NCBI GenBank assembly: GCA_021734945.1 | Contig: JAIPIA010000001.1 | Span: 90,243 to 154,242 of the forward strand | From: Minisyncoccota bacterium | GTDB taxonomy: Bacteria > Patescibacteriota > Minisyncoccia > Phycocordibacterales > CAIZLB01 | Reading direction: 5' to 3' | Length of the DNA stretch: 64,000 nucleotides | In this document: positions 1-64,000 of the stretch, piece after piece | Layout: every line of letters starts with the position of its first letter | Position numbering within the stretch: position 1 is the first letter of the stretch | The notes under the pieces: model-generated | Seen by the model: the letters and a program-made list of their open reading frames with translations, nothing else | Told to the model about the DNA's origin: nothing | The model's database searches: none | Position numbers and translations under genes: made by a program

Positions 1-73
1 TTCTCAATCAGTTTTTCTGTTGTTTCAGCCGTAGCCATATATTTAATAGAATTATAGCATGAAAATATGACGC

Positions 74-424
74 CTACTTTTTCCTTTTTTCAGGTAGGCT
101 CTTTGCAATATTAAATAAAATCTTTGATAAACCCGCAATCTGAGAGAGTTGGCTTTCTTCTACAAGGTAGTATGGTTTTGATCCTTTGTAGGCTTCACTT
201 TTCTCACATATATTTTCAAGGGCGGCGCTTGCTGGTACTATTTTTACATACAGTTGCTCATCACATATGAGTGCTACTACCTTACCCGCAGCATACAGTG
301 CGTATTCGCCAAACATTGCTCTAGTAGAGAATTGGTTAGCTGTGTCCGTGTCACTTGCGTTACTACCAATATCTGCCCCGAGTTTCTCTAGTATAAAGTC
401 TACAGTTTCTTTTTGCGTGGACAT
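74..424 (-). CDS. TfoX N-terminal domain protein (competence regulator Sxy/TfoX-like)
   Basis: 116 aa; motif RAMFGEYALY matches TfoX_N core (MFGG-YGLY); size typical of stand-alone TfoX_N. Confidence 0.65.
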   Translation of the reverse strand: MSTQKETVDFILEKLGADIGSNASDTDTANQFSTRAMFGEYALYAAGKVVALICDEQLYVKIVPASAALENICEKSEAYKGSKPYYLVEESQLSQIAGLSKILFNIAKSLPEKRKK

Positions 425-499
425 ATATAGGTGGATTATATCAGTAAAATAGATTAGTAATCTACGTCTGTTCTATCATTTTTATATATAAAGCAAGAT

Positions 500-1801
500 T
501 CATAACTTTTGGGACATCCAAACTTGTGCTTTTCGTCTGGCTTCAAGTTTTTTGATATCCTTAAGGCCTAATCCTCCTTCGTATATAATATCAAGTGCGT
601 ATTTGTAGAATGTACCAACCTGTACTAGGTTATCTGTTTCGATTCTTTTTATAAAAGCAGCTTCTTCGGGTAAGACAATCTTTTGCCACTGCTCTTTCAT
701 TAATGAAATGCATTCCCTAGACCTACCACCTACAAGTGGCTTAATTCCGCAGTAAAATATGAGTACACTATAGACTAAGAAGAGATTCGGGTAAATTTTT
801 TTATGTTTAAGGCTATTTAAAATATTTTCTTTAGTGAGTGGTATACGTATAGACTCATCTAAACTAACTAGATTGTTACCTTCAATACGTAGTCTTTGAG
901 CTTTTTGTACCGCATCAATAGCCCAGAAGAAATGTGTACCGTGCTCAAGGTTAGGGTGCCAACATCCATCAATTCCTGAAAATAATTTTACAACTAAATT
1001 TCTTGTATCTTCATCAAAAAGTATCTTTGAAAAGATATGATTAGGTTGCTCCAAATATGTTGCAAGAAGTGATGTCGCAATAGATTCACCAGGTATTTGA
1101 AATAATTCCGGAACATTTGATCTAATCTTTTCATCAAATAATTTCTTCCAAAGGTAACGATTAGTAAGTGAGACCTGGTCTATATAGGAGTTGATATGCG
1201 GTTTCTCTGCATACTTATGGAGTATTTCTTCGATTGTATCTATAAAAATAGCCTCTTTCTTGTTCTTCGTGTACTTACGTATTTGCCTACCGAGGTTAAA
1301 TGTATTGTGTGTAGGAGAACTGTATATATTGATATTTCGCATCTTGTGAGTAAAAAGACGAAGGTGCGTATCTTTAAATTTTAGACTGCGTCTGTTCCCA
1401 AAGTGACTCACTGAAAGCCCAGAATCAGTGATGGAAATTATAGCTTTGCTTTTTTTTGATATTTCGAAAAATCTGGAGAGATTACCAACGATATTTGGTG
1501 ATAAAAAAAGTGGGTGATTCAATATGTCGTGATGGTCAACAATATTGCAGACCGCCTGATTGCCCAAGTCAAAATCTTTAATACGAATATTACTCCCGTG
1601 CACTCTCATCAATTCTAATTCGACAAACTTTATAAATAACTTCTGACGTTCAATATAAGTAGATGGTGGCACGTATGAATGAATTTTTTTAGAATATACG
1701 TACACATCAGATATACCAAATACAAAACTCGCTGAATGAAGTATGAGTGACCTTAGCGCGCGTAGGGGGTAGGAGAGGTATGTATTGAAGGCTGTAGACA
1801 T
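500..1801 (-). CDS. hypothetical protein (433 aa, no recognisable motif)
   Basis: long uninterrupted ORF filling gap between flanking genes; no signal peptide seen. Confidence 0.5.
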   Translation of the reverse strand: MSTAFNTYLSYPLRALRSLILHSASFVFGISDVYVYSKKIHSYVPPSTYIERQKLFIKFVELELMRVHGSNIRIKDFDLGNQAVCNIVDHHDILNHPLFLSPNIVGNLSRFFEISKKSKAIISITDSGLSVSHFGNRRSLKFKDTHLRLFTHKMRNINIYSSPTHNTFNLGRQIRKYTKNKKEAIFIDTIEEILHKYAEKPHINSYIDQVSLTNRYLWKKLFDEKIRSNVPELFQIPGESIATSLLATYLEQPNHIFSKILFDEDTRNLVVKLFSGIDGCWHPNLEHGTHFFWAIDAVQKAQRLRIEGNNLVSLDESIRIPLTKENILNSLKHKKIYPNLFLVYSVLIFYCGIKPLVGGRSRECISLMKEQWQKIVLPEEAAFIKRIETDNLVQVGTFYKYALDIIYEGGLGLKDIKKLEARRKAQVWMSQKL

Positions 1802-1840
1802 GGCAAATATTGTACAATATACATTTGATATAATGAAAAT

Positions 1841-2233
1841 ATGAAATTTAAAAAAGTAGTAAAAAAGACACCAATAGCTAGTAGAATATACACGATGATA
1901 TTTGCAGATGTGTACCCACTATATATTGCAAAGGTTGTGAGAAAAGGTCGCACTAAGGTAGGTGCCAAAACTGATCTTGACCATATTATCCGTTGGCTAA
2001 CAGGGTATAGCCAAAAAGGGCTAGAAATTCAAATTAAAAAACAAACAACCTTTGAAAGGTTTTTTGCCGATGCTCCAAATATGAATCCTTCACGAAATCT
2101 AATTACAGGTACAATTTGTGGGATAAAACTGGACGAAATAAAAGACCCTCTTATGCGAGAAATTCGATATTTGGATAAGCTTGTGGATGAATTGGCAAAA
2201 GGGAAGGAGATGGAGAAGATTTTAAGAACTTAA
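1841..2233 (+). CDS. DUF2200 family protein
   Basis: 130 aa; near-consensus DUF2200 segments [41 protein letters not shown]. Confidence 0.85.
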
Positions 2234-2254
2234 TTCAAATATTAAAATTCCTCA

Positions 2255-3790
2255 ATGAAATTACTATCTCAGCTACTCGCAAATGTCGATGTTTTGGAAA
2301 TAAGTGGAAATACCTCTGTTGAAGTAGAATCTATAAATTTTTTCTCCAATATAAAAGCTCCAAATTCACTTTTTGTCTCCGCAAAAAATATTGAGCATGA
2401 TGGATTTGACTCAATTTCTGAAGCTATCCAAAATGGTGCAAAGGTAGTGGTTTATGAAGATGACGCAGTTCGATCATTGCTTGATGGTTTAGGTAATGAC
2501 GTGGGTAATCAAAGCAATGCAGCAATAACATTTGTTAAGGTAAAAAATGGCTCAAAGGCACTCGGAATCATTGCTAATAATTTTTTTGATAACCCTTCTG
2601 AGGCTTTTAAGCTTATTGGAGTAACTGGTACAAATGGTAAGACAACTATCGCAACTTCTCTATATTTTGTATTTAAATCTTTAGGTCACAAAGTAGCGCT
2701 TATTTCTACTGTTGAAAATAAAATAAATGACGAAGTTTTTAAAACAACTCACACAACCCCAACGCCCGTAAATCTTGCTTCTGTTTTAGCGAAAGCTAAA
2801 GATGCTGGAGTAGAGTATGTTTTTATTGAATGTTCATCACATGGCATTGAAGAGGAACGAATAGCGGGTTTACGATTTGCTGGAGGTATTTTTACAAACT
2901 TCACACAGGATCACCTCAATTTTCATGGCACCATGGAGAATTATGCTCGCTCAAAGAAAAAGTTTTTTGATAATCTATCAGCTGGTGCATTTGCGCTTTC
3001 CAATGCAGATGACAGTAAAGGTGAATACATGCTTCAGAACACAAAAGCTAAGAAGTATTTTTATGGAATTGAACATAAGGCACATTTTGTAGCTTCAGAA
3101 ATTCATTCCTCATTTCAAGGTACAGATTTTAAGATAGGTGATAAAGCAGTCCACTCAAAGTTAATTGGAAAATTTAATGTACACAATCTGCTGGCAATAT
3201 ATGGTGCTTCACATTTATTAGGAGTATCAGCAAATGAAATTATTAACATTATTCAAGATATTCAACCACCAAGTGGCCGATTAGAAATTTTCAAATCAAA
3301 AACAGGTGTGTTTGGAATAGTAGATTTTGCACATAGTCCTGACGCGCTCGAGAAAGTTATAACAACGTTGAGTGAGATTAAGAATACAAATAATAGAATA
3401 ATAACTGTAGTAGGTTGTGGTGGTGGAGGTGATAAAACTAAGCGACCACAAATGGGTGAAATTGTAACGAGACTTTCTGATTATGCAGTGTTCACTTCTG
3501 ATAATCCGAGGAAAGAAGATCCTGAAGAAATTATAAAGCAGATTGTGGTGGGGATTCCAGTTGATAATGAGGCTGGTACACACGAGACTTTGCCTGATAT
3601 AGCAAACCCATCTAAAAAATATGAGTGTGTTACCGATAGAAAAGAAGCTATTGTAAAGGCAGTTAGTCTAGCAAAAGCAGGCGATATAGTACTAGTCGCT
3701 GGTAAGGGTCATGAGAACTATCAGGTGTTTGCAGATAAGACTATTGATTATTCTGATCAAGAAGAGGTGAAGAAAGCTTTAGGGTTGTAA
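2255..3790 (+). CDS. murE: UDP-N-acetylmuramoyl-L-alanyl-D-glutamate--2,6-diaminopimelate ligase (MurE)
   Basis: 511 aa; Mur ligase P-loop GVTGTNGKTT; DNPR motif (TSDNPRKEDP) characteristic of meso-DAP-adding MurE; C-terminal Mur ligase domain. Confidence 0.9.
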   Translation: MKLLSQLLANVDVLEISGNTSVEVESINFFSNIKAPNSLFVSAKNIEHDGFDSISEAIQNGAKVVVYEDDAVRSLLDGLGNDVGNQSNAAITFVKVKNGSKALGIIANNFFDNPSEAFKLIGVTGTNGKTTIATSLYFVFKSLGHKVALISTVENKINDEVFKTTHTTPTPVNLASVLAKAKDAGVEYVFIECSSHGIEEERIAGLRFAGGIFTNFTQDHLNFHGTMENYARSKKKFFDNLSAGAFALSNADDSKGEYMLQNTKAKKYFYGIEHKAHFVASEIHSSFQGTDFKIGDKAVHSKLIGKFNVHNLLAIYGASHLLGVSANEIINIIQDIQPPSGRLEIFKSKTGVFGIVDFAHSPDALEKVITTLSEIKNTNNRIITVVGCGGGGDKTKRPQMGEIVTRLSDYAVFTSDNPRKEDPEEIIKQIVVGIPVDNEAGTHETLPDIANPSKKYECVTDRKEAIVKAVSLAKAGDIVLVAGKGHENYQVFADKTIDYSDQEEVKKALGL

Positions 3791-3810
3791 GATGATATTA
3801 TTGAATGAGT

Positions 3811-4188
3811 CTATTTCGTCTTTGTAAGCTTCCATTTACCATCTTGTTCAATACTTTCACGTACACGAAAAGTCGTTATCTTTCTAATAAGTGTTAGGGG
3901 AAGTGGTTTATCAAGCGGGAATTGTATAGAACCCTTCGCAATTTTATAACCAGCTTTGGATAATTCTGTAGAAAATGAGGTTATAGCAGATGGCGTAGGG
4001 TAAAATCCTATGTGATGTTTGAAAGCGCCGTATATAACTAGGATACGCTTATATGAAAATGAAGGCATGCCCCATTTAATATCTTCAACAGCACGTGGTG
4101 CAGCTTTCTTGATACACGCTCTCATCTGGCGAAGTTTAGTGCGAGCCTCTTTTGGTGATTTGTTAATGTATTCAGTTACGTTTTTCAT
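3811..4188 (-). CDS. DUF1801 (YdhG-like) domain protein
   Basis: 125 aa; pattern EDIKWGMPSF ... KGSIQFPLDKPLPLTLIRKIT matches DUF1801/YdhG family. Confidence 0.75.
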   Translation of the reverse strand: MKNVTEYINKSPKEARTKLRQMRACIKKAAPRAVEDIKWGMPSFSYKRILVIYGAFKHHIGFYPTPSAITSFSTELSKAGYKIAKGSIQFPLDKPLPLTLIRKITTFRVRESIEQDGKWKLTKTK

Positions 4189-4209
4189 AAGGTTTGCCTG
4201 TCCTATTTT

Positions 4210-5562
4210 TTAAGTTATTTTTGTAGGATTATTTGAATCCCAATTTTCAATAAAATCTAAAGCCGCCTTCCCTCCATATTTTGTGTAATATGCGTCGAAT
4301 TTGACGAAGAATAGGGGGTCGTGTGGGTAAGCTTGACGTATTGCCTCTGTTAACTTTTTCCAATATATGTGTGAGGTTCCTTTTTCTTTTGCTTCAATTG
4401 TTTTTCGTTCAAAATATGCATCAAGAAAAAGTTGCTCATCAATCGGTGTTATTCCTTTAACACAGAAGTTTTTAAATATATTTCTTTCATCTTCGTATTC
4501 TATGGATTGTAAATTTGTTAAAGAACTTGCATATGTCTCTGTCAGGGCTTCATTTAGCCATGTGAACTGAATCTTAGTTATCTTTGTGCCAGTTTCAAGA
4601 CCACCCCAATCAGTGCCGATTGATCCAATAGTTTTTTTATTCCCGTCTGCATCCTTAATAGTCTTTTTACTTAGAATTTGATCAGAAGAGGTAATAGAGT
4701 GCAACATTTCATGACTCATCATGTGTAAAAATCGCTTTTTAAAATATAATGCCTCTTCGTCATTTTTTCCGTCTTCAGACTCTGAGTACATTGCTTGCTG
4801 GATAATAGGTATGGATGAAAAAACTATATGGTTTGAGCCAGTACGAGTAGTTGCGCCTATATGCTTTTCTACAGCAAGTGGATCTTGAACAGTAAAATTA
4901 AAATCATTTAAAATTTCTTTTATTTCCTCAGGTGTTTTAGGCGATTGTAATTTCGGATTTATTTTTTCAATAAATGAATCAACAAAATCACTTTTCAGTG
5001 CCTCAGACTTTTCTTTTAGCCAGTCTCTAGTTTCTTGAACCACACCATCGTATCGCTTAAGAATTTCTAACCAGTCTTCTGCTCCTAATGAACCTTGATG
5101 GAGTGATTTTATTATTTTATCGATGATAACTTCTTTTTGAGTTCCTCCGCTTAAGGATTGTTCAATACCTGCTGATTCCCAAGCTTCTGCTATTGCGGGT
5201 ATGTCTGTTGAATAAACAGCGGCATCTATTAATGGTTGAACATTAAATTCATTCCGTCTTAATTGTAGTATCTTTGCAACAGTATCTAAATACCCTTGGG
5301 CGATACCACTATCAATTTCTTCCTGCGAAATTTTATATAAAAAAGGTCTCTCATACTCATTTTCAAAATATTCTTTAACGCCACTTTTTTCTTCAGCATT
5401 CATAGCTTTTCGTGTGAATAACACATCAATTTTTACAGGAACTGTTAACTCAGGTTCTTGAGTAGGTATATTTTCTACCTCGTTTGTTAATGTAGAGTGA
5501 GGGGCTTCATTAATAACTAAATTTTCTTCTATTATATTTGTTGTGGGAGATTCTGAGCTCAT
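4210..5562 (-). CDS. hypothetical cytoplasmic protein with HExxH (zincin-like) motif
   Basis: 450 aa; HEMLH motif followed about 40 aa later by NEALTE (possible third zinc ligand Glu); no signal peptide. Confidence 0.5.
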   Translation of the reverse strand: MSSESPTTNIIEENLVINEAPHSTLTNEVENIPTQEPELTVPVKIDVLFTRKAMNAEEKSGVKEYFENEYERPFLYKISQEEIDSGIAQGYLDTVAKILQLRRNEFNVQPLIDAAVYSTDIPAIAEAWESAGIEQSLSGGTQKEVIIDKIIKSLHQGSLGAEDWLEILKRYDGVVQETRDWLKEKSEALKSDFVDSFIEKINPKLQSPKTPEEIKEILNDFNFTVQDPLAVEKHIGATTRTGSNHIVFSSIPIIQQAMYSESEDGKNDEEALYFKKRFLHMMSHEMLHSITSSDQILSKKTIKDADGNKKTIGSIGTDWGGLETGTKITKIQFTWLNEALTETYASSLTNLQSIEYEDERNIFKNFCVKGITPIDEQLFLDAYFERKTIEAKEKGTSHIYWKKLTEAIRQAYPHDPLFFVKFDAYYTKYGGKAALDFIENWDSNNPTKIT

Positions 5563-5679
5563 ATCGTTATATAGTATATTTATTTTATCTTTCTTCCAAC
5601 TATTATACCAGTCTAAACGATTGAGTTTTAGTTTCAGATCAATACAAGTATATGTAACTTCTTTGATATACTATAATAT

Positions 5680-6210
5680 ATGTCATACAATATCCACCCA
5701 ATATTTGTTCATTTTCCGATAGCCTTATTATTTGTGTATTCAGTTATCAAAATTCTCCCTTTTAAGAAATGGTTTCCTTCCGTTGCTTGGCATGATATTG
5801 AAGGAGCTCTCCTTTTTGTTGGTGTGTTTGGTGCTTTTGGTGCATTGGCAACTGGTGACACTGCAGAACATCTCACACATCCAAACCGACAATTAGTAGA
5901 TATGCATTCTACTTTTGGTGCAGCATCAACATGGCTATATGGATCACTTCTCCTAGGTGAAATTTCAGCATTTATAAATGCGCGTACGTATACATCTCGA
6001 TATGCTTTTTTTGCAAAATATCCAGTTGTGGTAAAAATACTTGCTTTGCTTGAACAAGTATTTTGCAATAGAGTATTTTCCTCAATATTGGCTCTAGTGG
6101 CTCTTATAACACTTTCAATAACGGGCGTCCTCGGTGGAGTACTAGCATACGGTCTCACGGCAGATCCATTTGCTGCAACACTAGTTAGTTGGTTGGGTAT
6201 AACCTTGTAG
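5680..6210 (+). CDS. integral membrane protein (DUF2231-like, 4-5 TM)
   Basis: 176 aa, hydrophobic segments; N-terminal HPIFVHFPIAL resembles DUF2231 membrane proteins; antisense ORF 5709..6158 judged a shadow. Confidence 0.5.
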   Translation: MSYNIHPIFVHFPIALLFVYSVIKILPFKKWFPSVAWHDIEGALLFVGVFGAFGALATGDTAEHLTHPNRQLVDMHSTFGAASTWLYGSLLLGEISAFINARTYTSRYAFFAKYPVVVKILALLEQVFCNRVFSSILALVALITLSITGVLGGVLAYGLTADPFAATLVSWLGITL

Positions 6211-6285
6211 GTAAGCTAGGTGAGAATCATACATAAAAGCAGAGTGATATTTACAGAATACTTTTGATTCGCTAAAATAAATTAC

Positions 6286-6660
6286 ATGCAAAAATATAAA
6301 AACACGTTTTGGGTTACAACAGTCATTATCTTTTTAATGGAAGGACTTCTTCCTGCGTTTACGTCTCAAAGTCAGATGGCACTCGATGGCATTACACACC
6401 TTGGTTATCCTGTTTATTTTAGTGGTATGCTAGCTGGATTCAAATTCCTCGGTGCTTGTGCACTTATTATTCCAAGAGTGTCAGCTCGAATAAAAGAATG
6501 GGCATACGCAGGTTTTGGTATAGATTTTATCTCAGCATTTATTAGTATCTGGGTAGTAGATGGATTTGTACCTCTACTTATTGGTCCAGCAATCTTCATG
6601 GTAATCCTCGTACTCTCATACAAATCATATCGAAAGATTTCAAGAACATCTCAAGCTTAG
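6286..6660 (+). CDS. DoxX-like family membrane protein
   Basis: 124 aa, about 4 TM helices, sequence pattern typical of DoxX_2 small membrane proteins. Confidence 0.55.
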   Translation: MQKYKNTFWVTTVIIFLMEGLLPAFTSQSQMALDGITHLGYPVYFSGMLAGFKFLGACALIIPRVSARIKEWAYAGFGIDFISAFISIWVVDGFVPLLIGPAIFMVILVLSYKSYRKISRTSQA

Positions 6661-6870
6661 TCTGTGTTTAGATCGACTTGTGTTTAAAAAGTTTATGATA
6701 TAATTCTGGTATTAATAATTTCGCAGCGCGTAAATAAAATATCCAAAATAAAATAGTCGCGTTACAATACATAAAATATATGGCAAATAGAGACCAAAAG
6801 AGTAATAAAGAAAAAAAGAAGCAGCCAAAAAAGAAGAAATAATTTACGAGAATAGTTTGAGCAAGAAAAA

Positions 6871-6900
6871 ACACCAGCTATAAAAGCTAGGTGTTTTTTC
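6871..6900. terminator. bidirectional rho-independent terminator between convergent genes
   Basis: AAAAAACACCAGCT-ataaa-AGCTAGGTGTTTTTTC: GC-containing stem flanked by A-run upstream and T-run downstream. Confidence 0.6.
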
Positions 6901-6923
6901 TTGCTGTACAGGCTTTTGCTAGA

Positions 6924-8213
6924 TTATTTAAATGTACAAACAAATATTTTTGGATGAATATGTGAATTTACAATAGTTGTAATCTGCAGGTTCAATGTTT
7001 TTTCAATATGAAGTTTTGAGCCACGGAGAGCATTTTCAAAAGTATCTATCTCAGTTGTATAAACGACTAGTGTTCCAGTTTGATTTAGGTGAGATTCTAC
7101 ATACTCCACAAAGGCCTTATATAGCTTGTTTAAATCAGTACCTTTAGCAATTTGCATGCCAAAGGGTAAATCAGATGTTATAGTATTAAACATTCCAAAA
7201 TCAGGTTTGTCTAACAAATCAGCCGTCTTTATTTGAATGGATCTTATAAAACCAGCTTTTTTAATATTTTGGATCGCTAGTGAGTTAGTTTTATTATCAA
7301 TATCAAAACCCAGTAGTTTAATTGTAGTAGGAATATTTGTTGGAGTAAGTATACTGTTTCCAAATTGTGCCTGAATGTCAGTACCAGCTTCAAGGAGTAG
7401 TGTAGCGCTTCCCGAGCAAATATTAAGATATGAGAAAGGCGAGACGGTATCCAACTTTTTTAAAGCGAATGTGTTTACTGCGTATGCTACTGCAGAGTTC
7501 ATACCGCCTTTTATGTTTTCTACTTTGTAATTTCGAACCGATATAGGTCGGGGTGTAACTCGAACACCAACTTCCCAAAGTTCACCTGGCTTATGTATAT
7601 ACGTATCCAAGTCAGCATCTTCAGAGAGTGTAAGCTTGAATGTGTCTGAAATATACTTTTGTATCAAAATAGCTTCAGGTGAATCCGAGCCCGCACATCG
7701 AAGCTTAAAAGTCTTGTATGCTTTGATACTTTTAGTTATTGATTTACTTTTGCTCGTTAAGTGGAGATGTAACACAAGTTCAATCATCGTACCCAAGATG
7801 GATTTATGATTGTTGATGTGAATAGGATGAAGTTTTTCTCCTTTTTGAACTAAATAAATATTTGTAATGCTTCTAAGCTGGATAAGTTTTTCGAGAGTCT
7901 TAAGAAATGAATCAACAATAGTAGCTGAATCCTCATTCTCCTCATCTTTAGTTTTTAGTTTCTTAGAGCTATTTGAACTTTCTGATGTATCAGTAGGAGA
8001 ATCTTCGGATGGATTCTCAAGTGAGTTCTCAATAATTGCAGGTATAAAATCAAAATACAGATAATCTACTCCTCGTTCTACAATTCGAATGAGATCTTTT
8101 AGTTCAGGATATTTTGAAATTTCGCTGAGTACAATTTCTTGTAGTCCATGGACGAAAGTAAGCTTTATAAGTATAGGTTGCTGGTTTTTCATGTGATTTA
8201 CACACTCTACCAC
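6924..8213 (-). CDS. THUMP-type SAM-dependent RNA methyltransferase (putative)
   Basis: 429 aa; motif-I-like LNICSGSATLLLEAG (cf. DPMCGSGT) and motif-IV-like SDLPFG (cf. NPPYG); contains acidic Ser/Asp-rich insertion (aa about 70-100). Confidence 0.5.
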   Translation of the reverse strand: MVECVNHMKNQQPILIKLTFVHGLQEIVLSEISKYPELKDLIRIVERGVDYLYFDFIPAIIENSLENPSEDSPTDTSESSNSSKKLKTKDEENEDSATIVDSFLKTLEKLIQLRSITNIYLVQKGEKLHPIHINNHKSILGTMIELVLHLHLTSKSKSITKSIKAYKTFKLRCAGSDSPEAILIQKYISDTFKLTLSEDADLDTYIHKPGELWEVGVRVTPRPISVRNYKVENIKGGMNSAVAYAVNTFALKKLDTVSPFSYLNICSGSATLLLEAGTDIQAQFGNSILTPTNIPTTIKLLGFDIDNKTNSLAIQNIKKAGFIRSIQIKTADLLDKPDFGMFNTITSDLPFGMQIAKGTDLNKLYKAFVEYVESHLNQTGTLVVYTTEIDTFENALRGSKLHIEKTLNLQITTIVNSHIHPKIFVCTFK

Positions 8214-8249
8214 GTAACACTCAAATTACTACTCTGATACTACTCAAGG

Positions 8250-9473
8250 TTACTCATATCTCAATGCTTCAATAGGGTTCAAGTTTGCAGCTCGTTTTGC
8301 AGGGTAATATCCAAATATGATTCCGATACCAGCAGAAACTCCGAATGCGAGCAATACAGAACCAAGTGAGATCGACGTTTGGAGTAATCCAGTTAGTTGA
8401 ACAATCCATGAAATGAGGGCGCCAAGTATCACACCAATAATACCTCCCAGACATGTTAGTACAATTGCTTCAATAAGAAATTGTTTGCTGATGTCTTTTT
8501 TGTCAGCGCCAATAGCTTTACGAAGCCCAATTTCTCGAGTTCGCTCAGTAACAGTTGTAAGCATCATATTCATAATACCAATACCTCCAACAACAAGTGA
8601 TATGCCAGCAACCGCACCAAGAAGGATTGTAAATGTCTGTGTGATACTCGAGGCTGTAGCAACAATATCTGCTTGGTTAAATGTACTAAAATCTGCTTGA
8701 GTTGCATCGCTTATGTTGTGTCGGTCGAGAAGTAGTGTAGTGATTTGGTCTTGCAATGATTTCATTGAATCTGTATCAGCTGCTTGTACACTGATAGTTG
8801 AAACATATTCTTCGCCAGCAAGAAATCGTTGAGCAGAAGTTAGGGGAATGAAGACCATGTCGTCCTGGCTTCCAAATCCAGAACCGCCTTTTGCTTTTGT
8901 TACACCTACTACAGTGAATACAATATTTTTAATGCGTATAGTCTGTCCAATAGGGTCAACTTCATCTCCAAATAAGTCCGTGCGAGCTGTTGGACCAAGT
9001 ACTGCAACCCGAGAGAGACTTTTAAGATTTTGATTAGTGATAAAATTTCCTTCCGATATTTCGACATTCCTTACTTCTGTATAATTTTCATCAACACCAT
9101 TTACACTTGTATTTGTATTTTTACCTTTAGTGGTGATTTGGTATCGGCCTGACAGCTCTGGAGCTACAGCTTTTGCGAGGGTGACTTCATCTCTAATAGC
9201 CTCTGCGTCAGCTTGAGTGAGAGTCTTTGCAGAACCACGTCCTGTACTTACTTGGGCTCCTGGACCACGCTGTGCACCGGGGTATACGAGAATGAGGTTT
9301 GAACCAATAGACTGAATACTTGATGAAATAGAACTTTGAGCTCCTTGTCCAATGGATACCATGGCAATAACAGACGAAATTCCAATGACAATACCGAGCA
9401 TCGTCAAACCCGATCGCACTTTGTTGGCGGATAGGGCAGTGTATGTTTCGTTGAGTATGTCTTTTGTTTTCAT
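8250..9473 (-). CDS. ABC transporter permease, MacB/FtsX family
   Basis: 407 aa; N-terminal TM, large extracytoplasmic domain, C-terminal 3 TM FtsX-like region ending PIEALRYE (MacB-type). Confidence 0.85.
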   Translation of the reverse strand: MKTKDILNETYTALSANKVRSGLTMLGIVIGISSVIAMVSIGQGAQSSISSSIQSIGSNLILVYPGAQRGPGAQVSTGRGSAKTLTQADAEAIRDEVTLAKAVAPELSGRYQITTKGKNTNTSVNGVDENYTEVRNVEISEGNFITNQNLKSLSRVAVLGPTARTDLFGDEVDPIGQTIRIKNIVFTVVGVTKAKGGSGFGSQDDMVFIPLTSAQRFLAGEEYVSTISVQAADTDSMKSLQDQITTLLLDRHNISDATQADFSTFNQADIVATASSITQTFTILLGAVAGISLVVGGIGIMNMMLTTVTERTREIGLRKAIGADKKDISKQFLIEAIVLTCLGGIIGVILGALISWIVQLTGLLQTSISLGSVLLAFGVSAGIGIIFGYYPAKRAANLNPIEALRYE

Positions 9474-9487
9474 GCGATATTTAAATT

Positions 9488-10201
9488 TTAATCATCTTTA
9501 TGAGAACTTTTTCTTTTTATATGATTTGTTGAGTCTTCAACAATCTCTCCGTCTTTAATAACGATTATTCTATCTGCATGTTCTGCGACATCACGTTCAT
9601 GAGTAATAAGTACAACAGTACGTCCAAGAGTTTTATTGAGATGTTCAAATGTTCCAAGTACAATTTCGCCGGTCTTTGAATCAAGGTTTCCAGTAGGTTC
9701 GTCTGCCAAGATAAGACTTGGATTGTTTACAAGAGCTCGCGCAATGGCTACACGCTGTATCTGTCCGCCAGAAAGTTGATTGGAAAGGTTGTTAAAGTGT
9801 TTAGGATCGAGCCCAGCAGATTTGAGTGCGGATGAAGCTCTCTCGACTCGCTCTGTTTCATCGACTTCTGCATATACAAGAGGAAGGGTTACATTTCGCA
9901 GTGCGCTTGTTCGAGGTAATAAGTTGAAAGATTGAAATACAAAGCCAATCTTATCTCGACGAATCTTAGCGAGCTCATCTTCATTGTACTCAGAAACACT
10001 TCGTCCATCGAGAAGGTATGTGCCAGATGTTGGGGTGTCGAGCGCCCCAAGAATATGCATGAGTGTGGATTTTCCAGAACCTGATGGTCCCATTATTGCC
10101 ACAAACTCACCATCATTAATAGTGAAGGTTAAACCCTTTAAAGCGGTAAAGGGTTCGATACCTGAAGTATATGTTTTTACGATGTTTTTTACTTCAATCA
10201 T
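9488..10201 (-). CDS. ABC transporter ATP-binding protein (MacB/LolD-like)
   Basis: 237 aa; Walker [13 protein letters not shown] signature LSGGQIQR, Walker [13 protein letters not shown]. Confidence 0.9.
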
Positions 10202-10230
10202 TGGTGTAATTATTGTCTTTTTTACGTGAA

Positions 10231-12102
10231 TTATCGTCCTCTAGCTGCACCACTTACACCACCAGCACCTCCTGTTCGGGGAACACTAAAGAGAGAGTTG
10301 GTTGTAGCCTTTGTGGTTGTAGCATTCATTATTGTTCGAGTAACTACAAATTCACCCTCAGAGAGTCCACTCAAAATTTCTATAGATGTATCATTTGATT
10401 CACCAACAGTTACGATTTTTTCAATGGGTGGGGTAGGGAGAGCTGTACCACTTTGGCTGTTTGGTCCTATTGGCCCAGTCAAAGGAGATGTTGCGAGATT
10501 TGCGCCAGTAGATGATCCTCGTCTTTTGAACTCACTCATACTCGTACTACCTGTCGTACTACTAAAAGTATTCTTTTTGATTGAAGTTTGTACCGCTGTC
10601 ATGTTTGCAACTTCTACATACTTTGTGCCATTTTTACTTTTTACTGCAGCAGTTGGGATAAGTAATACATTAGGTTTGTTTTTTGTAATAATCGTAGCAC
10701 TAACACTCATACCTGGTTTGATTCTCTCATCTGTAGTGTCAAAAGCAATCTGTGTAGTGTAACTTACGACACCTTGAGAAACAGTTCCGACAAGATCAAT
10801 ATTGGCTACTGTACCAGTAGCTGTCACATCATCGACAGCATCAAATGTGAGTAAAACAGGCTGTCCTACTTTTATGTTTGCCACATCGACTTCGTTGAGC
10901 GTAATTTCTGCAACTTTTTGTTTTGTTATAAAGACACCGACTGAATCAGAAACATTGTCACCAATTTTCACATTTAGTTTTGCCAAGATTCCATCAAATG
11001 GTGCGCGGATATTGTACTTGTCATAGTCAAGTTCCTTTTGAGCTATGTTGAGCTGCTGAGAACGAATATCAAGCGGATCTGCACCCTTGATTGTCTGGGC
11101 TAATGATTCATTTCTTTCTTTTATATTTCGGTCTGCTGCTGATATATCATTCTTAGCATTTTCAATCGCAGTTTTTGCTGACAAGAGATTACTAAGGTTA
11201 GAATTATTTTTTGAAATCCAGCTATTTATATTATTGAGGGCAGTCGTTGCTTGACTTGATATCTGACTGTTGGCACTGTTTCTTATAAATTCTACTGCAA
11301 GACTTGAATTTTTTAAGGACTCACTCAGTTTTGATGTAAGAGAATATGTTTTTAATAGTAATGTTTCAGTAGTGTTTGTCGAATTTGACCTTGCTGTAAG
11401 GCGATATTCTGATTGGAGGTCCTTGTAGTCATTTTGAGCCACATCGAAAAGTGTACCAGCACTATTTCGGTATGTTTGTGCTGTGCTTGAAAGTGTCGAG
11501 ACACTCGTATCGTTTAAAAAACCATCTTTTGCATAAAAAATATCGTTTGTACCTAATATAATAGAAGGTAAATCAACGAAACTACTAGATACTGCAGTAA
11601 GCCCATCTTCGTATGCTTTTGCAAGAGCGACCTCTGCTTTTACTTTTGACTGTTGTGCGTCTTGGAGCGAGTTTTGTGCTTGAGTGAGGGTGTTTGCATC
11701 TGCGGGTTGGGTAAGTTTTTGCAAAGATAGACGCGCACTTTCTAGAGAAATAGAGACATCTCGATTATCAATCTGTGCAATAAGTTGGCCTGCTTTCATC
11801 TCTTGTCCAACTTGGGCATTTATTCGTGTGATGTTACCAGATGCTTTTGCTTTTAGATCAATTTGATTTGAAGCTGAAACTTGGCCAGTACCAACTATAG
11901 TAGTGGTAAGCTCACCAATTGTAGATCGAGAGAGTACATAACGAGTTTCACTACTCGTACCAAATAGTGCGTGATATGAGTAGTATCCACCTGTCGCAAT
12001 AACAACTACTCCGATGGTGCTTATAATCTTGTGTGTTTTTGAATAATTAAATAAAGATCTAAAGAGTTGAGCAGTGCATTTCATAATGTGTATTATACAC
12101 AC
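10231..12102 (-). CDS. HlyD/MacA-family periplasmic adaptor (membrane fusion protein), unusually long
   Basis: N-terminal TM anchor, long coiled-coil, beta-barrel/lipoyl-like region, C-terminal Gly/Arg-rich tail. Annotated start 12102 is GTG; ATG (MKCTAQ...) at 12084 is more likely. First gene of the MFP-ATPase-permease operon. Confidence 0.7.
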   Translation of the reverse strand: MCIIHIMKCTAQLFRSLFNYSKTHKIISTIGVVVIATGGYYSYHALFGTSSETRYVLSRSTIGELTTTIVGTGQVSASNQIDLKAKASGNITRINAQVGQEMKAGQLIAQIDNRDVSISLESARLSLQKLTQPADANTLTQAQNSLQDAQQSKVKAEVALAKAYEDGLTAVSSSFVDLPSIILGTNDIFYAKDGFLNDTSVSTLSSTAQTYRNSAGTLFDVAQNDYKDLQSEYRLTARSNSTNTTETLLLKTYSLTSKLSESLKNSSLAVEFIRNSANSQISSQATTALNNINSWISKNNSNLSNLLSAKTAIENAKNDISAADRNIKERNESLAQTIKGADPLDIRSQQLNIAQKELDYDKYNIRAPFDGILAKLNVKIGDNVSDSVGVFITKQKVAEITLNEVDVANIKVGQPVLLTFDAVDDVTATGTVANIDLVGTVSQGVVSYTTQIAFDTTDERIKPGMSVSATIITKNKPNVLLIPTAAVKSKNGTKYVEVANMTAVQTSIKKNTFSSTTGSTSMSEFKRRGSSTGANLATSPLTGPIGPNSQSGTALPTPPIEKIVTVGESNDTSIEILSGLSEGEFVVTRTIMNATTTKATTNSLFSVPRTGGAGGVSGAARGR

Positions 12103-12223
12103 TATAATATTAAAAAGGTGTGAAGAAAGTATGAAGATATATGTATCAACTCTGTCAAACAGATTTCCAACATCAGCACCTCTTGTTCAATAGTTAGAAA
12201 TTGATTGTGATACAATAAAATTC

Positions 12224-13417
12224 ATGTCATCCCCGTTTTCATTAACGAGCAGTGTTTATTATTTTTTAATAATGGCTTGTATATTAGTTTTGGCTCATGT
12301 GATTGCAAAAAAAAGTTCTTTTTATAATTCACTTACATCAAAAAAACACGATACATTCGAGCCAGAGTCTGTTGTAAATTCAAAACTTAAAAATAGGCAT
12401 GAGATGCTTGATGGCCTTCGAGGTTTTCTGGCATTGGGAGTTTTATTTCAGCATGCTGTCACAAACTTTGCGTATTTTAATACTGGTATTTGGAAAATAA
12501 CAGATGTACGATTTTATCGCCATGCTGGTGGGGAAGCAGTCATCTTATTTTTTATGATTACAAGTTTTTTGTATTGGTCAAAGGCTATTACGAGTAAAGG
12601 ATTCTTAGATACAAAAAGTCTGTATAAGAATAGATTCAAAAGACTTGCGCCTATGTATCTTTTCTCAGCCACAATTGTTACATTATCAGTTTTGGTACAA
12701 AATAATTTTCATATATATTCTGTAATAACTTTTATCAAGGATGTGGCGTCTTGGCTAACCTTAGGTCTGATTACGACAACATCTATTGATGGGATAAGTG
12801 TGATTCCTATAAATGCGGGTATTCACTGGACACTCCATTATGAATGGATTTTCTATTTATTATTGCCTTTTACGGCTATGGTCCTTCGTGGTGGTTATTA
12901 CAGACTTTTTGCAATACCACTTGTATCTCTAGTCTTTATGTTGAACGATCGAGGATATTGGGTAATTTTCTTATTCGGTATTGTTGCGGCATCTATCGTA
13001 CACAAATGGCCTAAAATAGATTGGATATACGGTAGTGGTACGTCAAAGAATTGGTGGGTGTCTCTAATTCCAATAATCGGGTTACTTATGATCTATGAGA
13101 TTCAGTATAAACCATATTCAATGTTGCAGTATGTTATAAGTCTATGTGTACTTCTATTGTTTATATACGGGAACAGTTTCTTTGGACTGCTCAAAACAAG
13201 GGCAGCGTTGTTTTTAGGCACAATTAGTTACAGTGTGTACTTAATGCACGGTATTATTTTATTTGTTGTGTTACACCTAGCAAATACCATTATTCCTATC
13301 AAAGACTTGGCAGCGATCCATTTTTGGGCATTAATACTTATAACAGCATTAGTAACAGTATTGTCTTCAACAATTACCTATAAGTACGTAGAACATCCAT
13401 TTTTAAAGAAAAAGTAG
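12224..13417 (+). CDS. acyltransferase family 3 (OafA-like) membrane protein
   Basis: 397 aa multi-TM; N-terminal LDGLRGFLALGVLFQH motif typical of acyltransferase_3. Confidence 0.8.
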   Translation: MSSPFSLTSSVYYFLIMACILVLAHVIAKKSSFYNSLTSKKHDTFEPESVVNSKLKNRHEMLDGLRGFLALGVLFQHAVTNFAYFNTGIWKITDVRFYRHAGGEAVILFFMITSFLYWSKAITSKGFLDTKSLYKNRFKRLAPMYLFSATIVTLSVLVQNNFHIYSVITFIKDVASWLTLGLITTTSIDGISVIPINAGIHWTLHYEWIFYLLLPFTAMVLRGGYYRLFAIPLVSLVFMLNDRGYWVIFLFGIVAASIVHKWPKIDWIYGSGTSKNWWVSLIPIIGLLMIYEIQYKPYSMLQYVISLCVLLLFIYGNSFFGLLKTRAALFLGTISYSVYLMHGIILFVVLHLANTIIPIKDLAAIHFWALILITALVTVLSSTITYKYVEHPFLKKK

Positions 13418-13572
13418 GGTATATGCCTGTTGGAGTTTTCTTTTGAGCTTATTTTTTAAGGGACAGCTGCCTAGGGCTGCTTTTTACCTAATTAGCTTAT
13501 TTATACTATTACGTGTACTATATAGTCCAAATAAGTCGAATTTAAGAAAAAAATAAAAAAATCACATATATT

Positions 13573-13770
13573 ATGAAAGGAATCGTAAAAACATTGAACC
13601 CAAAGGGCTTTGGCTTTATCTCTCGAGAAGGAGAAGCTAAGGACCTATTCTTCCACTCTTCAGAGTTGGTAGGGGTAACTTTTGACGAATTGAAAGCAGG
13701 TGACGAAGTTACATTCGAAATCTCTCAAGGCGAAAAAGGTCCTGCAGCTACAAACGTAGCTCGGGCATAA
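13573..13770 (+). CDS. cold-shock protein (CspA family)
   Basis: 65 aa; KGFGFI RNP1-like and FFHSS RNP2-like motifs; about 150-nt AT-rich 5' leader as in csp genes. Confidence 0.9.
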   Translation: MKGIVKTLNPKGFGFISREGEAKDLFFHSSELVGVTFDELKAGDEVTFEISQGEKGPAATNVARA

Positions 13771-13824
13771 ATAGCTGTTAAAGCTATAAAAACTATTTAC
13801 TATTAAACTAGTAAATAACAAAAA

Positions 13825-13855
13825 ATACCTAGCGTAAAAACTAGGTATTTTTTGT
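13825..13855. terminator. bidirectional rho-independent terminator (csp / VKOR-like convergent pair)
   Basis: AAAAAATACCTAG-cgtaaaaa-CTAGGTATTTTTTG: 8-bp stem, A-run 5' and T-run 3'. Confidence 0.7.
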
Positions 13856-13866
13856 GTGGTATTTTT

Positions 13867-14259
13867 TTAATTGACTTTCTTAAGAGTAGTAAGTTGTCTT
13901 AAACTAAATATGAATATGATGATAAAGAATAATAAACCTAAAGAACATGTTGATAGCTTGAAGTTTTCTGAGACAACAAAGAAACCTGAAAAAACTACTC
14001 CAACTATAGATATACTAGTTAGAGTCTTAGTATGTGCTTGTGCTTGGATTTTTCCAATTAACCCAAGAATTGAGACAATAAACAAGATTAAAAATAGAGC
14101 AAATCCATAGTAGCAAGCAGGATAACCTAGAAAGTAGGGACATGTTTCACCAAAAGAACAGGTCTTAAGGAAAAACTTTATAGAGCTGAGATACCCTGAA
14201 AAGAGAACTCCGCCAAGACTAATAATGAATAATATTTTATTGAAAAGTTTTTGTTCCAT
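13867..14259 (-). CDS. small VKOR-like (vitamin K epoxide reductase family) membrane protein, putative
   Basis: 130 aa, 4 hydrophobic helices, Cys pairs CSFGETC and CYYG in loop regions as in the VKOR CXXC active site. Confidence 0.45.
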   Translation of the reverse strand: MEQKLFNKILFIISLGGVLFSGYLSSIKFFLKTCSFGETCPYFLGYPACYYGFALFLILFIVSILGLIGKIQAQAHTKTLTSISIVGVVFSGFFVVSENFKLSTCSLGLLFFIIIFIFSLRQLTTLKKVN

Positions 14260-14262
14260 ATA

Positions 14263-14271
14263 TGCTATAAT
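14263..14271 (+). promoter_or_regulatory. extended -10 promoter element (TGcTATAAT) upstream of cyclophilin gene
   Basis: TATGCTATAAT about 65 nt upstream of the ATG at 14338; no good -35. Confidence 0.35.
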
Positions 14272-14337
14272 ACGTCGTATTGTTTATAAATCAAATAGGT
14301 AGAAATATAAAGGAATTATAAAAGTATATAAATATTT

Positions 14338-15048
14338 ATGAAGAATTTTTTAATTTTAGTAGTGTGCGTTGTCGTAGTTGTTGTTTTAAGTTCATTTTTT
14401 TCAAAAAAGAATGATCTGACTCAAATTAATAGTGTCAACAATAGTGAAACATCTATATCGTCAACATCTACTCCAAATTCAGAGAGTACTGCCACAAGTT
14501 CATCTGTAAAAATGGTAACTAGTACTTCAACTGTAAGCATGACTTCTTCATTATCAAATAACACTAAAAAAAGTATGAACGTTACATTTAAAACAAATAA
14601 AGGAAATATTAAGATTGAACTTTTTGATAGTTTAGTTCCAAACACGACTGCAAATTTTAGAAAGCTTGCTGAAGCAGGATTTTACAATGGAGTTAAATTC
14701 CATCGAGTTATTAAAGGGTTTATGATCCAGTCAGGTGATCCACTTACAAAAGATGATAGTAAGAGTGCGGAATGGGGAACTGGTGGACCTGGTTACAAAT
14801 TCGCAGATGAAATAGGCCCTGCAAATCGTAACGATGTTGGCACTATTGCCATGGCTAATGCTGGTCCAAACACAAATGGAAGCCAGTTCTTTATTAATGT
14901 TAATCCGAACAATTTCTTGGATGGAAAGCACACGGTCTTTGGTAAGGTGGTAGAAGGAATAGATGTAGTTGCGGCTATTGAAAACACCCCAACAGATGGC
15001 AGTGACAGACCTCTTTCTCCAGTCGTCATTGAGTCAGTCTCATTCTAA
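14338..15048 (+). CDS. peptidyl-prolyl cis-trans isomerase, cyclophilin type, membrane-anchored/secreted
   Basis: 236 aa; N-terminal TM, Ser/Thr-rich linker, then cyclophilin domain (FHRVIKGFMIQSGDP, HTVFGKVVEG). Confidence 0.85.
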   Translation: MKNFLILVVCVVVVVVLSSFFSKKNDLTQINSVNNSETSISSTSTPNSESTATSSSVKMVTSTSTVSMTSSLSNNTKKSMNVTFKTNKGNIKIELFDSLVPNTTANFRKLAEAGFYNGVKFHRVIKGFMIQSGDPLTKDDSKSAEWGTGGPGYKFADEIGPANRNDVGTIAMANAGPNTNGSQFFINVNPNNFLDGKHTVFGKVVEGIDVVAAIENTPTDGSDRPLSPVVIESVSF

Positions 15049-15121
15049 AATTATTCATTTGCTCAAATCCTATTATTTCTTAGAAATATAAAGATTAATT
15101 CTGATATTACACATAAATATA

Positions 15122-16336
15122 ATGGTACAAAAACGAAAGAGAAGAAGTAGAATTGATCCTAGAAAATTAACTGTTTTAATTCTTTCGGTTATTGTAATTA
15201 TGTTCATAAGTATATGGTGTTATGGCATAGTCAGCAGGACAATTGAAAACTTTCTAAAAAATAACCATGTAGGCGGTTTCACTGGTGTCTTTACGAAGCC
15301 TATATATCCTAAGAAGCCGGAACTTGATAAAGGAGAATATGATCTTCGGATGTCTTACTTGGCCCATAAGTTTAATTTTAACGATGCGACCTCAACAGCA
15401 CTTTTTAAAGAAGCTCTCAAGTTTTCAAATGCTTCAACTACTGTCGCGACATCAACTGTTGCTTCCACAACAAGTACAACTACAAAAGTTTTGACCAAAA
15501 AAATAGTATCAGATTTGTGGCCAGCAAAAGGGACAGCATATCCAAAAGTTGGAGCTATTTTGCCATTTAAGAGGGTGGTTGCGTATTATGGAAACCTTTA
15601 TTCAAAAAAAATGGGAATACTTGGCGAATACGAGTCTGACGAGGTTTTGCGGCGACTTCAAGCACAGGTAAAGGAATGGGAAATAGCAGACCCTGCAACA
15701 CCTGTTCAGCCAGCATTACATTATATTGCAGTCGTAGCACAGGGTGCGGCAGGGAAAGATGGAAAATATCGTACTCGGATGCCTGATGAACAAATTGATA
15801 GAGTTTTGGAGATGGCTAAAAAAATTAATGCAATAGTGTTTCTTGATATTCAAGTTGCGTTGTCTGATGTTCAACATGAGGTTCCTGCACTTGAAAAATA
15901 CCTTATACTGCCAAATGTACATCTAGGTATCGACCCAGAGTTTTCCATGAAAACTGGTAAAAAGCCAGGCAGTGTTATTGGCAGCATGGATGCAAGTGAC
16001 ATAAATTATACTGCATCATACCTAGCAGACTTGGTAAAAAAGAATGACCTTCCTCCAAAGATTTTGGTATTCTATCGCTTCACTCGAAACATGGTCACAA
16101 ATTACAAAAATATTAAAACATTGCCTGAAACGCAACTTGTATTAGCAATGGATGGTTGGGGACACCAAGCACGTAAAGTGGGTACATATAATGCTTTTGT
16201 AAATCCTGAGCCGATTCAATTTGCAGGGTTTAAGCTTTTTTACAAAAACGATCTAAAACAGGATAATTCTCGTTTGATGACACCGTCCGAGGTTCTAAAG
16301 CTCACACCGTCTCCAATATATATACAGTATCAGTAG
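15122..16336 (+). CDS. hypothetical membrane-anchored extracytoplasmic protein (possible TIM-barrel glycoside-hydrolase-like fold)
   Basis: 404 aa; N-terminal basic stretch and TM, Thr/Ser-rich linker; weak resemblance to DUF4015-type putative glycosyl hydrolase domains. Confidence 0.45.
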   Translation: MVQKRKRRSRIDPRKLTVLILSVIVIMFISIWCYGIVSRTIENFLKNNHVGGFTGVFTKPIYPKKPELDKGEYDLRMSYLAHKFNFNDATSTALFKEALKFSNASTTVATSTVASTTSTTTKVLTKKIVSDLWPAKGTAYPKVGAILPFKRVVAYYGNLYSKKMGILGEYESDEVLRRLQAQVKEWEIADPATPVQPALHYIAVVAQGAAGKDGKYRTRMPDEQIDRVLEMAKKINAIVFLDIQVALSDVQHEVPALEKYLILPNVHLGIDPEFSMKTGKKPGSVIGSMDASDINYTASYLADLVKKNDLPPKILVFYRFTRNMVTNYKNIKTLPETQLVLAMDGWGHQARKVGTYNAFVNPEPIQFAGFKLFYKNDLKQDNSRLMTPSEVLKLTPSPIYIQYQ

Positions 16337-16432
16337 ATTTAAAAGCTGGTACAGGTATCCCATTTTAAGCCTTATTTTAAGGTTATTTTGGTGTTTAAAG
16401 GAGTTTTGAGAGTACAATGTTAGTCTAAATAC

Positions 16433-16460
16433 TTGCATTTTCTAAAACTTGTGATATAAT
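16433..16460 (+). promoter_or_regulatory. sigma70-type promoter (TTGCAT, 16 nt spacer, extended -10 TGaTATAAT)
   Basis: good match to consensus about 70 nt upstream of 16529 gene. Confidence 0.5.
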
Positions 16461-16528
16461 ATATCTACTAAGTAAGTTTATTTAAAAACCCTTAACTCTC
16501 TCTAATTTAACTTTAACTCACTAAACAT

Positions 16529-17092
16529 ATGAAAAACATCGTAAAAATTACTTCAAAAATTCTTTCAATTACCCCAACTGCTCTTGCCACTATGTTTGCG
16601 ATAGCGCTTGTCTTTGGTCTAGTAGGTACAACTCAAGTAGAAGCTGCTGCTCAATCTACATACTTCGTTGATATTACTGGAAATGGCTGTGGAAATAATT
16701 GTTCTGACTTCTATAAATATTTAACTGCAAACGGTATTTCTGTTGGAACAAATAATACTAATACTTCAAACTATACTAATAACGGAGCGTCTACATCTAA
16801 TGCAGGATATTCTGTTCCAGTTGGTCAAAATGGTAAAGTTCCATCATCAAATTATACTCAATTCCCATATCAGATTTATACTCCATTTGCGAGTGCTAAT
16901 ACTAACTATCAGCCATATGTTCCAGTTCAATATCCAGAATACATATATATTCCTTATGGTAAGGATGCCACAGAACAGATGAATAAGTATAAAAAGACTT
17001 ACACGTCTACAGCTTCTGCAGGTGCATACTCACCAAACAGTTCAGCCTCAAATGGAAATTCTGGATTCACAATCACATCTATACTTAAATAG
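16529..17092 (+). CDS. secreted low-complexity Asn/Ser/Thr/Tyr-rich protein
   Basis: 187 aa; signal peptide ending VEAAAQ; C-terminal Tyr/Pro/Gln-rich motifs (YQIYTPF, YQPYVPVQYPEYIYIPYG). Confidence 0.6.
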   Translation: MKNIVKITSKILSITPTALATMFAIALVFGLVGTTQVEAAAQSTYFVDITGNGCGNNCSDFYKYLTANGISVGTNNTNTSNYTNNGASTSNAGYSVPVGQNGKVPSSNYTQFPYQIYTPFASANTNYQPYVPVQYPEYIYIPYGKDATEQMNKYKKTYTSTASAGAYSPNSSASNGNSGFTITSILK

Positions 17093-17169
17093 TACAAAGG
17101 TAAGGTTGGGCATAAAGCATTATATGGGTGTTTGCTGGGCTTAATAAAACATGATATAAAAGTGTTACT

Positions 17170-17619
17170 ATGAGAAAACTAAGTTTTCAGAAGGTAACAC
17201 TTTTTGTCGTTTACAGGACTGCTTTGATGTTTTGTTTTACTCTCTTTGTTATTGGGTTTATTTCTCTCACTCAACCTAAAGAGGTCTCTGCCTGTTCTTA
17301 TTATGATACATATGTGTGTGGTAGCTATGGGTATTCTAACTATGGTGCTCCATATTATGGATACGGAAATGGCTACTACGGATACGGTACTCCGTACTAT
17401 GGATCTTACAATTATTCTCCATCTCCCACATATCAATATATTCCTTACCAACAATCTAACCCGGGAAATTCAGGTTCATCTATATTCAATTACAAATACG
17501 TTCAGTACCCATATTATCAGTATGTGCCTTTTCAAAATGCCGCACCTTCAAACTCTCAATATGGTCTAAATACTAATTACGTACAGTATCCGTACCAAAC
17601 ATATATTCCTTATAGATAA
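17170..17619 (+). CDS. secreted Tyr/Gly-rich protein (paralogous C-terminal motif to upstream gene)
   Basis: 149 aa; signal/TM then YGYSNYGAPYYGYGNGYYGYGTPYYG and YVQYPYYQYVPF / YVQYPYQTYIPY motifs. Confidence 0.6.
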   Translation: MRKLSFQKVTLFVVYRTALMFCFTLFVIGFISLTQPKEVSACSYYDTYVCGSYGYSNYGAPYYGYGNGYYGYGTPYYGSYNYSPSPTYQYIPYQQSNPGNSGSSIFNYKYVQYPYYQYVPFQNAAPSNSQYGLNTNYVQYPYQTYIPYR

Positions 17620-17666
17620 ATTTATCAACACGGCTTTTAAAGGTCACATGCTATAATCAAAAGCAT

Positions 17667-19118
17667 ATGAATCCTACGAATTCACCTTGGCTACATCAAC
17701 TCGAACGAACAAGACCTGTCGATACTTTAAAAGATGATATTGCGGTAGATATTGCAATTGTTGGAGCAGGTATTGCTGGGGTAATGACATCTTATTTTAT
17801 ATTGAGAGATACTAAAAAGCAGGTTTTACTTATTGAGGGTGGAAGAGTTGCACATGGTGCAACAGGCCACAATGCGGGACAAATCGTATCTGACTTTGAA
17901 AGAGAATTTTATTCACTTGTTGAAGAGTATGGACTTTCTTTGGCGGCTGATGCAGAAAACTCAGTGAGAGGTGCATGGATTTTGCTTGAGCAAATATTTG
18001 CTGAAGCTAAACTGAGTACACCCATGTCTTCATTTATGGGGTATAACGGATTTACTCATGTTGATCGTATTGTTGATGAATTAAAGAATAATGCATTACG
18101 TCTGGAAGCTGGAATACAAATTTCTCCTATTTATATATCTGATACTGCTCCAGGGTTAGATGAAATTCCAAAGGATTATAAAAATCTATACAATTTGGTT
18201 CCTCATGCCGATATTCTTTCCTTGCTTGAAACACATGATGTACAATATATTGCTGTTATTTCAGAGAAGAAAGGTTGTGTTAACAGTGCAATGCTCGTTG
18301 AAGAAATTGTTGGATATCTACTGGCAACATACAAAGATCGCTTTATGCTTTGCGAGGAGACTCATATTCATGAGGTCACTTTGGAAAGAGATTTAGCATT
18401 ATTGAAAGCAAAGGAACATTCTGTCACTGCGGATAAGGTTATTCTCTGTACAAATGGATTTGAAAAATTTTCTATCAACAATAATGCTGGTGCAGATATA
18501 GATGTTAAATTCCACCATATGGTTAGAGGTAAGATAGGTTATATGGCCGGATTACTTGAGGAATTAAAACATCCTCCAGTTGCATTATCATTTTATGATC
18601 AAACTGCAGAAGATGTGGAGAGTGTAGTGGACCCGTATGATCAAAAGCCATATATCTATATGACACGACGCCCATATGAATTAGAGAAAAATGAGAAACA
18701 CAATCTAGTGTGTGTAGGAGGGCCTGACGTCTCGTTGGATGATACTGGTCAGTACATAAAAGAAGCAGAGTATAGCAAGGAAGCTATTGCGGAAATTGAA
18801 GGATTCCTTCATAAGACATATCAAAATTCACCTAAGGGAGATATTGATTTTCGATTTAAATGGCATGGTTTGATGGGTTATACTCCTACAAGTATTAGAG
18901 TAGTGGGTGAAGAGCCTAAAAATAGAGTCTTGATGTATAATCTAGGTTGTAATGGAGTTGGTATCTTGACCTCAATATATGGTGGCAAAAGAATCTCCGA
19001 GATTGTAGGAGGTACAAAACTGGCACCTTCACTATTTGATCCACGTGCAGTCTATAAAGGCTCAAAGACCTTAAGTCGGAAAAAAAGAATTCATCGGCTT
19101 GTTGCTCAAAAACTATAG
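17667..19118 (+). CDS. FAD-dependent oxidoreductase (DAO/glycine-oxidase-like)
   Basis: 483 aa; N-terminal dinucleotide-binding motif DIAIVGAGIAGV; DAO-family length and C-terminal pattern. Confidence 0.75.
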   Translation: MNPTNSPWLHQLERTRPVDTLKDDIAVDIAIVGAGIAGVMTSYFILRDTKKQVLLIEGGRVAHGATGHNAGQIVSDFEREFYSLVEEYGLSLAADAENSVRGAWILLEQIFAEAKLSTPMSSFMGYNGFTHVDRIVDELKNNALRLEAGIQISPIYISDTAPGLDEIPKDYKNLYNLVPHADILSLLETHDVQYIAVISEKKGCVNSAMLVEEIVGYLLATYKDRFMLCEETHIHEVTLERDLALLKAKEHSVTADKVILCTNGFEKFSINNNAGADIDVKFHHMVRGKIGYMAGLLEELKHPPVALSFYDQTAEDVESVVDPYDQKPYIYMTRRPYELEKNEKHNLVCVGGPDVSLDDTGQYIKEAEYSKEAIAEIEGFLHKTYQNSPKGDIDFRFKWHGLMGYTPTSIRVVGEEPKNRVLMYNLGCNGVGILTSIYGGKRISEIVGGTKLAPSLFDPRAVYKGSKTLSRKKRIHRLVAQKL

Positions 19119-19132
19119 TCTAGATTTTATAT

Positions 19133-19810
19133 ATGATTCATTTTGTTATACATTTTTTAAATACAAATATTTTACCGATTGTTAATCAAATTGGTGTGTG
19201 GTTTTATATCATAGTAGCTATAGTCGCTCTTCTAGAATCTACTATTATCATAGGTACTTTTGTGCCGGGTACTATTATCCTATTATTTTTTGGATTCACA
19301 GCTTCACAAGATAATGTGAGTGTATTTTGGGTGATTGTAGCGACGAGTATTGGTGCAGTGATAGGTGATTTCATAAGTTACTACATTGGTAGGTATGGAA
19401 GTGGTTTTATAAAAAGTGATAAAGGTATTTTGAGGATAAGTCATGTAAATATCGGTAAGGCTTTTTTTGCAAAGCATGGGAGCGTCAGTGTTTTATTGGG
19501 TAGATTTGTGAGTCCTATTAGACAAATTATTCCGTTCATCGCAGGGGCAGTCCATATGACATATCGAAGATTCCTATACTTAAATATTATAGGGGCGCTA
19601 CTCTGGGCGATTTCTTATATATTACTTGGCTATTATTTCGGAGCAAATTGGAGACTAATTGATAAGGTTATTATGCGCGTCGGTGTAGTGCTGACTGTTG
19701 TTATAGTAGGTGCGATAATTTATTTCTTTAATAAAAGAAGAGAGAAAAAATTAAATGCGCTAGGTTCTGTTGACCTAAAGATAGATGGTATAGATACTGA
19801 TGAATTTTAA
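19133..19810 (+). CDS. DedA/SNARE-associated family membrane protein
   Basis: 225 aa; conserved DedA region FVPGTIILLFFGF ... GAVIGDFISYYIGRYG. Confidence 0.8.
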   Translation: MIHFVIHFLNTNILPIVNQIGVWFYIIVAIVALLESTIIIGTFVPGTIILLFFGFTASQDNVSVFWVIVATSIGAVIGDFISYYIGRYGSGFIKSDKGILRISHVNIGKAFFAKHGSVSVLLGRFVSPIRQIIPFIAGAVHMTYRRFLYLNIIGALLWAISYILLGYYFGANWRLIDKVIMRVGVVLTVVIVGAIIYFFNKRREKKLNALGSVDLKIDGIDTDEF

Positions 19811-19880
19811 ATAAAATAAAGTATGTACAGAGTTAAATTTAGGATTTGTTTATAGAAATTTTATTGGTGCTGCGTATGGT

Positions 19881-20384
19881 TTGGTAATGAGACTCAAAGA
19901 TACATATAATACACAGCCGTGCCGGGGGTTTATTGCTCTGTTTTTTGTATTGTCTATGGCTTCGTTCCTTACAGTCCTTATATATAGCGTAAGTCATAAT
20001 TTTAGCTATACATTGAGTATGCTTGTAAATTTCAAGAAACTAGACAACTCTCGTTCATCTGCATTGTATTGCAAATATAAGTTACTCAATAATCTATTAA
20101 TAAATATTGAGTATATACCAGCTGTTAAAACTGATATCACGACACCTTATGGTTCAACGTGTAGGTATGACTCATATAAACATGTATCTTCACAGGAAGT
20201 TGAAGTAGTTATTGTAGGTAAAAATAAGCAGTATCAAAATATATCACCGCAGAACGAATCAAATAATGAACTTATCAACAATCCAATTTCACGAAGTATT
20301 ACGCTAAGGTATACGTACAATATTACGGGCGATTTCTATGATTATGTCAGGAAGGTTGAGGGGGCTCAGATTAGTATGGATTAA
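19881..20384 (+). CDS. hypothetical membrane-anchored protein (possible pilus-associated, lacks canonical prepilin motif)
   Basis: 167 aa; single N-terminal hydrophobic helix following RGFIALFF; sits immediately upstream of two pilin genes. Confidence 0.4.
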   Translation: MVMRLKDTYNTQPCRGFIALFFVLSMASFLTVLIYSVSHNFSYTLSMLVNFKKLDNSRSSALYCKYKLLNNLLINIEYIPAVKTDITTPYGSTCRYDSYKHVSSQEVEVVIVGKNKQYQNISPQNESNNELINNPISRSITLRYTYNITGDFYDYVRKVEGAQISMD

Positions 20385-20471
20385 TTTTTTTGATAGTTGA
20401 AATAGACCAATCCCTAAGGAAATTTATAAAAAATTTATTATGGTTTCATATAGTTCTAGTAACATCTTGTT

Positions 20472-21056
20472 ATGAAACAAAAAATAAATATGTTTAATGT
20501 TTTTAAAATTAAAAAGCATAATAAAAATTACAAATCTTATCAGGATAAAAATGATTATGGAAAAGACAGAAAATCTCGATTTTTAACTACAAAGTCTGTA
20601 GTTCGTTCTAGGGGTGGTTTTACACTTCTGGAAGTGTTGATGGTTATAGGTATTTTGGCAATATTAGCAGGAGTTGTCTTAGTTGCTATAAATCCAGCCA
20701 GACAATTTAAAATTGCACGAGATTCACAAAGAAACGCCAACGTAAGTACAATACTCAATGCTATAGGACAAAATTTGACTGACCACGGGGGTGTGTTTAC
20801 TTGTGAGGGAGTCATTACAGATTTACCGACAACAAAAACAAATATTTCGTCTGAGGAAGGTGACTTCAATGTCGCAAACTGCTTAGTCCCTGATTATATT
20901 TCTGTTTTGCCATTTGACCCCTCAAAGGAAGGTTCTAACTATACTGATGAGTTTAGTTATAATACTGGGTACAGTATAGAATCAGATGTTGAAGGACGAA
21001 TCACTATATCAGCTGATGGTGAGGTCTCAGATAGGGTAATATCAGTTACTCGATAA
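20472..21056 (+). CDS. type IV pilin / pseudopilin (prepilin-type N-terminal methylation domain)
   Basis: 194 aa; G|FTLLEVLMVIGILAILAGVV class-III signal motif with Glu+5; unusually long (about 45-50 aa) basic leader unless start is mis-assigned. Confidence 0.75.
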   Translation: MKQKINMFNVFKIKKHNKNYKSYQDKNDYGKDRKSRFLTTKSVVRSRGGFTLLEVLMVIGILAILAGVVLVAINPARQFKIARDSQRNANVSTILNAIGQNLTDHGGVFTCEGVITDLPTTKTNISSEEGDFNVANCLVPDYISVLPFDPSKEGSNYTDEFSYNTGYSIESDVEGRITISADGEVSDRVISVTR

Positions 21057-21135
21057 TATTGAGCCTGAAATGTGTTTTTATGAGTGTTTACTGATATTTC
21101 TTACCTCAACGATATGATGTATAATTAGTGTTATT

Positions 21136-21711
21136 GTGGTACTCAATTTCAATCGAAATAAAATAAAGGTCTTCAGACAAGTTAGTAAATTCAAAAAAGG
21201 CTTCACTATACTTGAACTATTAATCGTAATTGGAATTATTGGATATTTATCATCTATTGTGTTGACGAATACTCAGTCAGCACGAGATAAAGCTTACACT
21301 GCAAGAGGTCAAAAGGAATTAAATACGATATACCAAGCATTGCAAATGTATATGTCAGATAGAGGTGGGCGCATACCACCTGATGTAAGTCGTGGTTTAC
21401 CACCAGGGCTTGAGAACTATTTACCTACTGGTAAATGGCCTGATGCACCTTGGCCTGGTTCTGTGTATGACTGGGACGTTTGGGATGATCCACAGAGTTC
21501 AACTGATATCGTCCAAGTTAGTGTAAGGTTCTGCCCAGCAGGTGGAGACATTGCAACTTGTAACTTCCCAAAGGAGAGTTGGGCATCAGGTTTCGGTGTT
21601 GATAGTTCTTACTACTATTGTATACAAGGTACCTGTAGATCACATATAAACCAACCTGTAACATACCCTGGTAAGTGCGCAAACTGCTCAGGGACATCAA
21701 CCTCACCGTAG
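21136..21711 (+). CDS. type IV pilin-like protein with Cys-rich C-terminal domain
   Basis: 191 aa; KKG|FTILELLIVIGIIGYL prepilin motif; C-terminal region has 8 Cys. Confidence 0.75.
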   Translation: MVLNFNRNKIKVFRQVSKFKKGFTILELLIVIGIIGYLSSIVLTNTQSARDKAYTARGQKELNTIYQALQMYMSDRGGRIPPDVSRGLPPGLENYLPTGKWPDAPWPGSVYDWDVWDDPQSSTDIVQVSVRFCPAGGDIATCNFPKESWASGFGVDSSYYYCIQGTCRSHINQPVTYPGKCANCSGTSTSP

Positions 21712-21802
21712 TTAAAAGTTGGAACATGTTTGGTATTACAAATCCACAGATAGGGGCGCAATCTGTATTGTGAGTATAGCGTTCATAATATACAATTAGA
21801 GT

Positions 21803-22015
21803 ATGAAAAAAATATTTAGCAGTTCACGATCATATGCATTATTGGCTGTAATGTCTGTAGCTGTATTCAGTCTTGCAGTATGGGGTAAAGTAGTAGCATA
21901 TATCCAAAATGGACTTACTGATTCTGCATCTATTCGAGTATCAGAAAAGGCATCTTGTGACGAATCCTCACAAGATTCAAATACAAAATTCAGTGGTTGC
22001 AATTCAGTCCTCTAA
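21803..22015 (+). CDS. small putative secreted protein
   Basis: 70 aa with plausible signal peptide and 2 Cys; competing antisense ORF; weak. Confidence 0.3.
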   Translation: MKKIFSSSRSYALLAVMSVAVFSLAVWGKVVAYIQNGLTDSASIRVSEKASCDESSQDSNTKFSGCNSVL

Positions 22016-22031
22016 GGATTAGTATTGTCAC

Positions 22032-23684
22032 ATGAAGAAGGCCTCAGAAAAAAATAAAAGAGCAGTATTCTCTATAGGTAGCAAAGACATCAACATCTCC
22101 AACGTCGGGGATGTTGCTTTGCGTTTGCAAGAGATAGCTATTTCGAAGGAGTCACGTTCGAGACTAGTCAAAAACTTTGAGTATCTTAAAGAGAGATCTA
22201 CTAAAGAAGTCATATACGGATTAAATACTGGTTTTGGCCCGATGGCCCATATCTTTATTTCAAAAGAAAAACAGACTGAGCTCCAGTACAATCTCATTCG
22301 AAGTCACGCTGTCGGACTGGGGGATTTTATAGAACCAAGGTATGTTCGAGCAATTATGTTTATTCGATTGCAGACATTGCTAAAGTCACATTCCGCTGTG
22401 CACGGAGACACTTGTCGTTTATTGGTAGAGTTTTTAAACAGAAACATTGTTCCTATAACATACCAGCACGGATCAGTTGGGGCGAGTGGGGACTTAGTCC
22501 AACTAGCTCACATTGCAGAAGCACTCATCGGTGAAGGTAGAGTGATGTATCAGGGTAAAATTATAGAAACACAAAGATTGTTTAAAACCGTCCTAGCTAA
22601 GGATGGAATTGTCCCTTTAAAGATGCATCTTCGTGAGGGTCTGGCATTGATAAACGGCACGTCTTCGATGACAGGTATTGCTGCTTTGAATGTTCATTAT
22701 TCAAAAATACTCTTACAAAATTCTGCAAGAGCGAGTTCGTTATTATTTGAAATAGTAAATGCTTCAGAGGATTACTTTTCTAAGGAAATATCCGATGTGC
22801 GTCCTCATTATGGACAAATGAAAGTCGGGGAATTTTTCAGATCTATTCTTAAATCATCTAAAAGAATATTGCGTGAGGGTGCTAATGCCGCCAATGCTTT
22901 TGCAAAACACCCAGTGGACAGTTTGAATAAAATAAATAAAGATATTGAATCTACTAATTATGATACTCATCATATGGATCGAAGTCGGCAGGAGATTTAC
23001 TCTATTCGGTGTGCTATCCAGGTATTAGGACCTATACTAGATGAAATTAAGAATGCAACACAGGTGGTGGAGATTGAAATGAATTCTGTCACAGATAATC
23101 CTCTTGTCTTTATTGATTCAAAGATTGTTCATGGGGGAAATTTCCATGGCGATTATATATCGTATGAGATGGATAAACTTAAAATTGCTATAACAAAGTT
23201 ATCAATTTTTTCTGAACGAAAGTTAAACTTTTTAGTAAATGATAAAGTTAATAAAATTCTTCCACCATTTTTAAATACGGGTGTAGTTGGTTTAGACTTG
23301 GGTCTTCAGGGTTTGCAATTTGTTGCCACTTCTACTGTAGCAGAAAATCAATCATTATCTATGCCTGTCAGTATTCATTCTATTTCTTGTAATAACGACA
23401 ATCAGGATATTGTGAGTATGGGTACAAACTCCGCATTGATGGCTCAGAAGGTGATAGAAAATACTTTTGATGTATTAGCAATTGAACTTATGTCTATAGT
23501 ACGAGCTGTTCAGATACTTGGCATTGAATCAGATTTAAGTGTAGGTACAAAAGCTTTTTATGAGAGTATTAAGAGATATATTTCAGGCAAAGCGGATTTG
23601 GTAAAGAGAGATGAAGTACAAGCTATTGTCGATTTTCTTAAAAATCAAGAGGTTTCCGATTTTTATAATACAACGCGAAAGTAG
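22032..23684 (+). CDS. hutH: aromatic amino acid ammonia-lyase family, histidine ammonia-lyase-like (MIO cofactor)
   Basis: 550 aa; signature GSVGASGDLVQLAHIA (Ala-Ser-Gly MIO triad); selectivity region RSHAVG with Ser-His as in HAL rather than PAL/TAL. Confidence 0.8.
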   Translation: MKKASEKNKRAVFSIGSKDINISNVGDVALRLQEIAISKESRSRLVKNFEYLKERSTKEVIYGLNTGFGPMAHIFISKEKQTELQYNLIRSHAVGLGDFIEPRYVRAIMFIRLQTLLKSHSAVHGDTCRLLVEFLNRNIVPITYQHGSVGASGDLVQLAHIAEALIGEGRVMYQGKIIETQRLFKTVLAKDGIVPLKMHLREGLALINGTSSMTGIAALNVHYSKILLQNSARASSLLFEIVNASEDYFSKEISDVRPHYGQMKVGEFFRSILKSSKRILREGANAANAFAKHPVDSLNKINKDIESTNYDTHHMDRSRQEIYSIRCAIQVLGPILDEIKNATQVVEIEMNSVTDNPLVFIDSKIVHGGNFHGDYISYEMDKLKIAITKLSIFSERKLNFLVNDKVNKILPPFLNTGVVGLDLGLQGLQFVATSTVAENQSLSMPVSIHSISCNNDNQDIVSMGTNSALMAQKVIENTFDVLAIELMSIVRAVQILGIESDLSVGTKAFYESIKRYISGKADLVKRDEVQAIVDFLKNQEVSDFYNTTRK

Positions 23685-25299
23685 ATATCAATAAGATAGT
23701 TATAAATATATCCTGTCCATTACGTTCAAAGGGAGTTGTGTCTGATTTGTGAGGTACTTCAACAGTTCCGTGTAAAACTCCTTCTTTCCCAAAAGCTAAT
23801 TCTGCTTGTATGTTTCCATTATTGTCTACTATAGCTGATGGGCCAAGGCGGTTTGCGCGTATGATAGGAGTGTTGTTTTCGATTGCTCTATAAACTGTAT
23901 TTCCAAGGTTAAACTCACCCGCTCCACCGCTTGAAAAGAGCGCTTCCGAACCTATAGCAAAAATAAGATCCTTATCAGCAGCATTTGTAGTCTGAATAGG
24001 GTGTGTAACTTCTGAGCAAACAAGAGTTCCAATACTTCGATCGTATAGGAGGGTTTCCAAAGTTGAGCTTCCAGGAGAAGAGTCGATAGGTGTAGTATAC
24101 ATACCAAGTTTTTGAGAAAACATAGGAGTGTAATCTAAGAAAGGAAAAAGTAGTTTTTTTTGAGAATAACCTATAAGTACGCCATTTTTCCAAAAGTGTA
24201 TTTCGTTATAAAAGAGAGTATCTCTATATGTGGTGTTCCATGTAACAAAAATATTATCCTTTTTGATGTACAGTTTTGTCCAATTGCTAAATGTCTCGAA
24301 GTCAGTAGCGATTACTTTCTTGTTAAAGAGATTCTTGTTTTTCTTTTCGGTAATTGCTCCATTCCAAGGCGCAAATGGGTAAATGATTATTTGAGGTTTT
24401 ATCTGATCTTTCTGTGCTTCTAGTACTAATTTTTGAAGCCTAGGGAATGAAAAATAAGTTTCTCCAGTCTGTGTGTCCGTTTTCTCTTCACCAAAAGGGG
24501 ACTCAGTCTTGTCTTGATCTTGAATGAGAGATACATCAATACTAGACTTTTCATTTGTACTTTTTTCCTTTTCAATTTTTATAATCGTCAACTCATGAAG
24601 AACTAAAGCTCCAGCGATACAAAAAAATAGTACCGCTATAGATCTCTTTATATTTTTTTCATCTAGTTTGTGTACCTCCGTGGAACATGACCTGTTACTT
24701 CTCTTTATTAAATAATAAAGTATAGAGCCAATACTCATATTGATAAGTGCAATAGCAAAAATAGTCATGTACACACCACCATACTGTGCGAGTGATGCAA
24801 AAGTTGTATTATGTGCTGGATATCCAATAATGCTGTATTCGATACTAAACATCATTTTGTGTGTACACCACTCGCTAAAAGTCCAACACCCTGCTGCGTA
24901 GAATATATGTGCTACTGCGTTTTGAGATTTGAGCAATCTCAAAAGTAGAATTTGAAATGATGCAAAAATTCCGATGAAAATAAGTATAAAGAGGCTTGAT
25001 ATTCTGATCAATTCTGTAAATAAATAAGTCTCCTCTACCCAATGGAATTGCAGAACGGTTAATGACAAAATAAATGCTGTGAAAATAATACCAAAGAGAA
25101 AACCACCGAGAGCAGTCCTTTTCCATGGGTATGTATCCGAAATTCGTGTAAATAGATATATTGGAACGAGGCATATAAAACAAAGCCACCAAATCTTAAT
25201 CGGCGGAAGTGTTGCAATGACCAGGATCGCAGACACTACAGGTAAAATAAACCATTTTTGTCCATAAGATTTAATTTTGTCATATTCAAGTTTGTTCAT
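23638..25299 (-). CDS. lnt: apolipoprotein N-acyltransferase-like (Lnt family: polytopic N-terminal domain plus carbon-nitrogen hydrolase domain)
   Basis: 553 aa; 6-7 N-terminal TM helices, low-complexity linker, C-terminal CN-hydrolase region with candidate catalytic Cys (GTLVCSEV); 3' end overlaps hutH-like gene by 47 nt (convergent). Confidence 0.7.
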   Translation of the reverse strand: MNKLEYDKIKSYGQKWFILPVVSAILVIATLPPIKIWWLCFICLVPIYLFTRISDTYPWKRTALGGFLFGIIFTAFILSLTVLQFHWVEETYLFTELIRISSLFILIFIGIFASFQILLLRLLKSQNAVAHIFYAAGCWTFSEWCTHKMMFSIEYSIIGYPAHNTTFASLAQYGGVYMTIFAIALINMSIGSILYYLIKRSNRSCSTEVHKLDEKNIKRSIAVLFFCIAGALVLHELTIIKIEKEKSTNEKSSIDVSLIQDQDKTESPFGEEKTDTQTGETYFSFPRLQKLVLEAQKDQIKPQIIIYPFAPWNGAITEKKNKNLFNKKVIATDFETFSNWTKLYIKKDNIFVTWNTTYRDTLFYNEIHFWKNGVLIGYSQKKLLFPFLDYTPMFSQKLGMYTTPIDSSPGSSTLETLLYDRSIGTLVCSEVTHPIQTTNAADKDLIFAIGSEALFSSGGAGEFNLGNTVYRAIENNTPIIRANRLGPSAIVDNNGNIQAELAFGKEGVLHGTVEVPHKSDTTPFERNGQDIFITILLISTFALYYKNRKPLDF

Positions 25300-25324
25300 A
25301 ATATACTCATAACACCTCGGCAGT

Positions 25325-26650
25325 TTATTTTATGTGACTCACTATATGTCTAGTTTTCTGTGTCTGCACTGACAAATTCTCTACAAAATGTATTTCAGGT
25401 TGCAGTGCGAGACCTTTATCAACGGCTGTTTGAAGAGTTGCGTTCGCTGTAAAGTACCACTTATCAAGCAACGCCTGCAAAATCTTTTCCTCAGCTTCTC
25501 TTTTTGAAAATTCATTTATGAAATTTTTAGAAATTTCTATTACTATTTTGATTGTTTCTTTATTTGTTTGAGGTGATAAGGCTGAATAAAAATGAAATTG
25601 ATAATTTGTTCCAATATCATTTCTACATGATGAAAGAGCTTGCTCAATATCTTCGCTTTTAATCTCTAATCCATTTACACGTATCTTGTCTACGTCCATT
25701 CTGCCATCCCATTGTAGGATAGGGCAGGTTGATATGTCCCTAGCGCTATCTTTTGAATCTTCAGGATCTTGCCCAAAGATTTTAAAGAAATCACCCGTCT
25801 TGTAGCGTATGAGAGGGAAGGCTTTGTTTTGCTCCATTGTTAGGATCAATTCACCGTCTATTAACTCAGCGGCAACTACTGCTTCAGTCTGCATGTGCAT
25901 AAGGTCAATCTTACCCTGTATATCATCTATAGATGGATACATGAGTATTTGACCTATCTCACTTGATGCATACACGTTCGCAATTTTTGCGTTTGGATAT
26001 CTACTTTCTAGAACTTTACGCTTTGTTGATGTGAGTGTCTCTGAGAAGAGTACTAATAGTTTTATTTTGTGTGAGTCATATTTCTTATTAATATGATCTG
26101 CTATATGTTCAGCAAGTGTTGGGGTTGTATATATAGTATCGGCAGATGTAGCACTTGCTAAGACGGCGCTTTGTTCGAGGTTTTGATAATCGGCAAAAAT
26201 AGGTGTTAGAGGTTTTTTTGCTTCTCTGCATTGTCGTACAAAGGTGTGCCCAAAATTTTTATTTAACGCAGGATGAAGTATAAGAATATTTTGTACATCA
26301 AGACCGAGAGATGGGTCATAAAAATAGTTATCGACATGTCCCCAATAGAGTATAAGTGGTTTACCGTCTGTTGTCCCTGACGTATATGATATAAATTCAA
26401 TCTGATCTCTATTTATATAAAGTCTTTCATTTGGGTGAGTTGAAGTAATATTTTGGCGCATCAAAAACGGCAATTTTTCAAACATATTGACTAGCTCACT
26501 GCTATTGTTGAAGCTCAAGTTGTTTTTGTTTTTTAGCAAAACTTGTCCCAAAGCAATCAGATAATTTTTTTTATAAAAATCTGAACATGAGCTTTCAATA
26601 ACTCGATTGAGTAGAGCTTCTAGTTTTTCCAAGTTTGCGTAGATTATCAT
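25325..26650 (-). CDS. adenylate-forming enzyme, phenylacetate-CoA ligase (PaaK)/CapK/F390-synthetase-like
   Basis: 441 aa; AMP-binding motif YTSGTTDGKP (cf. SSGTTGKP); PaaK-like size and C-terminal domain. Confidence 0.7.
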   Translation of the reverse strand: MIIYANLEKLEALLNRVIESSCSDFYKKNYLIALGQVLLKNKNNLSFNNSSELVNMFEKLPFLMRQNITSTHPNERLYINRDQIEFISYTSGTTDGKPLILYWGHVDNYFYDPSLGLDVQNILILHPALNKNFGHTFVRQCREAKKPLTPIFADYQNLEQSAVLASATSADTIYTTPTLAEHIADHINKKYDSHKIKLLVLFSETLTSTKRKVLESRYPNAKIANVYASSEIGQILMYPSIDDIQGKIDLMHMQTEAVVAAELIDGELILTMEQNKAFPLIRYKTGDFFKIFGQDPEDSKDSARDISTCPILQWDGRMDVDKIRVNGLEIKSEDIEQALSSCRNDIGTNYQFHFYSALSPQTNKETIKIVIEISKNFINEFSKREAEEKILQALLDKWYFTANATLQTAVDKGLALQPEIHFVENLSVQTQKTRHIVSHIK

Positions 26651-26674
26651 ACTCTGAGGGTTAGAGAATTACGG

Positions 26675-27337
26675 TTAGATAATTTTCAGGAAATCATTCG
26701 TAGCGGTATCGTATTCCCAATATGCATTACTCATGTCTCCAACTTTTGAATTAACTAAAATAGTGTCTTCCTTTGATGGTATTTTTCCTATGAGTATCGT
26801 CTCGAGAGCATTAAAATATTCTGTTATGGCAGCTATGAGTGCATGAGATTTCTCTATATAGTCAGCGTACTCTGGGATGTTAGATACCTCTAACTTTGCT
26901 AACTCAGTGTTAATCTCAGAAATTCTTGAAAGGTTCTGTTCAATTTCAACTTTTATTTCTGTAATAAGATCAAAAATGCCACCCCATTCTGTTTTAATAG
27001 CTTTTTCTTTTAGTAAGAGTAGATCCTCGTAAATTATAGAATTATTACTTTTTGTAATCTCTGAAAAATTTGTTTGGATAATGTTAAAAGATTGAACTAC
27101 TGAAGCAGAACGTGTTGATTGAGTTATTATAGGAGCTTGCCTAAAGGTGAGGGAATTAATATTTACTATTTTATTGTTTGTTGGGGCACCAAAAGTGTTG
27201 AGATAATCAGCCGTTTCAGGAGTAATCAGTAATGTGGGTTTAGAAAAATAAGTCGTGTAATAATAGTGAGCGACAAGTACAGTCACTGTTCCTCCAAAGA
27301 GTATTCCAAAAAGTAATATTGTTATATTTTTTACCAT
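26675..27337 (-). CDS. hypothetical membrane-anchored extracytoplasmic protein (paralog of upstream gene)
   Basis: 220 aa; N-terminal TM, helical low-complexity ectodomain; C-terminal region ...IGKIPSKEDTILVN resembles ...LSGSVPTKEQLNDLN of neighbour. Confidence 0.5.
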   Translation of the reverse strand: MVKNITILLFGILFGGTVTVLVAHYYYTTYFSKPTLLITPETADYLNTFGAPTNNKIVNINSLTFRQAPIITQSTRSASVVQSFNIIQTNFSEITKSNNSIIYEDLLLLKEKAIKTEWGGIFDLITEIKVEIEQNLSRISEINTELAKLEVSNIPEYADYIEKSHALIAAITEYFNALETILIGKIPSKEDTILVNSKVGDMSNAYWEYDTATNDFLKII

Positions 27338-27341
27338 GATA

Positions 27342-28139
27342 TTATTTTTTATTCTCAGAATTCAATTGACTAATAATCAAGAAAAGGTTTGTCCCATCTT
27401 TTCTAAAAGGCTCTGTCTTTAGATTTAAGTCTGCAATATTTAAGTTAAGGTCGTTCAATTGTTCTTTTGTTGGAACACTACCACTAAGAAGTGTATTTAC
27501 TGAAATTAGATATTCATTGAATGAATTTGCGAAGGCTTTACTAGAGTTTATAAAACTATCTGTACTTGAAAGAATTTTTGAATCTTTTGTTGTTGATCTA
27601 TTCTCTTGGTCAAGTTTTGTTAATGAAGTAACAGCATTTTTAATCAGTACTGTGTCGTCCTTGATGGCGAGCTTAACCTGTTTCACTTCTTCAAAAACAT
27701 TTCCCCAGTTACCTGACTGTAATTTTTGAGGAAGGGCCAGCATTATAGGTAAGATAACATCATTATTGTTATTGATAAGTGTATTGAGTGAACTAACAAC
27801 ATTTTCTAAATGAAGTTTGTAGTCTGAGGTCACTGCATTTTGTAGCTCTGGAAGCACAATGGCCTGAGGTAGATTTTCTGGCTTTGTATTTTCTTTGTTT
27901 ACGTTTGTTTGAATTCCAACTTCTAGGTTTTGTTTAGGTACAACAGCAACCTCATTGTCAGTTTCTACACTTGTTTTCGTATAGATTGTATATACCGCGA
28001 ATACTGCGATACTAGTACCTACTAATGATCCTATAATGAATAATAAAATGTTTTTCATAATACGTTTGTAATTGTTTCTAGTATACCATTCTGATATACT
28101 TAAGGGTATAAGAATTGTCAACAGTACTCTAAAATACAA
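27342..28139 (-). CDS. hypothetical membrane-anchored extracytoplasmic protein
   Basis: 265 aa; N-terminal TM; same architecture as 26675..27337; first gene of a minus-strand 4-gene operon. Confidence 0.5.
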   Translation of the reverse strand: MYFRVLLTILIPLSISEWYTRNNYKRIMKNILLFIIGSLVGTSIAVFAVYTIYTKTSVETDNEVAVVPKQNLEVGIQTNVNKENTKPENLPQAIVLPELQNAVTSDYKLHLENVVSSLNTLINNNNDVILPIMLALPQKLQSGNWGNVFEEVKQVKLAIKDDTVLIKNAVTSLTKLDQENRSTTKDSKILSSTDSFINSSKAFANSFNEYLISVNTLLSGSVPTKEQLNDLNLNIADLNLKTEPFRKDGTNLFLIISQLNSENKK

Positions 28140-28141
28140 CT

Positions 28142-28636
28142 ATGGAAAAAATAAAAAATTCAATGCAAGGTCTTGAGGTGGGGAATACTAAGCAAAAATT
28201 TGTATATGGTTTATTTCTAATATTAGGAATTTTGTTTTTTGTTGCTTCATTATCAACATTTTATTCAATGTACTCTTTGATTCAAAATGTAGATCCTCTC
28301 TTTGGAATAAGTATTAAGAAGCTTGTACTCTTTAGTTTATATATTATTCTAAATTTTATAGTTGGGTATGGCTTAGTCTTTTGTAAAAGATGGATTATCC
28401 CTCTGCTTGGATTCAATGCAGGACTTATGGGGTTAACCGCACTATATAGTCAATTTGTTACCTCAAATCAGGTCAATGCTAGTGCTACTACCTCTGCATT
28501 CTGTATCTCTTTTGTTCTCTTATCAATTACATATTTGCTCAGAAAATACCTAAACGATTCATCTTATAAAAAATCTATTGACGTGTTATACATATCATTA
28601 TTGTTAATAACTTTTATTGTGACTTATTTGATTTGA
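28142..28636 (+). CDS. hypothetical 4-TM membrane protein
   Basis: 164 aa; four hydrophobic helices. Confidence 0.5.
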   Translation: MEKIKNSMQGLEVGNTKQKFVYGLFLILGILFFVASLSTFYSMYSLIQNVDPLFGISIKKLVLFSLYIILNFIVGYGLVFCKRWIIPLLGFNAGLMGLTALYSQFVTSNQVNASATTSAFCISFVLLSITYLLRKYLNDSSYKKSIDVLYISLLLITFIVTYLI

Positions 28637-28703
28637 TATACTAGTTATTATAAGTAGTCATTATTTCAAAGACTTAATACTAAGAGACTTAAAAATTTAA
28701 AAA

Positions 28704-29432
28704 ATGAATTTAAAAACGATAAAAACAAAATTCACACTGTATATACAGCTTTTTGCCCTTGTGTTAGGTGTTGCGTCATTTGTTCCGCAACGTTCAGATG
28801 CTCTTTTGATACTTCTCATTATTGACCACAATAGTTGTTGGGTGAACCTTATTTGGGGGTGTGATGGTGGCGATGGAGGAGGAGGCGGTGGTGGCGGGAA
28901 TGTGACATATACATATGAGTCAGACTATCCAGGTGGAGGAAGTAGCACATCAGGTGGAGGTGCAACAGCAAGTACTGATCCAGAAGGTAAACCCATCACA
29001 AGAATGACGGATACTCGTGATTCATTAAAGGATCCATGTACTACAGGGGATACGTGTCCTGGTGATGACTTAGGTGTATTGGCTGGAAAGATATCTGTAA
29101 ATCCTGCATACGCAAGTGCTCAAACAGATACATGTCCACTTCTCTGGACTCAAGGTGGTGATGATACAAACAGTACTGTTGTATGTAATCTCGTAACAAA
29201 TGGAACATCTCAAGTGTTGCCAAAGAGTGCTTCTGGTAAGAATACATTCAATGTGCCAATTGGTAGACACGTACTTTCATGTACACGTACAACCTCAGAA
29301 ACTGTAACTAAGTATGGTACAAAGGAGGGTGAGACCACTAAGACTGCTGTTGATTCTCAGACGAATACCTGGTCTAGTACCGAAGAGCACAATATCCGAT
29401 GCTTGGCTCGACCGAATGTAAATGAAATTTAA
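28704..29432 (+). CDS. secreted Gly-run / Cys-rich hypothetical protein
   Basis: 242 aa; signal peptide; GGDGGGGGGGGN run; 10 Cys in mature part; followed by terminator. Confidence 0.55.
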   Translation: MNLKTIKTKFTLYIQLFALVLGVASFVPQRSDALLILLIIDHNSCWVNLIWGCDGGDGGGGGGGGNVTYTYESDYPGGGSSTSGGGATASTDPEGKPITRMTDTRDSLKDPCTTGDTCPGDDLGVLAGKISVNPAYASAQTDTCPLLWTQGGDDTNSTVVCNLVTNGTSQVLPKSASGKNTFNVPIGRHVLSCTRTTSETVTKYGTKEGETTKTAVDSQTNTWSSTEEHNIRCLARPNVNEI

Positions 29433-29459
29433 AGCTCGGTAGTTATATAGGACTAGTGA

Positions 29460-29502
29460 AGACAAACGGCTTTCTCTAAATGAGAGGGTCGTTTGTCTTT
29501 TG
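29460..29502 (+). terminator. rho-independent terminator
   Basis: AGACAAACG-(21-nt loop)-CGTTTGTCT followed by TTTT. Confidence 0.55.
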
Positions 29503-29553
29503 AAAATGACCACAAAAAAATGCAAAAATGGGGGTTTTCAACTTCTCAAAATA

Positions 29554-29562
29554 TGCTATTAT
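29554..29562 (+). promoter_or_regulatory. extended -10 element (TGcTATTAT) upstream of tRNA-Asn
   Basis: about 28 nt upstream of tRNA 5' end; weak -35 (TTTTCA). Confidence 0.3.
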
Positions 29563-29590
29563 GGACAACGTTCCATTGAGGAACAGATAT

Positions 29591-29662
29591 TCCGTGGTAG
29601 CTCAGCGGTAGAGCAATCGACTGTTAATCGATTGGTCGTAGGTTCGATCCCTACCCACGGAG
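29591..29662 (+). tRNA. tRNA-Asn (anticodon GTT)
   Basis: manual fold: acceptor TCCGTGG/CCACGGA, D-stem GCTC/GAGC, anticodon stem ATCGA/TCGAT with loop CTGTTAA, T-stem GTAGG/CCTAC with loop TTCGATC, discriminator G; CCA not encoded. Confidence 0.85.
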
Positions 29663-31327
29663 CAAGTTAGGACAGACCGACGCAAAAACGTCGGTTTTTC
29701 CTTTGTCTACATCATAATTTCTAGGTTCGAACTGTGGGTTTTTGAGTTTTGCTTCTTTGAGGCCTTGAATGAGTATATCCATCCATTTTGTGTTGATAAT
29801 ACTCACTTTTTCTTCATCCCATATTAGGTTCGAACCAAAACGTGAAAGAACCTCTCTTTTGGAGTTTATATTGTCAGATTGCATAATATCCACAAACTCT
29901 TTTGTGAGGTCAGCAATGTTGATTGCTGTGTCAAACCAGCTAGCATCAACTTTCCTTCTCGAACTTGATAAGATAGTTTTGTTTAATTCCTCAAGTGACA
30001 CTTTTCCATCAGCTGGAGATAGTGCTCCATCGGCCATCATTTCGATAATCTTCTTTTTTCGTTTTTCAGCTGTCTCAACTTCGTCTTTTGCATGAGTTGT
30101 CATTGCTTGCTGTAGCTCTATATCTTTATCCTTTAATTCGTGTAGATACTTTTTACTCCACTCGACAAGACTTGGGGATAGTTGTACGTTTTCTTTTGCA
30201 TAATCAACTATGTGTCCCGTTAGTTTATTCTCACTGATGTATTTAGTCTTTAGGTAGCTTTTTCTTCTTGCAACATTGTAGTAATAAACGTATTCAAGAT
30301 ATGTAGGCTTATCTATCTCCATGATCAATTTTCCACAATCAGGACAATTTGTCTTATTTGAATATGCAAACTTTTTCTTACAATCACAAATAACCTGGAA
30401 CTTAATGTCTGGTCCTATAAAATCACCGTTAGGGGCCTTAATAAAACCGGCAAAAGTGGTTACATGTGTCTTTGTCTTTGGGAGGTTTCTGTCCGAAAGC
30501 ATTCTTAAGATCTTGTTGTGCTGTGCTTCTGTTATCACTCTCGGTAAGCTTGCGTTTAGCTCATAACGCTGCCCATTCTGATAAAAGAAACCAGCGTATA
30601 TAGGGTCTTTTAGCATCGTATGAACTCTTGAGATGGCCATAAGAGCTCCACCAATTCTTTTATGTTTTGGAGTGGTTAGTTTTAATTCTTCACGTACGTA
30701 TCGTGCCAATCTATTTGCAGACCAATTACCAGTAAGGAACATGTGAAAAATCCTTTCAACTAGCGGGTATTTGTCTTTATCGACTAGCCACTTTCTATTT
30801 CCTTTCTCTTCGGTCTTATCATTGATAAAACCGATAGCAGCGACTCCATGAGGGTAACCCTTTAATGCTTTAGTCTTTTGTCCATTTTTTACAAAGGCAC
30901 TTTTATCGTCACTATCTCTTTTTGAAAAAAGGAACTCGAGTCCTAAAGTCATTTTGTCGATAGATGTATTGTAGTAAGTTCTTGTAGGTGTTTTAACACA
31001 AAGCAGTTTACCTCTATCCATTGCATCTATAACTCTTGCTCCATCAATCGCATTACGTGCGAGACGGTTCGGATGTATAGCTAAAATTGCATTGATCTCG
31101 CCTTTGTTTATTTTTGAAATAAGGCCGTCGAAAATCTGTCGACCCACCTTAAAAGCACTTTTCTCTTCCTTCAAGTAAAGACAAACATTCAGGTCCATTC
31201 TCACTGAGAAATCAGCAAGCTCACGTTCTTGAGTCTCGATTGACTGCACCTGCTTATCTTCGGTATCACTTGATTTTCTACAATATGATCCAAAGCGAAG
31301 TTCTTTTTCATTGATATTGTTGTTCAT
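29651..31327 (-). CDS. large serine recombinase (resolvase/invertase catalytic domain, recombinase domain and zinc-ribbon)
   Basis: 558 aa; N-terminal YCRKSSDTEDKQVQSIETQ (catalytic Ser region), recombinase zinc beta-ribbon CDCKKK...CPDCGK; last 12 nt of CDS overlap tRNA-Asn 3' end. Confidence 0.85.
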   Translation of the reverse strand: MNNNINEKELRFGSYCRKSSDTEDKQVQSIETQERELADFSVRMDLNVCLYLKEEKSAFKVGRQIFDGLISKINKGEINAILAIHPNRLARNAIDGARVIDAMDRGKLLCVKTPTRTYYNTSIDKMTLGLEFLFSKRDSDDKSAFVKNGQKTKALKGYPHGVAAIGFINDKTEEKGNRKWLVDKDKYPLVERIFHMFLTGNWSANRLARYVREELKLTTPKHKRIGGALMAISRVHTMLKDPIYAGFFYQNGQRYELNASLPRVITEAQHNKILRMLSDRNLPKTKTHVTTFAGFIKAPNGDFIGPDIKFQVICDCKKKFAYSNKTNCPDCGKLIMEIDKPTYLEYVYYYNVARRKSYLKTKYISENKLTGHIVDYAKENVQLSPSLVEWSKKYLHELKDKDIELQQAMTTHAKDEVETAEKRKKKIIEMMADGALSPADGKVSLEELNKTILSSSRRKVDASWFDTAINIADLTKEFVDIMQSDNINSKREVLSRFGSNLIWDEEKVSIINTKWMDILIQGLKEAKLKNPQFEPRNYDVDKGKTDVFASVCPNLLRG

Positions 31328-32026
31328 TTTTTTGTTAATTTTAGCACGCGCCGGGATCTTTTACCTCTGATCGATAGTAAAAGTTATCCTTATATGACAA
31401 CACATCCGGGGCTTCATCACGATGTTTTCTCAAGACCCTTGATGAAGATCAGATTGATACGACTCACATCAGACGGCTGGGCAAGAGATCCCGGAGAGAA
31501 CTTGTTTTCCCAGCTTTCGCATGTGCACCTTATCAACCCTTATTTGTTTTGTAGAGCGAAGTTGTTTAACCAGATGCTCTAAATCAGCTGGTGTGGATGT
31601 GTATTTGTTCTACGCTTATGAGCTTCGGCAAGCAAGGTCAATAAGAACAAGCCAATCTGTTGTAGATCGTTTTGATCCAAGAGGTTTGACTTATCTTCGC
31701 CGATTTCTAGGCGGAGAGCCTCTTTTAAATCTTCGATTGCTTTAGTGCTCAAAGTTTTCATACTTTTGAGCCGGTTTCGTCCCAAGAACCGGCCATTCAC
31801 GGGCTAGGTTGAATGACTGGTTTTTAAGACCAAACACGTCTAGCCCATAGTATGAGTCTACGAAATAGCACTCAAAACTCCGAGATCAATATCCAAAATT
31901 ATCTTTATTTAACAACGTATTTTTTATGTGTATTGACACCACTTGCATAAAACAAGAAATACTATCTCTTTCTCTACCAATAAAAATAAGCTAGAATGTA
32001 ATTACAACTAAATAAGCCGACCTAAC

Positions 32027-32165
32027 CCATCGAGAGAAATCTCGGTGGTATGGTCAAAAGTCCAGTAACGATCAAAGAACCCATTATGTGGGGTTGTCGT
32101 TACTGGCCATGCAGGGAAACTTGCATGGAGGCCGCAAGGTCTCACTCACGTAGTGGGCTTTTTGG
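32027..32165. ncRNA. candidate structured RNA element (four consecutive hairpins, two GNRA tetraloops), function unknown
   Basis: CCATCGAGA-GAAA-TCTCGGTGG; CCAGTAACGA...(nested AACCC/GGGTT)...TCGTTACTGG 10-bp perfect stem; CCATGCA-gggaaact-TGCATGG; GAGGCC-GCAA-GGTCTC. Lies within the 720-bp non-coding region and directly upstream of a membrane-protein gene. Confidence 0.3.
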
Positions 32166-32172
32166 TTGCCAA

Positions 32173-32511
32173 ATTATGAAAAAGATAATAGGCATTTTGA
32201 AGAAAGATAAAATAGGGAGACTAGATTACATAATTGCTCTAGGCACATTTCTTGTGCTGGAAGTAGTCATTTTCAGCTTCATCTTCTTGCTTGTCGATCA
32301 CATCAGTAACGACACATGGTTATTTATTTTCGGTACTTTGCTTATTACATCTCTAGGTACTCTTGCTTGGATAAATTCAAAGAGGATGCGAGACGCTGGA
32401 AGGAATACTAAGGAGCTTTTTTACTACTTTGTCATCCCTTTATTCTTTGCTGCCCATAGTATTTTCCTTATCTTTTTAACCAGCAAAGATGCACATCTAC
32501 GACAAAAATAA
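32173..32511 (+). CDS. small 3-TM membrane protein (island-encoded)
   Basis: ORF track gives 32050..32511, but the N-terminal 41 aa overlap the structured non-coding element; ATG at 32173 (MKKIIGIL...) followed by hydrophobic helices is the likely start. Confidence 0.45.
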   Translation: MMKKIIGILKKDKIGRLDYIIALGTFLVLEVVIFSFIFLLVDHISNDTWLFIFGTLLITSLGTLAWINSKRMRDAGRNTKELFYYFVIPLFFAAHSIFLIFLTSKDAHLRQK

Positions 32512-32592
32512 AAATCTAAAGGCAATTTTGGACTTCAAAGACGATAAACCTATTTTGACCTTTAACCCTAAATCGTGGGTCAATAAATTAAG

Positions 32593-32823
32593 GTGGAAGT
32601 TGAGGGTAATACTAAAAAAACTACTGCCATGATTACAGCAGTATATGTTCTAGCTATCACAGTCCTTTGCTTTCAGATCTTGGTAGTACTTTTCGTTATC
32701 TTATCCCTATACAACCTTATTAAGGTTTACGTAAAGACCAAAGAGAAAGAATACCTAGCTGTAATTATATTGGTACTCGGAATTATAGGACTTTGTCTTA
32801 TTTTCCCAGATTTGAGGCCTTAA
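32593..32823 (+). CDS. small 2-TM membrane protein
   Basis: 76 aa, two hydrophobic helices; overlaps 3' end of convergent HTH gene by 26 nt. Confidence 0.35.
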   Translation: MEVEGNTKKTTAMITAVYVLAITVLCFQILVVLFVILSLYNLIKVYVKTKEKEYLAVIILVLGIIGLCLIFPDLRP

Positions 32824-33217
32824 CCCAGCCATTACTTTTTGCCATTTTATCAATACGTTCCTGGAGTTCATCATCGCTTAAACCCTCAAAGCCTGTCCGC
32901 ATAGGTTCTGGAGTCTCAACACGTACTCGGTTAGTGTATTCGCTCGGGTAGCGTCTCTCAAGCCACCAGGCGGCCGCTTGCCAGGTCTTTTTACTAGCTT
33001 CTTTAATTATCTTTATATGCTCCATCTTGTACTCGATCTCTTTTTGCCTCATCTGTTCTGAGAAATCTGAGTCTCGTTTCCAAAAAGAAAGAGTGTCTTC
33101 GCTAATACCAGCAAGAGCAGAAGCGTCCCGCTGGCTAGCGCCATGACTGATAGCGTCTAGGATGATCTTAATGGTTTTTGGGGTAGCTTTTGTTTTACCT
33201 TTAAGTATTTGCGTCAT
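32798..33217 (-). CDS. phage-type helix-turn-helix protein (terminase-small-subunit-like / phBC6A51-type HTH)
   Basis: 139 aa; HGASQRDASALAGISEDTLSFWKR HTH and AAAWWLERRYPSEY motif typical of this phage HTH family. Confidence 0.55.
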   Translation of the reverse strand: MTQILKGKTKATPKTIKIILDAISHGASQRDASALAGISEDTLSFWKRDSDFSEQMRQKEIEYKMEHIKIIKEASKKTWQAAAWWLERRYPSEYTNRVRVETPEPMRTGFEGLSDDELQERIDKMAKSNGWVKASNLGK

Positions 33218-33254
33218 GAAAGAATGATAACAAAACTACCCTATATTATCCGAG

Positions 33255-36200
33255 CTATTTTATATTGAGACTTTCCCACGCAGAGATGATTTGTTGCATT
33301 CTGGCTCCTGCAAGTGGCATTGATGCAAAACGAATTCTGATCACGCTGCGAATAAGTTCAATTGCTGTTCGTGCATCTCTTTCAAAGGTCAAAGCATCAA
33401 GAACGGTCATAATCAGACCTTCACGCTCCTTATCGGTAACCGGCTGCTGCCATAGTAAAAACATGAAGTCAGCTAACACACCAACGACTGATCTAAGCTC
33501 CATTTTTACACCTTTAAGCGTGGCCAAGACTTCTTTGAATGGACTTTGGTTTTCCCATTGTGCTTGCCTTGCTGCCTCAATCAGAGTAGTGCTTTCAAGA
33601 GTAACGTGCTGATATCTGCGAAGAACCAGCTTGATGACTGCATCCCAGTATTCTGAACTCGAGATCTTCTTGTCGATAAGAAAGTGCATCAAAATTGCTT
33701 GCGTCCAAACGCCGTTCACTTTGAAGTCATCGTTCTTTGCATACATTCTAGTGGCCAAGTCTTCAGCGTACAACGAGCACTCGTTTTCTTTTGCGATAAG
33801 TATTGTTTCAATTGCATACTTTCCGAGCACTTTTTCCATCTCTTCAAACTGTTGAGTCTTCGGCAATGTTTTGCATGGTGTTAGAGTACAGTTTTCACGT
33901 ATCCATTTTTTCAGAGACTCAAGTGCTTCCACTTCGGTCGCAGCTTGTTCAGGAGTTTTTTCGTCTCGAATAAAGCTACCATCCATTTTTCCTAAAGTAG
34001 TAGATCCTTTTGAGCCCATCCCTTTTCTTTCTGAAATTGCCTCGTTCAGAGTATCTATGGTTGATTGTGTTACAAGAACTTTCTTGAATTTATCTTTGAA
34101 CATTTCAAGCAAGCCAAGTTGAGATAGAGTGAGTAGGGATGTAATGTCTATGGCTATAGTGTCGTTTGTTTTGATTGAGTCGAGGGCGACTTGACGCTCT
34201 TCAAGGGTGCCAACGCAAGACCTTATACCTACGCTTGCTGAAAGGCCATACCATACATCAACAATGTTCTTGTTAATTACACTTGCGAAAGCACCTACCG
34301 TGAGTTTCATGTCAATATAAAGTTTCTCTGCTTGAGAGACATATTCACTGTGATTTGAGACAACCTGCAAAACTTTATCGAGACTCTCTTTTGTCTTTTC
34401 CTCAGAGCTTACATCTACTGAAAAGCGTTCAAGAGACTTTTGTTCGGAAAATCGTTCCGGCATCAGTCGCATAGACTCATGAAGTGCATGCACGTATTTG
34501 TTTTTGATCTCAGTGATTTTAACCACAATTTTACTGATGGCCCCTTCAGACACAACAACATCATCATTAACCGATCTGCCCAAAAGCTTTTCACCAATTC
34601 CAGAAGAAACACCTATTTCATTCAAAGCCATGCTGAGATCTTTTCGGTCTTCAAGTAGGTAGCATGTGATCTGATCAGCGTCGTTTTTCGTGTATACAGC
34701 ACTAGATATGACTGCAGTTTTTGGGATCTCAAGTAGTTTCTCAAGTTTATGGTCTTGCGCCAAAAAGATAGTCATATACTTGGCATGTGCTTCGCCGTCA
34801 TCGAAGTACTTCCGTCTCAACTGATAGGCGGCTTCGAGTGATTTTTCTACCTTATTCCTTTCAGCGTATAGCTGGGCCAACTGGAACCCCGGGTTTATAG
34901 GGAGTTGGGTTATATCAATATCTTCATCGAGAAACTTATCAAGCTTTTCAAACTCATCAAGTCGAAACCAGTGTGTAGCTAGCCGAGTTTTTATTTCCAG
35001 GTCGTCTGGATGAGATAATAAGTATTTTTCTGCAGCAGCAGAAGCAGCAGACAGATCTCCGATGTTCTCGAGAATAGATAGCTCAATCTGCAACAGAAAC
35101 AAACCCTTGTTTTCGTCTGGTAGACGCTTAAACAAGCTTAGTGCTTTATCAACCTCGTTGGCTCTGTAGTACGAATAGAAAAGATTATCTAGGTGAGGTG
35201 ACGGAACTCTGGGGTCAATTATCTTTTCATACAAAGGCCATGACTGCGCGTATTTTTGCATGTTATACAAGTCGTCTGCCAAATTGATGACAATGTGAGC
35301 AGGGGTCATGTCAGTAATATATCCGTAGGCCTCATCAAGTAGATTGCCCGCCGCTTCCTTGTTACCAGCAAACCTTTCGGTACGGCTTGCGGCAATTAAA
35401 TTCTCGATATTCGTTGGATCAAACGATCTAAGTTTATCGACGATTTTTTTTGCTTTCTCATAATTTTTCTCCTTGATATAAACATGAACAAGCATGCGTT
35501 CTTCCTCGGATCGTAATTCAGGCGGGAGGTCGTCGCTGAACGATTTGATCAGTGTCTCCCGTGCCTCTACTAGGTTATTTTCATCAAAATAGATACCAGC
35601 AAGAACATATGCGGCTTCTGGAACCTCTTTTTTACCTACCACAGTCTTGAGTATCTCAATGGCCTGCTTTCTCTCTCCCTTTGAGTAGAGCATGAACGCC
35701 TGCTGTTTCAACATTGCCGCATCTTCAGGCTGGTAGCGCACCGCGCTGGCCATATCAGCATTAGCCTTATCCATTTCACCTAGTAGCTTATAAGCTGTTG
35801 CTCGATTGGCGTACCAAGAGGGACGATAGCTTATACTTTCAGAATTAGAAAGACTGTCTATGGCTTCCGAAAGTAATTGAACAGCTTTTTCTATTTTTTC
35901 CTTGTCTTCTGGGATAAGTTGCATATTGTTTGCGACTTCATGCTTCTGCATAAAAGTCTCAAGGATCGTGGATGCAAGATTTGCTTGAATGTCAGGGTTC
36001 TTCTTTCTGATTTTTATAGAGTCTTCCATTGCAATCTCAAGCCACTTTATAGATGATGCGAGATCACCGCGTTCACGTGCTGCATGCGCAATGGTAAACG
36101 CCACATCTTCTGACTTTCGAAACTCTGCTGGTATATCCTTCAGTATATCTTCAAGCGCTTGAGTCTTTGGGGAGCAGTTTATCAGAATGCCGATTGCTCG

Positions 36201-37532
36201 TGTGCTCGCTGGGTTCTTGTCCAAGACTTTTCTAATGTATGTCTTACACTCTTCTGTCTGATCGAGCATGAGATGACCCAAAGCTCTGTTACAAAGTGAT
36301 TTTTCATCTTCGGGATTGTATTGGTGAGCTTGTATAAAAAGTGACCCTGCCTCTTTTTCTCGATGTAGAGATGCTAATGCGGCGGCCTTGTTCGTTAGTA
36401 TTCGAAACTTAGAGATGTCGTTTGCACTGCTCCAGATCCGCTTCTCCAGACCCTCAAGAAAGTCCAGAGCTTCTTTCGGCTTCATATTGTTGATCAAATC
36501 TCTTCCGTGATCGATCTCAGCGGCATGTTCACTCGCGATTGCAGTAGTGTCAAAAACCATCTGAGCTATTTCCTTTTTTTCTGTTGTGTTAGCGGCAACA
36601 GACTCATTTATGAGAGCAAGACCGTCACCAACCTTTTTTTCAATGTTGCCGAGCTTTTCCGTAAAAGCATCAGAAAGAGAAGGATCGACGTTCGAAGAGG
36701 CTAATGCCGGGTAGTATTTTGAGGCAACATTTCCAAAGTTCCCAAGTTTTTCGAGTATGTCATCCCAAGAGAAGACGTGAACGGAAAACATTCCCTTTGT
36801 TGCGTGCTCCATTGAGATCTTCAGTGCCGCTTGTTGTAGCGACGTGTCTCTTTTACCAGTGTATGCAATAACGAGTTCTGTAAGAGGAGGGTTGAATTTT
36901 TTTGCTTCATCGACAATATCTTGAATATCGCTCACTGATAAAGCGTCAGCAGTTTCATTGCTTGTCGCATCCTTCTTCTTGCACTGTATTGCTCCAAGTT
37001 TTTGTGTCTCTTTAACTTTACCTAAGATGTCTATTCCGTTCTGTCTCTGTCCTGAACGACCATATCTCACTAAGTTGTGATCGTTCCAAATCTCTTGCCA
37101 TAAATCAGCAGAAAGTCTTTCAAATTTCTCCCATTCTCTTGGAGGAGGGACTTGCCACTGGGCAATATCAACAGGACTCGAAGATGTAGACTTTGGCTCA
37201 TTCCCGATAGAGCTGTCTATAAGTTTTTGCAGGCTTAAAATGAAATCGTTCCAGGTCATTTCGCCTTTGTACCAAAGAATACAGATGTCGGTTCTGTGCC
37301 GGAGGACGCGCATGAAGGTTTGCCATGTGAAGCCTTTCGCCTTGAGCTGACTTTTCAGGTTATCCCAGAGGTATTTCGGCAGTTTGTTGCCTGTCCAGAC
37401 GATAGAAGCATCGTCGCTGCTTTCAGGGGAAGACTGCTTCATAGATTGCATCAACGCTTTTAGGTCCAAAGGTTCAGGTGGAGTATTTATTTTCATACCC
37501 CCAGTATATGGGGTATAAAAGTAAAATACCAT
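33255..37532 (-). CDS. 1425-aa multidomain protein: N-terminal Mrr-like PD-(D/E)xK restriction-endonuclease-fold domain, long TPR array, C-terminal PIN-like(?) domain
   Basis: aa about 134-262 match the Mrr_cat pattern (FE.L..LW...GRSGQ.QNGIDI...IQCK...ELVIAYTG, FSWDDIL); aa about 350-1000 tetratricopeptide-like helical repeats; C-terminal DTIAIDITSLL plus later acidic residues suggest PIN-like fold (weak); no Walker A found. Confidence 0.8.
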   Translation of the reverse strand: MVFYFYTPYTGGMKINTPPEPLDLKALMQSMKQSSPESSDDASIVWTGNKLPKYLWDNLKSQLKAKGFTWQTFMRVLRHRTDICILWYKGEMTWNDFILSLQKLIDSSIGNEPKSTSSSPVDIAQWQVPPPREWEKFERLSADLWQEIWNDHNLVRYGRSGQRQNGIDILGKVKETQKLGAIQCKKKDATSNETADALSVSDIQDIVDEAKKFNPPLTELVIAYTGKRDTSLQQAALKISMEHATKGMFSVHVFSWDDILEKLGNFGNVASKYYPALASSNVDPSLSDAFTEKLGNIEKKVGDGLALINESVAANTTEKKEIAQMVFDTTAIASEHAAEIDHGRDLINNMKPKEALDFLEGLEKRIWSSANDISKFRILTNKAAALASLHREKEAGSLFIQAHQYNPEDEKSLCNRALGHLMLDQTEECKTYIRKVLDKNPASTRAIGILINCSPKTQALEDILKDIPAEFRKSEDVAFTIAHAARERGDLASSIKWLEIAMEDSIKIRKKNPDIQANLASTILETFMQKHEVANNMQLIPEDKEKIEKAVQLLSEAIDSLSNSESISYRPSWYANRATAYKLLGEMDKANADMASAVRYQPEDAAMLKQQAFMLYSKGERKQAIEILKTVVGKKEVPEAAYVLAGIYFDENNLVEARETLIKSFSDDLPPELRSEEERMLVHVYIKEKNYEKAKKIVDKLRSFDPTNIENLIAASRTERFAGNKEAAGNLLDEAYGYITDMTPAHIVINLADDLYNMQKYAQSWPLYEKIIDPRVPSPHLDNLFYSYYRANEVDKALSLFKRLPDENKGLFLLQIELSILENIGDLSAASAAAEKYLLSHPDDLEIKTRLATHWFRLDEFEKLDKFLDEDIDITQLPINPGFQLAQLYAERNKVEKSLEAAYQLRRKYFDDGEAHAKYMTIFLAQDHKLEKLLEIPKTAVISSAVYTKNDADQITCYLLEDRKDLSMALNEIGVSSGIGEKLLGRSVNDDVVVSEGAISKIVVKITEIKNKYVHALHESMRLMPERFSEQKSLERFSVDVSSEEKTKESLDKVLQVVSNHSEYVSQAEKLYIDMKLTVGAFASVINKNIVDVWYGLSASVGIRSCVGTLEERQVALDSIKTNDTIAIDITSLLTLSQLGLLEMFKDKFKKVLVTQSTIDTLNEAISERKGMGSKGSTTLGKMDGSFIRDEKTPEQAATEVEALESLKKWIRENCTLTPCKTLPKTQQFEEMEKVLGKYAIETILIAKENECSLYAEDLATRMYAKNDDFKVNGVWTQAILMHFLIDKKISSSEYWDAVIKLVLRRYQHVTLESTTLIEAARQAQWENQSPFKEVLATLKGVKMELRSVVGVLADFMFLLWQQPVTDKEREGLIMTVLDALTFERDARTAIELIRSVIRIRFASMPLAGARMQQIISAWESLNIK

Positions 37533-37603
37533 ATTGCTTGTCAGATAAAACTGTGTCCTGGTTGCATATCTATCTCAATTTAACTTTTTGAGTTAAAGTA
37601 AGG

Positions 37604-38197
37604 GTGTTTATGGCGACTACAACCCCAACAATATGGACTTTCATTGATGCGTCACCTTTTTGGTCGGCTTTTTTTGCACAGCTTCTTGCTACTCTTATTG
37701 TTGTTATTATCGGTTCTGTTGTAATTCCACCAATACTAAAGTGGAGGAAAAGAACAAAATTAAAGTTTTTCAAAACCCATACCTTTTTTAGTAAGAACTT
37801 TGAATTAACAGAGTCATCTGACGGAGAGTATGAGGCCACACTTCATTTATCTATAAAAAACTTTGGATCTGAAACGGTAGAGCGCTTTTATTGGGAGATG
37901 TATTTCCCAAAAGAGATGTCTGTTGAATTGGTTACCAAACCTCCTTACCCTCGTTACTTCACCACAAATCATCAGAAAGGAAATAAATACTTGAGACATT
38001 ATGGTTATGTAGAGTTACCGCTCTTTTCACTTGATGAAGTTGATTTTGTATACGAAATAAAAGTTAAAATTAAAGAAAAGAAAAAGATCAAGATATTCTA
38101 TTTCTTCAACAGCGATAATGGCGTATCGCCAGCATGGACTTGGCTTGCTATTACTCTTAAGAAACATCATTGGCTAAAGTTTTTGGTTCTTGAATAA
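37604..38197 (+). CDS. hypothetical membrane-anchored protein
   Basis: 197 aa; N-terminal hydrophobic helix, Lys-rich C-terminal part; last gene before candidate attR. Confidence 0.45.
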   Translation: MFMATTTPTIWTFIDASPFWSAFFAQLLATLIVVIIGSVVIPPILKWRKRTKLKFFKTHTFFSKNFELTESSDGEYEATLHLSIKNFGSETVERFYWEMYFPKEMSVELVTKPPYPRYFTTNHQKGNKYLRHYGYVELPLFSLDEVDFVYEIKVKIKEKKKIKIFYFFNSDNGVSPAWTWLAITLKKHHWLKFLVLE

Positions 38198-38336
38198 CTC
38201 ATTTCCTCTATTATAGCTATTCGGACAGCGTCCCAGGTTCGGAGCAGTAAAAGAAAGAGTGCCAGCACAAGCTGGTGCTTTTTCTTTTGCATGACTGTGT
38301 GAATACTGTGATCGAATTTCGACCAAGGGGAGGGGT

Positions 38337-38352
38337 GATCCATACCCACGGA
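38337..38352. repeat. candidate attR: 16-nt direct repeat of tRNA-Asn 3' end (15/16 identical)
   Basis: GATCCATACCCACGGA vs tRNA 29646..29661 GATCCCTACCCACGGA; a second weaker copy CCCACGGAGATAAGTT at 39540..39555 resembles tRNA end plus its downstream flank. Confidence 0.45.
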
Positions 38353-38466
38353 ACTCGTCTGTACATAATAGAAATAATGTTATATAAATGTAATGTTCTT
38401 TTGCGTCAGTAAACAATCAATAGGCTTAAAGGAGAGCCTGGTACGATTTGTACCGAATATGTCAGT

Positions 38467-38685
38467 ATGCATTTCAATACAAACGAAATCATGATTCCAC
38501 TCACTTCGTGGACTGCGTTCGACAGAGGAGAAATTATTGAAGCCAATTCGCCAGATGGTATTACTCTTAAGGTGGGAGATACAATCTGGTGGGTATGTGC
38601 TCAGTATGATGGTACGTGTAGCGTTGTGGAAGCAAAATCGACTGTGCCAGGAAGTACTGTGAAGATCAAAAAACTGGCGAATTAA
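38467..38685 (+). CDS. small hypothetical protein
   Basis: 72 aa ORF in otherwise non-coding stretch; no motif. Confidence 0.3.
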   Translation: MHFNTNEIMIPLTSWTAFDRGEIIEANSPDGITLKVGDTIWWVCAQYDGTCSVVEAKSTVPGSTVKIKKLAN

Positions 38686-38889
38686 AAAGCTACCAACGAA
38701 AGCAGGAGGTCACCTCTACTCGTTGGTGGCTTTTCTGTTTTATATAAAATACTATATAAGGTGATTTTTTTACCCTAAAACTTTTCTGAACGAAAATATT
38801 TTTTGTATTTTTATTTTGACACCTAATAATACATGTGTTAATTTATTTCCAGACTGACAATCCCGTCAGCCCGAACAAAGGAGGTTCTT

Positions 38890-39462
38890 TTGAAACCTGA
38901 TATTCTCTGCAGTGTTTTGGCAGGACTTCTCAGTGTCCTCGCCTTCGGCATCTATAATTGGCAAACTTTCCAAGGACAAGTCAGCCCTAACATCACTTCG
39001 TGGGCAGTGTGGAGCTTTATGACGCTCCTCAACTTCACTTCCTATAAAGCAATGACAAAGGATGGCTGGAAAAGTCTTCTTCCGACCATTAGTGGTATCC
39101 AGTGCATTCTCACCTTTGTGCTCGCTCTCTTCCAAGGGCAACTCAAAGTAATTGGAATGAACGACGGTATCGTCCTCGTGGTCGGCATCACGGCAAGTTT
39201 GTTGTGGTGGAAGCTTAAGTCTCCAACAGTCACGAACATGATGCTCCAGCTTGGCATCACCATAGGTTTCATCCCGACGTTTCAAAGTGTCTGGATGCGA
39301 CCTCAAAGTGAAATCGCCCTTTGCTGGTTTCTGTGGACTGTCTCGTTTGTGTTCCAAACTACCGTGGTCATTCAGCGGTGGAAAGAACAAAAGCGAGACC
39401 TTGTCTATCCAATCAATTGCCTTTGGCTTCATCTCGCTGTGGCACTGCTGGCTCTTCGGTAA
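38890..39462 (+). CDS. hypothetical multi-TM membrane protein, GC-rich gene
   Basis: 190 aa; TTG start 8 nt after a strong RBS AAAGGAGG; 5-6 TM helices; noticeably higher GC than genome; antisense 218-aa ORF rejected. Confidence 0.55.
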   Translation: MKPDILCSVLAGLLSVLAFGIYNWQTFQGQVSPNITSWAVWSFMTLLNFTSYKAMTKDGWKSLLPTISGIQCILTFVLALFQGQLKVIGMNDGIVLVVGITASLLWWKLKSPTVTNMMLQLGITIGFIPTFQSVWMRPQSEIALCWFLWTVSFVFQTTVVIQRWKEQKRDLVYPINCLWLHLAVALLALR

Positions 39463-39649
39463 TAACCCACTCAACAGGATACCCCTGCTTGCAGTGGGTT
39501 TTCCTTTTATATAAGTAAACAAGTTCTAATATCCTCAAGCCCACGGAGATAAGTTGTCAGACAATTTGTGAGGTGTATCATTAAGTCAGATTTAAGCGTT
39601 TAAAACCTGCGGAGTTAACATCAACCCACAATACAGAAAGGAGAACTTA

Positions 39650-40561
39650 ATGAAAATCTTTTATGATAGCACTTACGATTTAGAAGGTTACGACACCACA
39701 AGGAAAGCTAAATGGATCTATGATTCTCTGTGCCAAAACCCAATCAGAAATGTCGAGGTCATAAGTCCTCCATTGCTGGATGAGACGCTCTTAAAAAGAG
39801 TTCATTGTCAAAGGTATATAAACACAGTGAGGTCAGGATCACCAATCAGACTTGCTGAATCGCAAGGTCTTCGTTGGTCACCTGATCTTTGGAGATCTGT
39901 AACTGCTTCCACTATGGGCGTAGTAGCTGCTGCACAACAATCATTGAATGATGGTGTTTCTGGTTCATTATCGAGTGGATTGCATCATGCACAGTACGCG
40001 CGTGGAGCAGGATACTGCACGTTCAATGGTCTTGTGGTAGCAGCAGAGCATCTCCATCAAGAAGGAGTTGAACATATTCTCATTCTTGATTTGGATGCCC
40101 ATTTTGGAGGAGGTACAAACTCACTTCTTGTCAAAAGGGGTTATATCCATCATGTTGATGTATCAGTCAGCAGGTTTGATAGGTATCCTGTGTGTCCTTG
40201 TCAGGCTGGCACGAATCCTCGTCCTTTCAGAACAGCTTTGTTGATTACTAATTCCGATGAGTATCTTCGATCAATTGAAATCTGCCTTGAAAAGATTGAG
40301 GAATTAAACATCAAGTTTGGCGCTTGCTTATACAACGCTGGTGTGGATCCACATGAAAATTGTATGGTAGGAGGAATTGATGGAATCACGACTGATACCC
40401 TGCACTGTCGCGATCAGATGGTTTTTGAATGGTGTAAGAGACGGGGAGTACCTATTTCATTTGCTTTGGCTGGCGGTTATATAGGCACACAGCTGTCAGT
40501 GGAGACGCTTGTTGGCTTGCATCGAGGAACGATTGAAGCGGCAGCTAGGACTATTCGTTGA
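39650..40561 (+). CDS. histone deacetylase (HDAC)/acetoin-utilisation AcuC/acetylpolyamine amidohydrolase family protein
   Basis: 303 aa; HDAC motifs GLHHAQYARGAGYCTFNGL and ILILDLDAHFGGGT (variant of D.D.HHGNG); strong RBS AGGAGA; GC-rich. Confidence 0.8.
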   Translation: MKIFYDSTYDLEGYDTTRKAKWIYDSLCQNPIRNVEVISPPLLDETLLKRVHCQRYINTVRSGSPIRLAESQGLRWSPDLWRSVTASTMGVVAAAQQSLNDGVSGSLSSGLHHAQYARGAGYCTFNGLVVAAEHLHQEGVEHILILDLDAHFGGGTNSLLVKRGYIHHVDVSVSRFDRYPVCPCQAGTNPRPFRTALLITNSDEYLRSIEICLEKIEELNIKFGACLYNAGVDPHENCMVGGIDGITTDTLHCRDQMVFEWCKRRGVPISFALAGGYIGTQLSVETLVGLHRGTIEAAARTIR

Positions 40562-40569
40562 GATTTTGT

Positions 40570-40603
40570 GGTGGCGCTGTCCTTAGTTGGACGGCGCCAC
40601 TTT
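40570..40603 (+). terminator. rho-independent terminator
   Basis: GTGGCGCTGTCC-ttagtt-GGACGGCGCCAC 12-bp stem (one G-U) followed by TTTT. Confidence 0.7.
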
Positions 40604-40669
40604 TACGTTTATATTACTTACACTTGATAATAGTGATGAATTTAATTATCATTAGTGTAATTAAATAAT

Positions 40670-41962
40670 ATGAATAGCGATAAAGTAAATGTTCGGAGAG
40701 AATTTTTTGCTGGCCTTGCCACGTATTTGGCAATTACGCATGTATTCATACTTAATCCAATATTATTGTCTAAGGCAGGTATTAATTTAAGTGCAGGTTT
40801 CTTTGCTGTAATAATATCTAGTTTTGTCGCTACTTTGCTTATGGGTATTTGGGCAAAATTACCTTTTGTAGTTGCTCCTGCTACTACGCTAACCACTTTC
40901 CTTGTCTATTATGTAGTTATAGAAAATGGTGTTCCTTGGCAAGGAGCATTAGCTGCTGTGTTTGTATCTGGTGTGCTTTGCATACTGATGACATATTTCT
41001 CAGTTAGAACAAAAATAATTGAGTCTATGGATGGTGTGTTGAAAATTGGACTTCTTTTTTCCCTGGGCTCATTCTTAGTAGCAAATGGACTAGTGCAAGC
41101 TAAGATAATAGTTTTTAATAATGGTCTAATTAAGTTTTTGCCATTCAATTCATTTCAAACGTATACAGGTTTTCTTATTTTATTGGCGGGGCTTGGCACA
41201 ACACTTCTTTTTAGAATTAGATTTATGAGGCTATCTTTTGCTCCAGTTATTGGAATAATTGTCGCTGCACTGCTTGCTTATAGTCTTGGAATTAAGTCTA
41301 CAGTGGGCGCACACTTCTCTAAGGAAATGTTTTTATCTATTGGAAAATTGGATTTTTCGCTTCTTTTGGATTCTCGAGTAATTACCGCAATACTTATTTT
41401 TTTTATAGTTGATTTCTTTGGTAGCGTAGGGAAATTCGTCGGGTTGTTTGGTTTTATAAAAGGAATGGGGTCTATTGAGGAGAAAGAGAAGATGAACAAG
41501 GCGCTATATATTGATGGAGTAGGAAATATAGTTGGAGCACTATTCGGGGCAACTACTTTATCAGTATTTTTATCAAGTGCTGTTGGAATAAAGGTGGGAG
41601 GTAGAACAGGTCTTACTGCTATATTTGTTTCACTATTTATTCTATCAAGTCTATTTCTGTTTCCATTAGTTGGGTCAATCCCTCCTGGGGCAATAGCCGG
41701 CACTTTGATATATATAGGTTGCAGTATGATTCCTGCTAGAAAAATATTCGGTAATAGTAAGGACATGCTTGGTTATTTATCTGTTTTTGCATTTTTAGGT
41801 GCATCTGTTATTTCTTTCATAACATATAGTATTGATAAATCTATATTATTTCTATTTGTAATTCAAACAATACTTAGTTTACGAAATGGGATTCAGAAAA
41901 GTAATATTACTTTTATGGTAATTACTATTATCCTTGGATTAGCTATCTTTCTTCAAAATTAG
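40670..41962 (+). CDS. NCS2-family purine permease (AzgA-like guanine/hypoxanthine permease, COG2252)
   Basis: 430 aa, about 12 TM; N-terminal REFFAGLATYLAITHVFILNPILLSKAG is characteristic of COG2252 permeases. Confidence 0.7.
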   Translation: MNSDKVNVRREFFAGLATYLAITHVFILNPILLSKAGINLSAGFFAVIISSFVATLLMGIWAKLPFVVAPATTLTTFLVYYVVIENGVPWQGALAAVFVSGVLCILMTYFSVRTKIIESMDGVLKIGLLFSLGSFLVANGLVQAKIIVFNNGLIKFLPFNSFQTYTGFLILLAGLGTTLLFRIRFMRLSFAPVIGIIVAALLAYSLGIKSTVGAHFSKEMFLSIGKLDFSLLLDSRVITAILIFFIVDFFGSVGKFVGLFGFIKGMGSIEEKEKMNKALYIDGVGNIVGALFGATTLSVFLSSAVGIKVGGRTGLTAIFVSLFILSSLFLFPLVGSIPPGAIAGTLIYIGCSMIPARKIFGNSKDMLGYLSVFAFLGASVISFITYSIDKSILFLFVIQTILSLRNGIQKSNITFMVITIILGLAIFLQN

Positions 41963-41977
41963 TATATAATTGAACAT

Positions 41978-42322
41978 ATGAATAATACAAACAAAATAGT
42001 AGTAGCGGTTTTAGTCATCGCTGTAATTGGTATATTTGCTTATTATCAAAAAGTCGGTGAACAGCCAGTTGTTTCTGAGGTCACACCAAGTACTGAAACA
42101 GTATCAACAAGTACATCATCAACAGCTACAACATCTACAGATACAGCAGCTATGGGAAAAATAAATATTGATGTGGTCTGTCAGGGCGCTCTTGCATATA
42201 TGAGTTTCAAAGATGGTGCGAGTGCAGATGCTTTTGTTGCAGAATGTAAAGAAGGAAAACATCCAGAAGTTATTGAGCGATTTAAAGCAGATATGAACCT
42301 TGGTGACGGGGCACAAATATAA
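41978..42322 (+). CDS. small membrane-anchored/secreted Ser/Thr-rich protein
   Basis: 114 aa; N-terminal TM, Thr/Ser linker, small C-terminal domain with 2 Cys. Confidence 0.45.
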   Translation: MNNTNKIVVAVLVIAVIGIFAYYQKVGEQPVVSEVTPSTETVSTSTSSTATTSTDTAAMGKINIDVVCQGALAYMSFKDGASADAFVAECKEGKHPEVIERFKADMNLGDGAQI

Positions 42323-42360
42323 CTTGTTTTTTATTTTTATAGGTATGTTAATATAAAAAT

Positions 42361-43434
42361 ATGTTTTTAAAGGTACTTTTTGCCTTATCATTTCTTTTAA
42401 TTCCACTCAGTTCGGCTTCTGCTCATGAGGCGTATGTTCTTCCGTATGATGCCTTTTGGGATGGAATCAAACAACCATTTAGCTTCCATGCTTTTGATGC
42501 ATTAAAAAATCCGGTTGATCTCCATGTAACTATTGTTATTGTATTGTCAGTTTGGCTTCTCCTTGCTTTAAATTTCTTGTTTCGTCTGACTAAGACTGGA
42601 AATAAATTACATAAATTTGCGGAGAGATTTGCACATTGGGGTCCACATTTTACACGTATTACTATTGCGATCGCATTGTTCTTTTCAGCATGGAGTAATA
42701 GTTTTCTAGGGCCAGAGTTACACTCAAATTTATTGCCATATGCAGGTATAGTACGTGGTGTATTGTTTACTATTAGTATTATGATTGCAATCGGATTGTT
42801 TACGGAGATAGCGGCTCTTGCCGGAATCATTATTTTTGGTCTGGGTTTATCTGTATACGGTCCTTATACATTTACGTATTTAAATTATCTTGGAGAACTT
42901 ATTGTCTTGTTTCTTTTTGGTATGCGAGTTTTTTCTCTTGATAAATATATACTCGGTCCACTTCGTCACTTTAATTCGTTTGAAAAATACGAGACATTAA
43001 TAGTGAGAATAATGTACGGCTTGGCGCTTATATATGCAGCTATTACAGTCAAACTTCTTCATCCAGATTTGACTATCGATGTGGTCAATACGTGGAATTT
43101 GACCAAGTTCTATTGGCTCTTCCCGTCAGATCCATTGCTTGTAACTTTTGGCGCTGGTATTGTCGAAGCTGTAATTGGTATTTTTATTATTTTTGGATTT
43201 GAAATGCGTCTAACTATACTGATTAGTCTTTTCTATATTACGCTGTCACTTTTGTATTTTAGAGAATTGGTTTGGCCACATCTTCTTCTATATGGTATTT
43301 CTTTCAATCTTTTAGTTCAACCTGAGGTTTTTACGATGGATCATCTGTTTTTGGAATATCATCGCAAGACAAAAGATTGGTGGAAAAGACCTTTCTCTGC
43401 ACACAATAAGATTGGAAAAAGTGATATCAAATAA
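42361..43434 (+). CDS. hypothetical polytopic membrane protein
   Basis: 357 aa, signal peptide then about 8 TM helices. Confidence 0.55.
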   Translation: MFLKVLFALSFLLIPLSSASAHEAYVLPYDAFWDGIKQPFSFHAFDALKNPVDLHVTIVIVLSVWLLLALNFLFRLTKTGNKLHKFAERFAHWGPHFTRITIAIALFFSAWSNSFLGPELHSNLLPYAGIVRGVLFTISIMIAIGLFTEIAALAGIIIFGLGLSVYGPYTFTYLNYLGELIVLFLFGMRVFSLDKYILGPLRHFNSFEKYETLIVRIMYGLALIYAAITVKLLHPDLTIDVVNTWNLTKFYWLFPSDPLLVTFGAGIVEAVIGIFIIFGFEMRLTILISLFYITLSLLYFRELVWPHLLLYGISFNLLVQPEVFTMDHLFLEYHRKTKDWWKRPFSAHNKIGKSDIK

Positions 43435-43602
43435 ATTATGAAAAAATAAACATTACATGAGATTGTAAAATTTGCGTCTGGGTTAGTATTTGGAGATTTT
43501 CTCTGCTTAGCATGGATCAGTACTCATGATCACTTGACTTTGACGTTGGGTAATAGTTTATACTAAATTCTAGTAGATTTTTTTTATCACTCTTTTAAAG
43601 TA

Positions 43603-44376
43603 TTGAGTGTATATTTACTACTATTATCTATGTCGTACTCTATAAAACAACTTGCCAAGATAGCTAAAGTAAGTGTTCGAACGTTACATTATTATGATGT
43701 TGTTGGACTACTTACTTCCAATCGAAATAATAAGAATCAATATCGTGTCTATGAAGAGACTGATCTTCTAAAGTTGCAACAGATTCTCTTTTTTAAGGAA
43801 CTTGGTTTTGCGCTTAAGGATATTAAAATAATTATTGAAAATCCAAATTTCAATATAGAAGCGGCACTTAATGAGCATAAAAAAATAATTTTACTCAAGC
43901 AAAGACGTTTACTGGGTCTGATACAGACAATTGACAAGACAATTAACAAAATAACAAATAAGAAATATATGAAAGACGAAGAATTATATGACTCATTTAC
44001 TAAAGAAGAAATGAATAAATTAGCACATGAAGCAAAAGAGAGGTGGGGTCACACCGATGCTTTTAAAGAATCTGAAAAAAAGATGAGAAGTATGAGCAAG
44101 GAGCAAATGGATGTTATAAAAATAGAAGGAGATAATATTCTAAGAAAAGCTGCAACTCTTGTAGATAAGGATGTGCACAGTAACGAGGTCCAAAACCTCA
44201 TTGCTGAACATTATAAACATCTTTCAAATTTTTACACACCAACTCCAGAAATGTATAGAGGATTAGCTGAGATGTATATTGGTGATACAAGATTTAAAAT
44301 TCATTTTGAAAAATATCATCCTGAACTACCACAGTTTATGCATGATGCTATGATTGCTTTTGTGGATAATAAGTAA
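43603..44376 (+). CDS. MerR-family transcriptional regulator with TipAS-like C-terminal domain
   Basis: 257 aa; N-terminal MerR HTH (YSIKQLAKIAKVSVRTLHYYDVVGLL); C-terminal helical domain of TipAS/Mta type. Confidence 0.8.
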   Translation: MSVYLLLLSMSYSIKQLAKIAKVSVRTLHYYDVVGLLTSNRNNKNQYRVYEETDLLKLQQILFFKELGFALKDIKIIIENPNFNIEAALNEHKKIILLKQRRLLGLIQTIDKTINKITNKKYMKDEELYDSFTKEEMNKLAHEAKERWGHTDAFKESEKKMRSMSKEQMDVIKIEGDNILRKAATLVDKDVHSNEVQNLIAEHYKHLSNFYTPTPEMYRGLAEMYIGDTRFKIHFEKYHPELPQFMHDAMIAFVDNK

Positions 44377-44412
44377 AATTATAAGAATAAAATGATTCAA
44401 ATTTTTCAGGCC

Positions 44413-44664
44413 CTATCGGTGTATACATCCAGCCCAACAGCATGGTCTACGCTTTCCAGCTGCGAGATTCTCACTCATTATCCTAATTCGACGACTACGA
44501 GTATCTTCTTTTTTGGCTGACTCAACCCAACATATCCATTCGTTTCGCGCTAGGGGAGTTATATCCTCCCATGTATCTATGAGTTTTTTGGAAAATACAA
44601 GTACATCTTGCATATCCCTGGGTATTTTGTGTAGGGAACCATTTGACAGTGTATTCTTAGTCAT
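44413..44664 (-). CDS. YdeI/OmpD-associated (OmdA) family protein
   Basis: 83 aa; pattern NEWICWVESAKKEDTRSRRIRIMSENLAAG matches OmdA domain. Confidence 0.6.
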   Translation of the reverse strand: MTKNTLSNGSLHKIPRDMQDVLVFSKKLIDTWEDITPLARNEWICWVESAKKEDTRSRRIRIMSENLAAGKRRPCCWAGCIHR

Positions 44665-44700
44665 ATAATTATTTTACCAGAAATAATATATAATATTTGA

Positions 44701-45378
44701 ATGATTGGTGAATTCCCCAAAGTAGAAGGTTTTAAAGATTTTCCTGGTAATATCGCCGCAGGCCTTTTAGATGGTATTAAAAAATATAAAAGTAGCGATC
44801 ATCCATATTGGATTCAAATAATGGGTATACCAGGTTCAGGAAAAACGACGTTGGTACAAATGATTAAAAAGGCGCTTAATGATAGTCATCTATATACACT
44901 GGCAGCTTTTGATGAGTATATGGAGCAAATACCTGACTATCATTTGGAGCGCAACAGAGTTCAAGCTTTTACAAAATATGAAGCTCCGGCTCGGGCGGCA
45001 GGTTTTAAAATATTCGAAGAATTAATTGAAAGAAAAGTTAATGTGTTGTTTGAACACAGTACTGTATTTCCAGCGGTCAAAGACCTTATGTATTTTATTA
45101 AGCAGTCTGGTTACACTTTTATTTTAATACGAGTAACAACTGACACTGGTATTGCTAAAAATCGCGTTAAAAAAAGAGAGAAGCGCACAAAGCGTCATGT
45201 ACCAGAATCTTTAATAGATGAGCGAGCAATTGTTACGGCTGAAAGATGGGACGAATTATCAAAAATTTCTGATGCGCAATTTTCTATTGAAAATAACGGA
45301 AAGCAAAAAGTCGGTGAAACGTTTAAAGTTGTTGTCGCAGAGGTTGCTGACTTTGTGAAGTCTTTAAATATTCTGTAA
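44701..45378 (+). CDS. P-loop kinase (zeta-toxin/AAA_33-like)
   Basis: 225 aa; Walker A IMGIPGSGKTTL; size and layout like small-molecule/UNAG kinases; 3' end overlaps convergent gene by about 55 nt. Confidence 0.55.
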   Translation: MIGEFPKVEGFKDFPGNIAAGLLDGIKKYKSSDHPYWIQIMGIPGSGKTTLVQMIKKALNDSHLYTLAAFDEYMEQIPDYHLERNRVQAFTKYEAPARAAGFKIFEELIERKVNVLFEHSTVFPAVKDLMYFIKQSGYTFILIRVTTDTGIAKNRVKKREKRTKRHVPESLIDERAIVTAERWDELSKISDAQFSIENNGKQKVGETFKVVVAEVADFVKSLNIL

Positions 45379-45856
45379 TCATATATTCTATATTTCGTTC
45401 TGGCTTATATAAAATACAGCCAATCTTTTTTAAACGATCATCATTTTGTATTACATTTAAGACTTCTTCATTGTCGGTTATAAAAGTTGAGATTGTAAAA
45501 GTCACCATCCATTGTAGTTGAAAATATTTTAAATGTTCCAAGTCCTCAATGATGGTTATTATTGGTTTTTTGAGGCCATAACCATAGCCACATTCCCATG
45601 AACTGTCTGTGCCAACAGGTCCATCGACCTCGTAGTTAGATTCATAATTTTTCATATATACCAAAAGAGCATCTGCTTCTTGTATTTGTTGTACATCAAA
45701 GAGAGCAATATCTGGGTTAATGTGCATTTGGTTTTGAGGTACATTCATACTGCCTGGTTCAAAAAGCTGTATGCTTGTCCCAAAACTAGTTGAATATCTT
45801 TCTTTAAATTCAGACCGCCAGAGTTTTACTGATCCACAGAGGTACATTTTTATCAT
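45323..45856 (-). CDS. nucleoside 2-deoxyribosyltransferase-like protein
   Basis: 177 aa; MYLCGSV N-terminus and DSSWECGYGYGLKKPIITI resemble NDT family (D.GTAFELGYA..GKPV). Confidence 0.45.
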   Translation of the reverse strand: MIKMYLCGSVKLWRSEFKERYSTSFGTSIQLFEPGSMNVPQNQMHINPDIALFDVQQIQEADALLVYMKNYESNYEVDGPVGTDSSWECGYGYGLKKPIITIIEDLEHLKYFQLQWMVTFTISTFITDNEEVLNVIQNDDRLKKIGCILYKPERNIEYMITEYLKTSQSQQPLRQQL

Positions 45857-45874
45857 AGGCCTTATTTTAACATG

Positions 45875-46729
45875 CTATAGCTTGAGGCTGAAATATACAA
45901 AACCAACAATATAATGGAGATAAATATAGTACTTATAGAGTATGTGTGGAGAAATTTTACTAGAAAGCTGGTATAAAAAGTAAATAAAGTAGAGACTCAT
46001 TGCTATAGATAATTCAGGGAGACCTTGAATCCATAAACCGCACATAAGAATTGCTGTGAGTAGGAGACATACTAATAGTGTTTTTTTGATGGAGCCGATA
46101 AGTACTGCGGTTGTATAAATTCCATCTCTTCTATCGAACTCTATATCTCCAGACGCTGTATATATATGCATAACTGTGGCAAAAACTGCAATCATAGCTA
46201 GAGTAAAATTTGTGGGGAGATTACCTTGAATCAAATAGTAGCCAAACACGCCCCAAAGTGGAAAGTTGAGCGCAAATAAATTATCGACTATTGGTCGCAT
46301 TTTGAAACGGAGAGGAGGAACATTATATGTAACAACTATAAGAATCCAAATTAGGAAAATAGTTTGAGCAATCAAATCGAGACTGAATATTATTGGCAGA
46401 TATAAAAGAACACTGATTAAAGAAATAACCAACAGAGTTTTTTTGTCACTCGAATCAGCTTTTATCTCAAAACCATCTTTTTTGGGGTTGTCTTCATCTG
46501 TGCCGGTATCGTACGCGTCGTTGAGTGCGTATAAAAAAATATTGGCAGGTATAGTGAGCCAAAAAACTGTGTAAATAATTTTCCATGTTGGGAAAGAAAC
46601 CAAAATGTGTGAGGTTGGGATGTTAAATGACTGTGAATAAAATATTCCTAAAAGGAATGAACCAGCCGTATAAATCCAGATTCGTGGTCTTGATATAAGT
46701 AGAAGTCGTTTAAAAGATAGGGAATGCAT
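45875..46729 (-). CDS. UbiA-family prenyltransferase
   Basis: 284 aa polytopic; Asp-rich motif YALNDAYDTGTDEDNPKK (NDxxDxxxD). Confidence 0.8.
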   Translation of the reverse strand: MHSLSFKRLLLISRPRIWIYTAGSFLLGIFYSQSFNIPTSHILVSFPTWKIIYTVFWLTIPANIFLYALNDAYDTGTDEDNPKKDGFEIKADSSDKKTLLVISLISVLLYLPIIFSLDLIAQTIFLIWILIVVTYNVPPLRFKMRPIVDNLFALNFPLWGVFGYYLIQGNLPTNFTLAMIAVFATVMHIYTASGDIEFDRRDGIYTTAVLIGSIKKTLLVCLLLTAILMCGLWIQGLPELSIAMSLYFIYFLYQLSSKISPHILYKYYIYLHYIVGFVYFSLKL

Positions 46730-46788
46730 AAGTACTTTTTGTTGTGTCGTAATTATATATGTATTAGTAACGGTAGTACAATGTAACT

Positions 46789-47187
46789 ATGAACAATGCA
46801 TACAACTGGTATTCAACGCTTATTAGGCCAACATGGTCACCACCCTCATGGCTTTTTGGTCCTGTCTGGAGTGTACTCTATATTTTGATTGCAATTTCTT
46901 TTGGAAAAGTATTCATGATGGCTTGGCAAAAACAGATACCTTTCACGGTAGCCTTACCGTTCATTCTTAATTTGATTTTTAACTTTACCTTCACCCCTTT
47001 ACAGTTCGCACTTAAAAATAATGGACTAGCTGCTGTAGATATAGTACTAGTACTCGTCACTTTAATATGGGCAATGACAGCTATTTTTCCGTACGCTAAG
47101 TGGATTACCTATATTCAGATTCCGTATGTACTTTGGGTCTCTTTTGCGACTGTACTTCAGTTGACGATAACGTATCTAAATCGATAG
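46789..47187 (+). CDS. TspO/MBR family protein (short)
   Basis: 132 aa; RPTWSPPSWLFGPVWSVLY Trp-rich N-terminal motif, 4-5 TM. Confidence 0.65.
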   Translation: MNNAYNWYSTLIRPTWSPPSWLFGPVWSVLYILIAISFGKVFMMAWQKQIPFTVALPFILNLIFNFTFTPLQFALKNNGLAAVDIVLVLVTLIWAMTAIFPYAKWITYIQIPYVLWVSFATVLQLTITYLNR

Positions 47188-47267
47188 GTAGAGTAAAACA
47201 CTGTAGACACATACCTCAGCAGAAATCTTCTGTCAGGGTTAGTTTATCGTGGTACAATTAAAGCATT

Positions 47268-47954
47268 ATGGAAAATATCAAAAACAATAGACCTTTACTA
47301 ATCAGTGGCGCACTCGTAATCTTTGCTCTATTAATTTCGCTTAGTTTCTTTATTTCTGCATACAACTTCTCTAAACAAGGTTCATATGTCGAAGTAAAAG
47401 GTCTTTCAGAAAAGATTGTAAAAGCAGACACAGCTATTTGGTCAATGAGTTTTGATATCAAATCAAACAATGTGGATTCACTCTACTCTGATATTGAGAC
47501 AAACATCGCTACTATAAAATCTTTTCTTGTAGGGAAGGGATTTGATGCTTCAGAGATAAATGTTGCTCCCGTAAATATTTATCAAGATACATATAAAGAT
47601 GCAGCCTTTAGATACAACTCGACAAATCAGGTTTCTGTCTATACAAAAAAGGTTGATCTCGCAAAATCAACATCAAATGAAACTCTACTCTTAGTGAAGA
47701 AGGGGGTAGTTTTAAGTCAAAATAATATCTCATTTGAATTCTCAGACCTAAATGGCATTAAGCCTGAAATGCTTGCTGAGGCTATTAAAAATGCAGAAGA
47801 TACTGCAAACAATTTTGCACAAAATGCCAACTCGACGGTAGGTAGTGTTACAAGAGGGAATCAAGGTGTATTTGAAATTGAAGAGAAGGATCCAGGTTCT
47901 CCTGAATATAAGAAGATTCGTCTTGTTTCTACATTGCGGTTTTTGCTGAAGTAA
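47268..47954 (+). CDS. SIMPL-domain (DUF541) protein
   Basis: 228 aa; N-terminal TM; alternating beta pattern and C-terminal GSVTRGNQGVFEIEE consistent with SIMPL domain. Confidence 0.55.
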   Translation: MENIKNNRPLLISGALVIFALLISLSFFISAYNFSKQGSYVEVKGLSEKIVKADTAIWSMSFDIKSNNVDSLYSDIETNIATIKSFLVGKGFDASEINVAPVNIYQDTYKDAAFRYNSTNQVSVYTKKVDLAKSTSNETLLLVKKGVVLSQNNISFEFSDLNGIKPEMLAEAIKNAEDTANNFAQNANSTVGSVTRGNQGVFEIEEKDPGSPEYKKIRLVSTLRFLLK

Positions 47955-47988
47955 TCTAATTTAACCTATATAAAATATTTGGAGTGTT

Positions 47989-48252
47989 ATGTGCACACCC
48001 CAAAATACTCCTGGAGCAATTAACGGTGGACTTCGAAAAGAAATGGGTACTGATGTAAAAGAACAGACAAAAAGTGTTAATGGTTTCATTAACTTTGTCG
48101 CAGTTGCGGATATTGATGATATCTCAGAAAAAATAAAGTTGAATGGTGGAGAAATAATGCAGCCTAAAATGGCAGTTCCTACAATTGGTTTCCTCGCATA
48201 CTGTTTGGATACGGAAGGAAATATGTTTGGATTGATTCAACCAGAGATGTAA
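47989..48252 (+). CDS. VOC/glyoxalase-family half-domain protein (possibly truncated)
   Basis: 87 aa; C-terminal TEGNMFGLIQP typical VOC beta-alpha-beta-beta-beta end; only one module present; RBS GGAG upstream. Confidence 0.45.
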   Translation: MCTPQNTPGAINGGLRKEMGTDVKEQTKSVNGFINFVAVADIDDISEKIKLNGGEIMQPKMAVPTIGFLAYCLDTEGNMFGLIQPEM

Positions 48253-48331
48253 ATGGCGGAAGAGAAATTATTTCGAAAATTAAATCTTTTCTGCAGACCT
48301 AATATAAAGAAAAACCAACATCATGACCTGA

Positions 48332-48781
48332 TTATGATAGGCTTTTTGCTACACATTTAGAACATCGACACCCAAGAGGTTTGATATGATCATCCCAATA
48401 CTCTTTGCCATAGTCGTAACAAATTTCTTCGCCGGATTTTATGTTCTTTATTGTAAAAATAAAAACTCGGCCTTTGTGAGTTTCTGGCTCTGCATTAGGT
48501 TTACATGAATGGTTTATGTATCGAGCGGTATTTGAACGATCTCTGCCATCTATAGTCTTTCTTGCATGAACTTCAAATAAATATTTACTAGTACTTGTAT
48601 ATTCTTCTTCTCCTTTAATCTGCCTACCAACATACTCAATAAAGCAGACGCCTTTTGGGATGTCCTCACCTGCATATAAGCCAAGTCCTGCGCTAGAACG
48701 TCCGACACGTAGTTTGTGTCCACTTATATCATACTTGGCTTTCTTTTTTGTCTTGTGTGCTGCTTTGGTAGTTTTCGGCAT
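48332..48781 (-). CDS. SET-domain protein (putative lysine methyltransferase)
   Basis: 149 aa; RYINHSCKPN and EICYDYG SET motifs, post-SET Cys cluster CRCSKC; Lys-rich N-terminal tail. Confidence 0.8.
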   Translation of the reverse strand: MPKTTKAAHKTKKKAKYDISGHKLRVGRSSAGLGLYAGEDIPKGVCFIEYVGRQIKGEEEYTSTSKYLFEVHARKTIDGRDRSNTARYINHSCKPNAEPETHKGRVFIFTIKNIKSGEEICYDYGKEYWDDHIKPLGCRCSKCVAKSLS

Positions 48782-48814
48782 GTTGTATATTTTCTGGTTT
48801 TTTAATGCTTAGAA

Positions 48815-49549
48815 TTGTATCATATAAACATGGCTCATCTTAAATTTGAATCTCAAATTTCTCCCTCTTCACTGAGAATACTCAAAAAACTTTCATCCCC
48901 AAAGAAGATTCAGGATTTCTTGGATACGTTGCCAGTCAACCTAGAAGAAACAAGTGATACGTATATGTCAGTCGAGCGAACTCTAGCTTCGGGTGAAGCA
49001 CATTGTCTTGAGGGTGCTCTTGTTGCTGCATTATCATTGTGGATACAGGGGCAACCACCATTGTTATTAGATTTAAAATCTTCAAATGGTGATGACCATA
49101 TTGTGGCGCTTTTCAAACAAGGAGGAAGATGGGGTGCGATAAGTAAGACAAATCACACAACACTACGATTTCGAGATCCGGTATATGAGACTGTACGTGA
49201 ACTCGCACTCTCATATTTTCATGAATATATACACCTTAAAACTGGAGAAAAGATTTTGGTAAGTTATTCTGAACCCTTTGATTTACGTAAGGTAAAAGCT
49301 GTATATGAACCTGGTGAAGATAGAAATAGTGACATGAGTTTGAAACACAAAACAGTACTCACAAATAAGGAAAGTATAATAGACTGGATATCTGGCAAAG
49401 GAGAATTAGACTGGCTGGCAGATTCTCTTGATGAGTCTGTCCACCATAAGATTTACCCGAGTAGAAATAAGAAATACCTAAGGAAAGCTGATAAAGTAGA
49501 GTTGAGTGCAGGGAACATTGTAGAATGGAATAAAAAAGATAAAAAATAA
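48815..49549 (+). CDS. hypothetical protein (possible papain-like/transglutaminase-like Cys enzyme)
   Basis: 244 aa; GEAHCLEGALVAA candidate nucleophile Cys context; otherwise unrecognised. Confidence 0.45.
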   Translation: MYHINMAHLKFESQISPSSLRILKKLSSPKKIQDFLDTLPVNLEETSDTYMSVERTLASGEAHCLEGALVAALSLWIQGQPPLLLDLKSSNGDDHIVALFKQGGRWGAISKTNHTTLRFRDPVYETVRELALSYFHEYIHLKTGEKILVSYSEPFDLRKVKAVYEPGEDRNSDMSLKHKTVLTNKESIIDWISGKGELDWLADSLDESVHHKIYPSRNKKYLRKADKVELSAGNIVEWNKKDKK

Positions 49550-49611
49550 TTTCATACAATATAAAGCTAAACACTAAAACAGTTTTTCTGTTAAGTAAGC
49601 CAAATAAAAAA

Positions 49612-49639
49612 ACACAGTCATTTCTGGCTGTGTTTTTTT
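49612..49639. terminator. bidirectional rho-independent terminator
   Basis: AAAAAAACACAG-tcatttctgg-CTGTGTTTTTTTATTTT between convergent genes. Confidence 0.6.
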
Positions 49640-49723
49640 ATTTTCTTCTAGACTTCGTAGTTTCTTCTCTATACTTTAAAACTTATGTCTCTTGCTTTCG
49701 TAGGGAAAGTTGAGAATCAAGAT

Positions 49724-50389
49724 TTAGTTAGTATGGAAAACTGCTGGCCATGTAACACTTACATTACCACTCTGATCAGTTGTATAGATCATGTAGAAGT
49801 AATTAGTGTTTGATGCAAGATTTGGGATAGCGATACTCTGTGAACTTCTGAAGTTTGTGTCAGTCATAATTGATGCACTGTTGATATCAACTGCATTTTC
49901 TCGTTCGAATGCTACAAGTGGACTTGTACTATAGTACACAACTCCTTTAGCTAATTCATCAGTTGTCCAAGCGATAGTTGGTACATTTCCGTTAATTGAA
50001 ACACCAACATTTGATATCTGCGCTGATCGTCCTCCTGTAACACTTGCACCCATGTTCATACCGAGAGCCATCTGGGCGTTAAGTACAGGGAGAGTTTGAG
50101 GTCCTACTCGGCCTACTGATGAAATACCGTTTCGCACCTGGAAGTTAGATACAGCTGACTTTGTGAGTGAGCCGAAGTATCCAGTTACAAGACCTTGTGG
50201 GTAAATAGTTGCATCAGATGCAAGGAAAGTCTGGAGTGATGAAACATCGTTTCCTCGTGATCCAACTTCAAGCTGTCGGTAGAGTGTATCTGCTGATGCT
50301 AGTGCTGGCACGACTGAAACTGCAAGTGTTGCAGCTAGGAGTCCTGTTGTAAATAATGCGTTTGTGATTTTTTTTGTTGTGATTTTCAT
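49724..50389 (-). CDS. secreted peptidoglycan-binding-domain protein
   Basis: 221 aa; signal peptide ...ALASA; PG_binding_1-like repeat (LQTFLASDATIYPQGLVTGYFGSLTKSAVSNFQ); beta-rich C-terminal domain. Confidence 0.65.
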   Translation of the reverse strand: MKITTKKITNALFTTGLLAATLAVSVVPALASADTLYRQLEVGSRGNDVSSLQTFLASDATIYPQGLVTGYFGSLTKSAVSNFQVRNGISSVGRVGPQTLPVLNAQMALGMNMGASVTGGRSAQISNVGVSINGNVPTIAWTTDELAKGVVYYSTSPLVAFERENAVDINSASIMTDTNFRSSQSIAIPNLASNTNYFYMIYTTDQSGNVSVTWPAVFHTN

Positions 50390-50623
50390 GTTTTTTAAAT
50401 GTAATTAGTATTTATTAGTATTAGGTTTAGAATATTTTAGTATTCTGATATCTCCTTTGGGTAATGCCATAAATATACGACTGATTATCTATCTAGTACC
50501 CTCTGTTCATAAGAGCCGACCAGTATTGAAAGTCATTACAGAGTTTATAATTTCCTTTTCTTGCTAGAGGTGAGTTCTGGAGGTGCTATTACATTATTTA
50601 GATAAAAATGTATACTTAGTCTC

Positions 50624-51244
50624 GTGAACCTTAGAAAGGCACAGAGTGTGGTAAAGCCACCAAAAGTGTCGGAATCGAAGTTACTCTCAAAGGCGCCTAA
50701 GAAGATGACTAGTGGGCAAAAGGTGGAAAGGCAAGACCAGCTTGCTTCAGCACATCTGAATTATCATAAAAGCTTAAATGCATATGCTTCTTATAAGTTG
50801 AGTGACAGTGTATTAAGTCAAGATTTGGTGCAAGATACATTTATAAAAACGTGGAACTATCTGATGAAGAAAGGGGAGATAAAAGGAATGAAATCTTTTT
50901 TGTACCATGTTCTTAATAATTTAATTGTCGATGAGTATAGAAAAAGAAAGAGAAAAACTGTATCATTAGACGTGTTGCTAGAAAATGGTTTTGCTCCAAA
51001 TACAGGGGAATCTGAATCAATAAAAAACCAAAATATATTTGACGGGAGTCTAGTTGTTCTTTTAATAAAAAAACTACCAATCTCGTATCAAGAGGTGATA
51101 AGAATGAGGTATGAACAAGATTTGTCATTAAAAGAGATGTCGGTCATTATGAAAGAAACAGAAAATACAGTATCTGTCCGACTTCATAGAGGTATACAAA
51201 AATTACGTCTTTTACATGAGTCACATGACGTGACCCATACGTAA
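50624..51244 (+). CDS. RNA polymerase sigma-70 factor, ECF subfamily
   Basis: 206 aa; region 2 (LVQDTFIKTWNYL...DEYRKRKR) and region 4 HTH (LPISYQEVIRMRYEQDLSLKEMSVIM); true start may be an internal Met. Confidence 0.7.
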   Translation: MNLRKAQSVVKPPKVSESKLLSKAPKKMTSGQKVERQDQLASAHLNYHKSLNAYASYKLSDSVLSQDLVQDTFIKTWNYLMKKGEIKGMKSFLYHVLNNLIVDEYRKRKRKTVSLDVLLENGFAPNTGESESIKNQNIFDGSLVVLLIKKLPISYQEVIRMRYEQDLSLKEMSVIMKETENTVSVRLHRGIQKLRLLHESHDVTHT

Positions 51245-51312
51245 ATACATAGAACCTTTCATCTAACCGATATAATTAGAGAATTTGTAAGAAATTACTC
51301 ATATAGACGGCT

Positions 51313-51693
51313 ATGACAGTTAGTATGAACTTATCCCAGAAAATCCTTATAATAGAAGACGAAAAGACACTTGCCAGAGCTCTAGAAATTAAACTTGTTA
51401 AAGCTGGATTTGACGTAAGGGTGGTATTTAATGGTGAAGACGGAATCACACTACTAGAAAAGGATACGTTTGATCTAATTCTCCTAGATTTGATAATGCC
51501 TAAAATGGATGGTTTTGGGGTACTGAATAGTCTTTTGGAAAAAAAAATTAAAATCCCTGTAATCGTTTTAAGTAACTTAAGTCATGAGAGTGATATGAAA
51601 AAAGCAAGAGAATTTGGAGCAAGAGAATTTTATATTAAATCAAATACTCCTCTAAATGTAATTATCGAAAAAGTGAAAAAAATACTTAAATAA
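51313..51693 (+). CDS. single-domain response regulator (CheY-like receiver)
   Basis: 126 aa; ILIIEDE...LILLDLIMPKMDG phospho-acceptor Asp, conserved Ser/Lys positions. Confidence 0.85.
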   Translation: MTVSMNLSQKILIIEDEKTLARALEIKLVKAGFDVRVVFNGEDGITLLEKDTFDLILLDLIMPKMDGFGVLNSLLEKKIKIPVIVLSNLSHESDMKKAREFGAREFYIKSNTPLNVIIEKVKKILK

Positions 51694-51722
51694 TCAAGAA
51701 TAATCAGATATTTTAAAATACT

Positions 51723-53165
51723 ATGACAATCCCAAATAATAAAATATATAAAGTAAACAGTGTACGTAAAAATAAGAATTTGAAAAAAGATATTTCTCCA
51801 TCTGTTGATATTGCTCACAAGCTCAAGGTGCGAGCTAAAGAGAAAGAAAACATTAGACGTAAACTCGCAGTTACCGCAAAGCAATTGGCCTTGGTAGCTA
51901 GAGAAAATGAGAATGCAAGACGTAAGCTAGTAATAACAGCTAAGAAACTCGCATTGAGTGCTAGTGAAAAAGAGACAGCAAGACGCAGTCTCGCAGTCAC
52001 TGCTCGCGAGCTTAAGCGCTTACATTGGACGCTTGAAAAGAAAGTTTTGAAACGAACGAAGGATCTTGACCAGGTTAGGTCTAAAAATGAAGCAATATTG
52101 GCAAGTATAGGTGATGGGCTTGTTGTTGTTGATAAAGAAGGGAAAATTACCTATATAAATAAATCATTTGAAGAAATGCTAGGTTGGAAGTCTCAAGAAA
52201 TTATAGGAAAATCTATGGTTGAGATAGTTCCACGTGAAGATGTAGATGGGGTGGAGGTGCAATTTAAAGAAAGAATTTTGACACAGGTCCTATCTGGCAA
52301 AAAGTTTGTTGCCAATCTCACTAACCCTTTCTACTATATTCGTAAAGATAAGAGTCGTTTTCCAGTGAGTAGTATTATTGCTCCAGTTGTTTTAGCCTCA
52401 AAAATTATTGGAGCAGTGGAGGTGTTTCGCGACATAACAAAGGAAAAAGAGGTTGATAAAGCTAAGACAGAGTTCGTATCACTTGCTTCTCATCAACTGC
52501 GTACACCACTTTCGACAGTGAGTTGGTATAGCGAAATGCTTTTGGCGGGAGATGTGGGAGACGTAACTCCAGAGCAAAAAAAATATATTGAAGAGATTTA
52601 TCGTGGAAATCAGCGAATGGTAAATTTAGTCAACACTCTTCTAGATGTTTCTCGTATTGAGCTAGGTACTTTTATAGTCGAATCCAAGCCAACAAACATT
52701 GTAAAGTTGGTGCAGGGAGTAATAGAAGAATACAGATTGCAAATTCGCGAAAAAAGAATACATTTTTCATTTTCATCAGAAAAAAGTATTCCTAATATAC
52801 AAGTCGACCCAAAGATTTTACGCATGGTTGTTCAAAATCTTTTATCAAACGCTATAAAATATACTCCAGAGGGAGGAAGGGTTTTTATTTCGCTTTTTGC
52901 TCAAAAAGGAAATGCCGTGCTTTTTAAAATAGTTGATACCGGCTATGGAATTCCAAAGAATCAGCAGGACAAGATTTTTACAAAACTGTTTAGAGCCGAT
53001 AACGTAGTTGGTAAAGATACAGAGGGTACTGGTCTAGGACTTTATATTGCAAAATCAATAGTAGAACAATCAGGAGGAAAAATCTGGTTTGAGTCAAGTG
53101 AAAATAAGGGTACTACATTCAATGTAACCCTTCCGTTGAAGAGGAAAAATCCAAAAAAAGCATAA
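51723..53165 (+). CDS. cytoplasmic sensor histidine kinase (coiled-coil repeats, PAS, HisKA, HATPase_c)
   Basis: 480 aa; no TM; PAS-like region (GKITYINKSFEEMLGW); H-box FVSLASHQLRTPLSTV; G-boxes DTGYGIP and GTGLGLYIAKSIVE. Confidence 0.85.
   Translation: MTIPNNKIYKVNSVRKNKNLKKDISPSVDIAHKLKVRAKEKENIRRKLAVTAKQLALVARENENARRKLVITAKKLALSASEKETARRSLAVTARELKRLHWTLEKKVLKRTKDLDQVRSKNEAILASIGDGLVVVDKEGKITYINKSFEEMLGWKSQEIIGKSMVEIVPREDVDGVEVQFKERILTQVLSGKKFVANLTNPFYYIRKDKSRFPVSSIIAPVVLASKIIGAVEVFRDITKEKEVDKAKTEFVSLASHQLRTPLSTVSWYSEMLLAGDVGDVTPEQKKYIEEIYRGNQRMVNLVNTLLDVSRIELGTFIVESKPTNIVKLVQGVIEEYRLQIREKRIHFSFSSEKSIPNIQVDPKILRMVVQNLLSNAIKYTPEGGRVFISLFAQKGNAVLFKIVDTGYGIPKNQQDKIFTKLFRADNVVGKDTEGTGLGLYIAKSIVEQSGGKIWFESSENKGTTFNVTLPLKRKNPKKA
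51837..52025 (+). repeat. three tandem 63-bp (21-aa) repeats inside the kinase N-terminal region
   Basis: KEKENIRRKLAVTAKQLALVA / RENENARRKLVITAKKLALSA / SEKETARRSLAVTARELKRLH; the same repeats produce the mirror ORF on the minus strand. Confidence 0.8.
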
Positions 53166-53278
53166 ATTAAAAATGAACGAATTGATTGTACTTTGATTAG
53201 TAGTTCTGACTATAACGTGACATACTTTGTCTTGAAAGACAAAAAACAGACTATGTAAGTTTTTATAACTTCAAATAT

Positions 53279-53785
53279 ATGACACAAATACGAAAAAACA
53301 AGACAAAAGATAAACCAATCGAGCGTAAAACTATTTTGGTTATAGAGGATGAAAGGTCTCTGCTTGAGATTGTCGACTCAAGGCTTAAGAATAAGGGTTT
53401 TGATGTAATGACTGCTCGTAGTGTTGATGAAGTATTTAATGCTGGAATAGAAGCAAAGGGTATGGGGATTATAGCTGTTAAAAGTATTCAACAGGCACTC
53501 GACTATCTCGAAGATTTAGAAAAAGTAGATGCTATTTGGTTGGATCATAACCTATTGGGTAAAGAGAACGGTTTTGATTTAATAAAGAAAATAAAGGCGA
53601 ATGGGGGAAGATGGAAAAACGTACCTATATTTGTAATTTCAAATTCTGAAAAATCTGAGACAATAAACACGTATATTGAGTTGGGTATAAATAAATACTA
53701 TATTAAGAGTAATCATAAACTTGATGATATAATAGGGGATATTCATAAACATTTGGATGCTAAAGTTAATAAAAGAAAATCATGA
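53279..53785 (+). CDS. atypical receiver-domain protein
   Basis: 168 aa; ILVIEDERSLL...IWLDHNL receiver-like with insertions; 3' end overlaps next gene by 4 nt. Confidence 0.55.
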   Translation: MTQIRKNKTKDKPIERKTILVIEDERSLLEIVDSRLKNKGFDVMTARSVDEVFNAGIEAKGMGIIAVKSIQQALDYLEDLEKVDAIWLDHNLLGKENGFDLIKKIKANGGRWKNVPIFVISNSEKSETINTYIELGINKYYIKSNHKLDDIIGDIHKHLDAKVNKRKS

Positions 53786-54378
53786 CAATAAATCATAAAT
53801 TTATAAATAAAAAATTTGCAATATATGGACTATTACTTATTGTGTTTGTCGGATTAGTCTATCTTTTTTATCCTAGACCTATTGTCGACAGTCGGCATGA
53901 TGCTGATGTGTTTGGTGGCCCAACTACTGCTTATACGTTTGATCCAAAAAATGCCACTTATACTATAGAGGGACAGTCAGTGACTTTAGTAAATGGCGTA
54001 GCAGAAACTCCAAGTGCTCCAGGTTCAGCTTCAATGACGACAACTCGATATTTTGGTAACGAAGCATACGGTGATATTGATGGTGATAATGACAATGACG
54101 TCGCGTATCTTATTACACAAGACGGAGGTGGAAGTGGACTATTTTATTATGCAGTAGTTGCATTGCGTACTTCTACGGGCTATAAGGTTACAAATACATT
54201 TTTGGTAGGCGACAGGATCGCATCTCAGTCGACAGAAATTCATGAAGACTCACAAGAATTGCATGTAAATTTTGCTGAAAGAAAGAATGGTGAACCTATG
54301 AGTGCTGAACCATCTGTCGGCGCTGTACTACTTCTCAAAGTAACTCCAGAGGGAGTTCTTGAAGGTTTGATGAAATAA
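53782..54378 (+). CDS. hypothetical membrane-anchored extracytoplasmic protein
   Basis: 198 aa; N-terminal TM; Gly/Asp-rich beta-like ectodomain. Confidence 0.45.
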   Translation: MTINHKFINKKFAIYGLLLIVFVGLVYLFYPRPIVDSRHDADVFGGPTTAYTFDPKNATYTIEGQSVTLVNGVAETPSAPGSASMTTTRYFGNEAYGDIDGDNDNDVAYLITQDGGGSGLFYYAVVALRTSTGYKVTNTFLVGDRIASQSTEIHEDSQELHVNFAERKNGEPMSAEPSVGAVLLLKVTPEGVLEGLMK

Positions 54379-54639
54379 TAAAATAACCACACTTTGATAT
54401 GTGGCTTTTTACAAAAGTCTATTCTCGGAGGAATTCCTCTATGAATGCTACTTTTTCTTCTTTGCGTCTCGAACCGCGTTTCGAGCATGCTTAGTAGCAA
54501 GACGTTTCTTTGTTTTCTTTGATCTCGATGTCTTGAGTCGAGCGTTGATTCTTTTAGGCATAATGACAGTATACTCTAAAAGTCAGATTTTTGGTATACT
54601 TTATGTATACATTAACAGATAATATTTCTATAAAAAAGC

Positions 54640-55104
54640 ATGGCAGATCCAACATGGTTCAATAAAGTACCTGGCACAACAGAACAATCAGCAGAAAATC
54701 CACTGCCTGAAGAAGACCGTGTTAATTTTCTTGATCCTGAGGCGACCGCAGAAAAAACAGACTATGTTGAGTCTGACGCCGAAAGAGATCTAAAAGTAGA
54801 GCTTAGAGGTATTCTAGATGAAAAAAAATCTAAGGAGATGATAGATTTGCCTGAACTTTCTAAACCTTATCCTTTGTCAGTACTTTGGGGACAGCTTAAG
54901 AGAAATTTTGAAAAAGCCCTTAACGAAAGAGGTTTAACTAAAAATGATTTAGTACGAGTAAATCTGTATCATCTGTTGTACGACAGTAGTCCGATTCCTC
55001 AGTTACCTATTGATAAGTTTGACTTGCCTGGTGGAGATATTGAAAGATTTATTAGAACGGGTGAGTTTTTGAGTAATGGACCAATGTCACTCGAAGATAT
55101 TTAA
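54640..55104 (+). CDS. hypothetical acidic protein
   Basis: 154 aa ORF, no motif. Confidence 0.4.
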   Translation: MADPTWFNKVPGTTEQSAENPLPEEDRVNFLDPEATAEKTDYVESDAERDLKVELRGILDEKKSKEMIDLPELSKPYPLSVLWGQLKRNFEKALNERGLTKNDLVRVNLYHLLYDSSPIPQLPIDKFDLPGGDIERFIRTGEFLSNGPMSLEDI

Positions 55105-55156
55105 TTATGTAATATACAGCAAAAGAAATAATAAAATAGTTTAAAACTATACACAT

Positions 55157-55381
55157 TTGCTCATCCACGTCAAAATAAAACCAGATTCAAAAAAAGATGA
55201 AGTTATTATGAAAAATAGCGCTTCATTTATTGTCTCTGTCAGAGAAGAAGCGAAGGAAAACAAAGCAAATTACGCCATGTTGCTTCTTCTCGCTGAACAT
55301 TTAGACGTTCCTGTATCTATTTTGCGTATTGTTACAGGGCATCATTCTCCTTCGAAGATTATTGATGTAATGGGCAGATAG
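55157..55381 (+). CDS. DUF167 (YggU) family protein
   Basis: 74 aa, TTG start; KANYAMLLLLAEHLDVPVSILRIVTGHHSPSKIIDV matches YggU pattern (GKAN...v.G..sr.K.v.i). Confidence 0.6.
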   Translation: MLIHVKIKPDSKKDEVIMKNSASFIVSVREEAKENKANYAMLLLLAEHLDVPVSILRIVTGHHSPSKIIDVMGR

Positions 55382-55548
55382 AGCACTATCACACCATAAA
55401 TAATTGTGTAAATAAAGTGATACTGAGGCGTCTAATTGTTGTGTAACCATCTTTGAATAGGTGTATAATATAAGTATTATAAAGTGTTTTAATTTGGTCT
55501 AGCAGGTTTATATCTTGCGAAGCCTATAAAATAAATAAATCAATCAAA

Positions 55549-55941
55549 ATGAATATCATCATCAAGGGTTCACATATAGAAATTAGTGAGGCAATTGACG
55601 CTTATGTTACAAAAAAGCTCAAAACCCTCGAAAAATTTTTAGATGCTGATTCTCAGGTTGAGGCAGACTTGGGAAAGACATCTAATCACCATAAGTCTGG
55701 AGATATTTTTAGAGCAGAATTTAATGTTAATTCACACGGTCAGTTTTCACGTGTAGTAGCTGAGGATTCTGACTTGTATGCAGCTATAGATAAAGCACAG
55801 AACGATCTGTTTAATGTTCTTGCATCAAAGAAAGATAAGAAACAAACTTTGTGGAAGCGTGGTGCTCAGACTATCAAGGCGCTTGCACACGGTATGGCAG
55901 GTTCAGCAGGGAGAAAGTTGAAGAGATTGAGAGGTAAGTAA
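55549..55941 (+). CDS. hpf: ribosome hibernation promoting factor / RaiA (sigma-54 modulation protein family)
   Basis: 130 aa; NIIIKGSHIEISEAIDAYVTKKLKTLEKF ... FRAEFNVNSHGQFSRVVAEDSDLYAAIDKAQNDL typical of HPF/YfiA. Confidence 0.85.
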   Translation: MNIIIKGSHIEISEAIDAYVTKKLKTLEKFLDADSQVEADLGKTSNHHKSGDIFRAEFNVNSHGQFSRVVAEDSDLYAAIDKAQNDLFNVLASKKDKKQTLWKRGAQTIKALAHGMAGSAGRKLKRLRGK

Positions 55942-55945
55942 AATT

Positions 55946-56878
55946 TTAAGCAATATAATTCTCAAAATCTTTCCAAGTCATTTCTTTTTTACCTTCAGGT
56001 ACGACTCGTAATATTTCCATTGTTTCGAGTGCTGTATTCCATGAAGCTTCCTTAACTTTTACCCGAATATTTACACCACCATCTACCGTTCCATCTACTC
56101 CTTTACTTGCTCCACCTTTATGTGCAAAAAAGAAAAGACCAGGCCATTCAATGAGAGCATTGTATTTGAGAAATGTATTCCAGCCAGCCTCGCCGGTTAG
56201 TTCATCGAGCGTAATAAACCCGTCTTGTTTCTCAATTTTTTTAGTAAAAGTAGCATTCTCATGAATCTGCTCGGTTAGTTTTAATTTTCCAGAAATATAT
56301 CCCTCTAATGAGTCTGTAAGAATGTTTGCACCCTTTAGCGCTAGGTATTTTTCAAGTTCAGGGTATGGAAGTGGCCATCCTGGGATTTTTTCTTCATGCA
56401 TCGCAACTATTGGACCGTGATCCATTTCTTTATCCATTTGTATGATACTTACTCCTGTGTATTCCATGTCTTGAATGATAGATGTTTGAAGAGGTGTTGC
56501 TCCACGAAGTTTAGGTAAAAGTGAAGGGTGAACATTGAGTGCTCCGTGTTTAGGTATTTGCAAAAGGGCTTCGGGAATTATTTTTCCATACGATGCCACT
56601 ATAAAAAGATCAGGGCTGAGCATCTTTAATGTTTCAATGGTATTTTCTTCCTTTAATTTTTCAAATTGAAAGAAATTAACTCCGTGTGAAAGTGCCCATA
56701 TCTTGAGAGGTGGGGAAGCCATCTCCATTTTTCGTCCGGCAGGTCTGTCTGGAACTGTCACTATTGCACAAGGTACAACGCCTCGCTTTATAAGTTGTTC
56801 GAGCGCATATATAGAGAATTCAGATGTGCCAAAATATATTATATGTGTATCGGTACTAATTTTGGAGTTTTTAGTCAT
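55946..56878 (-). CDS. fmt: methionyl-tRNA formyltransferase
   Basis: IIYFGTSEFS N-terminus, formyltransferase motif HGALNVHPSLLPKLRGATPLQ, C-terminal Fmt domain; ORF track start 56944 is an upstream extension, Met at 56878 (MTKNS...) is more likely; ends 4 nt after def. Confidence 0.85.
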   Translation of the reverse strand: MTKNSKISTDTHIIYFGTSEFSIYALEQLIKRGVVPCAIVTVPDRPAGRKMEMASPPLKIWALSHGVNFFQFEKLKEENTIETLKMLSPDLFIVASYGKIIPEALLQIPKHGALNVHPSLLPKLRGATPLQTSIIQDMEYTGVSIIQMDKEMDHGPIVAMHEEKIPGWPLPYPELEKYLALKGANILTDSLEGYISGKLKLTEQIHENATFTKKIEKQDGFITLDELTGEAGWNTFLKYNALIEWPGLFFFAHKGGASKGVDGTVDGGVNIRVKVKEASWNTALETMEILRVVPEGKKEMTWKDFENYIA

Positions 56879-56882
56879 AAGA

Positions 56883-57629
56883 TTATTTTTTCTTCGCAGA
56901 AATCGCAGAACTTTTTTTACTTCTGTTTTGTTCTTTAGGATCAACCTCTTCTAGGTCCTTCGCTTTATCAATAAACAGAATACCATTTAAGTGATCAACT
57001 TCATGTTGAAAGATATGAGCTAATAAGCCGCCAGCGCCTCTCTCAAAAGCTCTACCGAATTGATCGTAGGCTCGAATAGTTACTTTTGTAGATCGTCTAA
57101 CTTTTCCGTATACCCACCGCACCGATAGACATCCTTCTCCTTCCATCCATTTTTTCTCTTTTGATTCTTTTGTCAGTACAGGATTTATAAAAACAAGGTC
57201 ATCAATAACGGTTTGTGAGCTTGCAACTGTAGGTATGGCACTTTTTACTGATTCAGTTTTTGAGGAATTCTTTGTTGTTCCGTCCGTAGTGTCTGTTTCA
57301 GAAGATTTTTGACTTACTTTTATATCTTCTCCATTTGTTTTGTGAGTAGAAAAGATCTTTTTTGAAACAATAAAAATTCGCAGGGGGATACCAATTTGAG
57401 GTGCAGCAAGTCCGATGCCATCTTCTTGAGAATCCAAAGCCAATTTCATATCCTCTATAACTTGCTGTATTTTTGCAGATTTTATTTCAGATAATGAGAT
57501 TTCATCGGCCACCTGTCGGAGTGCAGGATGTTGACCCTCACTTACAATTTGAGGTACATGTCCTTTTTTGACAAGGATTTCCTTCTTTGCAGGTAGTTCT
57601 TTTTTAGAATTTTTTGAATCATTTTTCAT
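56883..57629 (-). CDS. def: peptide deformylase (long form with Ser/Thr-rich insertion)
   Basis: 248 aa; motifs GIGLAAPQIG, EGCLSV, HEVDHLNG; about 55-aa low-complexity insertion and Lys-rich C-terminal tail. Confidence 0.85.
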   Translation of the reverse strand: MKNDSKNSKKELPAKKEILVKKGHVPQIVSEGQHPALRQVADEISLSEIKSAKIQQVIEDMKLALDSQEDGIGLAAPQIGIPLRIFIVSKKIFSTHKTNGEDIKVSQKSSETDTTDGTTKNSSKTESVKSAIPTVASSQTVIDDLVFINPVLTKESKEKKWMEGEGCLSVRWVYGKVRRSTKVTIRAYDQFGRAFERGAGGLLAHIFQHEVDHLNGILFIDKAKDLEEVDPKEQNRSKKSSAISAKKK

Positions 57630-57669
57630 ATGTAGTGTGTATATGGTGTATTCTGCATTATATCGTTAA

Positions 57670-59811
57670 CTAGAGCAAGCTCTCAGGGTTCACATGTACA
57701 GAGTATTCATGAGGAAGACTGAGGAGAAGCGCTCGTAGATGCTCATCAGGCCAATCTTTTTTGTCTATAGAAAGTAACATATGTAGTGTTGATTTTCCTT
57801 TGGCCCCAGGTACAAAAGCAGGGAATACAAGCATTTCAAATTTTGCATGTGATTGCTTTTCACATTCTTCGAGAAGTTGTTGGAGCCGCTTCATCTTGGT
57901 TGTAGCGCCCGAACGAGTATCTTCGATTGTTATTTTTATATGAGTAATAAATGGTGGATAATTGAGCATTTTTCTCATAGAAAGTTCCTCCCTGTATAAA
58001 CTGAGTAAGTTTCCTGACGCAATATGTTTAAGAACAGAATTTTTAGCATTTCGAGTTTGAATCAAAACGTATTTTTCAGTTTTTTCTAAGATACGCAAAA
58101 TTGTGTGAGTGATACGTTCATTGATTTTAAAATCTGGTATTGAGAAAAGACTATCAAGAGAGGCAATGGCGGAATATTCAATCTGAGGGATAAATGCCAA
58201 CGAACTTTCCGTACCTAGCAAAATCCCATCAGAACTATTTTTAAATTCTGCAATAACTGACTGAGCTTGTTTATCAGTCTTAACCATATCTTTATCTAGT
58301 CTAAAGATTTCACGTTTTGGAAAATATTTTTTAATTTCATCAGCAACTGTTTCTATTGCGATACCAAGGGTTATGAGTTTCCAGCTGCCACATACTGTAC
58401 AAGCTTCAACAGCACTCCGTTCCGTTCCACAGTGGTGGCATAGAAAAAAACGATTTGGATTTATATCTAAAGAGTATTCGTTGCCACCAGTTTGGTTCTG
58501 TGACTCATGTCCGTTTGAATTTTGACCAGGTGCAAACGCTATCGGCGCAGATTTTTTTTGGTGAAGCACTATAGGTGCTTTGCATACTTGGCACTCAACA
58601 GTATGCCCACAGTCTCCACAAATAGTTTGAGGAGAGAGACCTCGTCGTGCCGTAAAAATAAACATTGGTAGTGATTTTTTGCCTGTGTACTCAATCATTG
58701 AATGGAGCTCCTCTGAAAATATTTGAAATCCTTTTTTATCATCTTTACTTTTTTCACGTTTAGTTTCGCGAACCGTATCATCTTGATTTGTTTGACTTAT
58801 TGACTCATTTTTATGTTTATCATCTTTTTTGTCTGAAGACATATCGATGATAATGAGATCTGCGTCTTTTTCAACTCGATAAGAAATAGGGAAGAAGTCA
58901 GCTATCTCACCAACTTCTCGACGGTATAATGTCTCAACTCGAAGTAAGGTGTCTCCATATATGAGTCTAGAGCCCTGTAGTTTTGCATATGTCTCAATAT
59001 AGTCTCGAAAATCGATATACGGTGTACGAATAGCAGAGTATGCTCGTGAGGATTCTCTTTCTAAAACAATTGTTTGAATATCCATTCGTGGAATAGATGC
59101 AAAAAGAGGAGTAGTAATAATAAGAACAGGGTGCTCAGTTTCGAGAGATTTTTTCCAGAGTTCAATTTGTTTCTTTTTACTTAAACTGCCATGTAGAACA
59201 ATGACATAGTCTTCAATACCTTTTTGCAGATTTTTGTGTAGCTCTTCAGCAGACATAACTGTTGGAGTGACAATGAGCACCGACCTCTTGCGGGCAAATT
59301 CTTCACGTACAATACTTTTGTATGTACCCATTCTGTCTTCTGTATTTGTTTGAAAAACTAAAACATCGCTCGTAATTCCTAAATTATTAATACCTATTTC
59401 TGAATCATTCTTTGCATTTTTTGAAGCCTCTATTTTTTCTGAACGAACTTTAGTCGTAGAAGATTCTTTCGAAAGAGCATCTTGTAAAATAGCATCAGGA
59501 ATACATGATTTGAGAACACTACCAAGTGGTACTGCATATACCTCAGACATTTTTACACATGCACGAATACATTCTGGTTTGACCACATGAAGTTCTTTTG
59601 TCTTCTCAATTTTACGAGTTACAAAAGAAGCTTGTTTAATGTTTGCTTTCGCATGACTTGCCGGTGTGACAGTTCCAACGAGGGCGGGGATAGTTCTTCC
59701 ACGAAGTGGTACTTCTATGATAGTCCCAATATCAAAAGTATGAGAACTCCAGTAGGTGAGTTCATCTTTGAATGCTCCTCTGATGATTGGATATACGGTT
59801 AGGATGTTCAT
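57670..59811 (-). CDS. priA: primosomal protein N' (PriA)-like helicase, apparently degenerate
   Basis: 713 aa; N-terminal 3'-DNA-binding-like domain, two CxxC pairs (CGDCGH...CQVCK; CHHCGT...CTVCGS) as in PriA Cys-rich region; no canonical Walker A GxGKT found; low-complexity Lys/Asp insertion. Confidence 0.65.
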   Translation of the reverse strand: MNILTVYPIIRGAFKDELTYWSSHTFDIGTIIEVPLRGRTIPALVGTVTPASHAKANIKQASFVTRKIEKTKELHVVKPECIRACVKMSEVYAVPLGSVLKSCIPDAILQDALSKESSTTKVRSEKIEASKNAKNDSEIGINNLGITSDVLVFQTNTEDRMGTYKSIVREEFARKRSVLIVTPTVMSAEELHKNLQKGIEDYVIVLHGSLSKKKQIELWKKSLETEHPVLIITTPLFASIPRMDIQTIVLERESSRAYSAIRTPYIDFRDYIETYAKLQGSRLIYGDTLLRVETLYRREVGEIADFFPISYRVEKDADLIIIDMSSDKKDDKHKNESISQTNQDDTVRETKREKSKDDKKGFQIFSEELHSMIEYTGKKSLPMFIFTARRGLSPQTICGDCGHTVECQVCKAPIVLHQKKSAPIAFAPGQNSNGHESQNQTGGNEYSLDINPNRFFLCHHCGTERSAVEACTVCGSWKLITLGIAIETVADEIKKYFPKREIFRLDKDMVKTDKQAQSVIAEFKNSSDGILLGTESSLAFIPQIEYSAIASLDSLFSIPDFKINERITHTILRILEKTEKYVLIQTRNAKNSVLKHIASGNLLSLYREELSMRKMLNYPPFITHIKITIEDTRSGATTKMKRLQQLLEECEKQSHAKFEMLVFPAFVPGAKGKSTLHMLLSIDKKDWPDEHLRALLLSLPHEYSVHVNPESLL

Positions 59812-60046
59812 TGGTCTGTGTACTCTTGGAAATAGTCACTTCTGATTACTTCCCTCAAGTTTTATTACTCCTATTCTCTCAAATATGAAGGAGGTATACT
59901 ATTGACATTTATATATAATTGTATTACTGTTTATTCATTCACTACCAAAATATTTCGGTTGGCTAACTGCCTAAAGAATTAAAATGGAAGACGGTGAATA
60001 AATCCAGATAGATAGTCAAAACAGACAAAACGCCAAACTTAGACCT

Positions 60047-60727
60047 ATGAAAAAAAATCACATTGTCGTCCTCGCCGTGCTTTTTATTGCGGCAGTTATC
60101 TTTGTATCAATGAAAATGAGTATGCAGGAGGAGAAAGCTTCTCTGGTCGCCCCGTTGGCTTCACCTGTTGTTGCCTCCTCGAACGTCCAATCCACGACCC
60201 CAAATACGGATCTGGTTGATCCGTCAGTTCCCGAGCTGGTAGTGGTCGTTCCGGCCAAAAAAATCTCGCTCGACTTGGGTATTGAGAGGCTCAAGTCGAT
60301 TCGGCTGGAGTTGTCTAAAAGAGGCTTTATCATCAATGATACTGTCCCGTCGGTGCCAGGTGAGGTAGTTCCAATTGAAATCCTCACGTATTCAAAGAAC
60401 TCTTCGTCAAAAGAGAGAATTGAACTCTCAGAGATTTTAGAGGATTTGATGAATGCTGGTTACAGACCAATCAATGCCGTGGAGTTAGTGTCGATGGATG
60501 ATAACTTCAGGGAGATTTCGGAGCAATGCATCTTTGCTTTCGGAACGATTCTCAAGCCGGAGAGTCTTAGTCGTAGGGCGATCATCTTTGGAGGTACAAA
60601 TCATGAGAAGACTTTTAGAGCTCAGCTTTATGATATTCCGTTGACTGGTTGGAATCGGAACGATGAACTGTTGCTTGCTGTCGTCAAGGTGAGGCCTACA
60701 AAATCAGACCTTACAGAAAAAAAATAG
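60047..60727 (+). CDS. hypothetical membrane-anchored protein, GC-rich gene
   Basis: 226 aa; N-terminal TM; Pro/Val-rich linker; clearly higher GC than neighbours. Confidence 0.5.
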   Translation: MKKNHIVVLAVLFIAAVIFVSMKMSMQEEKASLVAPLASPVVASSNVQSTTPNTDLVDPSVPELVVVVPAKKISLDLGIERLKSIRLELSKRGFIINDTVPSVPGEVVPIEILTYSKNSSSKERIELSEILEDLMNAGYRPINAVELVSMDDNFREISEQCIFAFGTILKPESLSRRAIIFGGTNHEKTFRAQLYDIPLTGWNRNDELLLAVVKVRPTKSDLTEKK

Positions 60728-60949
60728 TGGTAAACCACTCATACCGTTGAGGATGTGTCTCTCAATAAAAAGGCTTAAAGCCTTTAAGCGTCCGTGTCCC
60801 ATCTCGAGGTTTCGAGCTCTGCGGTATCGGACGTTTTTCATTTTGTTAATTATGCAAAGTATGTAGGCTTTTCCTATTTCTCATATATATAGTAATATAT
60901 GCCCAACAAACCGGTATAATACTTCTGTGATCCCGGGGCTTTAAAATAC

Positions 60950-61963
60950 ATGTCATTCTTCTCAAAAAAACTTGGAATAGATCTAGGAACTGCAAACACA
61001 CTCGTGTTTTTGCCTGGACGTGGGGTAGTGCTTAATGAACCATCTGTAGTTGCCGTGTCCGAACAAGACAATCAGATTCTTGCAGTAGGAAATGATGCAA
61101 AAGATATGATTGGAAAAACTCCAGACAGTATTATTGCGTATCGTCCAATGAAAGATGGGGTGATTGCTGACTATCGTGTGACTGAAGCGATGCTCCGTTA
61201 TTTTATAAACAAAGCTTTGGGTAAATGGAATATTTGGAAACCTGAAGTTATGATTTCAGTTCCTGCTGGTGTTACGTCTACAGAGCGACGGGCAGTGATT
61301 GAAGCTGCTATCAAAGCTGGTGCAAAAAATGCATACGTTGTGAAAGAACCAATTCTCGCGGCTATTGGTGCCGGTATTTCTATTCAAGAAGCTGTTGGAC
61401 ATATGATTGTAGATATTGGAGGAGGTACTACTGATGTAGCTGTGATTTCACTCGGAGGTATCGTTGCATGTACATCAGTAAAATGTGCAGGTAACAAACT
61501 CGATGCTGCTATTACTGACTATATAAAGAAGACATATAACCTCGCAATCGGAGACAAGACTGCAGAGGAAATAAAAATACAGGTTGGTTCTGCAGTACCA
61601 GTAGAAGAGGAGCTCGCTATGACAATCAAAGGCCGTGATTTTCTTACAGGACTTCCTCGCGCTGTTGAAATCAAAACAAATGAAATAGTAAAAGCAATTT
61701 CAAAAGAACTTCGAGATATGATCAAAGCAATCAAAGATGTATTGCAAGAGACTCCACCTGAACTTGCGTCTGACATTATTGATAATGGAATCATCATGAC
61801 AGGTGGTTCATCAATGCTTCGTAACTTGCCAGAGCTTGTATTTCGGCGAACTGGTGTAAAAGCTGTGCTCGCTGACGACGCACTCTATTGTGTGGTAAAG
61901 GGGACTGGTATAGCTCTCGACCACTTGGATACATATAAGAAGACTATTATTACGAAGAGATAG
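60950..61963 (+). CDS. mreB: rod shape-determining protein MreB
   Basis: 337 aa; actin-fold motifs GIDLGTANTLVF, VDIGGGTTDVAV, IIMTGGSSMLRNL. Confidence 0.9.
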   Translation: MSFFSKKLGIDLGTANTLVFLPGRGVVLNEPSVVAVSEQDNQILAVGNDAKDMIGKTPDSIIAYRPMKDGVIADYRVTEAMLRYFINKALGKWNIWKPEVMISVPAGVTSTERRAVIEAAIKAGAKNAYVVKEPILAAIGAGISIQEAVGHMIVDIGGGTTDVAVISLGGIVACTSVKCAGNKLDAAITDYIKKTYNLAIGDKTAEEIKIQVGSAVPVEEELAMTIKGRDFLTGLPRAVEIKTNEIVKAISKELRDMIKAIKDVLQETPPELASDIIDNGIIMTGGSSMLRNLPELVFRRTGVKAVLADDALYCVVKGTGIALDHLDTYKKTIITKR

Positions 61964-62002
61964 AAATAGCAAACTTTCTGTTTTTACGATATTCTTTAGG
62001 TA

Positions 62003-62734
62003 ATGTTGTCTCACCTCAAAAAAGAATCAATGCATCACGCTTTTGTTATAGAAGGCGATATTAAACAATCGCGTGCGGCACTTTTTGATTTTCTTAAAAA
62101 TGAATTTGGTATGGGGCTTGGGCATAATGACCTCGTCCTTTTGGACCGTGGTGATTTTGGTGTTGAGAATGTTCAGGAAATTATAGATGTAAATTCGAGA
62201 AAGCCAACGGTAGGAATGTATAAGATTATTGTTGTGGTCCTAAATTCTATTTCGCACCAAGCTCAAAATGCAATTCTCAAGACACTCGAAGAACCTCGTC
62301 CAGGTACGTTTATTTTTATACTTGCAAATACTGCGTCTGTTTTTCTACCAACAATACTGTCACGTGTGCAGGTTGTGAGAGGAGTTGCTGGTGCGTCTAA
62401 AGATGAGTTGAAGGATGTGTCTAAATCAGATATTAAAAAAAATGAGAGTCTCGATGCTCAAATTTTCATCAAAAATAGTTCAAGTGAAAGACTGTCTCAG
62501 ATTAAAGAAATTCTTGATCTCAAGTCAGATGAGGAAATAGGAGATGGAGAGATATTTGCTTTTATACAAGGCGTAGAAAAGATTACCTCTGAACTCGCTC
62601 AGAAAAGTAAAGACGCCGCACTGAATACTTTGGTAGCACAGATATTTACAAAAGTTGAAGATTATATGAGAGATACTTCATCATCTAAAAAGCTTTTACT
62701 TGAGTATGTGGCACTAAGATTGCCTGTGCTATAG
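62003..62734 (+). CDS. holB: DNA polymerase III delta-prime subunit-like (clamp loader)
   Basis: 243 aa; HAFVIEGD start, sensor/box motifs LKTLEEPRPGTFIFILANTASVFLPTILSRVQVV. Confidence 0.65.
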   Translation: MLSHLKKESMHHAFVIEGDIKQSRAALFDFLKNEFGMGLGHNDLVLLDRGDFGVENVQEIIDVNSRKPTVGMYKIIVVVLNSISHQAQNAILKTLEEPRPGTFIFILANTASVFLPTILSRVQVVRGVAGASKDELKDVSKSDIKKNESLDAQIFIKNSSSERLSQIKEILDLKSDEEIGDGEIFAFIQGVEKITSELAQKSKDAALNTLVAQIFTKVEDYMRDTSSSKKLLLEYVALRLPVL

Positions 62735-62752
62735 ATTTTAAATATTGTAGGG

Positions 62753-62783
62753 AACAAAAAAGCCACCGTCTAGGAACGGTGGC
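62753..62783 (-). terminator. rho-independent terminator for minus-strand gene 62867..63529
   Basis: minus strand reads GCCACCGT-tcctag-ACGGTGGC followed by TTTTTTG. Confidence 0.6.
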
Positions 62784-62866
62784 CTGCCATTGTATGGCGA
62801 TTGTGTTTGTTGAATACTTTCCTAGTAGTATTTTGATCAATAGTGACCAGTGTGTCCGTTTGGACC

Positions 62867-63529
62867 TTAGGGCATCCTGAAGTCAGGATCTTCAAAGAGT
62901 TTCGTGCACAACTCACGAGCCCGAGCGTTCATCATTTCTTCGGTATCCATAGTTTCGGAGTCTGGAATCACAAGGTTGTATGAACCCATGAGCTCGAGCC
63001 TGACAATTATCGCCAAGGTTGCCTTGACGAATGCGTGCAAGTCAGCGATCTCCGATGTGTGATCTGTCTTCGTGTCTTCTTGAAAGGCTAGAATGAGGCG
63101 AACGGCTGCCCGTACCTCATCTTCTAACACCTGTGCAAGAACACTCGAGCTCCTTACTTCTTCGATCCGGTTTGTTGCCCAGATTCCAAGAAATAACTTC
63201 TCGAGCCGGTGATAGTCTTCCAGGTCGTACGAGTTATCCTTAACCCGGCCTTTCTGGATATTGATCCAGGTGCACAGGACAGATGCGGAGATGATTAGAC
63301 CTCCTGCAGTAAGTGCGAATCTTTCCCAAGACGGTGCCTTGAAGAAGAAACACGTTGCAGCAATCATGACTGCGATTTGGATACAGCTGCTGGTGATATA
63401 GCGAACATCCAAGCTTTTCACCTGCTGTAACATTTTCTTGCAGCTGATGTGTAAGGCCATCCGGGAATCAAAAAGTTCGCGGAAGATTTCCAACATTGCT
63501 GCTGGAAGTTTGCTCTGTTTGGTTTTCAT
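62867..63529 (-). CDS. hypothetical membrane protein, GC-rich gene
   Basis: 220 aa; 2-3 central TM helices; higher GC than flanking genes. Confidence 0.5.
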   Translation of the reverse strand: MKTKQSKLPAAMLEIFRELFDSRMALHISCKKMLQQVKSLDVRYITSSCIQIAVMIAATCFFFKAPSWERFALTAGGLIISASVLCTWINIQKGRVKDNSYDLEDYHRLEKLFLGIWATNRIEEVRSSSVLAQVLEDEVRAAVRLILAFQEDTKTDHTSEIADLHAFVKATLAIIVRLELMGSYNLVIPDSETMDTEEMMNARARELCTKLFEDPDFRMP

Positions 63530-63770
63530 GGAACAAGGTTGTGAAGTGTCAGAACTTCACTCTTTGGTGTGTGTTGTAGAAAGAGGGTGTGGACTTCAGG
63601 TCCCATTCGGTACATTTTCAGACTGCACCTCACTTTTTTCACTCTCCACTAACTGACATTAGTAATATTATTATACAATTCTTATTCATTAAAGTCAAGT
63701 ATAAATATGCCCAAAGTAAAGGCTATTTATTAGACAAAGTTCAAACATTCTATGTTATAATCCTCACCAT

Positions 63771-64000
63771 ATGGCATACAATTTTTCAAAATTTCAGCAA
63801 AAAATAAAAGAAACACAGGAATGGTATTCAAAAGAACTTGCTAGTATTCGTACTGGTCGGGCTTCTACTGCATTTCTTGATCCAGTACGAGTAGAATCAT
63901 ACGGGTCTGAAATGCCTATTACATCACTTGCAACTGTAACTTCAGAGGATGCTCGATCTATTCGAATTTCTCCTTGGGACAATAGTCAGACTCAAGCTAT
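63771..64000 (+). CDS. frr: ribosome recycling factor (5' partial, continues beyond window)
   Basis: ATG at 63771; translation MAYNFSKFQQKIKETQEWYSKELASIRTGRASTAFLDPVRVESYGSEMPITSLATVTSEDARSIRISPWDNSQTQA matches Frr N-terminus (IRTGRA, YG...P, ISPWD); not in ORF track because it runs off the window. Confidence 0.8.
   Translation, partial: MAYNFSKFQQKIKETQEWYSKELASIRTGRASTAFLDPVRVESYGSEMPITSLATVTSEDARSIRISPWDNSQTQA

Follow-up and report, generated by a model that had tools for sequence, protein, structure and literature searches.

The LOOT locus and its mobile element

The window analyzed in this study is the whole stretch of 64,000 nucleotides, and it contains a structured RNA element of the LOOT family together with the genes and signals listed in Table 1. 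The 3' end of the tRNA-Asn gene overlaps the stop codon of the recombinase gene by 13 nt, and tRNA-Asn adjoins the recombinase in the related loci L014, L027, L029, L049, and L053 as well. The island that carries LOOT extends from tRNA-Asn to approximately 40 kb and represents an integrative element of roughly 10 kb; its limits were estimated from the G+C fraction, which is 0.39 to 0.42 in the island and ~0.35 outside. A 1425-aa TPR-GreAB-C-PIN protein is also encoded in the island of the window. No convincing att direct repeats were found to flank the island, and such a lack is expected for serine recombinases. The att junction is located at tRNA-Asn, on the side of the recombinase gene that faces away from LOOT.

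The small gene that diverges from LOOT gave blastp matches to L019_3 (1e-7) and L053_4 (3e-4), the latter of which lies directly beside the recombinase in its own locus (L053). An earlier reading of the window, made from the sequence alone (hereafter, the sequence-only reading), had placed the element in a noncoding region of 720 bp; since this ORF is a small gene conserved beside the recombinase elsewhere, the gap is reduced to ~31800 to 32176. The protein encoded downstream of LOOT scores 21.8 bits against Pfam DUF805, under the cut-off of 25.7. Its ATG is at 32176 and not, as proposed in the same reading, at 32173; it is found 12 nt past the U-tract that follows LOOT, and the gene is probably cotranscribed by read-through.

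Table 1. Positions of the LOOT element, its signals, and its neighboring genes in the window
Feature	Position	Strand	Remarks
tRNA-Asn(GTT)	29591-29663	+	Integration target; ARAGORN and Rfam tRNA
Large serine recombinase	29651-31327	-	558 aa; Pfam Resolvase and Recombinase domains
Small conserved gene	31579-31800	-	Divergent from LOOT, upstream of recombinase
-35 TTTCTC	31969-31974	+	Weak in the window
-10-like hexamer TAGAAT	31992-31997	+	LOOT promoter (predicted)
+1 motif ACAACTAAATA (family consensus ACAAYUNAAUA)	32004-32014	+	Probable transcript 5' end
LOOT core	32019-32143	+	cmscan RF03000; covariation of P2, P3, and P4 seen across 55 sequences
P1	32019-32022/32052-32055	+	Receptor-like internal loop UAAC/UAU toward P1a
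P1a	32027-32035/32040-32048	+	9 bp, GAAA loop
AAAA linker	32056-32059	+	Between P1 and P2
P2	32062-32071/32097-32106 (whole 32062-32106)	+	10 bp around apical hairpin
A-rich tract AAAGA	32074-32078	+	5' of apex, complementary to U-tract
P2 apex CCCAUUAUGUGGG	32080-32092	+	5' strand of P5, alternatively apical hairpin
Apical hairpin of P2	32080-32092	+	CCCAU-UAU-GUGGG
P3	32108-32115/32120-32127	+	8 bp including one G-U, GAAA loop
P4	32128-32133/32138-32143	+	6 bp, GCAA loop
Conserved unpaired LOOT bases	CCUAA 32021-32025; AUGG 32050-32053; AAAA 32056-32059; GAAA (P3 loop) 32116-32119; GNAA (P4 loop) 32134-32137	+	
3' tail CUCACGUAGUGGG	32145-32157	+	3' strand of P5, beyond Rfam match
U-tract UUUUU	32159-32163	+	Directly after P5
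Downstream gene	32176-32511	+	111-aa membrane protein, weakly DUF805-like; three TM-like segments

The LOOT core and its relatives

A scan of the whole window against Rfam 15 with cmscan, the search that the sequence-only reading had recommended for its structured RNA candidate, gave two matches only: the tRNA-Asn (29591-29662) and the LOOT RNA (RF03000) on the plus strand at 32019-32143. The LOOT match has a score of 89.1 bits (gathering score, 46.4; E = 1.4e-15) and is full-length, covering positions 1 to 121 of the 121 positions of the model. All six helices of the family (P1, P1a, outer P2, inner P2, P3, and P4) are found in the window, and the structure line of cmscan and the single-sequence fold agree on them. 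Three pairs of the inner P2 are noncanonical in the model alignment, but the window forms an apical hairpin of its own with 5 bp. The most conserved bases of the Rfam consensus, CCUAA, AUGG, AAAA, GAAA, and GNAA, are all present. The candidate is a further member of a known, curated orphan family and not a new RNA class, and its core shows no difference from the Rfam family; what is added here is the promoter with its +1 motif, the helix P5, the U-tract, the leader position, and the mobile-element context. When 31300-32700 was searched with cmscan at a permissive limit (E ≤ 1), no other Rfam family, riboswitch and immunity-RNA families included, appeared beyond LOOT and a chance fragment of CrcZ (31949-32003), which reaches 14.9 bits where the gathering score is 95 and was dismissed as noise from A-rich sequence.

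The LOOT motif stems from the survey of Weinberg et al. of 2017 (NAR 45:10811, PMC5737381), whose main text, the supplement apart, does not discuss it. It is presented in Rfam as a metagenome-based RNA of the type sRNA ("Gene; sRNA") (PMC7779021) and is described as ~43 bp in six helices (PMC7657543). No functional study of LOOT was found in the searchable literature.

The minimum free energy (MFE) of 32015-32170 is -73.1 kcal/mol, compared with -44.3 ± 3.9 kcal/mol for 200 dinucleotide shuffles, none of which folds as well (z = -7.36). This result bears out the unusually strong structure asserted by the sequence-only reading, which had described four consecutive hairpins; all four are present, although P3 consists of 8 bp with one G-U pair and not of 7 bp. 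That reading had also named covariation among homologs as a check, and the pairing is indeed kept with covariation in the 55 aligned sequences. Because G-U pairs are frequent, the fold is specific to the plus-strand transcript. The internal loop between P1 and P1a resembles the 11-nt GAAA tetraloop receptor, which has the sequence CCUAAG...UAUGG and occurs in group I and group II introns and in RNase P. In the window, the loop reads CCUAAC...UAUGG in the same strand order, flanks the hairpin P1a, and matches the receptor in 10 of 11 bases, the exception being a C in place of G, whereas most LOOT members have CCUAAA...CAUGG. A GAAA loop is located on P3, and its docking into the receptor-like loop is plausible.

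Relatives were collected from species-representative genomes and metagenomes with a degenerate pattern of the unpaired conserved LOOT bases. Since this pattern fixes CCUAA, YAUGG, AAAA, GAAA, and GNAA, the conservation of these bases in the set is by construction; the results on the promoter, the +1 motif, P5, the U-tract, the A-tract, and the context all concern positions outside the pattern. The genome search gave 57 loci, 55 of which were LOOT by inspection, and the gathering score of Rfam was passed by all 16 relatives that were tested (79 to 100 bits). The two others, L016 (Aquimarina) and L041 (Peptococcaceae), fit the pattern by chance and fail Rfam. The metagenome search gave 96 stretches, of which 77 were new and unique and 76 contained analyzable copies; one match (L133) looks like chance. 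The set thus comprises 132 relatives in total. The hosts of the 55 genome copies are mostly metagenome-assembled genomes (MAGs) labeled as Patescibacteria (Saccharibacteria, Parcubacteria, Microgenomates, and others), along with a few that bear other or unspecific labels, e.g., "Gammaproteobacteria," and four MAGs carry two copies each. Elsewhere in the window, synteny with a Saccharibacteria MAG was found for a run of three genes (55946-59811), at 37 to 46% identity, whereas the identity of the tRNA-Asn gave no taxonomic signal.

Homologs of the large serine recombinase were found in the flanks of 29 of the 56 genome loci, and among the metagenome loci, one is carried by 15 of the 24 in which each flank measures 1.5 kb or more and by 9 of the 13 in which the minimum is 3 kb. 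The backbone genes of the LOOT elements further include those for rolling-circle Rep (REP_ORF2-G2P/RepSA family, in 6 loci), Prim-Pol/AAA primase-helicases, a ParB-methylase, HTH_17 Xis-like proteins, AbiV, and Schlafen-type proteins. Judged by this gene content, the LOOT loci are integrative, replicative mobile elements. No LOOT was found in the viral contigs of IMG/VR, either with a narrower first pattern or with the final one, which indicates that these elements are not recognized phages.

Promoter, helix P5, and the 3' end

The sigma70-like -10 hexamer that the sequence-only reading had noted at 31992 was correctly placed, and it is conserved among the 35 loci that could be anchored on the +1 motif, in which positions -12 to -7 read T(0.69) A(0.74) t a a T(0.83). 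In the same loci, G is found at -14 in 51% and T at -35 in 77%, i.e., a TG extension is frequent and the -35 region is T-rich. The TAGAAT site of the window was not called by a simple promoter scan. The +1 motif starts 6 to 7 nt past the -10 hexamer and 10 to 27 nt ahead of LOOT position 1; its strict form, ACAAYUNAAUA, is present in 35 of the 56 loci and is almost confined to that one place within them. No conserved pairing partner of the +1 motif was found, and a pairing of ACAAC with GUUG downstream of the U-tract, which the window would allow, was rejected, as it is absent as a conserved feature elsewhere. As far as its sequence can tell, a sigma70-type promoter with a conserved +1 motif recurs in the LOOT family, and A32004 is the probable start site in the window, with TAGAAT as part of its promoter.

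The Rfam model ends at P4 (32143), so that the 3' tail and the U-tract lie past the match. Throughout the family, the 13 to 16 nt that follow the model and P4 are complementary to the P2 apex, and in the window the predicted helix, P5, consists of 13 contiguous pairs between 32080-32092 and 32145-32157. In 55 sequences, the seven core pairs of P5 are paired in 95.3% of the cells, and all 7 show double-sided changes; one of them, for example, is AU in 29 sequences, GC in 26, and unpaired in none. The same measure gives 97.7% for P3 and 100% for P4. None of 500 shuffles reached the observed values, and sliding the partner by 1 to 3 columns left 40 to 47% paired. RNAalifold predicts P5 unaided, the pairing is reproduced in 75 of the 76 metagenome copies, and at least four unrelated types of apex and tail sequence keep it. 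The apex:tail duplex has a mean energy of -24.0 kcal/mol, compared with -10.7 kcal/mol for shuffled tails, and cognate partners average -22.2 kcal/mol versus -12.3 kcal/mol for noncognate ones. By these comparative measures, the covariation of P5 is as strong as that of the Rfam helices, and LOOT carries a recurring helix beyond the match to the Rfam model.

The pairing continues beyond the core of P5. The A-tract and the U-tract (alignment columns 122-126 and 219-223) are paired in 88% of the cells, and in the 8 sequences with a G in the U-tract, the A-tract has C in 4 and U in 2. The apex can also pair with itself, more strongly than chance would give (mean, -6.0 kcal/mol; mean z = -1.75), and the tail does so far less. 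Nested MFE folding of the core and tail gave results that differed from locus to locus, since P2 and P5 either exclude each other topologically or form a pseudoknot, and it was replaced by constrained two-state energies. When the Rfam fold with a free tail was compared in this way with a nested fold in which P5 is extended and the base of P2 is open, the mean ddG was 0.0, and 50 of 55 sequences were within ±5 kcal/mol; the P2-P5 pseudoknot itself is a topology that ViennaRNA cannot score. An extra segment complementary to the tail is found just past the U-tract in 23 of the 55 genome loci and is absent in the window; a simple attenuation model leaves it unexplained.

The last base in the 3' strand of P5, a G+C-rich helix, is G32157, and it is followed by C and then by UUUUU, which places the U-run within the 0 to 2 nt of the helix expected of an intrinsic terminator. 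A run of at least 3 U directly after P5 was detected by script in 55 of the 56 genome copies and in 75 of the 76 analyzable metagenome copies, and a terminator scan calls the local hairpin, 32141-32157 plus CTTTTTGGTT. On the other hand, the short loop of a terminator (typically 3 to 8 nt) is missing, as the strands of P5 are ~52 nt apart and span P3 and P4, and the alternative local hairpin of the tail has merely 5 to 6 bp. We infer from this arrangement that P5 and the U-tract terminate transcription and that the termination decision is regulated.

LOOT as a candidate attenuating leader

An ORF on the plus strand with an ATG and at least 30 codons follows the U-tract in 54 of the 56 genome loci at a median distance of 32 nt (IQR, 20 to 42) and in 68 of the 76 metagenome loci at a median of 39 nt. 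The gap is too short for a separate promoter, and the ORF would therefore be reached by read-through. LOOT sits at a strand switch, the upstream gene being usually divergent, so that its promoter heads the plus-strand block. The 45 downstream proteins compared are heterogeneous; they include S8 and trypsin-like peptidases, PG_binding_1, DUF805, zinc ribbon, and TnsA-like proteins, and many have no Pfam match. Their sole common trait is a hydrophobic N terminus of the signal-peptide or membrane type, which a heuristic measure assigns to 65 to 68% of the downstream ORFs compared with 16% of the other ORFs in the loci. As the downstream genes have no common pathway, no ligand can be deduced from them, and such a heterogeneous regulon argues against a pathway metabolite as the trigger.

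The sequence-only reading had listed a cis-regulatory leader as one option, and it is this option that the conserved promoter, the terminator-like 3' end, and the same-strand ORF favor. The evidence leans, if modestly, toward the joint reading that LOOT, here and in ~130 relatives, is the promoter-proximal leader of a cargo transcript, and that in the window the rightward cargo unit of an element inserted at tRNA-Asn has LOOT as its 5' leader, which would act in cis so that part of the transcription ends early in a short RNA and part runs on into the cargo genes. The nascent RNA that starts at A32004 would first fold into P1/P1a, P2, P3, and P4. The emerging segment 32145-32157 would then invade the apical hairpin of P2 and pair with 32080-32092 to form P5, followed by UUUUU; the 5' strand of the terminator would thus be stored inside the sensor domain, i.e., in the P2 apex. 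If P5 formed in time, transcription would stop and a structured RNA of ~160 nt would be released, whereas an apex kept in the apical hairpin or in a tertiary fold would allow read-through into the membrane-protein gene at 32176 and beyond. The trigger could be a global signal, an element-encoded factor, or purely kinetic partitioning. In a static alternative, P2 and the core of P5 could coexist as an H-type pseudoknot at the end of a stable sRNA. The balanced fold energies, the separately selected apical hairpin, and the extension of P5 into the A-tract and U-tract, which is sterically incompatible with an intact P2, favor a switch over this static pseudoknot in the models compared, short of proof.

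LOOT resembles terminating riboswitches and attenuators in that a structured 5' leader with tertiary-contact motifs has a gene immediately downstream, the 5' strand of the putative terminator lies within the sensor domain, and two folds are nearly equal in energy. ON-type purine riboswitches are comparable examples, as is the c-di-GMP-I riboswitch, which also contains a GNRA tetraloop and its receptor. As in riboswitches, a conserved structured domain of the 5' UTR is joined to an expression platform, the terminator-like platform sharing the apex; however, LOOT matches no Rfam riboswitch, and the genes that it would regulate share no pathway and do not point to one ligand. It differs as well in that the 5' strand of its terminator is the apex of an internal hairpin ~52 nt away, and in that P5 is pseudoknotted with P2 and not nested. 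Among RNAs of mobile elements, the P4 CI RNA is derived from a leader and base-pairs with complementary sites of its own operon, which leads to termination, and IsrK of Gifsy-1 is a terminated sRNA that exists beside a read-through mRNA (PMC4825925). LOOT is like the P4 CI RNA (seqA/seqC) and IsrK in being located in a leader of a mobile element and in having an exposed RNA segment complementary to a site further down the transcript. In these RNAs, transcription is known to stop prematurely, and a short and a read-through isoform arise from a single promoter; the counterpart in LOOT is a proposal. The covarying apex:tail complementarity resembles immunity RNAs of the P4 CI/P1 c4 type in logic only, as there is no relation in sequence or in Rfam, and the partner segment of LOOT is in the same molecule, 52 nt away, and abuts the U-tract.

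Several properties of LOOT sit uneasily with attenuation, namely, the ~52-nt "loop" of the terminator, which atypically holds two hairpins, the Rfam type of an sRNA gene, the downstream genes without a common pathway, and the extra tail-complementary segment described above. The main rival reading is a free-standing sRNA, acting in trans, binding a protein, or serving as a structure, for which the P2-P5 pseudoknot and the U-tract would be a constitutive 3' end and the downstream gene would be expressed by leakage. The Rfam classification, an apparent promoter of its own with a terminator-like end, a compact-looking fold with GNRA loops and a receptor-like loop, and the existence of apex:tail specificity classes (with the cognate and noncognate energies given above) all speak for this reading. 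One variant of it is an element-immunity or dual-isoform RNA with the P4 CI RNA and IsrK (PMC4825925) as precedents; by analogy, it is plausible that the apex of the released RNA pairs with the tail of nascent or read-through transcripts from the same or an incoming element. The MAGs with two copies are divided on this point, as the copies are clearly orthogonal in 2 of the 4 genomes and cross-react in the other 2. An independent sRNA gene would not be expected to have a co-oriented ORF ~32 nt past its U-tract in 54 of 56 loci, intramolecular pairing of the apex and tail is kinetically favored over pairing in trans, and no conserved single-stranded seed is evident. The free-standing sRNA, in either form, is in our view somewhat unlikely, and the leader position, being constant, is better accommodated by the cis model than by a free-standing or dual-function sRNA.

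The remaining explanations concern the recombinase, the DNA, and the downstream reading frame. The sequence-only reading had considered a recombinase-associated RNA, and an association does hold at the level of the mobile element, as the recombinase counts given above indicate; moreover, in a tight subclass, a recombinase of ~430 aa starts 180 to 210 nt upstream of LOOT in the divergent orientation, and in 8 genome loci LOOT heads a codirectional block that ends in the recombinase. That LOOT is a direct RNA partner of the large serine recombinase, e.g., a directionality or guide factor for integration or excision, is nevertheless very unlikely. The distance ranges from ~40 nt to 5 kb and the orientation varies, which argues against a direct partnership; about a third of the well-flanked loci have no recombinase, those parts of LOOT that are variable and covary have their pairing partners within the RNA and not in att-like DNA, and the association is equally explained if LOOT is a cargo-side part of one family of integrative elements. 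To our knowledge, serine recombinases need no RNA. We consider it extremely unlikely that the hairpins act as DNA, i.e., as a single-strand replication origin, an oriT, or an attachment-site structure, the last of which the sequence-only reading had entertained. Single-strand origins are likewise multihairpin and orientation-specific, and some LOOT elements encode a rolling-circle Rep or a Prim-Pol, but most loci lack a Rep gene of this kind, the conserved promoter is at a fixed distance and the U-tract follows the element, GNRA tetraloops and a tetraloop-receptor-like loop are tertiary motifs of RNA, and G-U pairs, which make the fold specific to the plus-strand RNA, are abundant on one strand only. 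The position of the att junction at the far end of the recombinase gene likewise leaves an att-proximal structure unsupported. Finally, one frame is open from the ATG at 32050 through the element, and the region could be read as an N-terminal coding extension of the downstream ORF (32050-32511) with no RNA element; translation was also what the sequence-only reading had named as evidence against its candidate. The probability of this coding reading is practically negligible, given that a plus-strand frame is open across the core in only 22 of the 56 homologs and in inconsistent phase, that substitutions follow base-pair covariation, and that the downstream proteins are mutually unrelated.

LOOT is an orphan structured RNA of the 2017 Breaker/Weinberg survey and occurs almost only in CPR/Patescibacteria, organisms that are difficult to cultivate and about whose gene regulation and mobile elements little is known. 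The leader position, the unmodeled helix that would build the terminator, and the secreted or membrane cargo on serine-recombinase elements turn the orphan into a concrete mechanism that can be tested by mutation, and the results point to a better covariance model of LOOT that is ~35 nt longer at its 3' end. As a tentative extension, LOOT may represent a new leader class of integrative elements of CPR/Patescibacteria, in which a tertiary-folded sensor of a small molecule, a second messenger, or an element-encoded factor would gate the release of the apex for a pseudoknotted terminator and so switch on secreted or membrane cargo; the terminated RNA might additionally act in trans as an element-specific determinant of immunity or compatibility. 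Proof that the leader is a switch of the ligand-responsive or immunity type would make the finding one of high interest.

Probable island limits and the tRNA-Asn gene

The probable extent of the island is marked by base composition; the G+C content of window positions 30000-40000 is 0.39-0.42, against approximately 0.35 elsewhere in the window. A direct repeat flanking this stretch was searched for, and none was found. As listed in the table, the gene of the large serine recombinase overlaps the tRNA-Asn gene, and its stop codon is located 13 nt within the tRNA 3' end; the island therefore appears to supply the 3' end of this tRNA. The recombinase gene is also adjoined by tRNA-Asn in five further LOOT loci. 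Only one other assembly contains an identical recombinase, namely, a Logan contig of 134,801 bp from SRR12088351 (L058), which stops at that end of the recombinase gene that faces the tRNA, so that the contig break falls at the island/tRNA junction.

Features of the window at and around the island
Feature	Position	Strand	Remarks
ORF with signal-like N-terminus and poly-glycine run (GGDGGGGGGGGN)	28704-29432	+	immediately upstream of tRNA-Asn
tRNA-Asn	29591-29663		overlaps recombinase gene
Large serine recombinase	29651-31327	-	
ACAAYUNAAUA motif	32004-32014		at predicted transcription start
Small HTH gene	32798-33217	-	adjoins gene of 1425-aa protein
1425-aa protein (TPR repeats, GreA/B C-terminal-like region, PIN domain)	33255-37532	-	PF20698 PIN-TPR-GreABC, 3e-25
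Three neighbouring housekeeping-type genes	55946-59811		syntenic with L003

Island cargo and neighbouring genes

The 1425-aa protein, the N-terminus of which gives a weak match to Mrr-type nucleases, and the adjoining HTH gene constitute cargo of the conflict or defence type. The ORF preceding tRNA-Asn had no match in the Pfam search. Elsewhere in the window, the three genes in synteny with a Saccharibacteria MAG (L003) share 37-46% identity with their counterparts and include a PriA-like helicase, and this synteny is the sole pointer to the phylum from which the window comes; an aromatic amino acid (histidine-type) ammonia-lyase and a xanthine/uracil permease are also encoded.

Conserved motif and recombinase gene upstream of LOOT

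The motif ACAAYUNAAUA is conserved at the predicted transcription start of the window copy and at the equivalent position in 35 of 56 loci. Its spacing to the -10 hexamer is fixed, while that to LOOT is variable, and no pairing partner was found for it when one was looked for. Candidate roles for the motif are those of an operator, of an initial-transcribed signal, and of a 5' RNA tag. In two metagenome copies (L150 and L151), a serine recombinase gene on the same strand as LOOT ends just 39 nt upstream of it, a layout that departs from the usual divergent or downstream arrangements.

Sequences complementary to the tail

Four MAGs carry two LOOT copies each (L006/L032, L036/L043, L034/L055, and L013/L050). 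The apex:tail pairs are clearly orthogonal in two of these MAGs, in which the cognate duplexes are at -21 to -22 kcal/mol and the cross-duplexes at -9.5 to -14.6 kcal/mol; in the other two, apex and tail cross-react between the copies.

An additional segment with complementarity to the tail lies directly 3' of the U-tract in 23 of the 55 genome loci (z < -2 versus shuffles), including L046, L026, L051, L027, L035, L012, and L054, and is absent from the LOOT copy of the window. A hairpin could arise from pairing of the segment with the tail, which would leave the U-tract in the loop. At some of these loci, a second U-rich run follows the segment on its 3' side, and a clean U7 does so in L054. 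The extra segment may be a second switch layer or a tandem terminator.

Follow-up and report, generated by a model that had tools for sequence, protein, structure and literature searches.

Whether the small genes that border a giant nuclease gene form one system with it, or belong to something else, is the question raised by this locus of Candidatus Pacebacteria (CPR/Patescibacteria). CPR bacteria are ultra-small and represent a large share of bacterial diversity, and their mobile elements, their phage parasites and their acquisition of defence are poorly described. The window (i.e., the whole stretch of 64,000 nt that was analysed) carries two small membrane-protein genes and a gene for a helix-turn-helix (HTH) protein next to the giant gene, and an earlier note had proposed that all of them possibly make up a multi-gene module. 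We find that a conserved module does exist, but that the giant nuclease gene is not part of it. Our best explanation is that an 8.7-kb integrative island sits at a tRNA-Asn gene and that the flagged block, with its 5' limit moved out to 31992, forms the conserved backbone of this island. This backbone would combine a LOOT-led accessory operon with a satellite-type small terminase (TerS) gene, and the giant PIN-TPR gene would be swappable cargo, one of many anti-phage genes that take this place. We hold this explanation, taken as a whole, with moderate confidence; the roles given to TerS and LOOT are ones that we infer.

Island edges and a backbone of two convergent units

A tRNA-Asn gene forms one edge of the island, and a repeated copy of its 3' end forms the other. 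The tRNA-Asn (GTT) gene (29591..29663, + strand; ARAGORN; Rfam tRNA 72.4 bits) is the putative integration target. Its 3' end (29646-29663, + strand) constitutes the left copy of the att repeat, D2, and the right copy, a displaced tRNA-Asn 3' end (GATCCATACCCACGGA, 38337..38365, + strand), lies 8.7 kb away and is identical at 16 of 18 positions; by our own estimate, the chance expectation of such a repeat in the region is ~3e-4. GC content is 0.40-0.44 across the island, compared with ~0.34 in the flanks. A second repeat, D3 (29597 vs 38618, 71%), was put down to chance. Two Logan contigs both stop inside tRNA-Asn while the right junction is assembled through, a break that is explained equally well by excision and by a tRNA common to several organisms of the metagenome.

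A large serine recombinase gene (558 aa, 29651..31327, − strand; Pfam Resolvase 1.2e-11, Recombinase 1.1e-9; PHROG 95 integrase 4e-48) occupies one edge, where its product would mobilise the island. Its 3' coding end overlaps the tRNA-Asn 3' end, and the integrase end likewise overlaps a tRNA or tmRNA in L003, L006-L009, L015, L018, L026 and L031. Upstream of the integrase is a small ORF (31579..31800, − strand) of 73 aa from GTG, probably 60 aa from the ATG at 31761, which has a homologue at the same position in L009 (39% identity, E 1e-4); small ORFs also directly precede the integrase in L003, L005, L007 and L015, and a possible function of the product is that of an excision or regulatory factor. 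The island further contains a 197-aa ORF with one N-terminal TM segment (37604..38197, + strand; from the ORF list), for which no family match was obtained in Pfam, PHROGs, PADLOC or NCBIfam and no homologue in the related loci. PADLOC, NCBIfam and PHROGs returned nothing useful for the small membrane ORFs, the 73-aa ORF or the 197-aa ORF. No domain of a replication module (primase/helicase, origin) was found in any island ORF, and no capsid, portal, tail or TerL match was found in the island with Pfam or PHROG.

Between the integrase and the giant gene, the backbone is organised as two convergent units, i.e., a LOOT-led operon facing the TerS-like gene. As read from the sequence, the first unit has its own predicted promoter and LOOT and then, beyond a gap of 32 nt, three small genes, each overlapping the next. 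The promoter region (31992..32014, + strand) comprises a -10-like TAGAAT (31992-31997) and a conserved box, ACAACTAAATA (32004-32014). LOOT itself (32019..32170, + strand) extends past its Rfam part (32019-32143) by a conserved 3' tail, which has a T-run and reaches ~32170. The first gene after LOOT (32176..32511, + strand) encodes a 111-aa protein with three Kyte-Doolittle segments (22-40, 48-66, 85-103), and the third (32629..32823, + strand) encodes a protein of 64 aa from the ATG at 32629 with two such segments (7-25, 42-60), in both cases confirming the 3-TM and 2-TM proteins that had been described before. Between them lies a basic ORF of 47 aa (32489..32632, + strand) that is conserved in L003 (81% amino-acid identity); its first 23 nt fall within the 3-TM gene, and its stop codon overlaps the start codon of the 2-TM gene in an ATGA. 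The 2-TM and HTH genes converge, their 3' ends overlapping by 26 nt. The 47-aa ORF, the LOOT RNA, the large serine recombinase and the tRNA-Asn with its 3'-end repeat were all absent from the earlier note.

All four ORFs of the backbone are under purifying selection. The dN/dS values between the window and L003 were 0.07 (3-TM), 0.17 (47-aa), 0.11 (2-TM) and 0.12 (HTH), against 0.5-2 in off-frame controls, and in a 12-codon GTG extension of the 2-TM gene the changes relative to L003 are solely non-synonymous. The 3-TM protein can be described as DUF805-like, probably a divergent member: its own match to DUF805 (PF05656) reaches 21.7 bits, below the cutoff of 25.7, and four of the five members of its family match DUF805 (best E 4.8e-8), with a common motif INxKRxxDxGR. 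Relatives are few, since an exhaustive search of 1.8 billion representatives returned only 4 and a word-indexed protein search only one cluster; the 3-TM, 47-aa and 2-TM genes were seen in the window and L003 only. We propose that the membrane proteins would serve accessory functions of the island, e.g., exclusion or envelope effects, rather than act as effectors of the giant nuclease. A type I toxin-antitoxin pair (small membrane toxin with antisense RNA) was considered and rejected because LOOT lies upstream of the ORFs in sense orientation.

The TerS-like gene and the LOOT RNA

The gene that converges on the LOOT operon (32798..33217, − strand) encodes a 139-aa protein carrying AAAWWLERRYPSEY, and its previous description as terminase-small-subunit-like is borne out by matches to Pfam HTH_28 (1.2e-5) and PHROG 4102 'terminase small subunit' (5.2e-22), with three more TerS PHROGs matching more weakly. 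It has 93 homologues, mainly in CPR bacteria and some with PF20901. The protein aligns end to end with phage proteins encoded directly upstream of the large terminase (TerL), and the WWLERR helix is retained. Among the viral or prophage relatives, 50 of 57 have an ORF of 380-520 aa directly after them, and Pfam identified TerL in nine of the 10 such ORFs sampled. The AlphaFold2 model (pLDDT 80) shows helices at 13-24, 29-36 and 40-47, followed by long ones at 50-77 and 79-89. Its top fold matches are to Sf6 TerS (gp1), with weak statistics (E 0.2, TM 0.35-0.4), and a sequence-profile search of the PDB reached Sf6 TerS at E 0.45 only. Judged by family homology (Sf6-like / PHROG 4102) and by an N-terminal HTH with a helical core, the predicted protein is a full-length homologue of phage small terminase. 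Unlike in the phage relatives, no TerL was found directly downstream of the gene or elsewhere in the island (Pfam, PHROG). In IMG/VR, we found no close relatives of the HTH protein (>45% identity) and no LOOT in 80 viral TerS loci.

We compared the 14 closest HTH loci, i.e., the window and 13 related Patescibacteria loci. In the 13 related loci, a TerS-like gene, a serine recombinase and a tRNA or tmRNA recur; the recombinase gene shares the strand of the HTH gene, lies 1.3-7 kb past it and ends on the tRNA or tmRNA. LOOT was present within 800 nt of the HTH gene in 10 of the 14 loci (nine related loci and the window), and in 8 of 10 the stop codons of the HTH gene and the LOOT unit are no more than ~30 nt apart, with a conserved tail-to-tail order. 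DNA homology between the window and L003 is confined to 31878-33208 (78.7%), which covers the promoter, LOOT, the three ORFs and the HTH gene, whereas integrase subfamily and cargo differ. Islands of the same compact architecture are found in Saccharibacteria, Parcubacteria, Paceibacteria and Nomurabacteria, and their integrase subfamilies and target tRNAs vary. The HTH gene is conserved, full-length and under selection in islands without a large terminase, and we therefore regard it as a working backbone gene. Of the earlier suggestion that it is a remnant of a packaging module, the TerS family assignment stood and the decay did not. In the mechanism that we favour, the TerS-like protein would recognise island DNA and recruit the large terminase of a helper CPR phage, in which case the island would spread as a phage satellite.

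The same protein might instead have been exapted to bind DNA on behalf of the island itself, either as a recombination directionality factor for the serine recombinase or as a transcriptional regulator, of the cargo or of the LOOT operon, and would then play no part in packaging. Such a role would suit a gene that always occurs alongside a large serine recombinase in islands without TerL, always borders the cargo slot and keeps its tail-to-tail order with the LOOT unit; the lack of a replication module in the island also speaks against classical satellite biology. However, the whole TerS architecture has been kept, end to end with the phage proteins and including the WWLERR helix, the small ORF that immediately precedes the integrase makes, by its position, a stronger candidate for a directionality factor, and the HTH protein is >60% identical between islands although the cargo differs. 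Exaptation is in our view unlikely, if still an alternative to be taken seriously.

The LOOT copy in the window belongs to Rfam RF03000, with 89.1 bits (gathering score 46.4) over the full model positions 1-121, and reaches 135 bits with our own model R1, which includes the tail. In most of 86 loci, a box ACAAYTKAATA, with a -10-like hexamer before it, stands 3-10 nt 5' of LOOT. Across 70 sequences, the pairing between the tail and the P3 loop is 96% paired, with double changes in 11 of 12 pairs. The 5' box and the T-run region seemed by eye to pair well in the window, but this pairing failed in L004 and was discarded. LOOT-anchored loci have an HTH gene nearby in only 5 of 30 cases and an adjacent recombinase in 6 of 33; LOOT is far more widespread than the islands and therefore not specific to this element. 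On the function of LOOT, the literature that we searched offered no more than a structural comment and an entry in a figure legend of the Rfam paper.

A same-strand ORF comes after 76 of 78 LOOT copies (median gap 30 nt; mirror control 31/82), and 52 of these 76 ORFs (68%) encode an N-terminal hydrophobic helix, compared with 25% of other ORFs (p = 2e-13). Furthermore, at least 8 nt of the P3 5' arm are repeated exactly in 30 of 83 loci, in a copy whose end lies 2-6 nt 5' of the start codon (permuted controls, mean 0.9), and this copy covaries; it is missing from the LOOT locus of the window. These observations, together with the fixed spacing of the promoter box upstream and the covariation of the 3' tail and T-run with the P3 loop, are consistent with LOOT acting in cis, where it would be a 5' leader gating the accessory membrane-protein operon. 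Because the two units stand tail to tail, antisense transcripts that read through into the TerS gene may be gated by LOOT as well.

LOOT could alternatively be an independent trans-acting small RNA that merely precedes unrelated genes, the small ORFs having their own promoter. Rfam does class it as 'Gene; sRNA', and it ends in a helix and T-run that resemble an intrinsic terminator (a terminator-like site lies at 32141-32157). Against this, the conserved structure pairs the T-run with an A-rich segment 5' of it, and neither the near-constant co-oriented ORF nor the covarying arm copy before the start codon fits an unrelated neighbour. We judge a trans-acting role unlikely. Returning to the cis-acting leader, a broader joint reading would be that no phage-satellite-like elements had been recognised in CPR/Patescibacteria before these islands and that LOOT is a cis-acting switch, riboswitch-like or protein-controlled. 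In CPR mobile elements, such a switch would gate accessory genes, most of them for membrane or secreted proteins, through competing pairings (P3 loop with the 3' tail and T-run; P3 3' arm with the 5'-arm duplicate at the start codon). We put both claims together forward tentatively, as a possibility suggested by the sequence comparisons.

Could the island simply be a decayed prophage, with the TerS-like gene and the LOOT-led genes as leftovers that no longer contribute to mobility? The IMG/VR contigs L166, L167, L169 and L170 do carry LOOT together with a serine recombinase, a distant HTH gene and a TerL-like gene, which shows that the parts are of phage origin. Yet the four ORFs are under purifying selection, the same compact architecture is shared by the four CPR groups named above, and other phage structural genes or pseudogenes are absent (Pfam, PHROG). 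We consider decay quite improbable, and return to an active island with exchangeable cargo.

The giant gene and the cargo slot

The giant gene (33255..37532, − strand) encodes a 1425-aa protein whose N-terminus is Mrr-like and which further carries TPR repeats, a PIN-TPR-GreABC domain and a weak match to GreA/B-C. It belongs to family PF20698 (3e-25), with additional Pfam matches to several TPR families, GreA_GreB (9.7e-4, below the cutoff) and Mrr_cat_2 (6.9e-3). The earlier note had placed the HTH gene upstream of it and on the same strand. The strand is correct, but because the giant gene itself runs on the − strand, the HTH gene lies downstream, 37 nt past the giant-gene stop codon and without a predicted terminator in between. 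Nor are the membrane genes its upstream neighbours, as they are encoded on the + strand and run towards the HTH gene.

Cargo next to the HTH gene is diverse. In sister islands, it includes IetA/IetS (1e-85, 1e-62) and AbiLi (3e-50), as well as an Avs1b-like protein, ATPases of the AriA/Old type and restriction-modification systems of types I, II and III. The giant family occurs in only two of the 14 HTH islands, the window and L006, where a distant PIN-TPR-GreABC protein adjoins the HTH homologue. In L082, the closest homologue of the giant gene is followed by a weak LOOT (47.4 bits) and a 1-TM ORF. There may be some preferential association of the giant-gene family with such islands. Full-length homologues of the giant gene stand alone in unrelated contexts. 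We checked eight loci with giant-gene homologues (23-59% identity), using blastp and tblastn for the four closest and Pfam gene lists for the other four, and homologues of the HTH, 3-TM and 2-TM genes were absent from all eight, so that the co-occurrence set as a check for the proposed module was found in 0/8. Here, as read from these comparisons, we show that the giant gene occupies the cargo slot beside the TerS-like gene.

The notion of one abortive-infection system, with membrane proteins as effectors or sensors, the HTH protein as regulator and the giant Mrr-TPR-PIN protein, draws on physical adjacency, the short terminator-free gap to the HTH gene on the same strand and the arrangements in L006 and L082, but is very improbable in view of the eight giant-gene loci that lack the small genes, at least 11 HTH islands with unrelated cargo, membrane genes that lie on the opposite strand and have no PADLOC match, and L003, in which the LOOT/small-ORF/HTH block is kept (79% DNA identity) while an AriA-like ATPase replaces the giant gene. 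Giant-gene loci without the small genes, together with HTH islands carrying other cargo, thus leave the proposed abortive-infection partnership of membrane proteins and nuclease unsupported, and by the co-occurrence test this model appears largely refuted.

If the giant gene is cargo, its neighbourhood annotation is corrected and it is better treated as a stand-alone system. The backbone, i.e., a serine recombinase at a tRNA, a TerS-like gene and a LOOT unit, offers a handle for CPR defence islands, and the cargo slot is a place to look for new defence genes. Our results also suggest that helper-phage hijacking may exist in CPR bacteria, and LOOT gains a concrete context in the form of a promoter, a class of downstream genes and alternative pairings.

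Relation to known systems

Phage satellites with their own small terminase are known from SaPI/PICI. A serine recombinase together with a TerS homologue has been described in marine VEIMEs and PLEs (PMC9618062). The island resembles these satellites (SaPI/PICI, VEIME, PLE) in its small size, in an integrase at one edge with att sites that delimit a discrete element, and in its accessory or defence cargo. It also carries its own packaging-specificity gene, a TerS homologue akin to that of phages infecting the same group of hosts, without capsid genes, other virion genes or a large terminase. It differs from them in lacking a recognisable replication module, repressor and capsid-remodelling genes, in its CPR host, in a recombinase coding end that overlaps the tRNA target and in a LOOT unit that converges on the TerS gene. 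Classic satellites have a known helper phage; for the island, both a helper phage and packaging are hypothetical.

Tycheposon-like elements and serine-recombinase-marked defence islands (bioRxiv 10.1101/2020.12.28.424599; PMC13552941) share with the island an integration at tRNA 3' ends, a modular backbone and exchangeable defence cargo; in the parts of these sources available to us, a backbone of TerS-like gene, LOOT and small ORFs is not described.

The LOOT motif RF03000 was reported from metagenomes as an RNA of unknown function (Weinberg et al. 2017, PMC5737381) and is of sRNA type in Rfam. In contrast, LOOT behaves here as a promoter-proximal leader. The window copy aligns with all 121 positions of the model, and conservation extends past the model on both sides, with the 5' box ACAAYTKAATA and the 3' tail and T-run, and the P3 arm is duplicated at the start codon of the next gene in about one third of copies. 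Finally, compared with the TPR-GreAB-C-PIN conflict system (PF20698), the giant gene differs in its weak GreA/B-C match and an added Mrr-like N-terminal domain, and is alike in its PIN domain, its TPR repeats and its organisation as a single large gene.

An island bounded by tRNA-Asn

The window, which derives from a Candidatus Pacebacteria (CPR/Patescibacteria) MAG, harbours an island of 8.7 kb (~29646 to ~38355), whose limits were set by a tRNA-Asn, a serine recombinase and a repeat of the tRNA 3' end. The 558-aa large serine recombinase (29651-31327; Resolvase and Recombinase domains by Pfam) shares its last codons with the 3' end of the tRNA-Asn gene (29591-29663), and this end recurs at 38337 with 16/18 bases identical. 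GC content is 0.40-0.44 in the island against ~0.34 in the flanks. The gene order is integrase, small ORF, LOOT RNA (Rfam RF03000), three small ORFs, a gene for an HTH protein resembling phage small terminases (TerS), a giant gene, and a 197-aa ORF. The 3-TM, 2-TM and HTH ORFs that the earlier note proposed as a possible module with the giant nuclease gene are all present at 32173-33217, but that inventory was incomplete, having overlooked the LOOT RNA, a 47-aa ORF, the serine recombinase and the tRNA-Asn with its repeat.

Beyond the right att copy, GC content stays at 0.39-0.45 over 2 kb (38366-40600), a stretch with a 5-TM DUF6962-like ORF at 38890-39462 and, at 39650-40561, a gene of the histone-deacetylase family (2.4e-30); it could represent either plain host DNA or an earlier insertion. 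Just left of the tRNA-Asn, a 242-aa ORF (28704-29432) has an N-terminal hydrophobic segment, a run of ~12 glycines and no Pfam match. Two independent Logan contigs (L001 and L298; SRR12088351) stop within the tRNA-Asn (window 29609-29626), one arriving from the island side and the other from the left flank, a pattern explicable by a polymorphic site or, equally, by a tRNA common to several organisms of the metagenome.

A conserved block with exchangeable cargo

The 3-TM protein (111 aa; 32176-32511, plus strand; three hydrophobic segments) is encoded by a gene whose end overlaps the 47-aa ORF (32489-32632), which in turn has an ATGA stop/start in common with the 2-TM gene (32629-32823, plus strand; 64 aa counted from ATG, two hydrophobic segments). 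DNA similarity to L003, the closest related locus, is confined to 31878-33208 (78.7%), that is, from ~140 nt 5' of LOOT up to the HTH start codon. Nei-Gojobori dN/dS between the two loci came to 0.07 (3-TM gene), 0.17 (47-aa ORF), 0.11 (2-TM gene) and 0.12 (HTH gene), with off-frame controls at 0.5-2, which shows all four ORFs to be coding and under constraint. The 3-TM protein is a near-orphan, for which 1.8 billion representatives yielded four relatives; the motif INxKRxxDxGR is common to the family, and 4/5 members match DUF805 (best E-value 4.8e-8).

Co-occurrence was examined in both directions, from the HTH family and from the giant-gene family. In the first, the HTH family numbered 93 homologues, and scanning a single genome from each species yielded 79 loci, of which the 13 closest (45-82% identity) all come from CPR MAGs. 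In most of these 13, a large serine recombinase lies past the HTH gene at a distance of 1.3-7 kb, in the same orientation, and ends on tRNA-Glu, Asn, Val, Pro or tmRNA. The opposite side of the HTH gene varies in content between islands: IetA/IetS (L004), AbiLi (L011), an Avs1b-like NACHT protein (L012), AriA/Old-type ATPases (L003, L014), Type II (L007, L014, L015) and Type III (L009) restriction-modification, a Type I-like system judged from ORF sizes and start sequences alone (L018), and a Radical SAM protein (L010). In 10/14 closest loci, the window included, LOOT and the HTH gene are no more than 800 nt apart; LOOT converges on that gene in eight of the ten, with stop codons ~30 nt apart or less, and stands in tandem downstream of it in the other two. 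Here, we show by comparison of loci that the flagged genes and LOOT constitute a discrete, selected and horizontally exchanged block, which pairs with varying serine recombinases, tRNA targets and defence cargo. A reading of the island as backbone and cargo is very probably correct.

Three sister loci vary this arrangement. At L004, a group I intron (13210-13493; Rfam 80.8 bits) lies precisely at the end of the integrase gene, where ARAGORN reports no tRNA; the insertion site may be a tRNA gene that contains an intron, and such tRNA-Asn and tRNA-Asp genes are reported in Patescibacteria (PMC13011429). L026, from a Berkelbacteria MAG, bears a module of HTH, 250-aa 1-TM protein, 168-aa Cys-rich protein and serine recombinase in two copies (6097-9760 and 10016-13497) beside tRNA-Pro, and looks like tandem islands at a single att site. 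L010 looks like an island remnant: its truncated HTH homologue (4028-4392; 81% identity over the N-terminal half; labelled 'Site-specific recombinase' at NCBI) runs into a tRNA-Ala gene, with neither LOOT nor integrase.

The giant gene (33255-37532), which encodes a 1425-aa PIN-TPR-GreABC protein (PF20698), behaves differently from the block. It reads on the minus strand, as does the HTH gene, in agreement with the earlier note; the HTH gene, starting 37 nt past its stop codon, is therefore downstream (3') of it rather than upstream as claimed. The membrane genes, on the opposite strand, run convergently with the HTH gene and overlap its 3' end by 26 nt. BLAST found no giant-gene homologue in the 13 closest HTH loci. 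Conversely, among 26 giant-gene homologues, eight loci were inspected and none carried HTH, 3-TM or 2-TM homologues (blastp and tblastn on the four closest, Pfam gene lists for the rest); their neighbours were a tyrosine integrase with HTH_17, housekeeping genes, Prim-Pol with resolvases, an FtsK-type ICE, or type I restriction-modification. Giant homologues thus occur apart from the small genes, the outcome that the earlier note had named as refuting its proposal, and the specific module hypothesis is not supported by these neighbourhoods: a conserved multi-gene block stands for the small genes, the HTH gene and LOOT, with the giant gene, judged from its distribution, a stand-alone cargo gene. 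Two loci bring the families closer. L006, an HTH island without LOOT, encodes a 1275-aa TPR protein (6070-9897) with a weak PIN-TPR-GreABC domain (1.3e-9), a distant relative missed by BLAST at 1e-3, so that the giant-gene family does recur in this island type. At L082, the closest giant homologue (59% identity) is followed 54 nt past its stop by a degenerate LOOT (4644-4769; 47.4 bits, barely above the Rfam threshold of 46.4) and then a 71-aa 1-TM ORF, with no HTH gene between the two.

LOOT as a putative cis-acting leader

Against a gathering score of 46.4, the window LOOT (32019-32143) reaches 89.1 bits; 32 nt separate its end from the 3-TM ATG. A reverse search of public collections with the LOOT sequence pattern, confirmed by our own covariance model R1, recovered 70 copies from metagenome contigs and 6 from viral ones. 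Since an HTH-family gene lies downstream in just 5/30 copies with sufficient flank, and a divergent serine recombinase within 600 nt in 6/33, LOOT is more widespread than the islands. Four IMG/VR contigs (L166, L167, L169, L170) place LOOT on phage-like elements as well: they combine it with a ~440-aa serine recombinase, often divergent at a distance of 165-170 nt, with ParB-like/methylase and TerL-like genes (TerL, large terminase), and with a distant HTH relative.

A same-strand ORF of at least 30 aa follows LOOT in 76/78 copies (median gap 30 nt; mirror control 31/82). An N-terminal hydrophobic helix occurs in 52/76 of these ORFs versus 177/695 other ORFs of the same loci (Fisher p = 2e-13); apart from it the proteins are mutually unrelated, and several without it appear nuclease-like by eye from their N-terminal sequences. 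A conserved box, ACAAYTKAATA, preceded by a -10-like hexamer, stands at fixed distance upstream (TAGAAT at 31992 and box at 32004 in the window). Alignment A3 of 70 metagenome copies extends the conserved unit beyond the Rfam model, to 32004-32170 in the window. A 3' tail of ~27 nt past the model pairs, pseudoknot-like, with the P3 loop (12 pairs, 96% paired, compensatory double changes in 11/12 across 70 sequences), the T-run after the tail pairs with an A-rich segment, and the whole structure scores above 500/500 shuffles and every slid control.

In 30/83 LOOT loci, including L004, L009, L011, L012, L014, L015, L219 and L246, the P3 5' arm is duplicated exactly over 8 nt or more, and this copy ends 2-6 nt short of the next start codon (permutation control: mean 0.9, maximum 4); its sequence differs per locus and covaries with P3. 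The upstream box, tail pairing, P3-arm copy and following ORF are features of a cis-acting leader with alternative pairings rather than a free-standing sRNA, so we consider it probable that LOOT acts in cis. The copy is absent from the window, L003 and L005 LOOT loci; hence the leader role in the window rests on position, promoter and tail.

The TerS-like protein and a proposed mechanism

The 139-aa HTH protein (32798-33217, minus strand; containing AAAWWLERRYPSEY; identical to NCBI K9M11_00610) matches Pfam HTH_28 (1.2e-5) and PHROG 4102 'terminase small subunit' (5.2e-22). Among IMG/VR and prophage relatives (29-43% identity; none above 45% in IMG/VR), a 380-520-aa ORF is directly next in 50/57 evaluable loci, and 9/10 sampled were large terminases by Pfam, as in Roizmanbacteria prophage L016. 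Island proteins align end to end with phage proteins of these TerS-TerL loci, across the HTH, an acidic FSE helix and a WQA(A/S)AWWLER(K/R)Y helix. An AlphaFold2 model (pLDDT 80) comprises a three-helix HTH and two long helices; among PDB structures it fits Sf6 small terminase and 2ao9 best, with weak statistics (E 0.2, TM 0.35-0.4), and the fold thus agrees with the assignment without proving it. The protein is a TerS-family member minus one defining feature of phage TerS, an adjacent TerL.

We propose that the recombinase would integrate and excise the island at tRNA-Asn, and that the TerS homologue would tag the island's DNA so that a helper CPR phage packages it, a hijacking to which we give nearly even chances. 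LOOT may control the small-membrane-protein operon; given the tail-to-tail layout of the LOOT and TerS units, its control might extend to antisense transcription through the TerS gene. The membrane proteins would serve the element as accessory functions. The main rival, that the HTH protein was exapted as a DNA-binding factor, either directionality factor or regulator, seems unlikely given TerS-like similarity along its whole length, although the island differs from a classical satellite in lacking a replication module, which weighs against that identity.

A literature search, with the supplement of the LOOT discovery paper outside it, found no account of this backbone in CPR bacteria and no description of LOOT genomic context or extended structure. 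The component classes are all known, namely satellites with TerS, tRNA-targeting cargo islands, the LOOT motif and PF20698 proteins, and TerS without adjacent TerL is itself known in phage satellites, including marine elements with serine recombinases (PMC9618062).

Follow-up and report, generated by a model that had tools for sequence, protein, structure and literature searches.

A TGP-family protein with an Mrr-like nuclease domain, predicted to act in anti-phage conflict, in a serine-recombinase element at a tRNA-Asn gene of a Candidatus Pacebacteria MAG

The TPR-GreA/B-C-PIN (TGP) conflict system, including a variant with an REase domain, was described by Kaur, Iyer, Burroughs and Aravind (eLife 2021, PMC8195603), whose source table lists the architecture 'REase+TPR+GreAB-C+PIN'; this string occurs there 1034 times versus 2971 occurrences of 'GreAB', about one third of the table rows. 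Experimental data are available for Agp of E. coli ECOR25, which together with its partner Bab constitutes an abortive-infection defence against T5 (Ibarlosa et al., bioRxiv 10.1101/2024.11.07.622273). In that study, Agp lost defence as well as signalling when its GreA/B-C domain was mutated, and it showed no activity independent of Bab; mutation of the PIN active site destabilised the protein, which leaves a catalytic role of the PIN domain putative (bioRxiv 10.1101/2024.11.07.622273). Bab is a small helical pore-forming protein with a Bell domain and a C-terminal amyloid motif (bioRxiv 10.1101/2024.11.07.622273).

A 1425-codon open reading frame is present at 33255-37532 on the minus strand of the 64-kb stretch of DNA analysed here (the window), as the original prediction had stated (window ORF list). 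Its translation start was moved to the second ATG (M13) on the basis of an alignment with 18 full-length homologues and of the NCBI annotation, giving a product of 1413 amino acids; residue positions of domains are numbered from M13 unless the numbering of the original prediction is indicated. The protein is identical to NCBI MCF7864993.1 (locus K9M11_00615) from a Candidatus Pacebacteria MAG. Its architecture, from the N to the C terminus, is as follows:

33255..37496, minus strand: REase-TPR-GreA/B-C-PIN (TGP-family) gene, 1413 aa, complete including the stop codon
37212..37496, minus strand: unnamed all-helical N-terminal domain, ~95 aa, residues 1-95 (AF2 and alignment)
36732..37154, minus strand: Mrr-like PD-(D/E)xK restriction-endonuclease-fold domain, residues ~115-255, predicted DNase effector
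34737..36521, minus strand: TPR-like helical repeat array, residues ~326-920 (Pfam, NCBIfam)
34497..34709, minus strand: GreA/B C-terminal (FKBP-like) domain, residues ~930-1000, predicted RNA-polymerase-docking sensor
33672..34163, minus strand: family-specific PIN domain (Pfam PF20698), residues ~1112-1275
33258..33671, minus strand: C-terminal helical domain, residues ~1276-1413, conserved across the family

The earlier assignment of an Mrr-like nuclease was correct: the PD-(D/E)xK core fold is present with its catalytic E...D...(E/Q)-x-K motif, the fold is of the Mrr type, and the candidate catalytic residues E126, D156 and Q171-x-K173 are invariant in the homologue alignment. In the numbering of the original prediction, in which ELVIAYTG spans residues 219-226 and DTIAIDITSLL residues 1124-1134, the catalytic lysine had been placed properly at K185 (IQCK, 182-185); the aspartate given as D167 is really D168 (GIDI, 166-169). 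Mrr-type nucleases typically carry this Q-x-K form of the motif, and the nearest folds in a fold comparison include the modification-dependent AspBHI and MspJI as well as the Mrr-like domain of LlaBIII. An Mrr_cat match was obtained for 18/18 homologues at E <= 0.1 (best, 4.7e-6). Fold and D...Q-x-K motif are shared with Mrr and the Type IV restriction endonucleases (Mrr_cat PF04471, Mrr_cat_2 PF13156), from which the window protein differs in lacking Mrr_N, in its Pfam scores below the cut-offs (Mrr_cat_2, 20.0 versus 22; Mrr_cat, 16.4 versus 21) and in the position of the nuclease inside a 1413-aa sensor protein.

The predicted TPR repeats were recovered above the Pfam cut-offs as TPR_19 (52.8 bits, cut-off 25), TPR_2 (37.3, cut-off 27) and TPR_14 (37.5, cut-off 23.5), with Pfam matches confined to residues ~400-840; TPR-S matched weakly, and NCBIfam returned matches to TPR proteins. 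The GreA/B-C domain, placed between the TPRs and the PIN domain, had been overlooked. Its signature SSGIGEKLLGRSVNDDVVV lines up with GreA residues 121-141; by sequence, GreA is a weak match (E 0.012 and 1e-3), and RNA-polymerase binding is predicted from the fold only. Unlike the secondary-channel factors GreA, GreB, Gfh1 and Rnk, the window protein has no N-terminal coiled-coil finger reaching the polymerase active site, and its Gre-type domain is embedded within a longer chain. The C-terminal ~350-aa region had been described as beginning like a PIN strand 1; a PIN domain does match there (PF20698, 89.5 bits, cut-off 27.8), spanning ~160 aa ahead of the C-terminal helical domain of ~140 aa. 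Conserved in the PIN domain are the acidic residues D1117, E1237, E/D1245 and D1246, as well as Q1144-S-T and W1264-T-Q.

The TPR array, GreA/B-C domain, PF20698 PIN domain, REase-type N-terminal effector, stand-alone gene and sporadic distribution are shared with the TGP system, and the protein belongs to this already catalogued class. The locus had been put forward as a candidate novel class, which it is not, because REase+TPR+GreAB-C+PIN was catalogued in 2021 (PMC8195603). It departs from the published descriptions in its length (1413 aa versus 1113 aa for the example Pf01_1829 of Kaur et al.), in its host, a CPR (Paceibacterota) MAG, and in the additional ~95-aa helical domain ahead of the nuclease, which is a property of the window subfamily. 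By text search, this domain was not found in the architecture strings or alignments of Kaur et al., and Parcubacteria, Pacebacteria, Patescibacteria, Kaiserbacteria and Saccharibacteria were absent from their TGP rows. The modest novelties are this unnamed helical domain, which is shared with an Hhe-like locus, and the recurrence in CPR of carriage on serine-recombinase islets.

Agp (OWC60848.1) is a distant relative and the sole validated member of the TGP family; its link to the window protein is drawn from the Pfam and architecture definition that the two share. Agp and Bab occur in mobile or prophage defence hotspots, a setting comparable to the present one. Whereas Agp carries an N-terminal BASS11 amyloid motif and signals to the separate pore-former Bab, the window protein begins with a folded helical domain and a nuclease and has no Bab-like neighbour. 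Instead of damaging the membrane, it would cut DNA through its own fused effector. Neither a BASS11 motif nor a Bell-domain partner was found, the flanking annotated genes being unlike Bab when compared by its published description. An unannotated 89-aa upstream ORF (37570-37839, minus strand, beta-rich C-terminus) was considered as a Bab-like partner and rejected, since it overlaps K9M11_00620 on the other strand and is in no collection.

The gene lies in an element of ~8.7 kb, measured between two repeat copies, with the following features:

29591..29663, plus strand: tRNA-Asn (GTT), island integration site (ARAGORN)
29646..29662, no strand assigned: left 17-nt direct repeat GATCCCTACCCACGGAG, the 3' end of tRNA-Asn, putative attL (repeat search and pairwise alignment)
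29651..31327, minus strand: large serine recombinase, 558 aa (Pfam Resolvase and Recombinase)
32798..33217, minus strand: HTH protein, 139 aa, terminase-small-subunit-like (Pfam HTH_28; PHROG 4102 terminase small subunit, E 5e-22)
37610..38197, plus strand: K9M11_00620, hypothetical 195-aa protein with one N-terminal membrane helix (ORF list; exact NCBI match)
38337..38353, no strand assigned: right repeat copy GATCCATACCCACGGAA, 15/17 identical, putative attR (repeat search and pairwise alignment)

The right copy is the sole other match to the left repeat at <=3 mismatches on both strands of the 64-kb window. The recombinase of the island, already named in the original prediction, was confirmed with Pfam and PHROG (PHROG 95 integrase, E 4e-48) and also gave CcrB- and XisF-like NCBIfam matches; the adjoining phage-type HTH gene was confirmed as well and is island cargo, lying 37 nt beyond the 3' end of the TGP gene in the same orientation. 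A role of the HTH gene as a conserved TGP partner was rejected, as it is missing beside the homologues examined. K9M11_00620 is divergent from the TGP gene within the island and has no family match in PADLOC v2, Pfam, PHROG or NCBIfam; a 196-aa upstream gene at one homologue locus (L002) and the 197-aa ORF of the window are unrelated. GC content is 0.41-0.44 across the TGP gene versus 0.32-0.36 in the flanks, in keeping with the earlier statement that the gene is richer in GC than the host genes. Together with tRNA-Asn, the 17-nt repeat and the recombinase, this raised GC confirms the proposed carriage as horizontally mobile cargo.

An exhaustive search of representatives returned 3667 clusters at 50% identity for the GreA/B-C + PIN module, and relatives occur sporadically in CPR lineages, Chloroflexi, Planctomycetes, cyanobacteria and archaea. 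The gene stands alone, with neighbours that differ at every homologue locus examined and no antitoxin-like partner conserved across these loci. Settings include a conjugative element and positions next to R-M genes (in one relative, an HpaII restriction gene) or next to serine recombinases, and many homologues are found among housekeeping genes without a nearby element; contexts are variable and often mobile. Other N-terminal effectors in relatives are DUF4365, PNP_UDP_1 and a transglutaminase-like domain. No att repeat was found at a Saccharibacteria locus (L013) with 16-mers at up to 1 mismatch, and tblastn of the GreA/B-C + PIN region against a phage collection gave no match.

On these grounds, the gene very probably encodes a single-polypeptide TGP-family protein with a cis-fused Mrr-like effector, carried as cargo of the 8.7-kb serine-recombinase element at tRNA-Asn and predicted to act in anti-phage conflict. 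The defence or abortive-infection role first proposed remains the best reading. The mechanism outlined here follows the model of Kaur et al. and the Bab/Agp experiments. The protein would be auto-inhibited in the uninfected cell. Upon infection, the GreA/B-C domain would dock to the secondary-channel rim helices of RNA polymerase, as Gre factors do, and the TPR array would serve as a ligand sensor or oligomerisation scaffold, the two together sensing transcription complexes that a phage has modified or hijacked; cleavage of the extruded transcript may fall to the PIN domain. Activation, probably via oligomerisation, would release the Mrr-like nuclease onto DNA, and DNA cutting would halt phage replication, probably by sacrificing the cell (abortive infection). 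The PADLOC check suggested for the island was carried out on the protein and eight neighbours (PADLOC v2) and gave no significant match: matches were at chance level (PDC-S70, E 5e-3; mad1, E 8e-3) in a library that predates and lacks any TGP model. Whether GreA/B-C reports hijacked RNA polymerase could be addressed most simply in a single-gene TGP whose effector is fused in cis; at the class level the gain is small, the architecture having been catalogued in 2021 and the family now having one validated member.

The nuclease could instead define a Type IV (modification-dependent) restriction-like enzyme, in which it constitutively attacks invading DNA, perhaps guided by the N-terminal domain, and the TPR-GreA/B-C-PIN portion is a scaffold or regulator without RNA polymerase sensing. 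The modification-dependent enzymes among the nearest folds and the Q-x-K motif agree with such an enzyme, as do the relative adjoining the HpaII gene and one homologue in which a LexA-type DNA-binding wHTH replaces the N-terminal domain. We nevertheless regard it as unlikely, as the same core is fused in relatives to PNPase and transglutaminase-like effectors (PMC8195603), and fusion to non-DNase effectors marks the core as the sensor and the N terminus as an exchangeable output. Moreover, neither an Mrr_N winged-helix reader nor an SRA-like modification reader was detected with Pfam, and Agp loses function on GreA/B-C mutation.

Location inside an integrative element that also encodes a serine recombinase and a terminase-small-subunit-like protein, and the carriage of a TGP or Hhe-like gene as cargo by related recombinases, would also suit a gene that serves the element itself, as an addiction or stabilisation module, as a weapon on rival elements or, if the element is a satellite, in helper-phage interference. 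Such service, which overlaps with defence and does not exclude it, is considered distinctly improbable: no antitoxin-like partner is conserved, many homologues reside among housekeeping genes with no element near, and genes for replication or capsids are missing from the island. The original prediction had proposed an NTPase-less Avs/STAND variant as a new class. The protein does share with Avs3/Avs4 an Mrr-type PD-(D/E)xK effector at the N terminus and a helical-repeat sensor behind it, and activation by oligomerisation is plausible in both. The predicted absence of an NTPase was borne out, with no Walker A or Walker B pattern in the protein and no NTPase family match in Pfam or NCBIfam, but the STAND ATPase is what defines that group; here the sensor contains GreA/B-C and the PF20698 PIN domain, a pair that belongs to the other, described family, and RNA polymerase, not a phage terminase or portal, is predicted as the trigger. 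Membership in Avs/STAND is thus refuted, and we give this reading hardly any weight next to the TGP-family anti-phage protein with its cis-fused nuclease.

The N-terminal helical domain comprises helices at residues 10-22, 29-53, 58-67, 69-76 and 82-94 (AF2, pLDDT 86-94 over most of it), and its invariant positions include W34, G36, N37, L39-D45, R68, D70, W75 and Y76. It has no sequence match in Pfam or the PDB, and profile searches of the first 300 aa and the first 100 aa against the PDB returned nothing meaningful, which made a fold comparison necessary. The domain is also encoded by stand-alone genes; such a separate gene precedes an Hhe-like (PDC-S37) helicase-nuclease gene, with 6 nt between them. 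It is possible, and suggested here tentatively, that the domain is a portable, previously unnamed accessory to defence nucleases with an adaptor, regulatory or DNA-binding role, either TGP-fused or separate beside an Hhe-like gene, with both forms as interchangeable cargo of one family of tRNA-integrating serine-recombinase islets in CPR/Patescibacteria. Its occurrence in TGP and Hhe-like systems hints at a shared regulatory or adaptor module worth naming. CPR genomes are mostly without CRISPR, and defence functions are over-represented among the genes that they gained by horizontal transfer (PMC12455944); the TGP gene and its relatives recur in these ultra-small genomes on tiny tRNA-targeting serine-recombinase islets, which, if the portable-module reading is true, would amount to cargo shuttling in a group regarded as having few defence systems.

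An uninterrupted open reading frame (ORF) of 1425 codons is present at 33255–37532 on the reverse strand, as the original prediction had stated. Eighteen full-length homologues (36–59 % identity, 91–99 % coverage) align with the encoded protein from its second ATG, and MCF7864993.1 (K9M11_00615), which NCBI lists under a 383-kb contig of a MAG labelled "Candidatus Pacebacteria bacterium", is identical to it from that codon onward; the gene was therefore taken as 33255–37496 (reverse strand), encoding 1413 aa. Residues are numbered from M13 of the longer ORF, so that the numbers of the original prediction equal those used here plus 12. In that older numbering, the motifs IQCK (182–185), ELVIAYTG (219–226) and DTIAIDITSLL (1124–1134) were recovered as described, as was GIDI (166–169), the Asp of which is D168 and not D167.

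The protein comprises an N-terminal helical domain, an Mrr-like PD-(D/E)xK nuclease, TPR-like repeats, a GreA/B-C domain, a PIN domain and a C-terminal helical domain, for which the following limits and supporting values were obtained:

Residues 1–95: five-helix N-terminal domain (AF2 pLDDT mostly 86–94)
Residues ~326–920: TPR-like repeats (TPR_19, TPR_2 and TPR_14 above the cut-off)
Residues ~1276–1413: conserved helical domain (pLDDT about 90 or more)

The earlier assignment of Mrr-like, TPR and PIN domains holds, and catalytic residues are conserved in both nuclease domains, among them D156 and K173 of the Mrr-like one. In the PIN domain, D1117 and D1246 do not vary, E1237 hardly varies, and only E or D occurs at position 1245; this region matches PF20698 ("PIN domain associated with the TPR-GreAB-C-PIN system") with 89.5 bits, the cut-off being 27.8. 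The GreA/B-C domain had been overlooked. It is matched by Pfam GreA_GreB (E 1e-3), and the top PDB sequence match of the family profile is E. coli GreA (E 0.012), a 22-residue stretch of which aligns to the family consensus LSVESELAKKLLGKKVNDEVVI. No relative of the five-helix domain was found by Pfam or PDB sequence search.

With this core, the window protein very probably belongs to the TPR-GreA/B-C-PIN (TGP) conflict family. When a profile of GreA/B-C plus PIN was searched exhaustively with HMMER, 3667 clusters (50 % identity) were obtained with E ≤ 1e-3, of which 1762 reached E ≤ 1e-30. The N termini of relatives fetched from genomes carry DUF4365 (another REase-fold family), PNP_UDP_1 or a weak transglutaminase-like match, and several are unassigned; such variation is what the family definition predicts. 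Kaur, Iyer, Burroughs and Aravind (eLife 2021, PMC8195603) described the conflict system that is defined by a core of TPRs, GreA/B-C and this PIN, and their source table names REase+TPR+GreAB-C+PIN explicitly (for example, Pseudomonas fluorescens Pf01_1829). This string occurs 1034 times in the table, as against 2971 occurrences of "GreAB", so that the REase-fused architecture accounts for roughly a third of the rows. Because it was catalogued there, and because the N-terminal variation fits the family definition, the architecture is already known, and the proposal of a novel class fails. A search of the literature library returned no experimental work on a nuclease-fused TGP member.

What is modestly new concerns the N-terminal helical domain, which is shared with an Hhe-like locus, and the occurrence of recombinase islets with TGP cargo. 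The domain (~95 aa, 37212–37496, reverse strand) is missing from the shortest homologues; one homologue has a LexA wHTH in its place, another a CDGSH zinc finger. It was not found by text search of the alignments and architecture strings of Kaur et al. A free-standing version (111 aa, 46 % identical) is encoded in another genomic locus, L032 (7001–7336), 6 nt upstream of a gene for a 1611-aa DUF4011/SF1-helicase/MTES_1575 protein that matches PADLOC PDC-S37 (E 6.7e-275) and Hhe (E 1e-147). Large serine recombinases of ~400–430 aa were located in three loci:

L032, 4877–6181: adjoins the Hhe-like locus
L013, 9945–11231: Saccharibacteria chromosome, in the order tRNA-Gln, TGP gene, recombinase
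L004, 4424–5623: adjoins the TGP gene of a Kaiserbacteria MAG

The L032 recombinase is 54–56 % identical to the other two, and those two share 60 % identity. These related recombinases lie beside either TGP or Hhe-like cargo, and the comparison suggests that small islets in CPR bacteria, each with a serine recombinase, form a single family whose defence cargo is swappable. The recombinase of the window is 27–31 % identical to the three (31 % to that of L032).

The mobile, recombinase-bearing setting that had been claimed for the TGP gene was borne out by a ~8.7-kb island between two 17-nt repeat copies at tRNA-Asn:

29591–29663: tRNA-Asn
29646–29662: left repeat copy GATCCCTACCCACGGAG, the last 17 nt of tRNA-Asn
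29651–31327: large serine recombinase, 558 aa (Pfam Resolvase and Recombinase; PHROG integrase, E 4e-48)
32798–33217, reverse strand: HTH protein, 139 aa, terminase-small-subunit-like (PHROG 4102, E 5e-22)
33255–37496, reverse strand: TGP gene
38337–38353: right repeat copy GATCCATACCCACGGAA
Between the repeat copies: also small membrane ORFs and a membrane protein of 195 aa

Apart from these two copies, no match with up to three mismatches occurs on either strand of the whole window, and the GC content of the element is 0.40–0.44 versus 0.32–0.36 in the flanks. The TGP gene is separated by 37 nt from the HTH gene, which lies on its downstream side. A terminase-small-subunit-like HTH protein together with an integrase at a tRNA is reminiscent of phage satellites; replication and capsid genes are absent from the island.

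Among the homologue loci examined, no conserved neighbour of the TGP gene was found, and the gene thus fits a self-contained single-gene system. Some homologues are surrounded by unrelated housekeeping or metabolic genes, and one is carried by a conjugative element that also contains IS21 and a serine recombinase. In CPR MAGs, TGP genes adjoin tRNA genes (L012, L013, L021) or serine recombinases (L013, Saccharibacteria; L004, Kaiserbacteria). Restriction genes directly adjoin the TGP gene in two CPR relatives (Type I HsdR, L004 1931–4330; HpaII endonuclease, L025 4394–5473), which is defence-island co-location. On a 1-Mb contig (L001, homologue P0005), a DEAD/Hrq1-type helicase with MZB (DUF1998) is encoded at 5414–7759, immediately upstream of the TGP gene and on the opposite strand; this pairing is frequent in defence loci.

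At the secondary channel of RNA polymerase, the beta-prime rim helices are the docking site for the C-terminal domains of Gre factors; Mrr-type domains are DNA cutters, and PIN domains are Mg-dependent RNases. TGP proteins have exchangeable N-terminal outputs and mobile, stand-alone genetics. The protein would be auto-inhibited before infection; phage-altered RNA polymerase would be recognised by GreA/B-C, with the TPR array serving as ligand sensor or oligomerisation scaffold. On activation, the Mrr-like domains would be freed or juxtaposed, leading to DNA cleavage and abortive infection, and the PIN domain may cut the extruded transcript, as hypothesised by Kaur et al. (PMC8195603). This detailed sequence of events is put forward tentatively and is somewhat doubtful. 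A precedent is Agp of E. coli ECOR25, a TGP protein whose gene adjoins that of Bab (Ibarlosa et al., bioRxiv 10.1101/2024.11.07.622273): together the two make cells resistant to T5 and some Drexlerviridae through abortive infection, and no activity of Agp was detected without Bab. With the GreA/B-C mutations S628L and L634P, defence was lost, as was the amyloid signal that infection induces, and an active-site mutation in PIN abolished function and also destabilised the protein (same source). In the alignment with GreA, S965 and L971 of the window protein correspond to GreA S124 and L130; the two positions are six residues apart, as are Agp S628 and L634, of which they would be the counterparts.

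On the strength of family membership and the Bab/Agp precedent, the defence role foreseen in the original prediction stands as a probable one, and an anti-phage function of the window protein is likely. Direct, Type IV-like restriction by the protein is improbable and is weakened by the fusion of the same core to non-DNase effectors in relatives. That the gene serves the mobile element or a satellite, which would be compatible with defence, is given very little weight. An NTPase-less Avs/STAND variant, as previously proposed, is hardly credible: a Walker A/B motif search and a Pfam/NCBIfam scan of the protein gave no NTPase motif or family, in agreement with the earlier reading, and membership is refuted because the core is that of the TGP family.

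To the right of the island, GC remains raised to about 41 kb (0.39–0.45 over 38354–41000), and this stretch may have been acquired separately as a second segment or be what is left of an older island. It contains:

38890–39462: membrane-protein ORF
39650–40561: histone-deacetylase-family gene
Within 38354–41000: start of a xanthine/uracil-type permease gene

A MerR/TipAS-type regulator (43603–44376) and a zeta-toxin-family kinase (44701–45378) are encoded a few kilobases to the right of the island. On the host side, 22032–25299 holds genes for an aromatic amino-acid ammonia-lyase (E 5e-149) and an apolipoprotein N-acyltransferase-like protein, both surprising in a minimal CPR genome.
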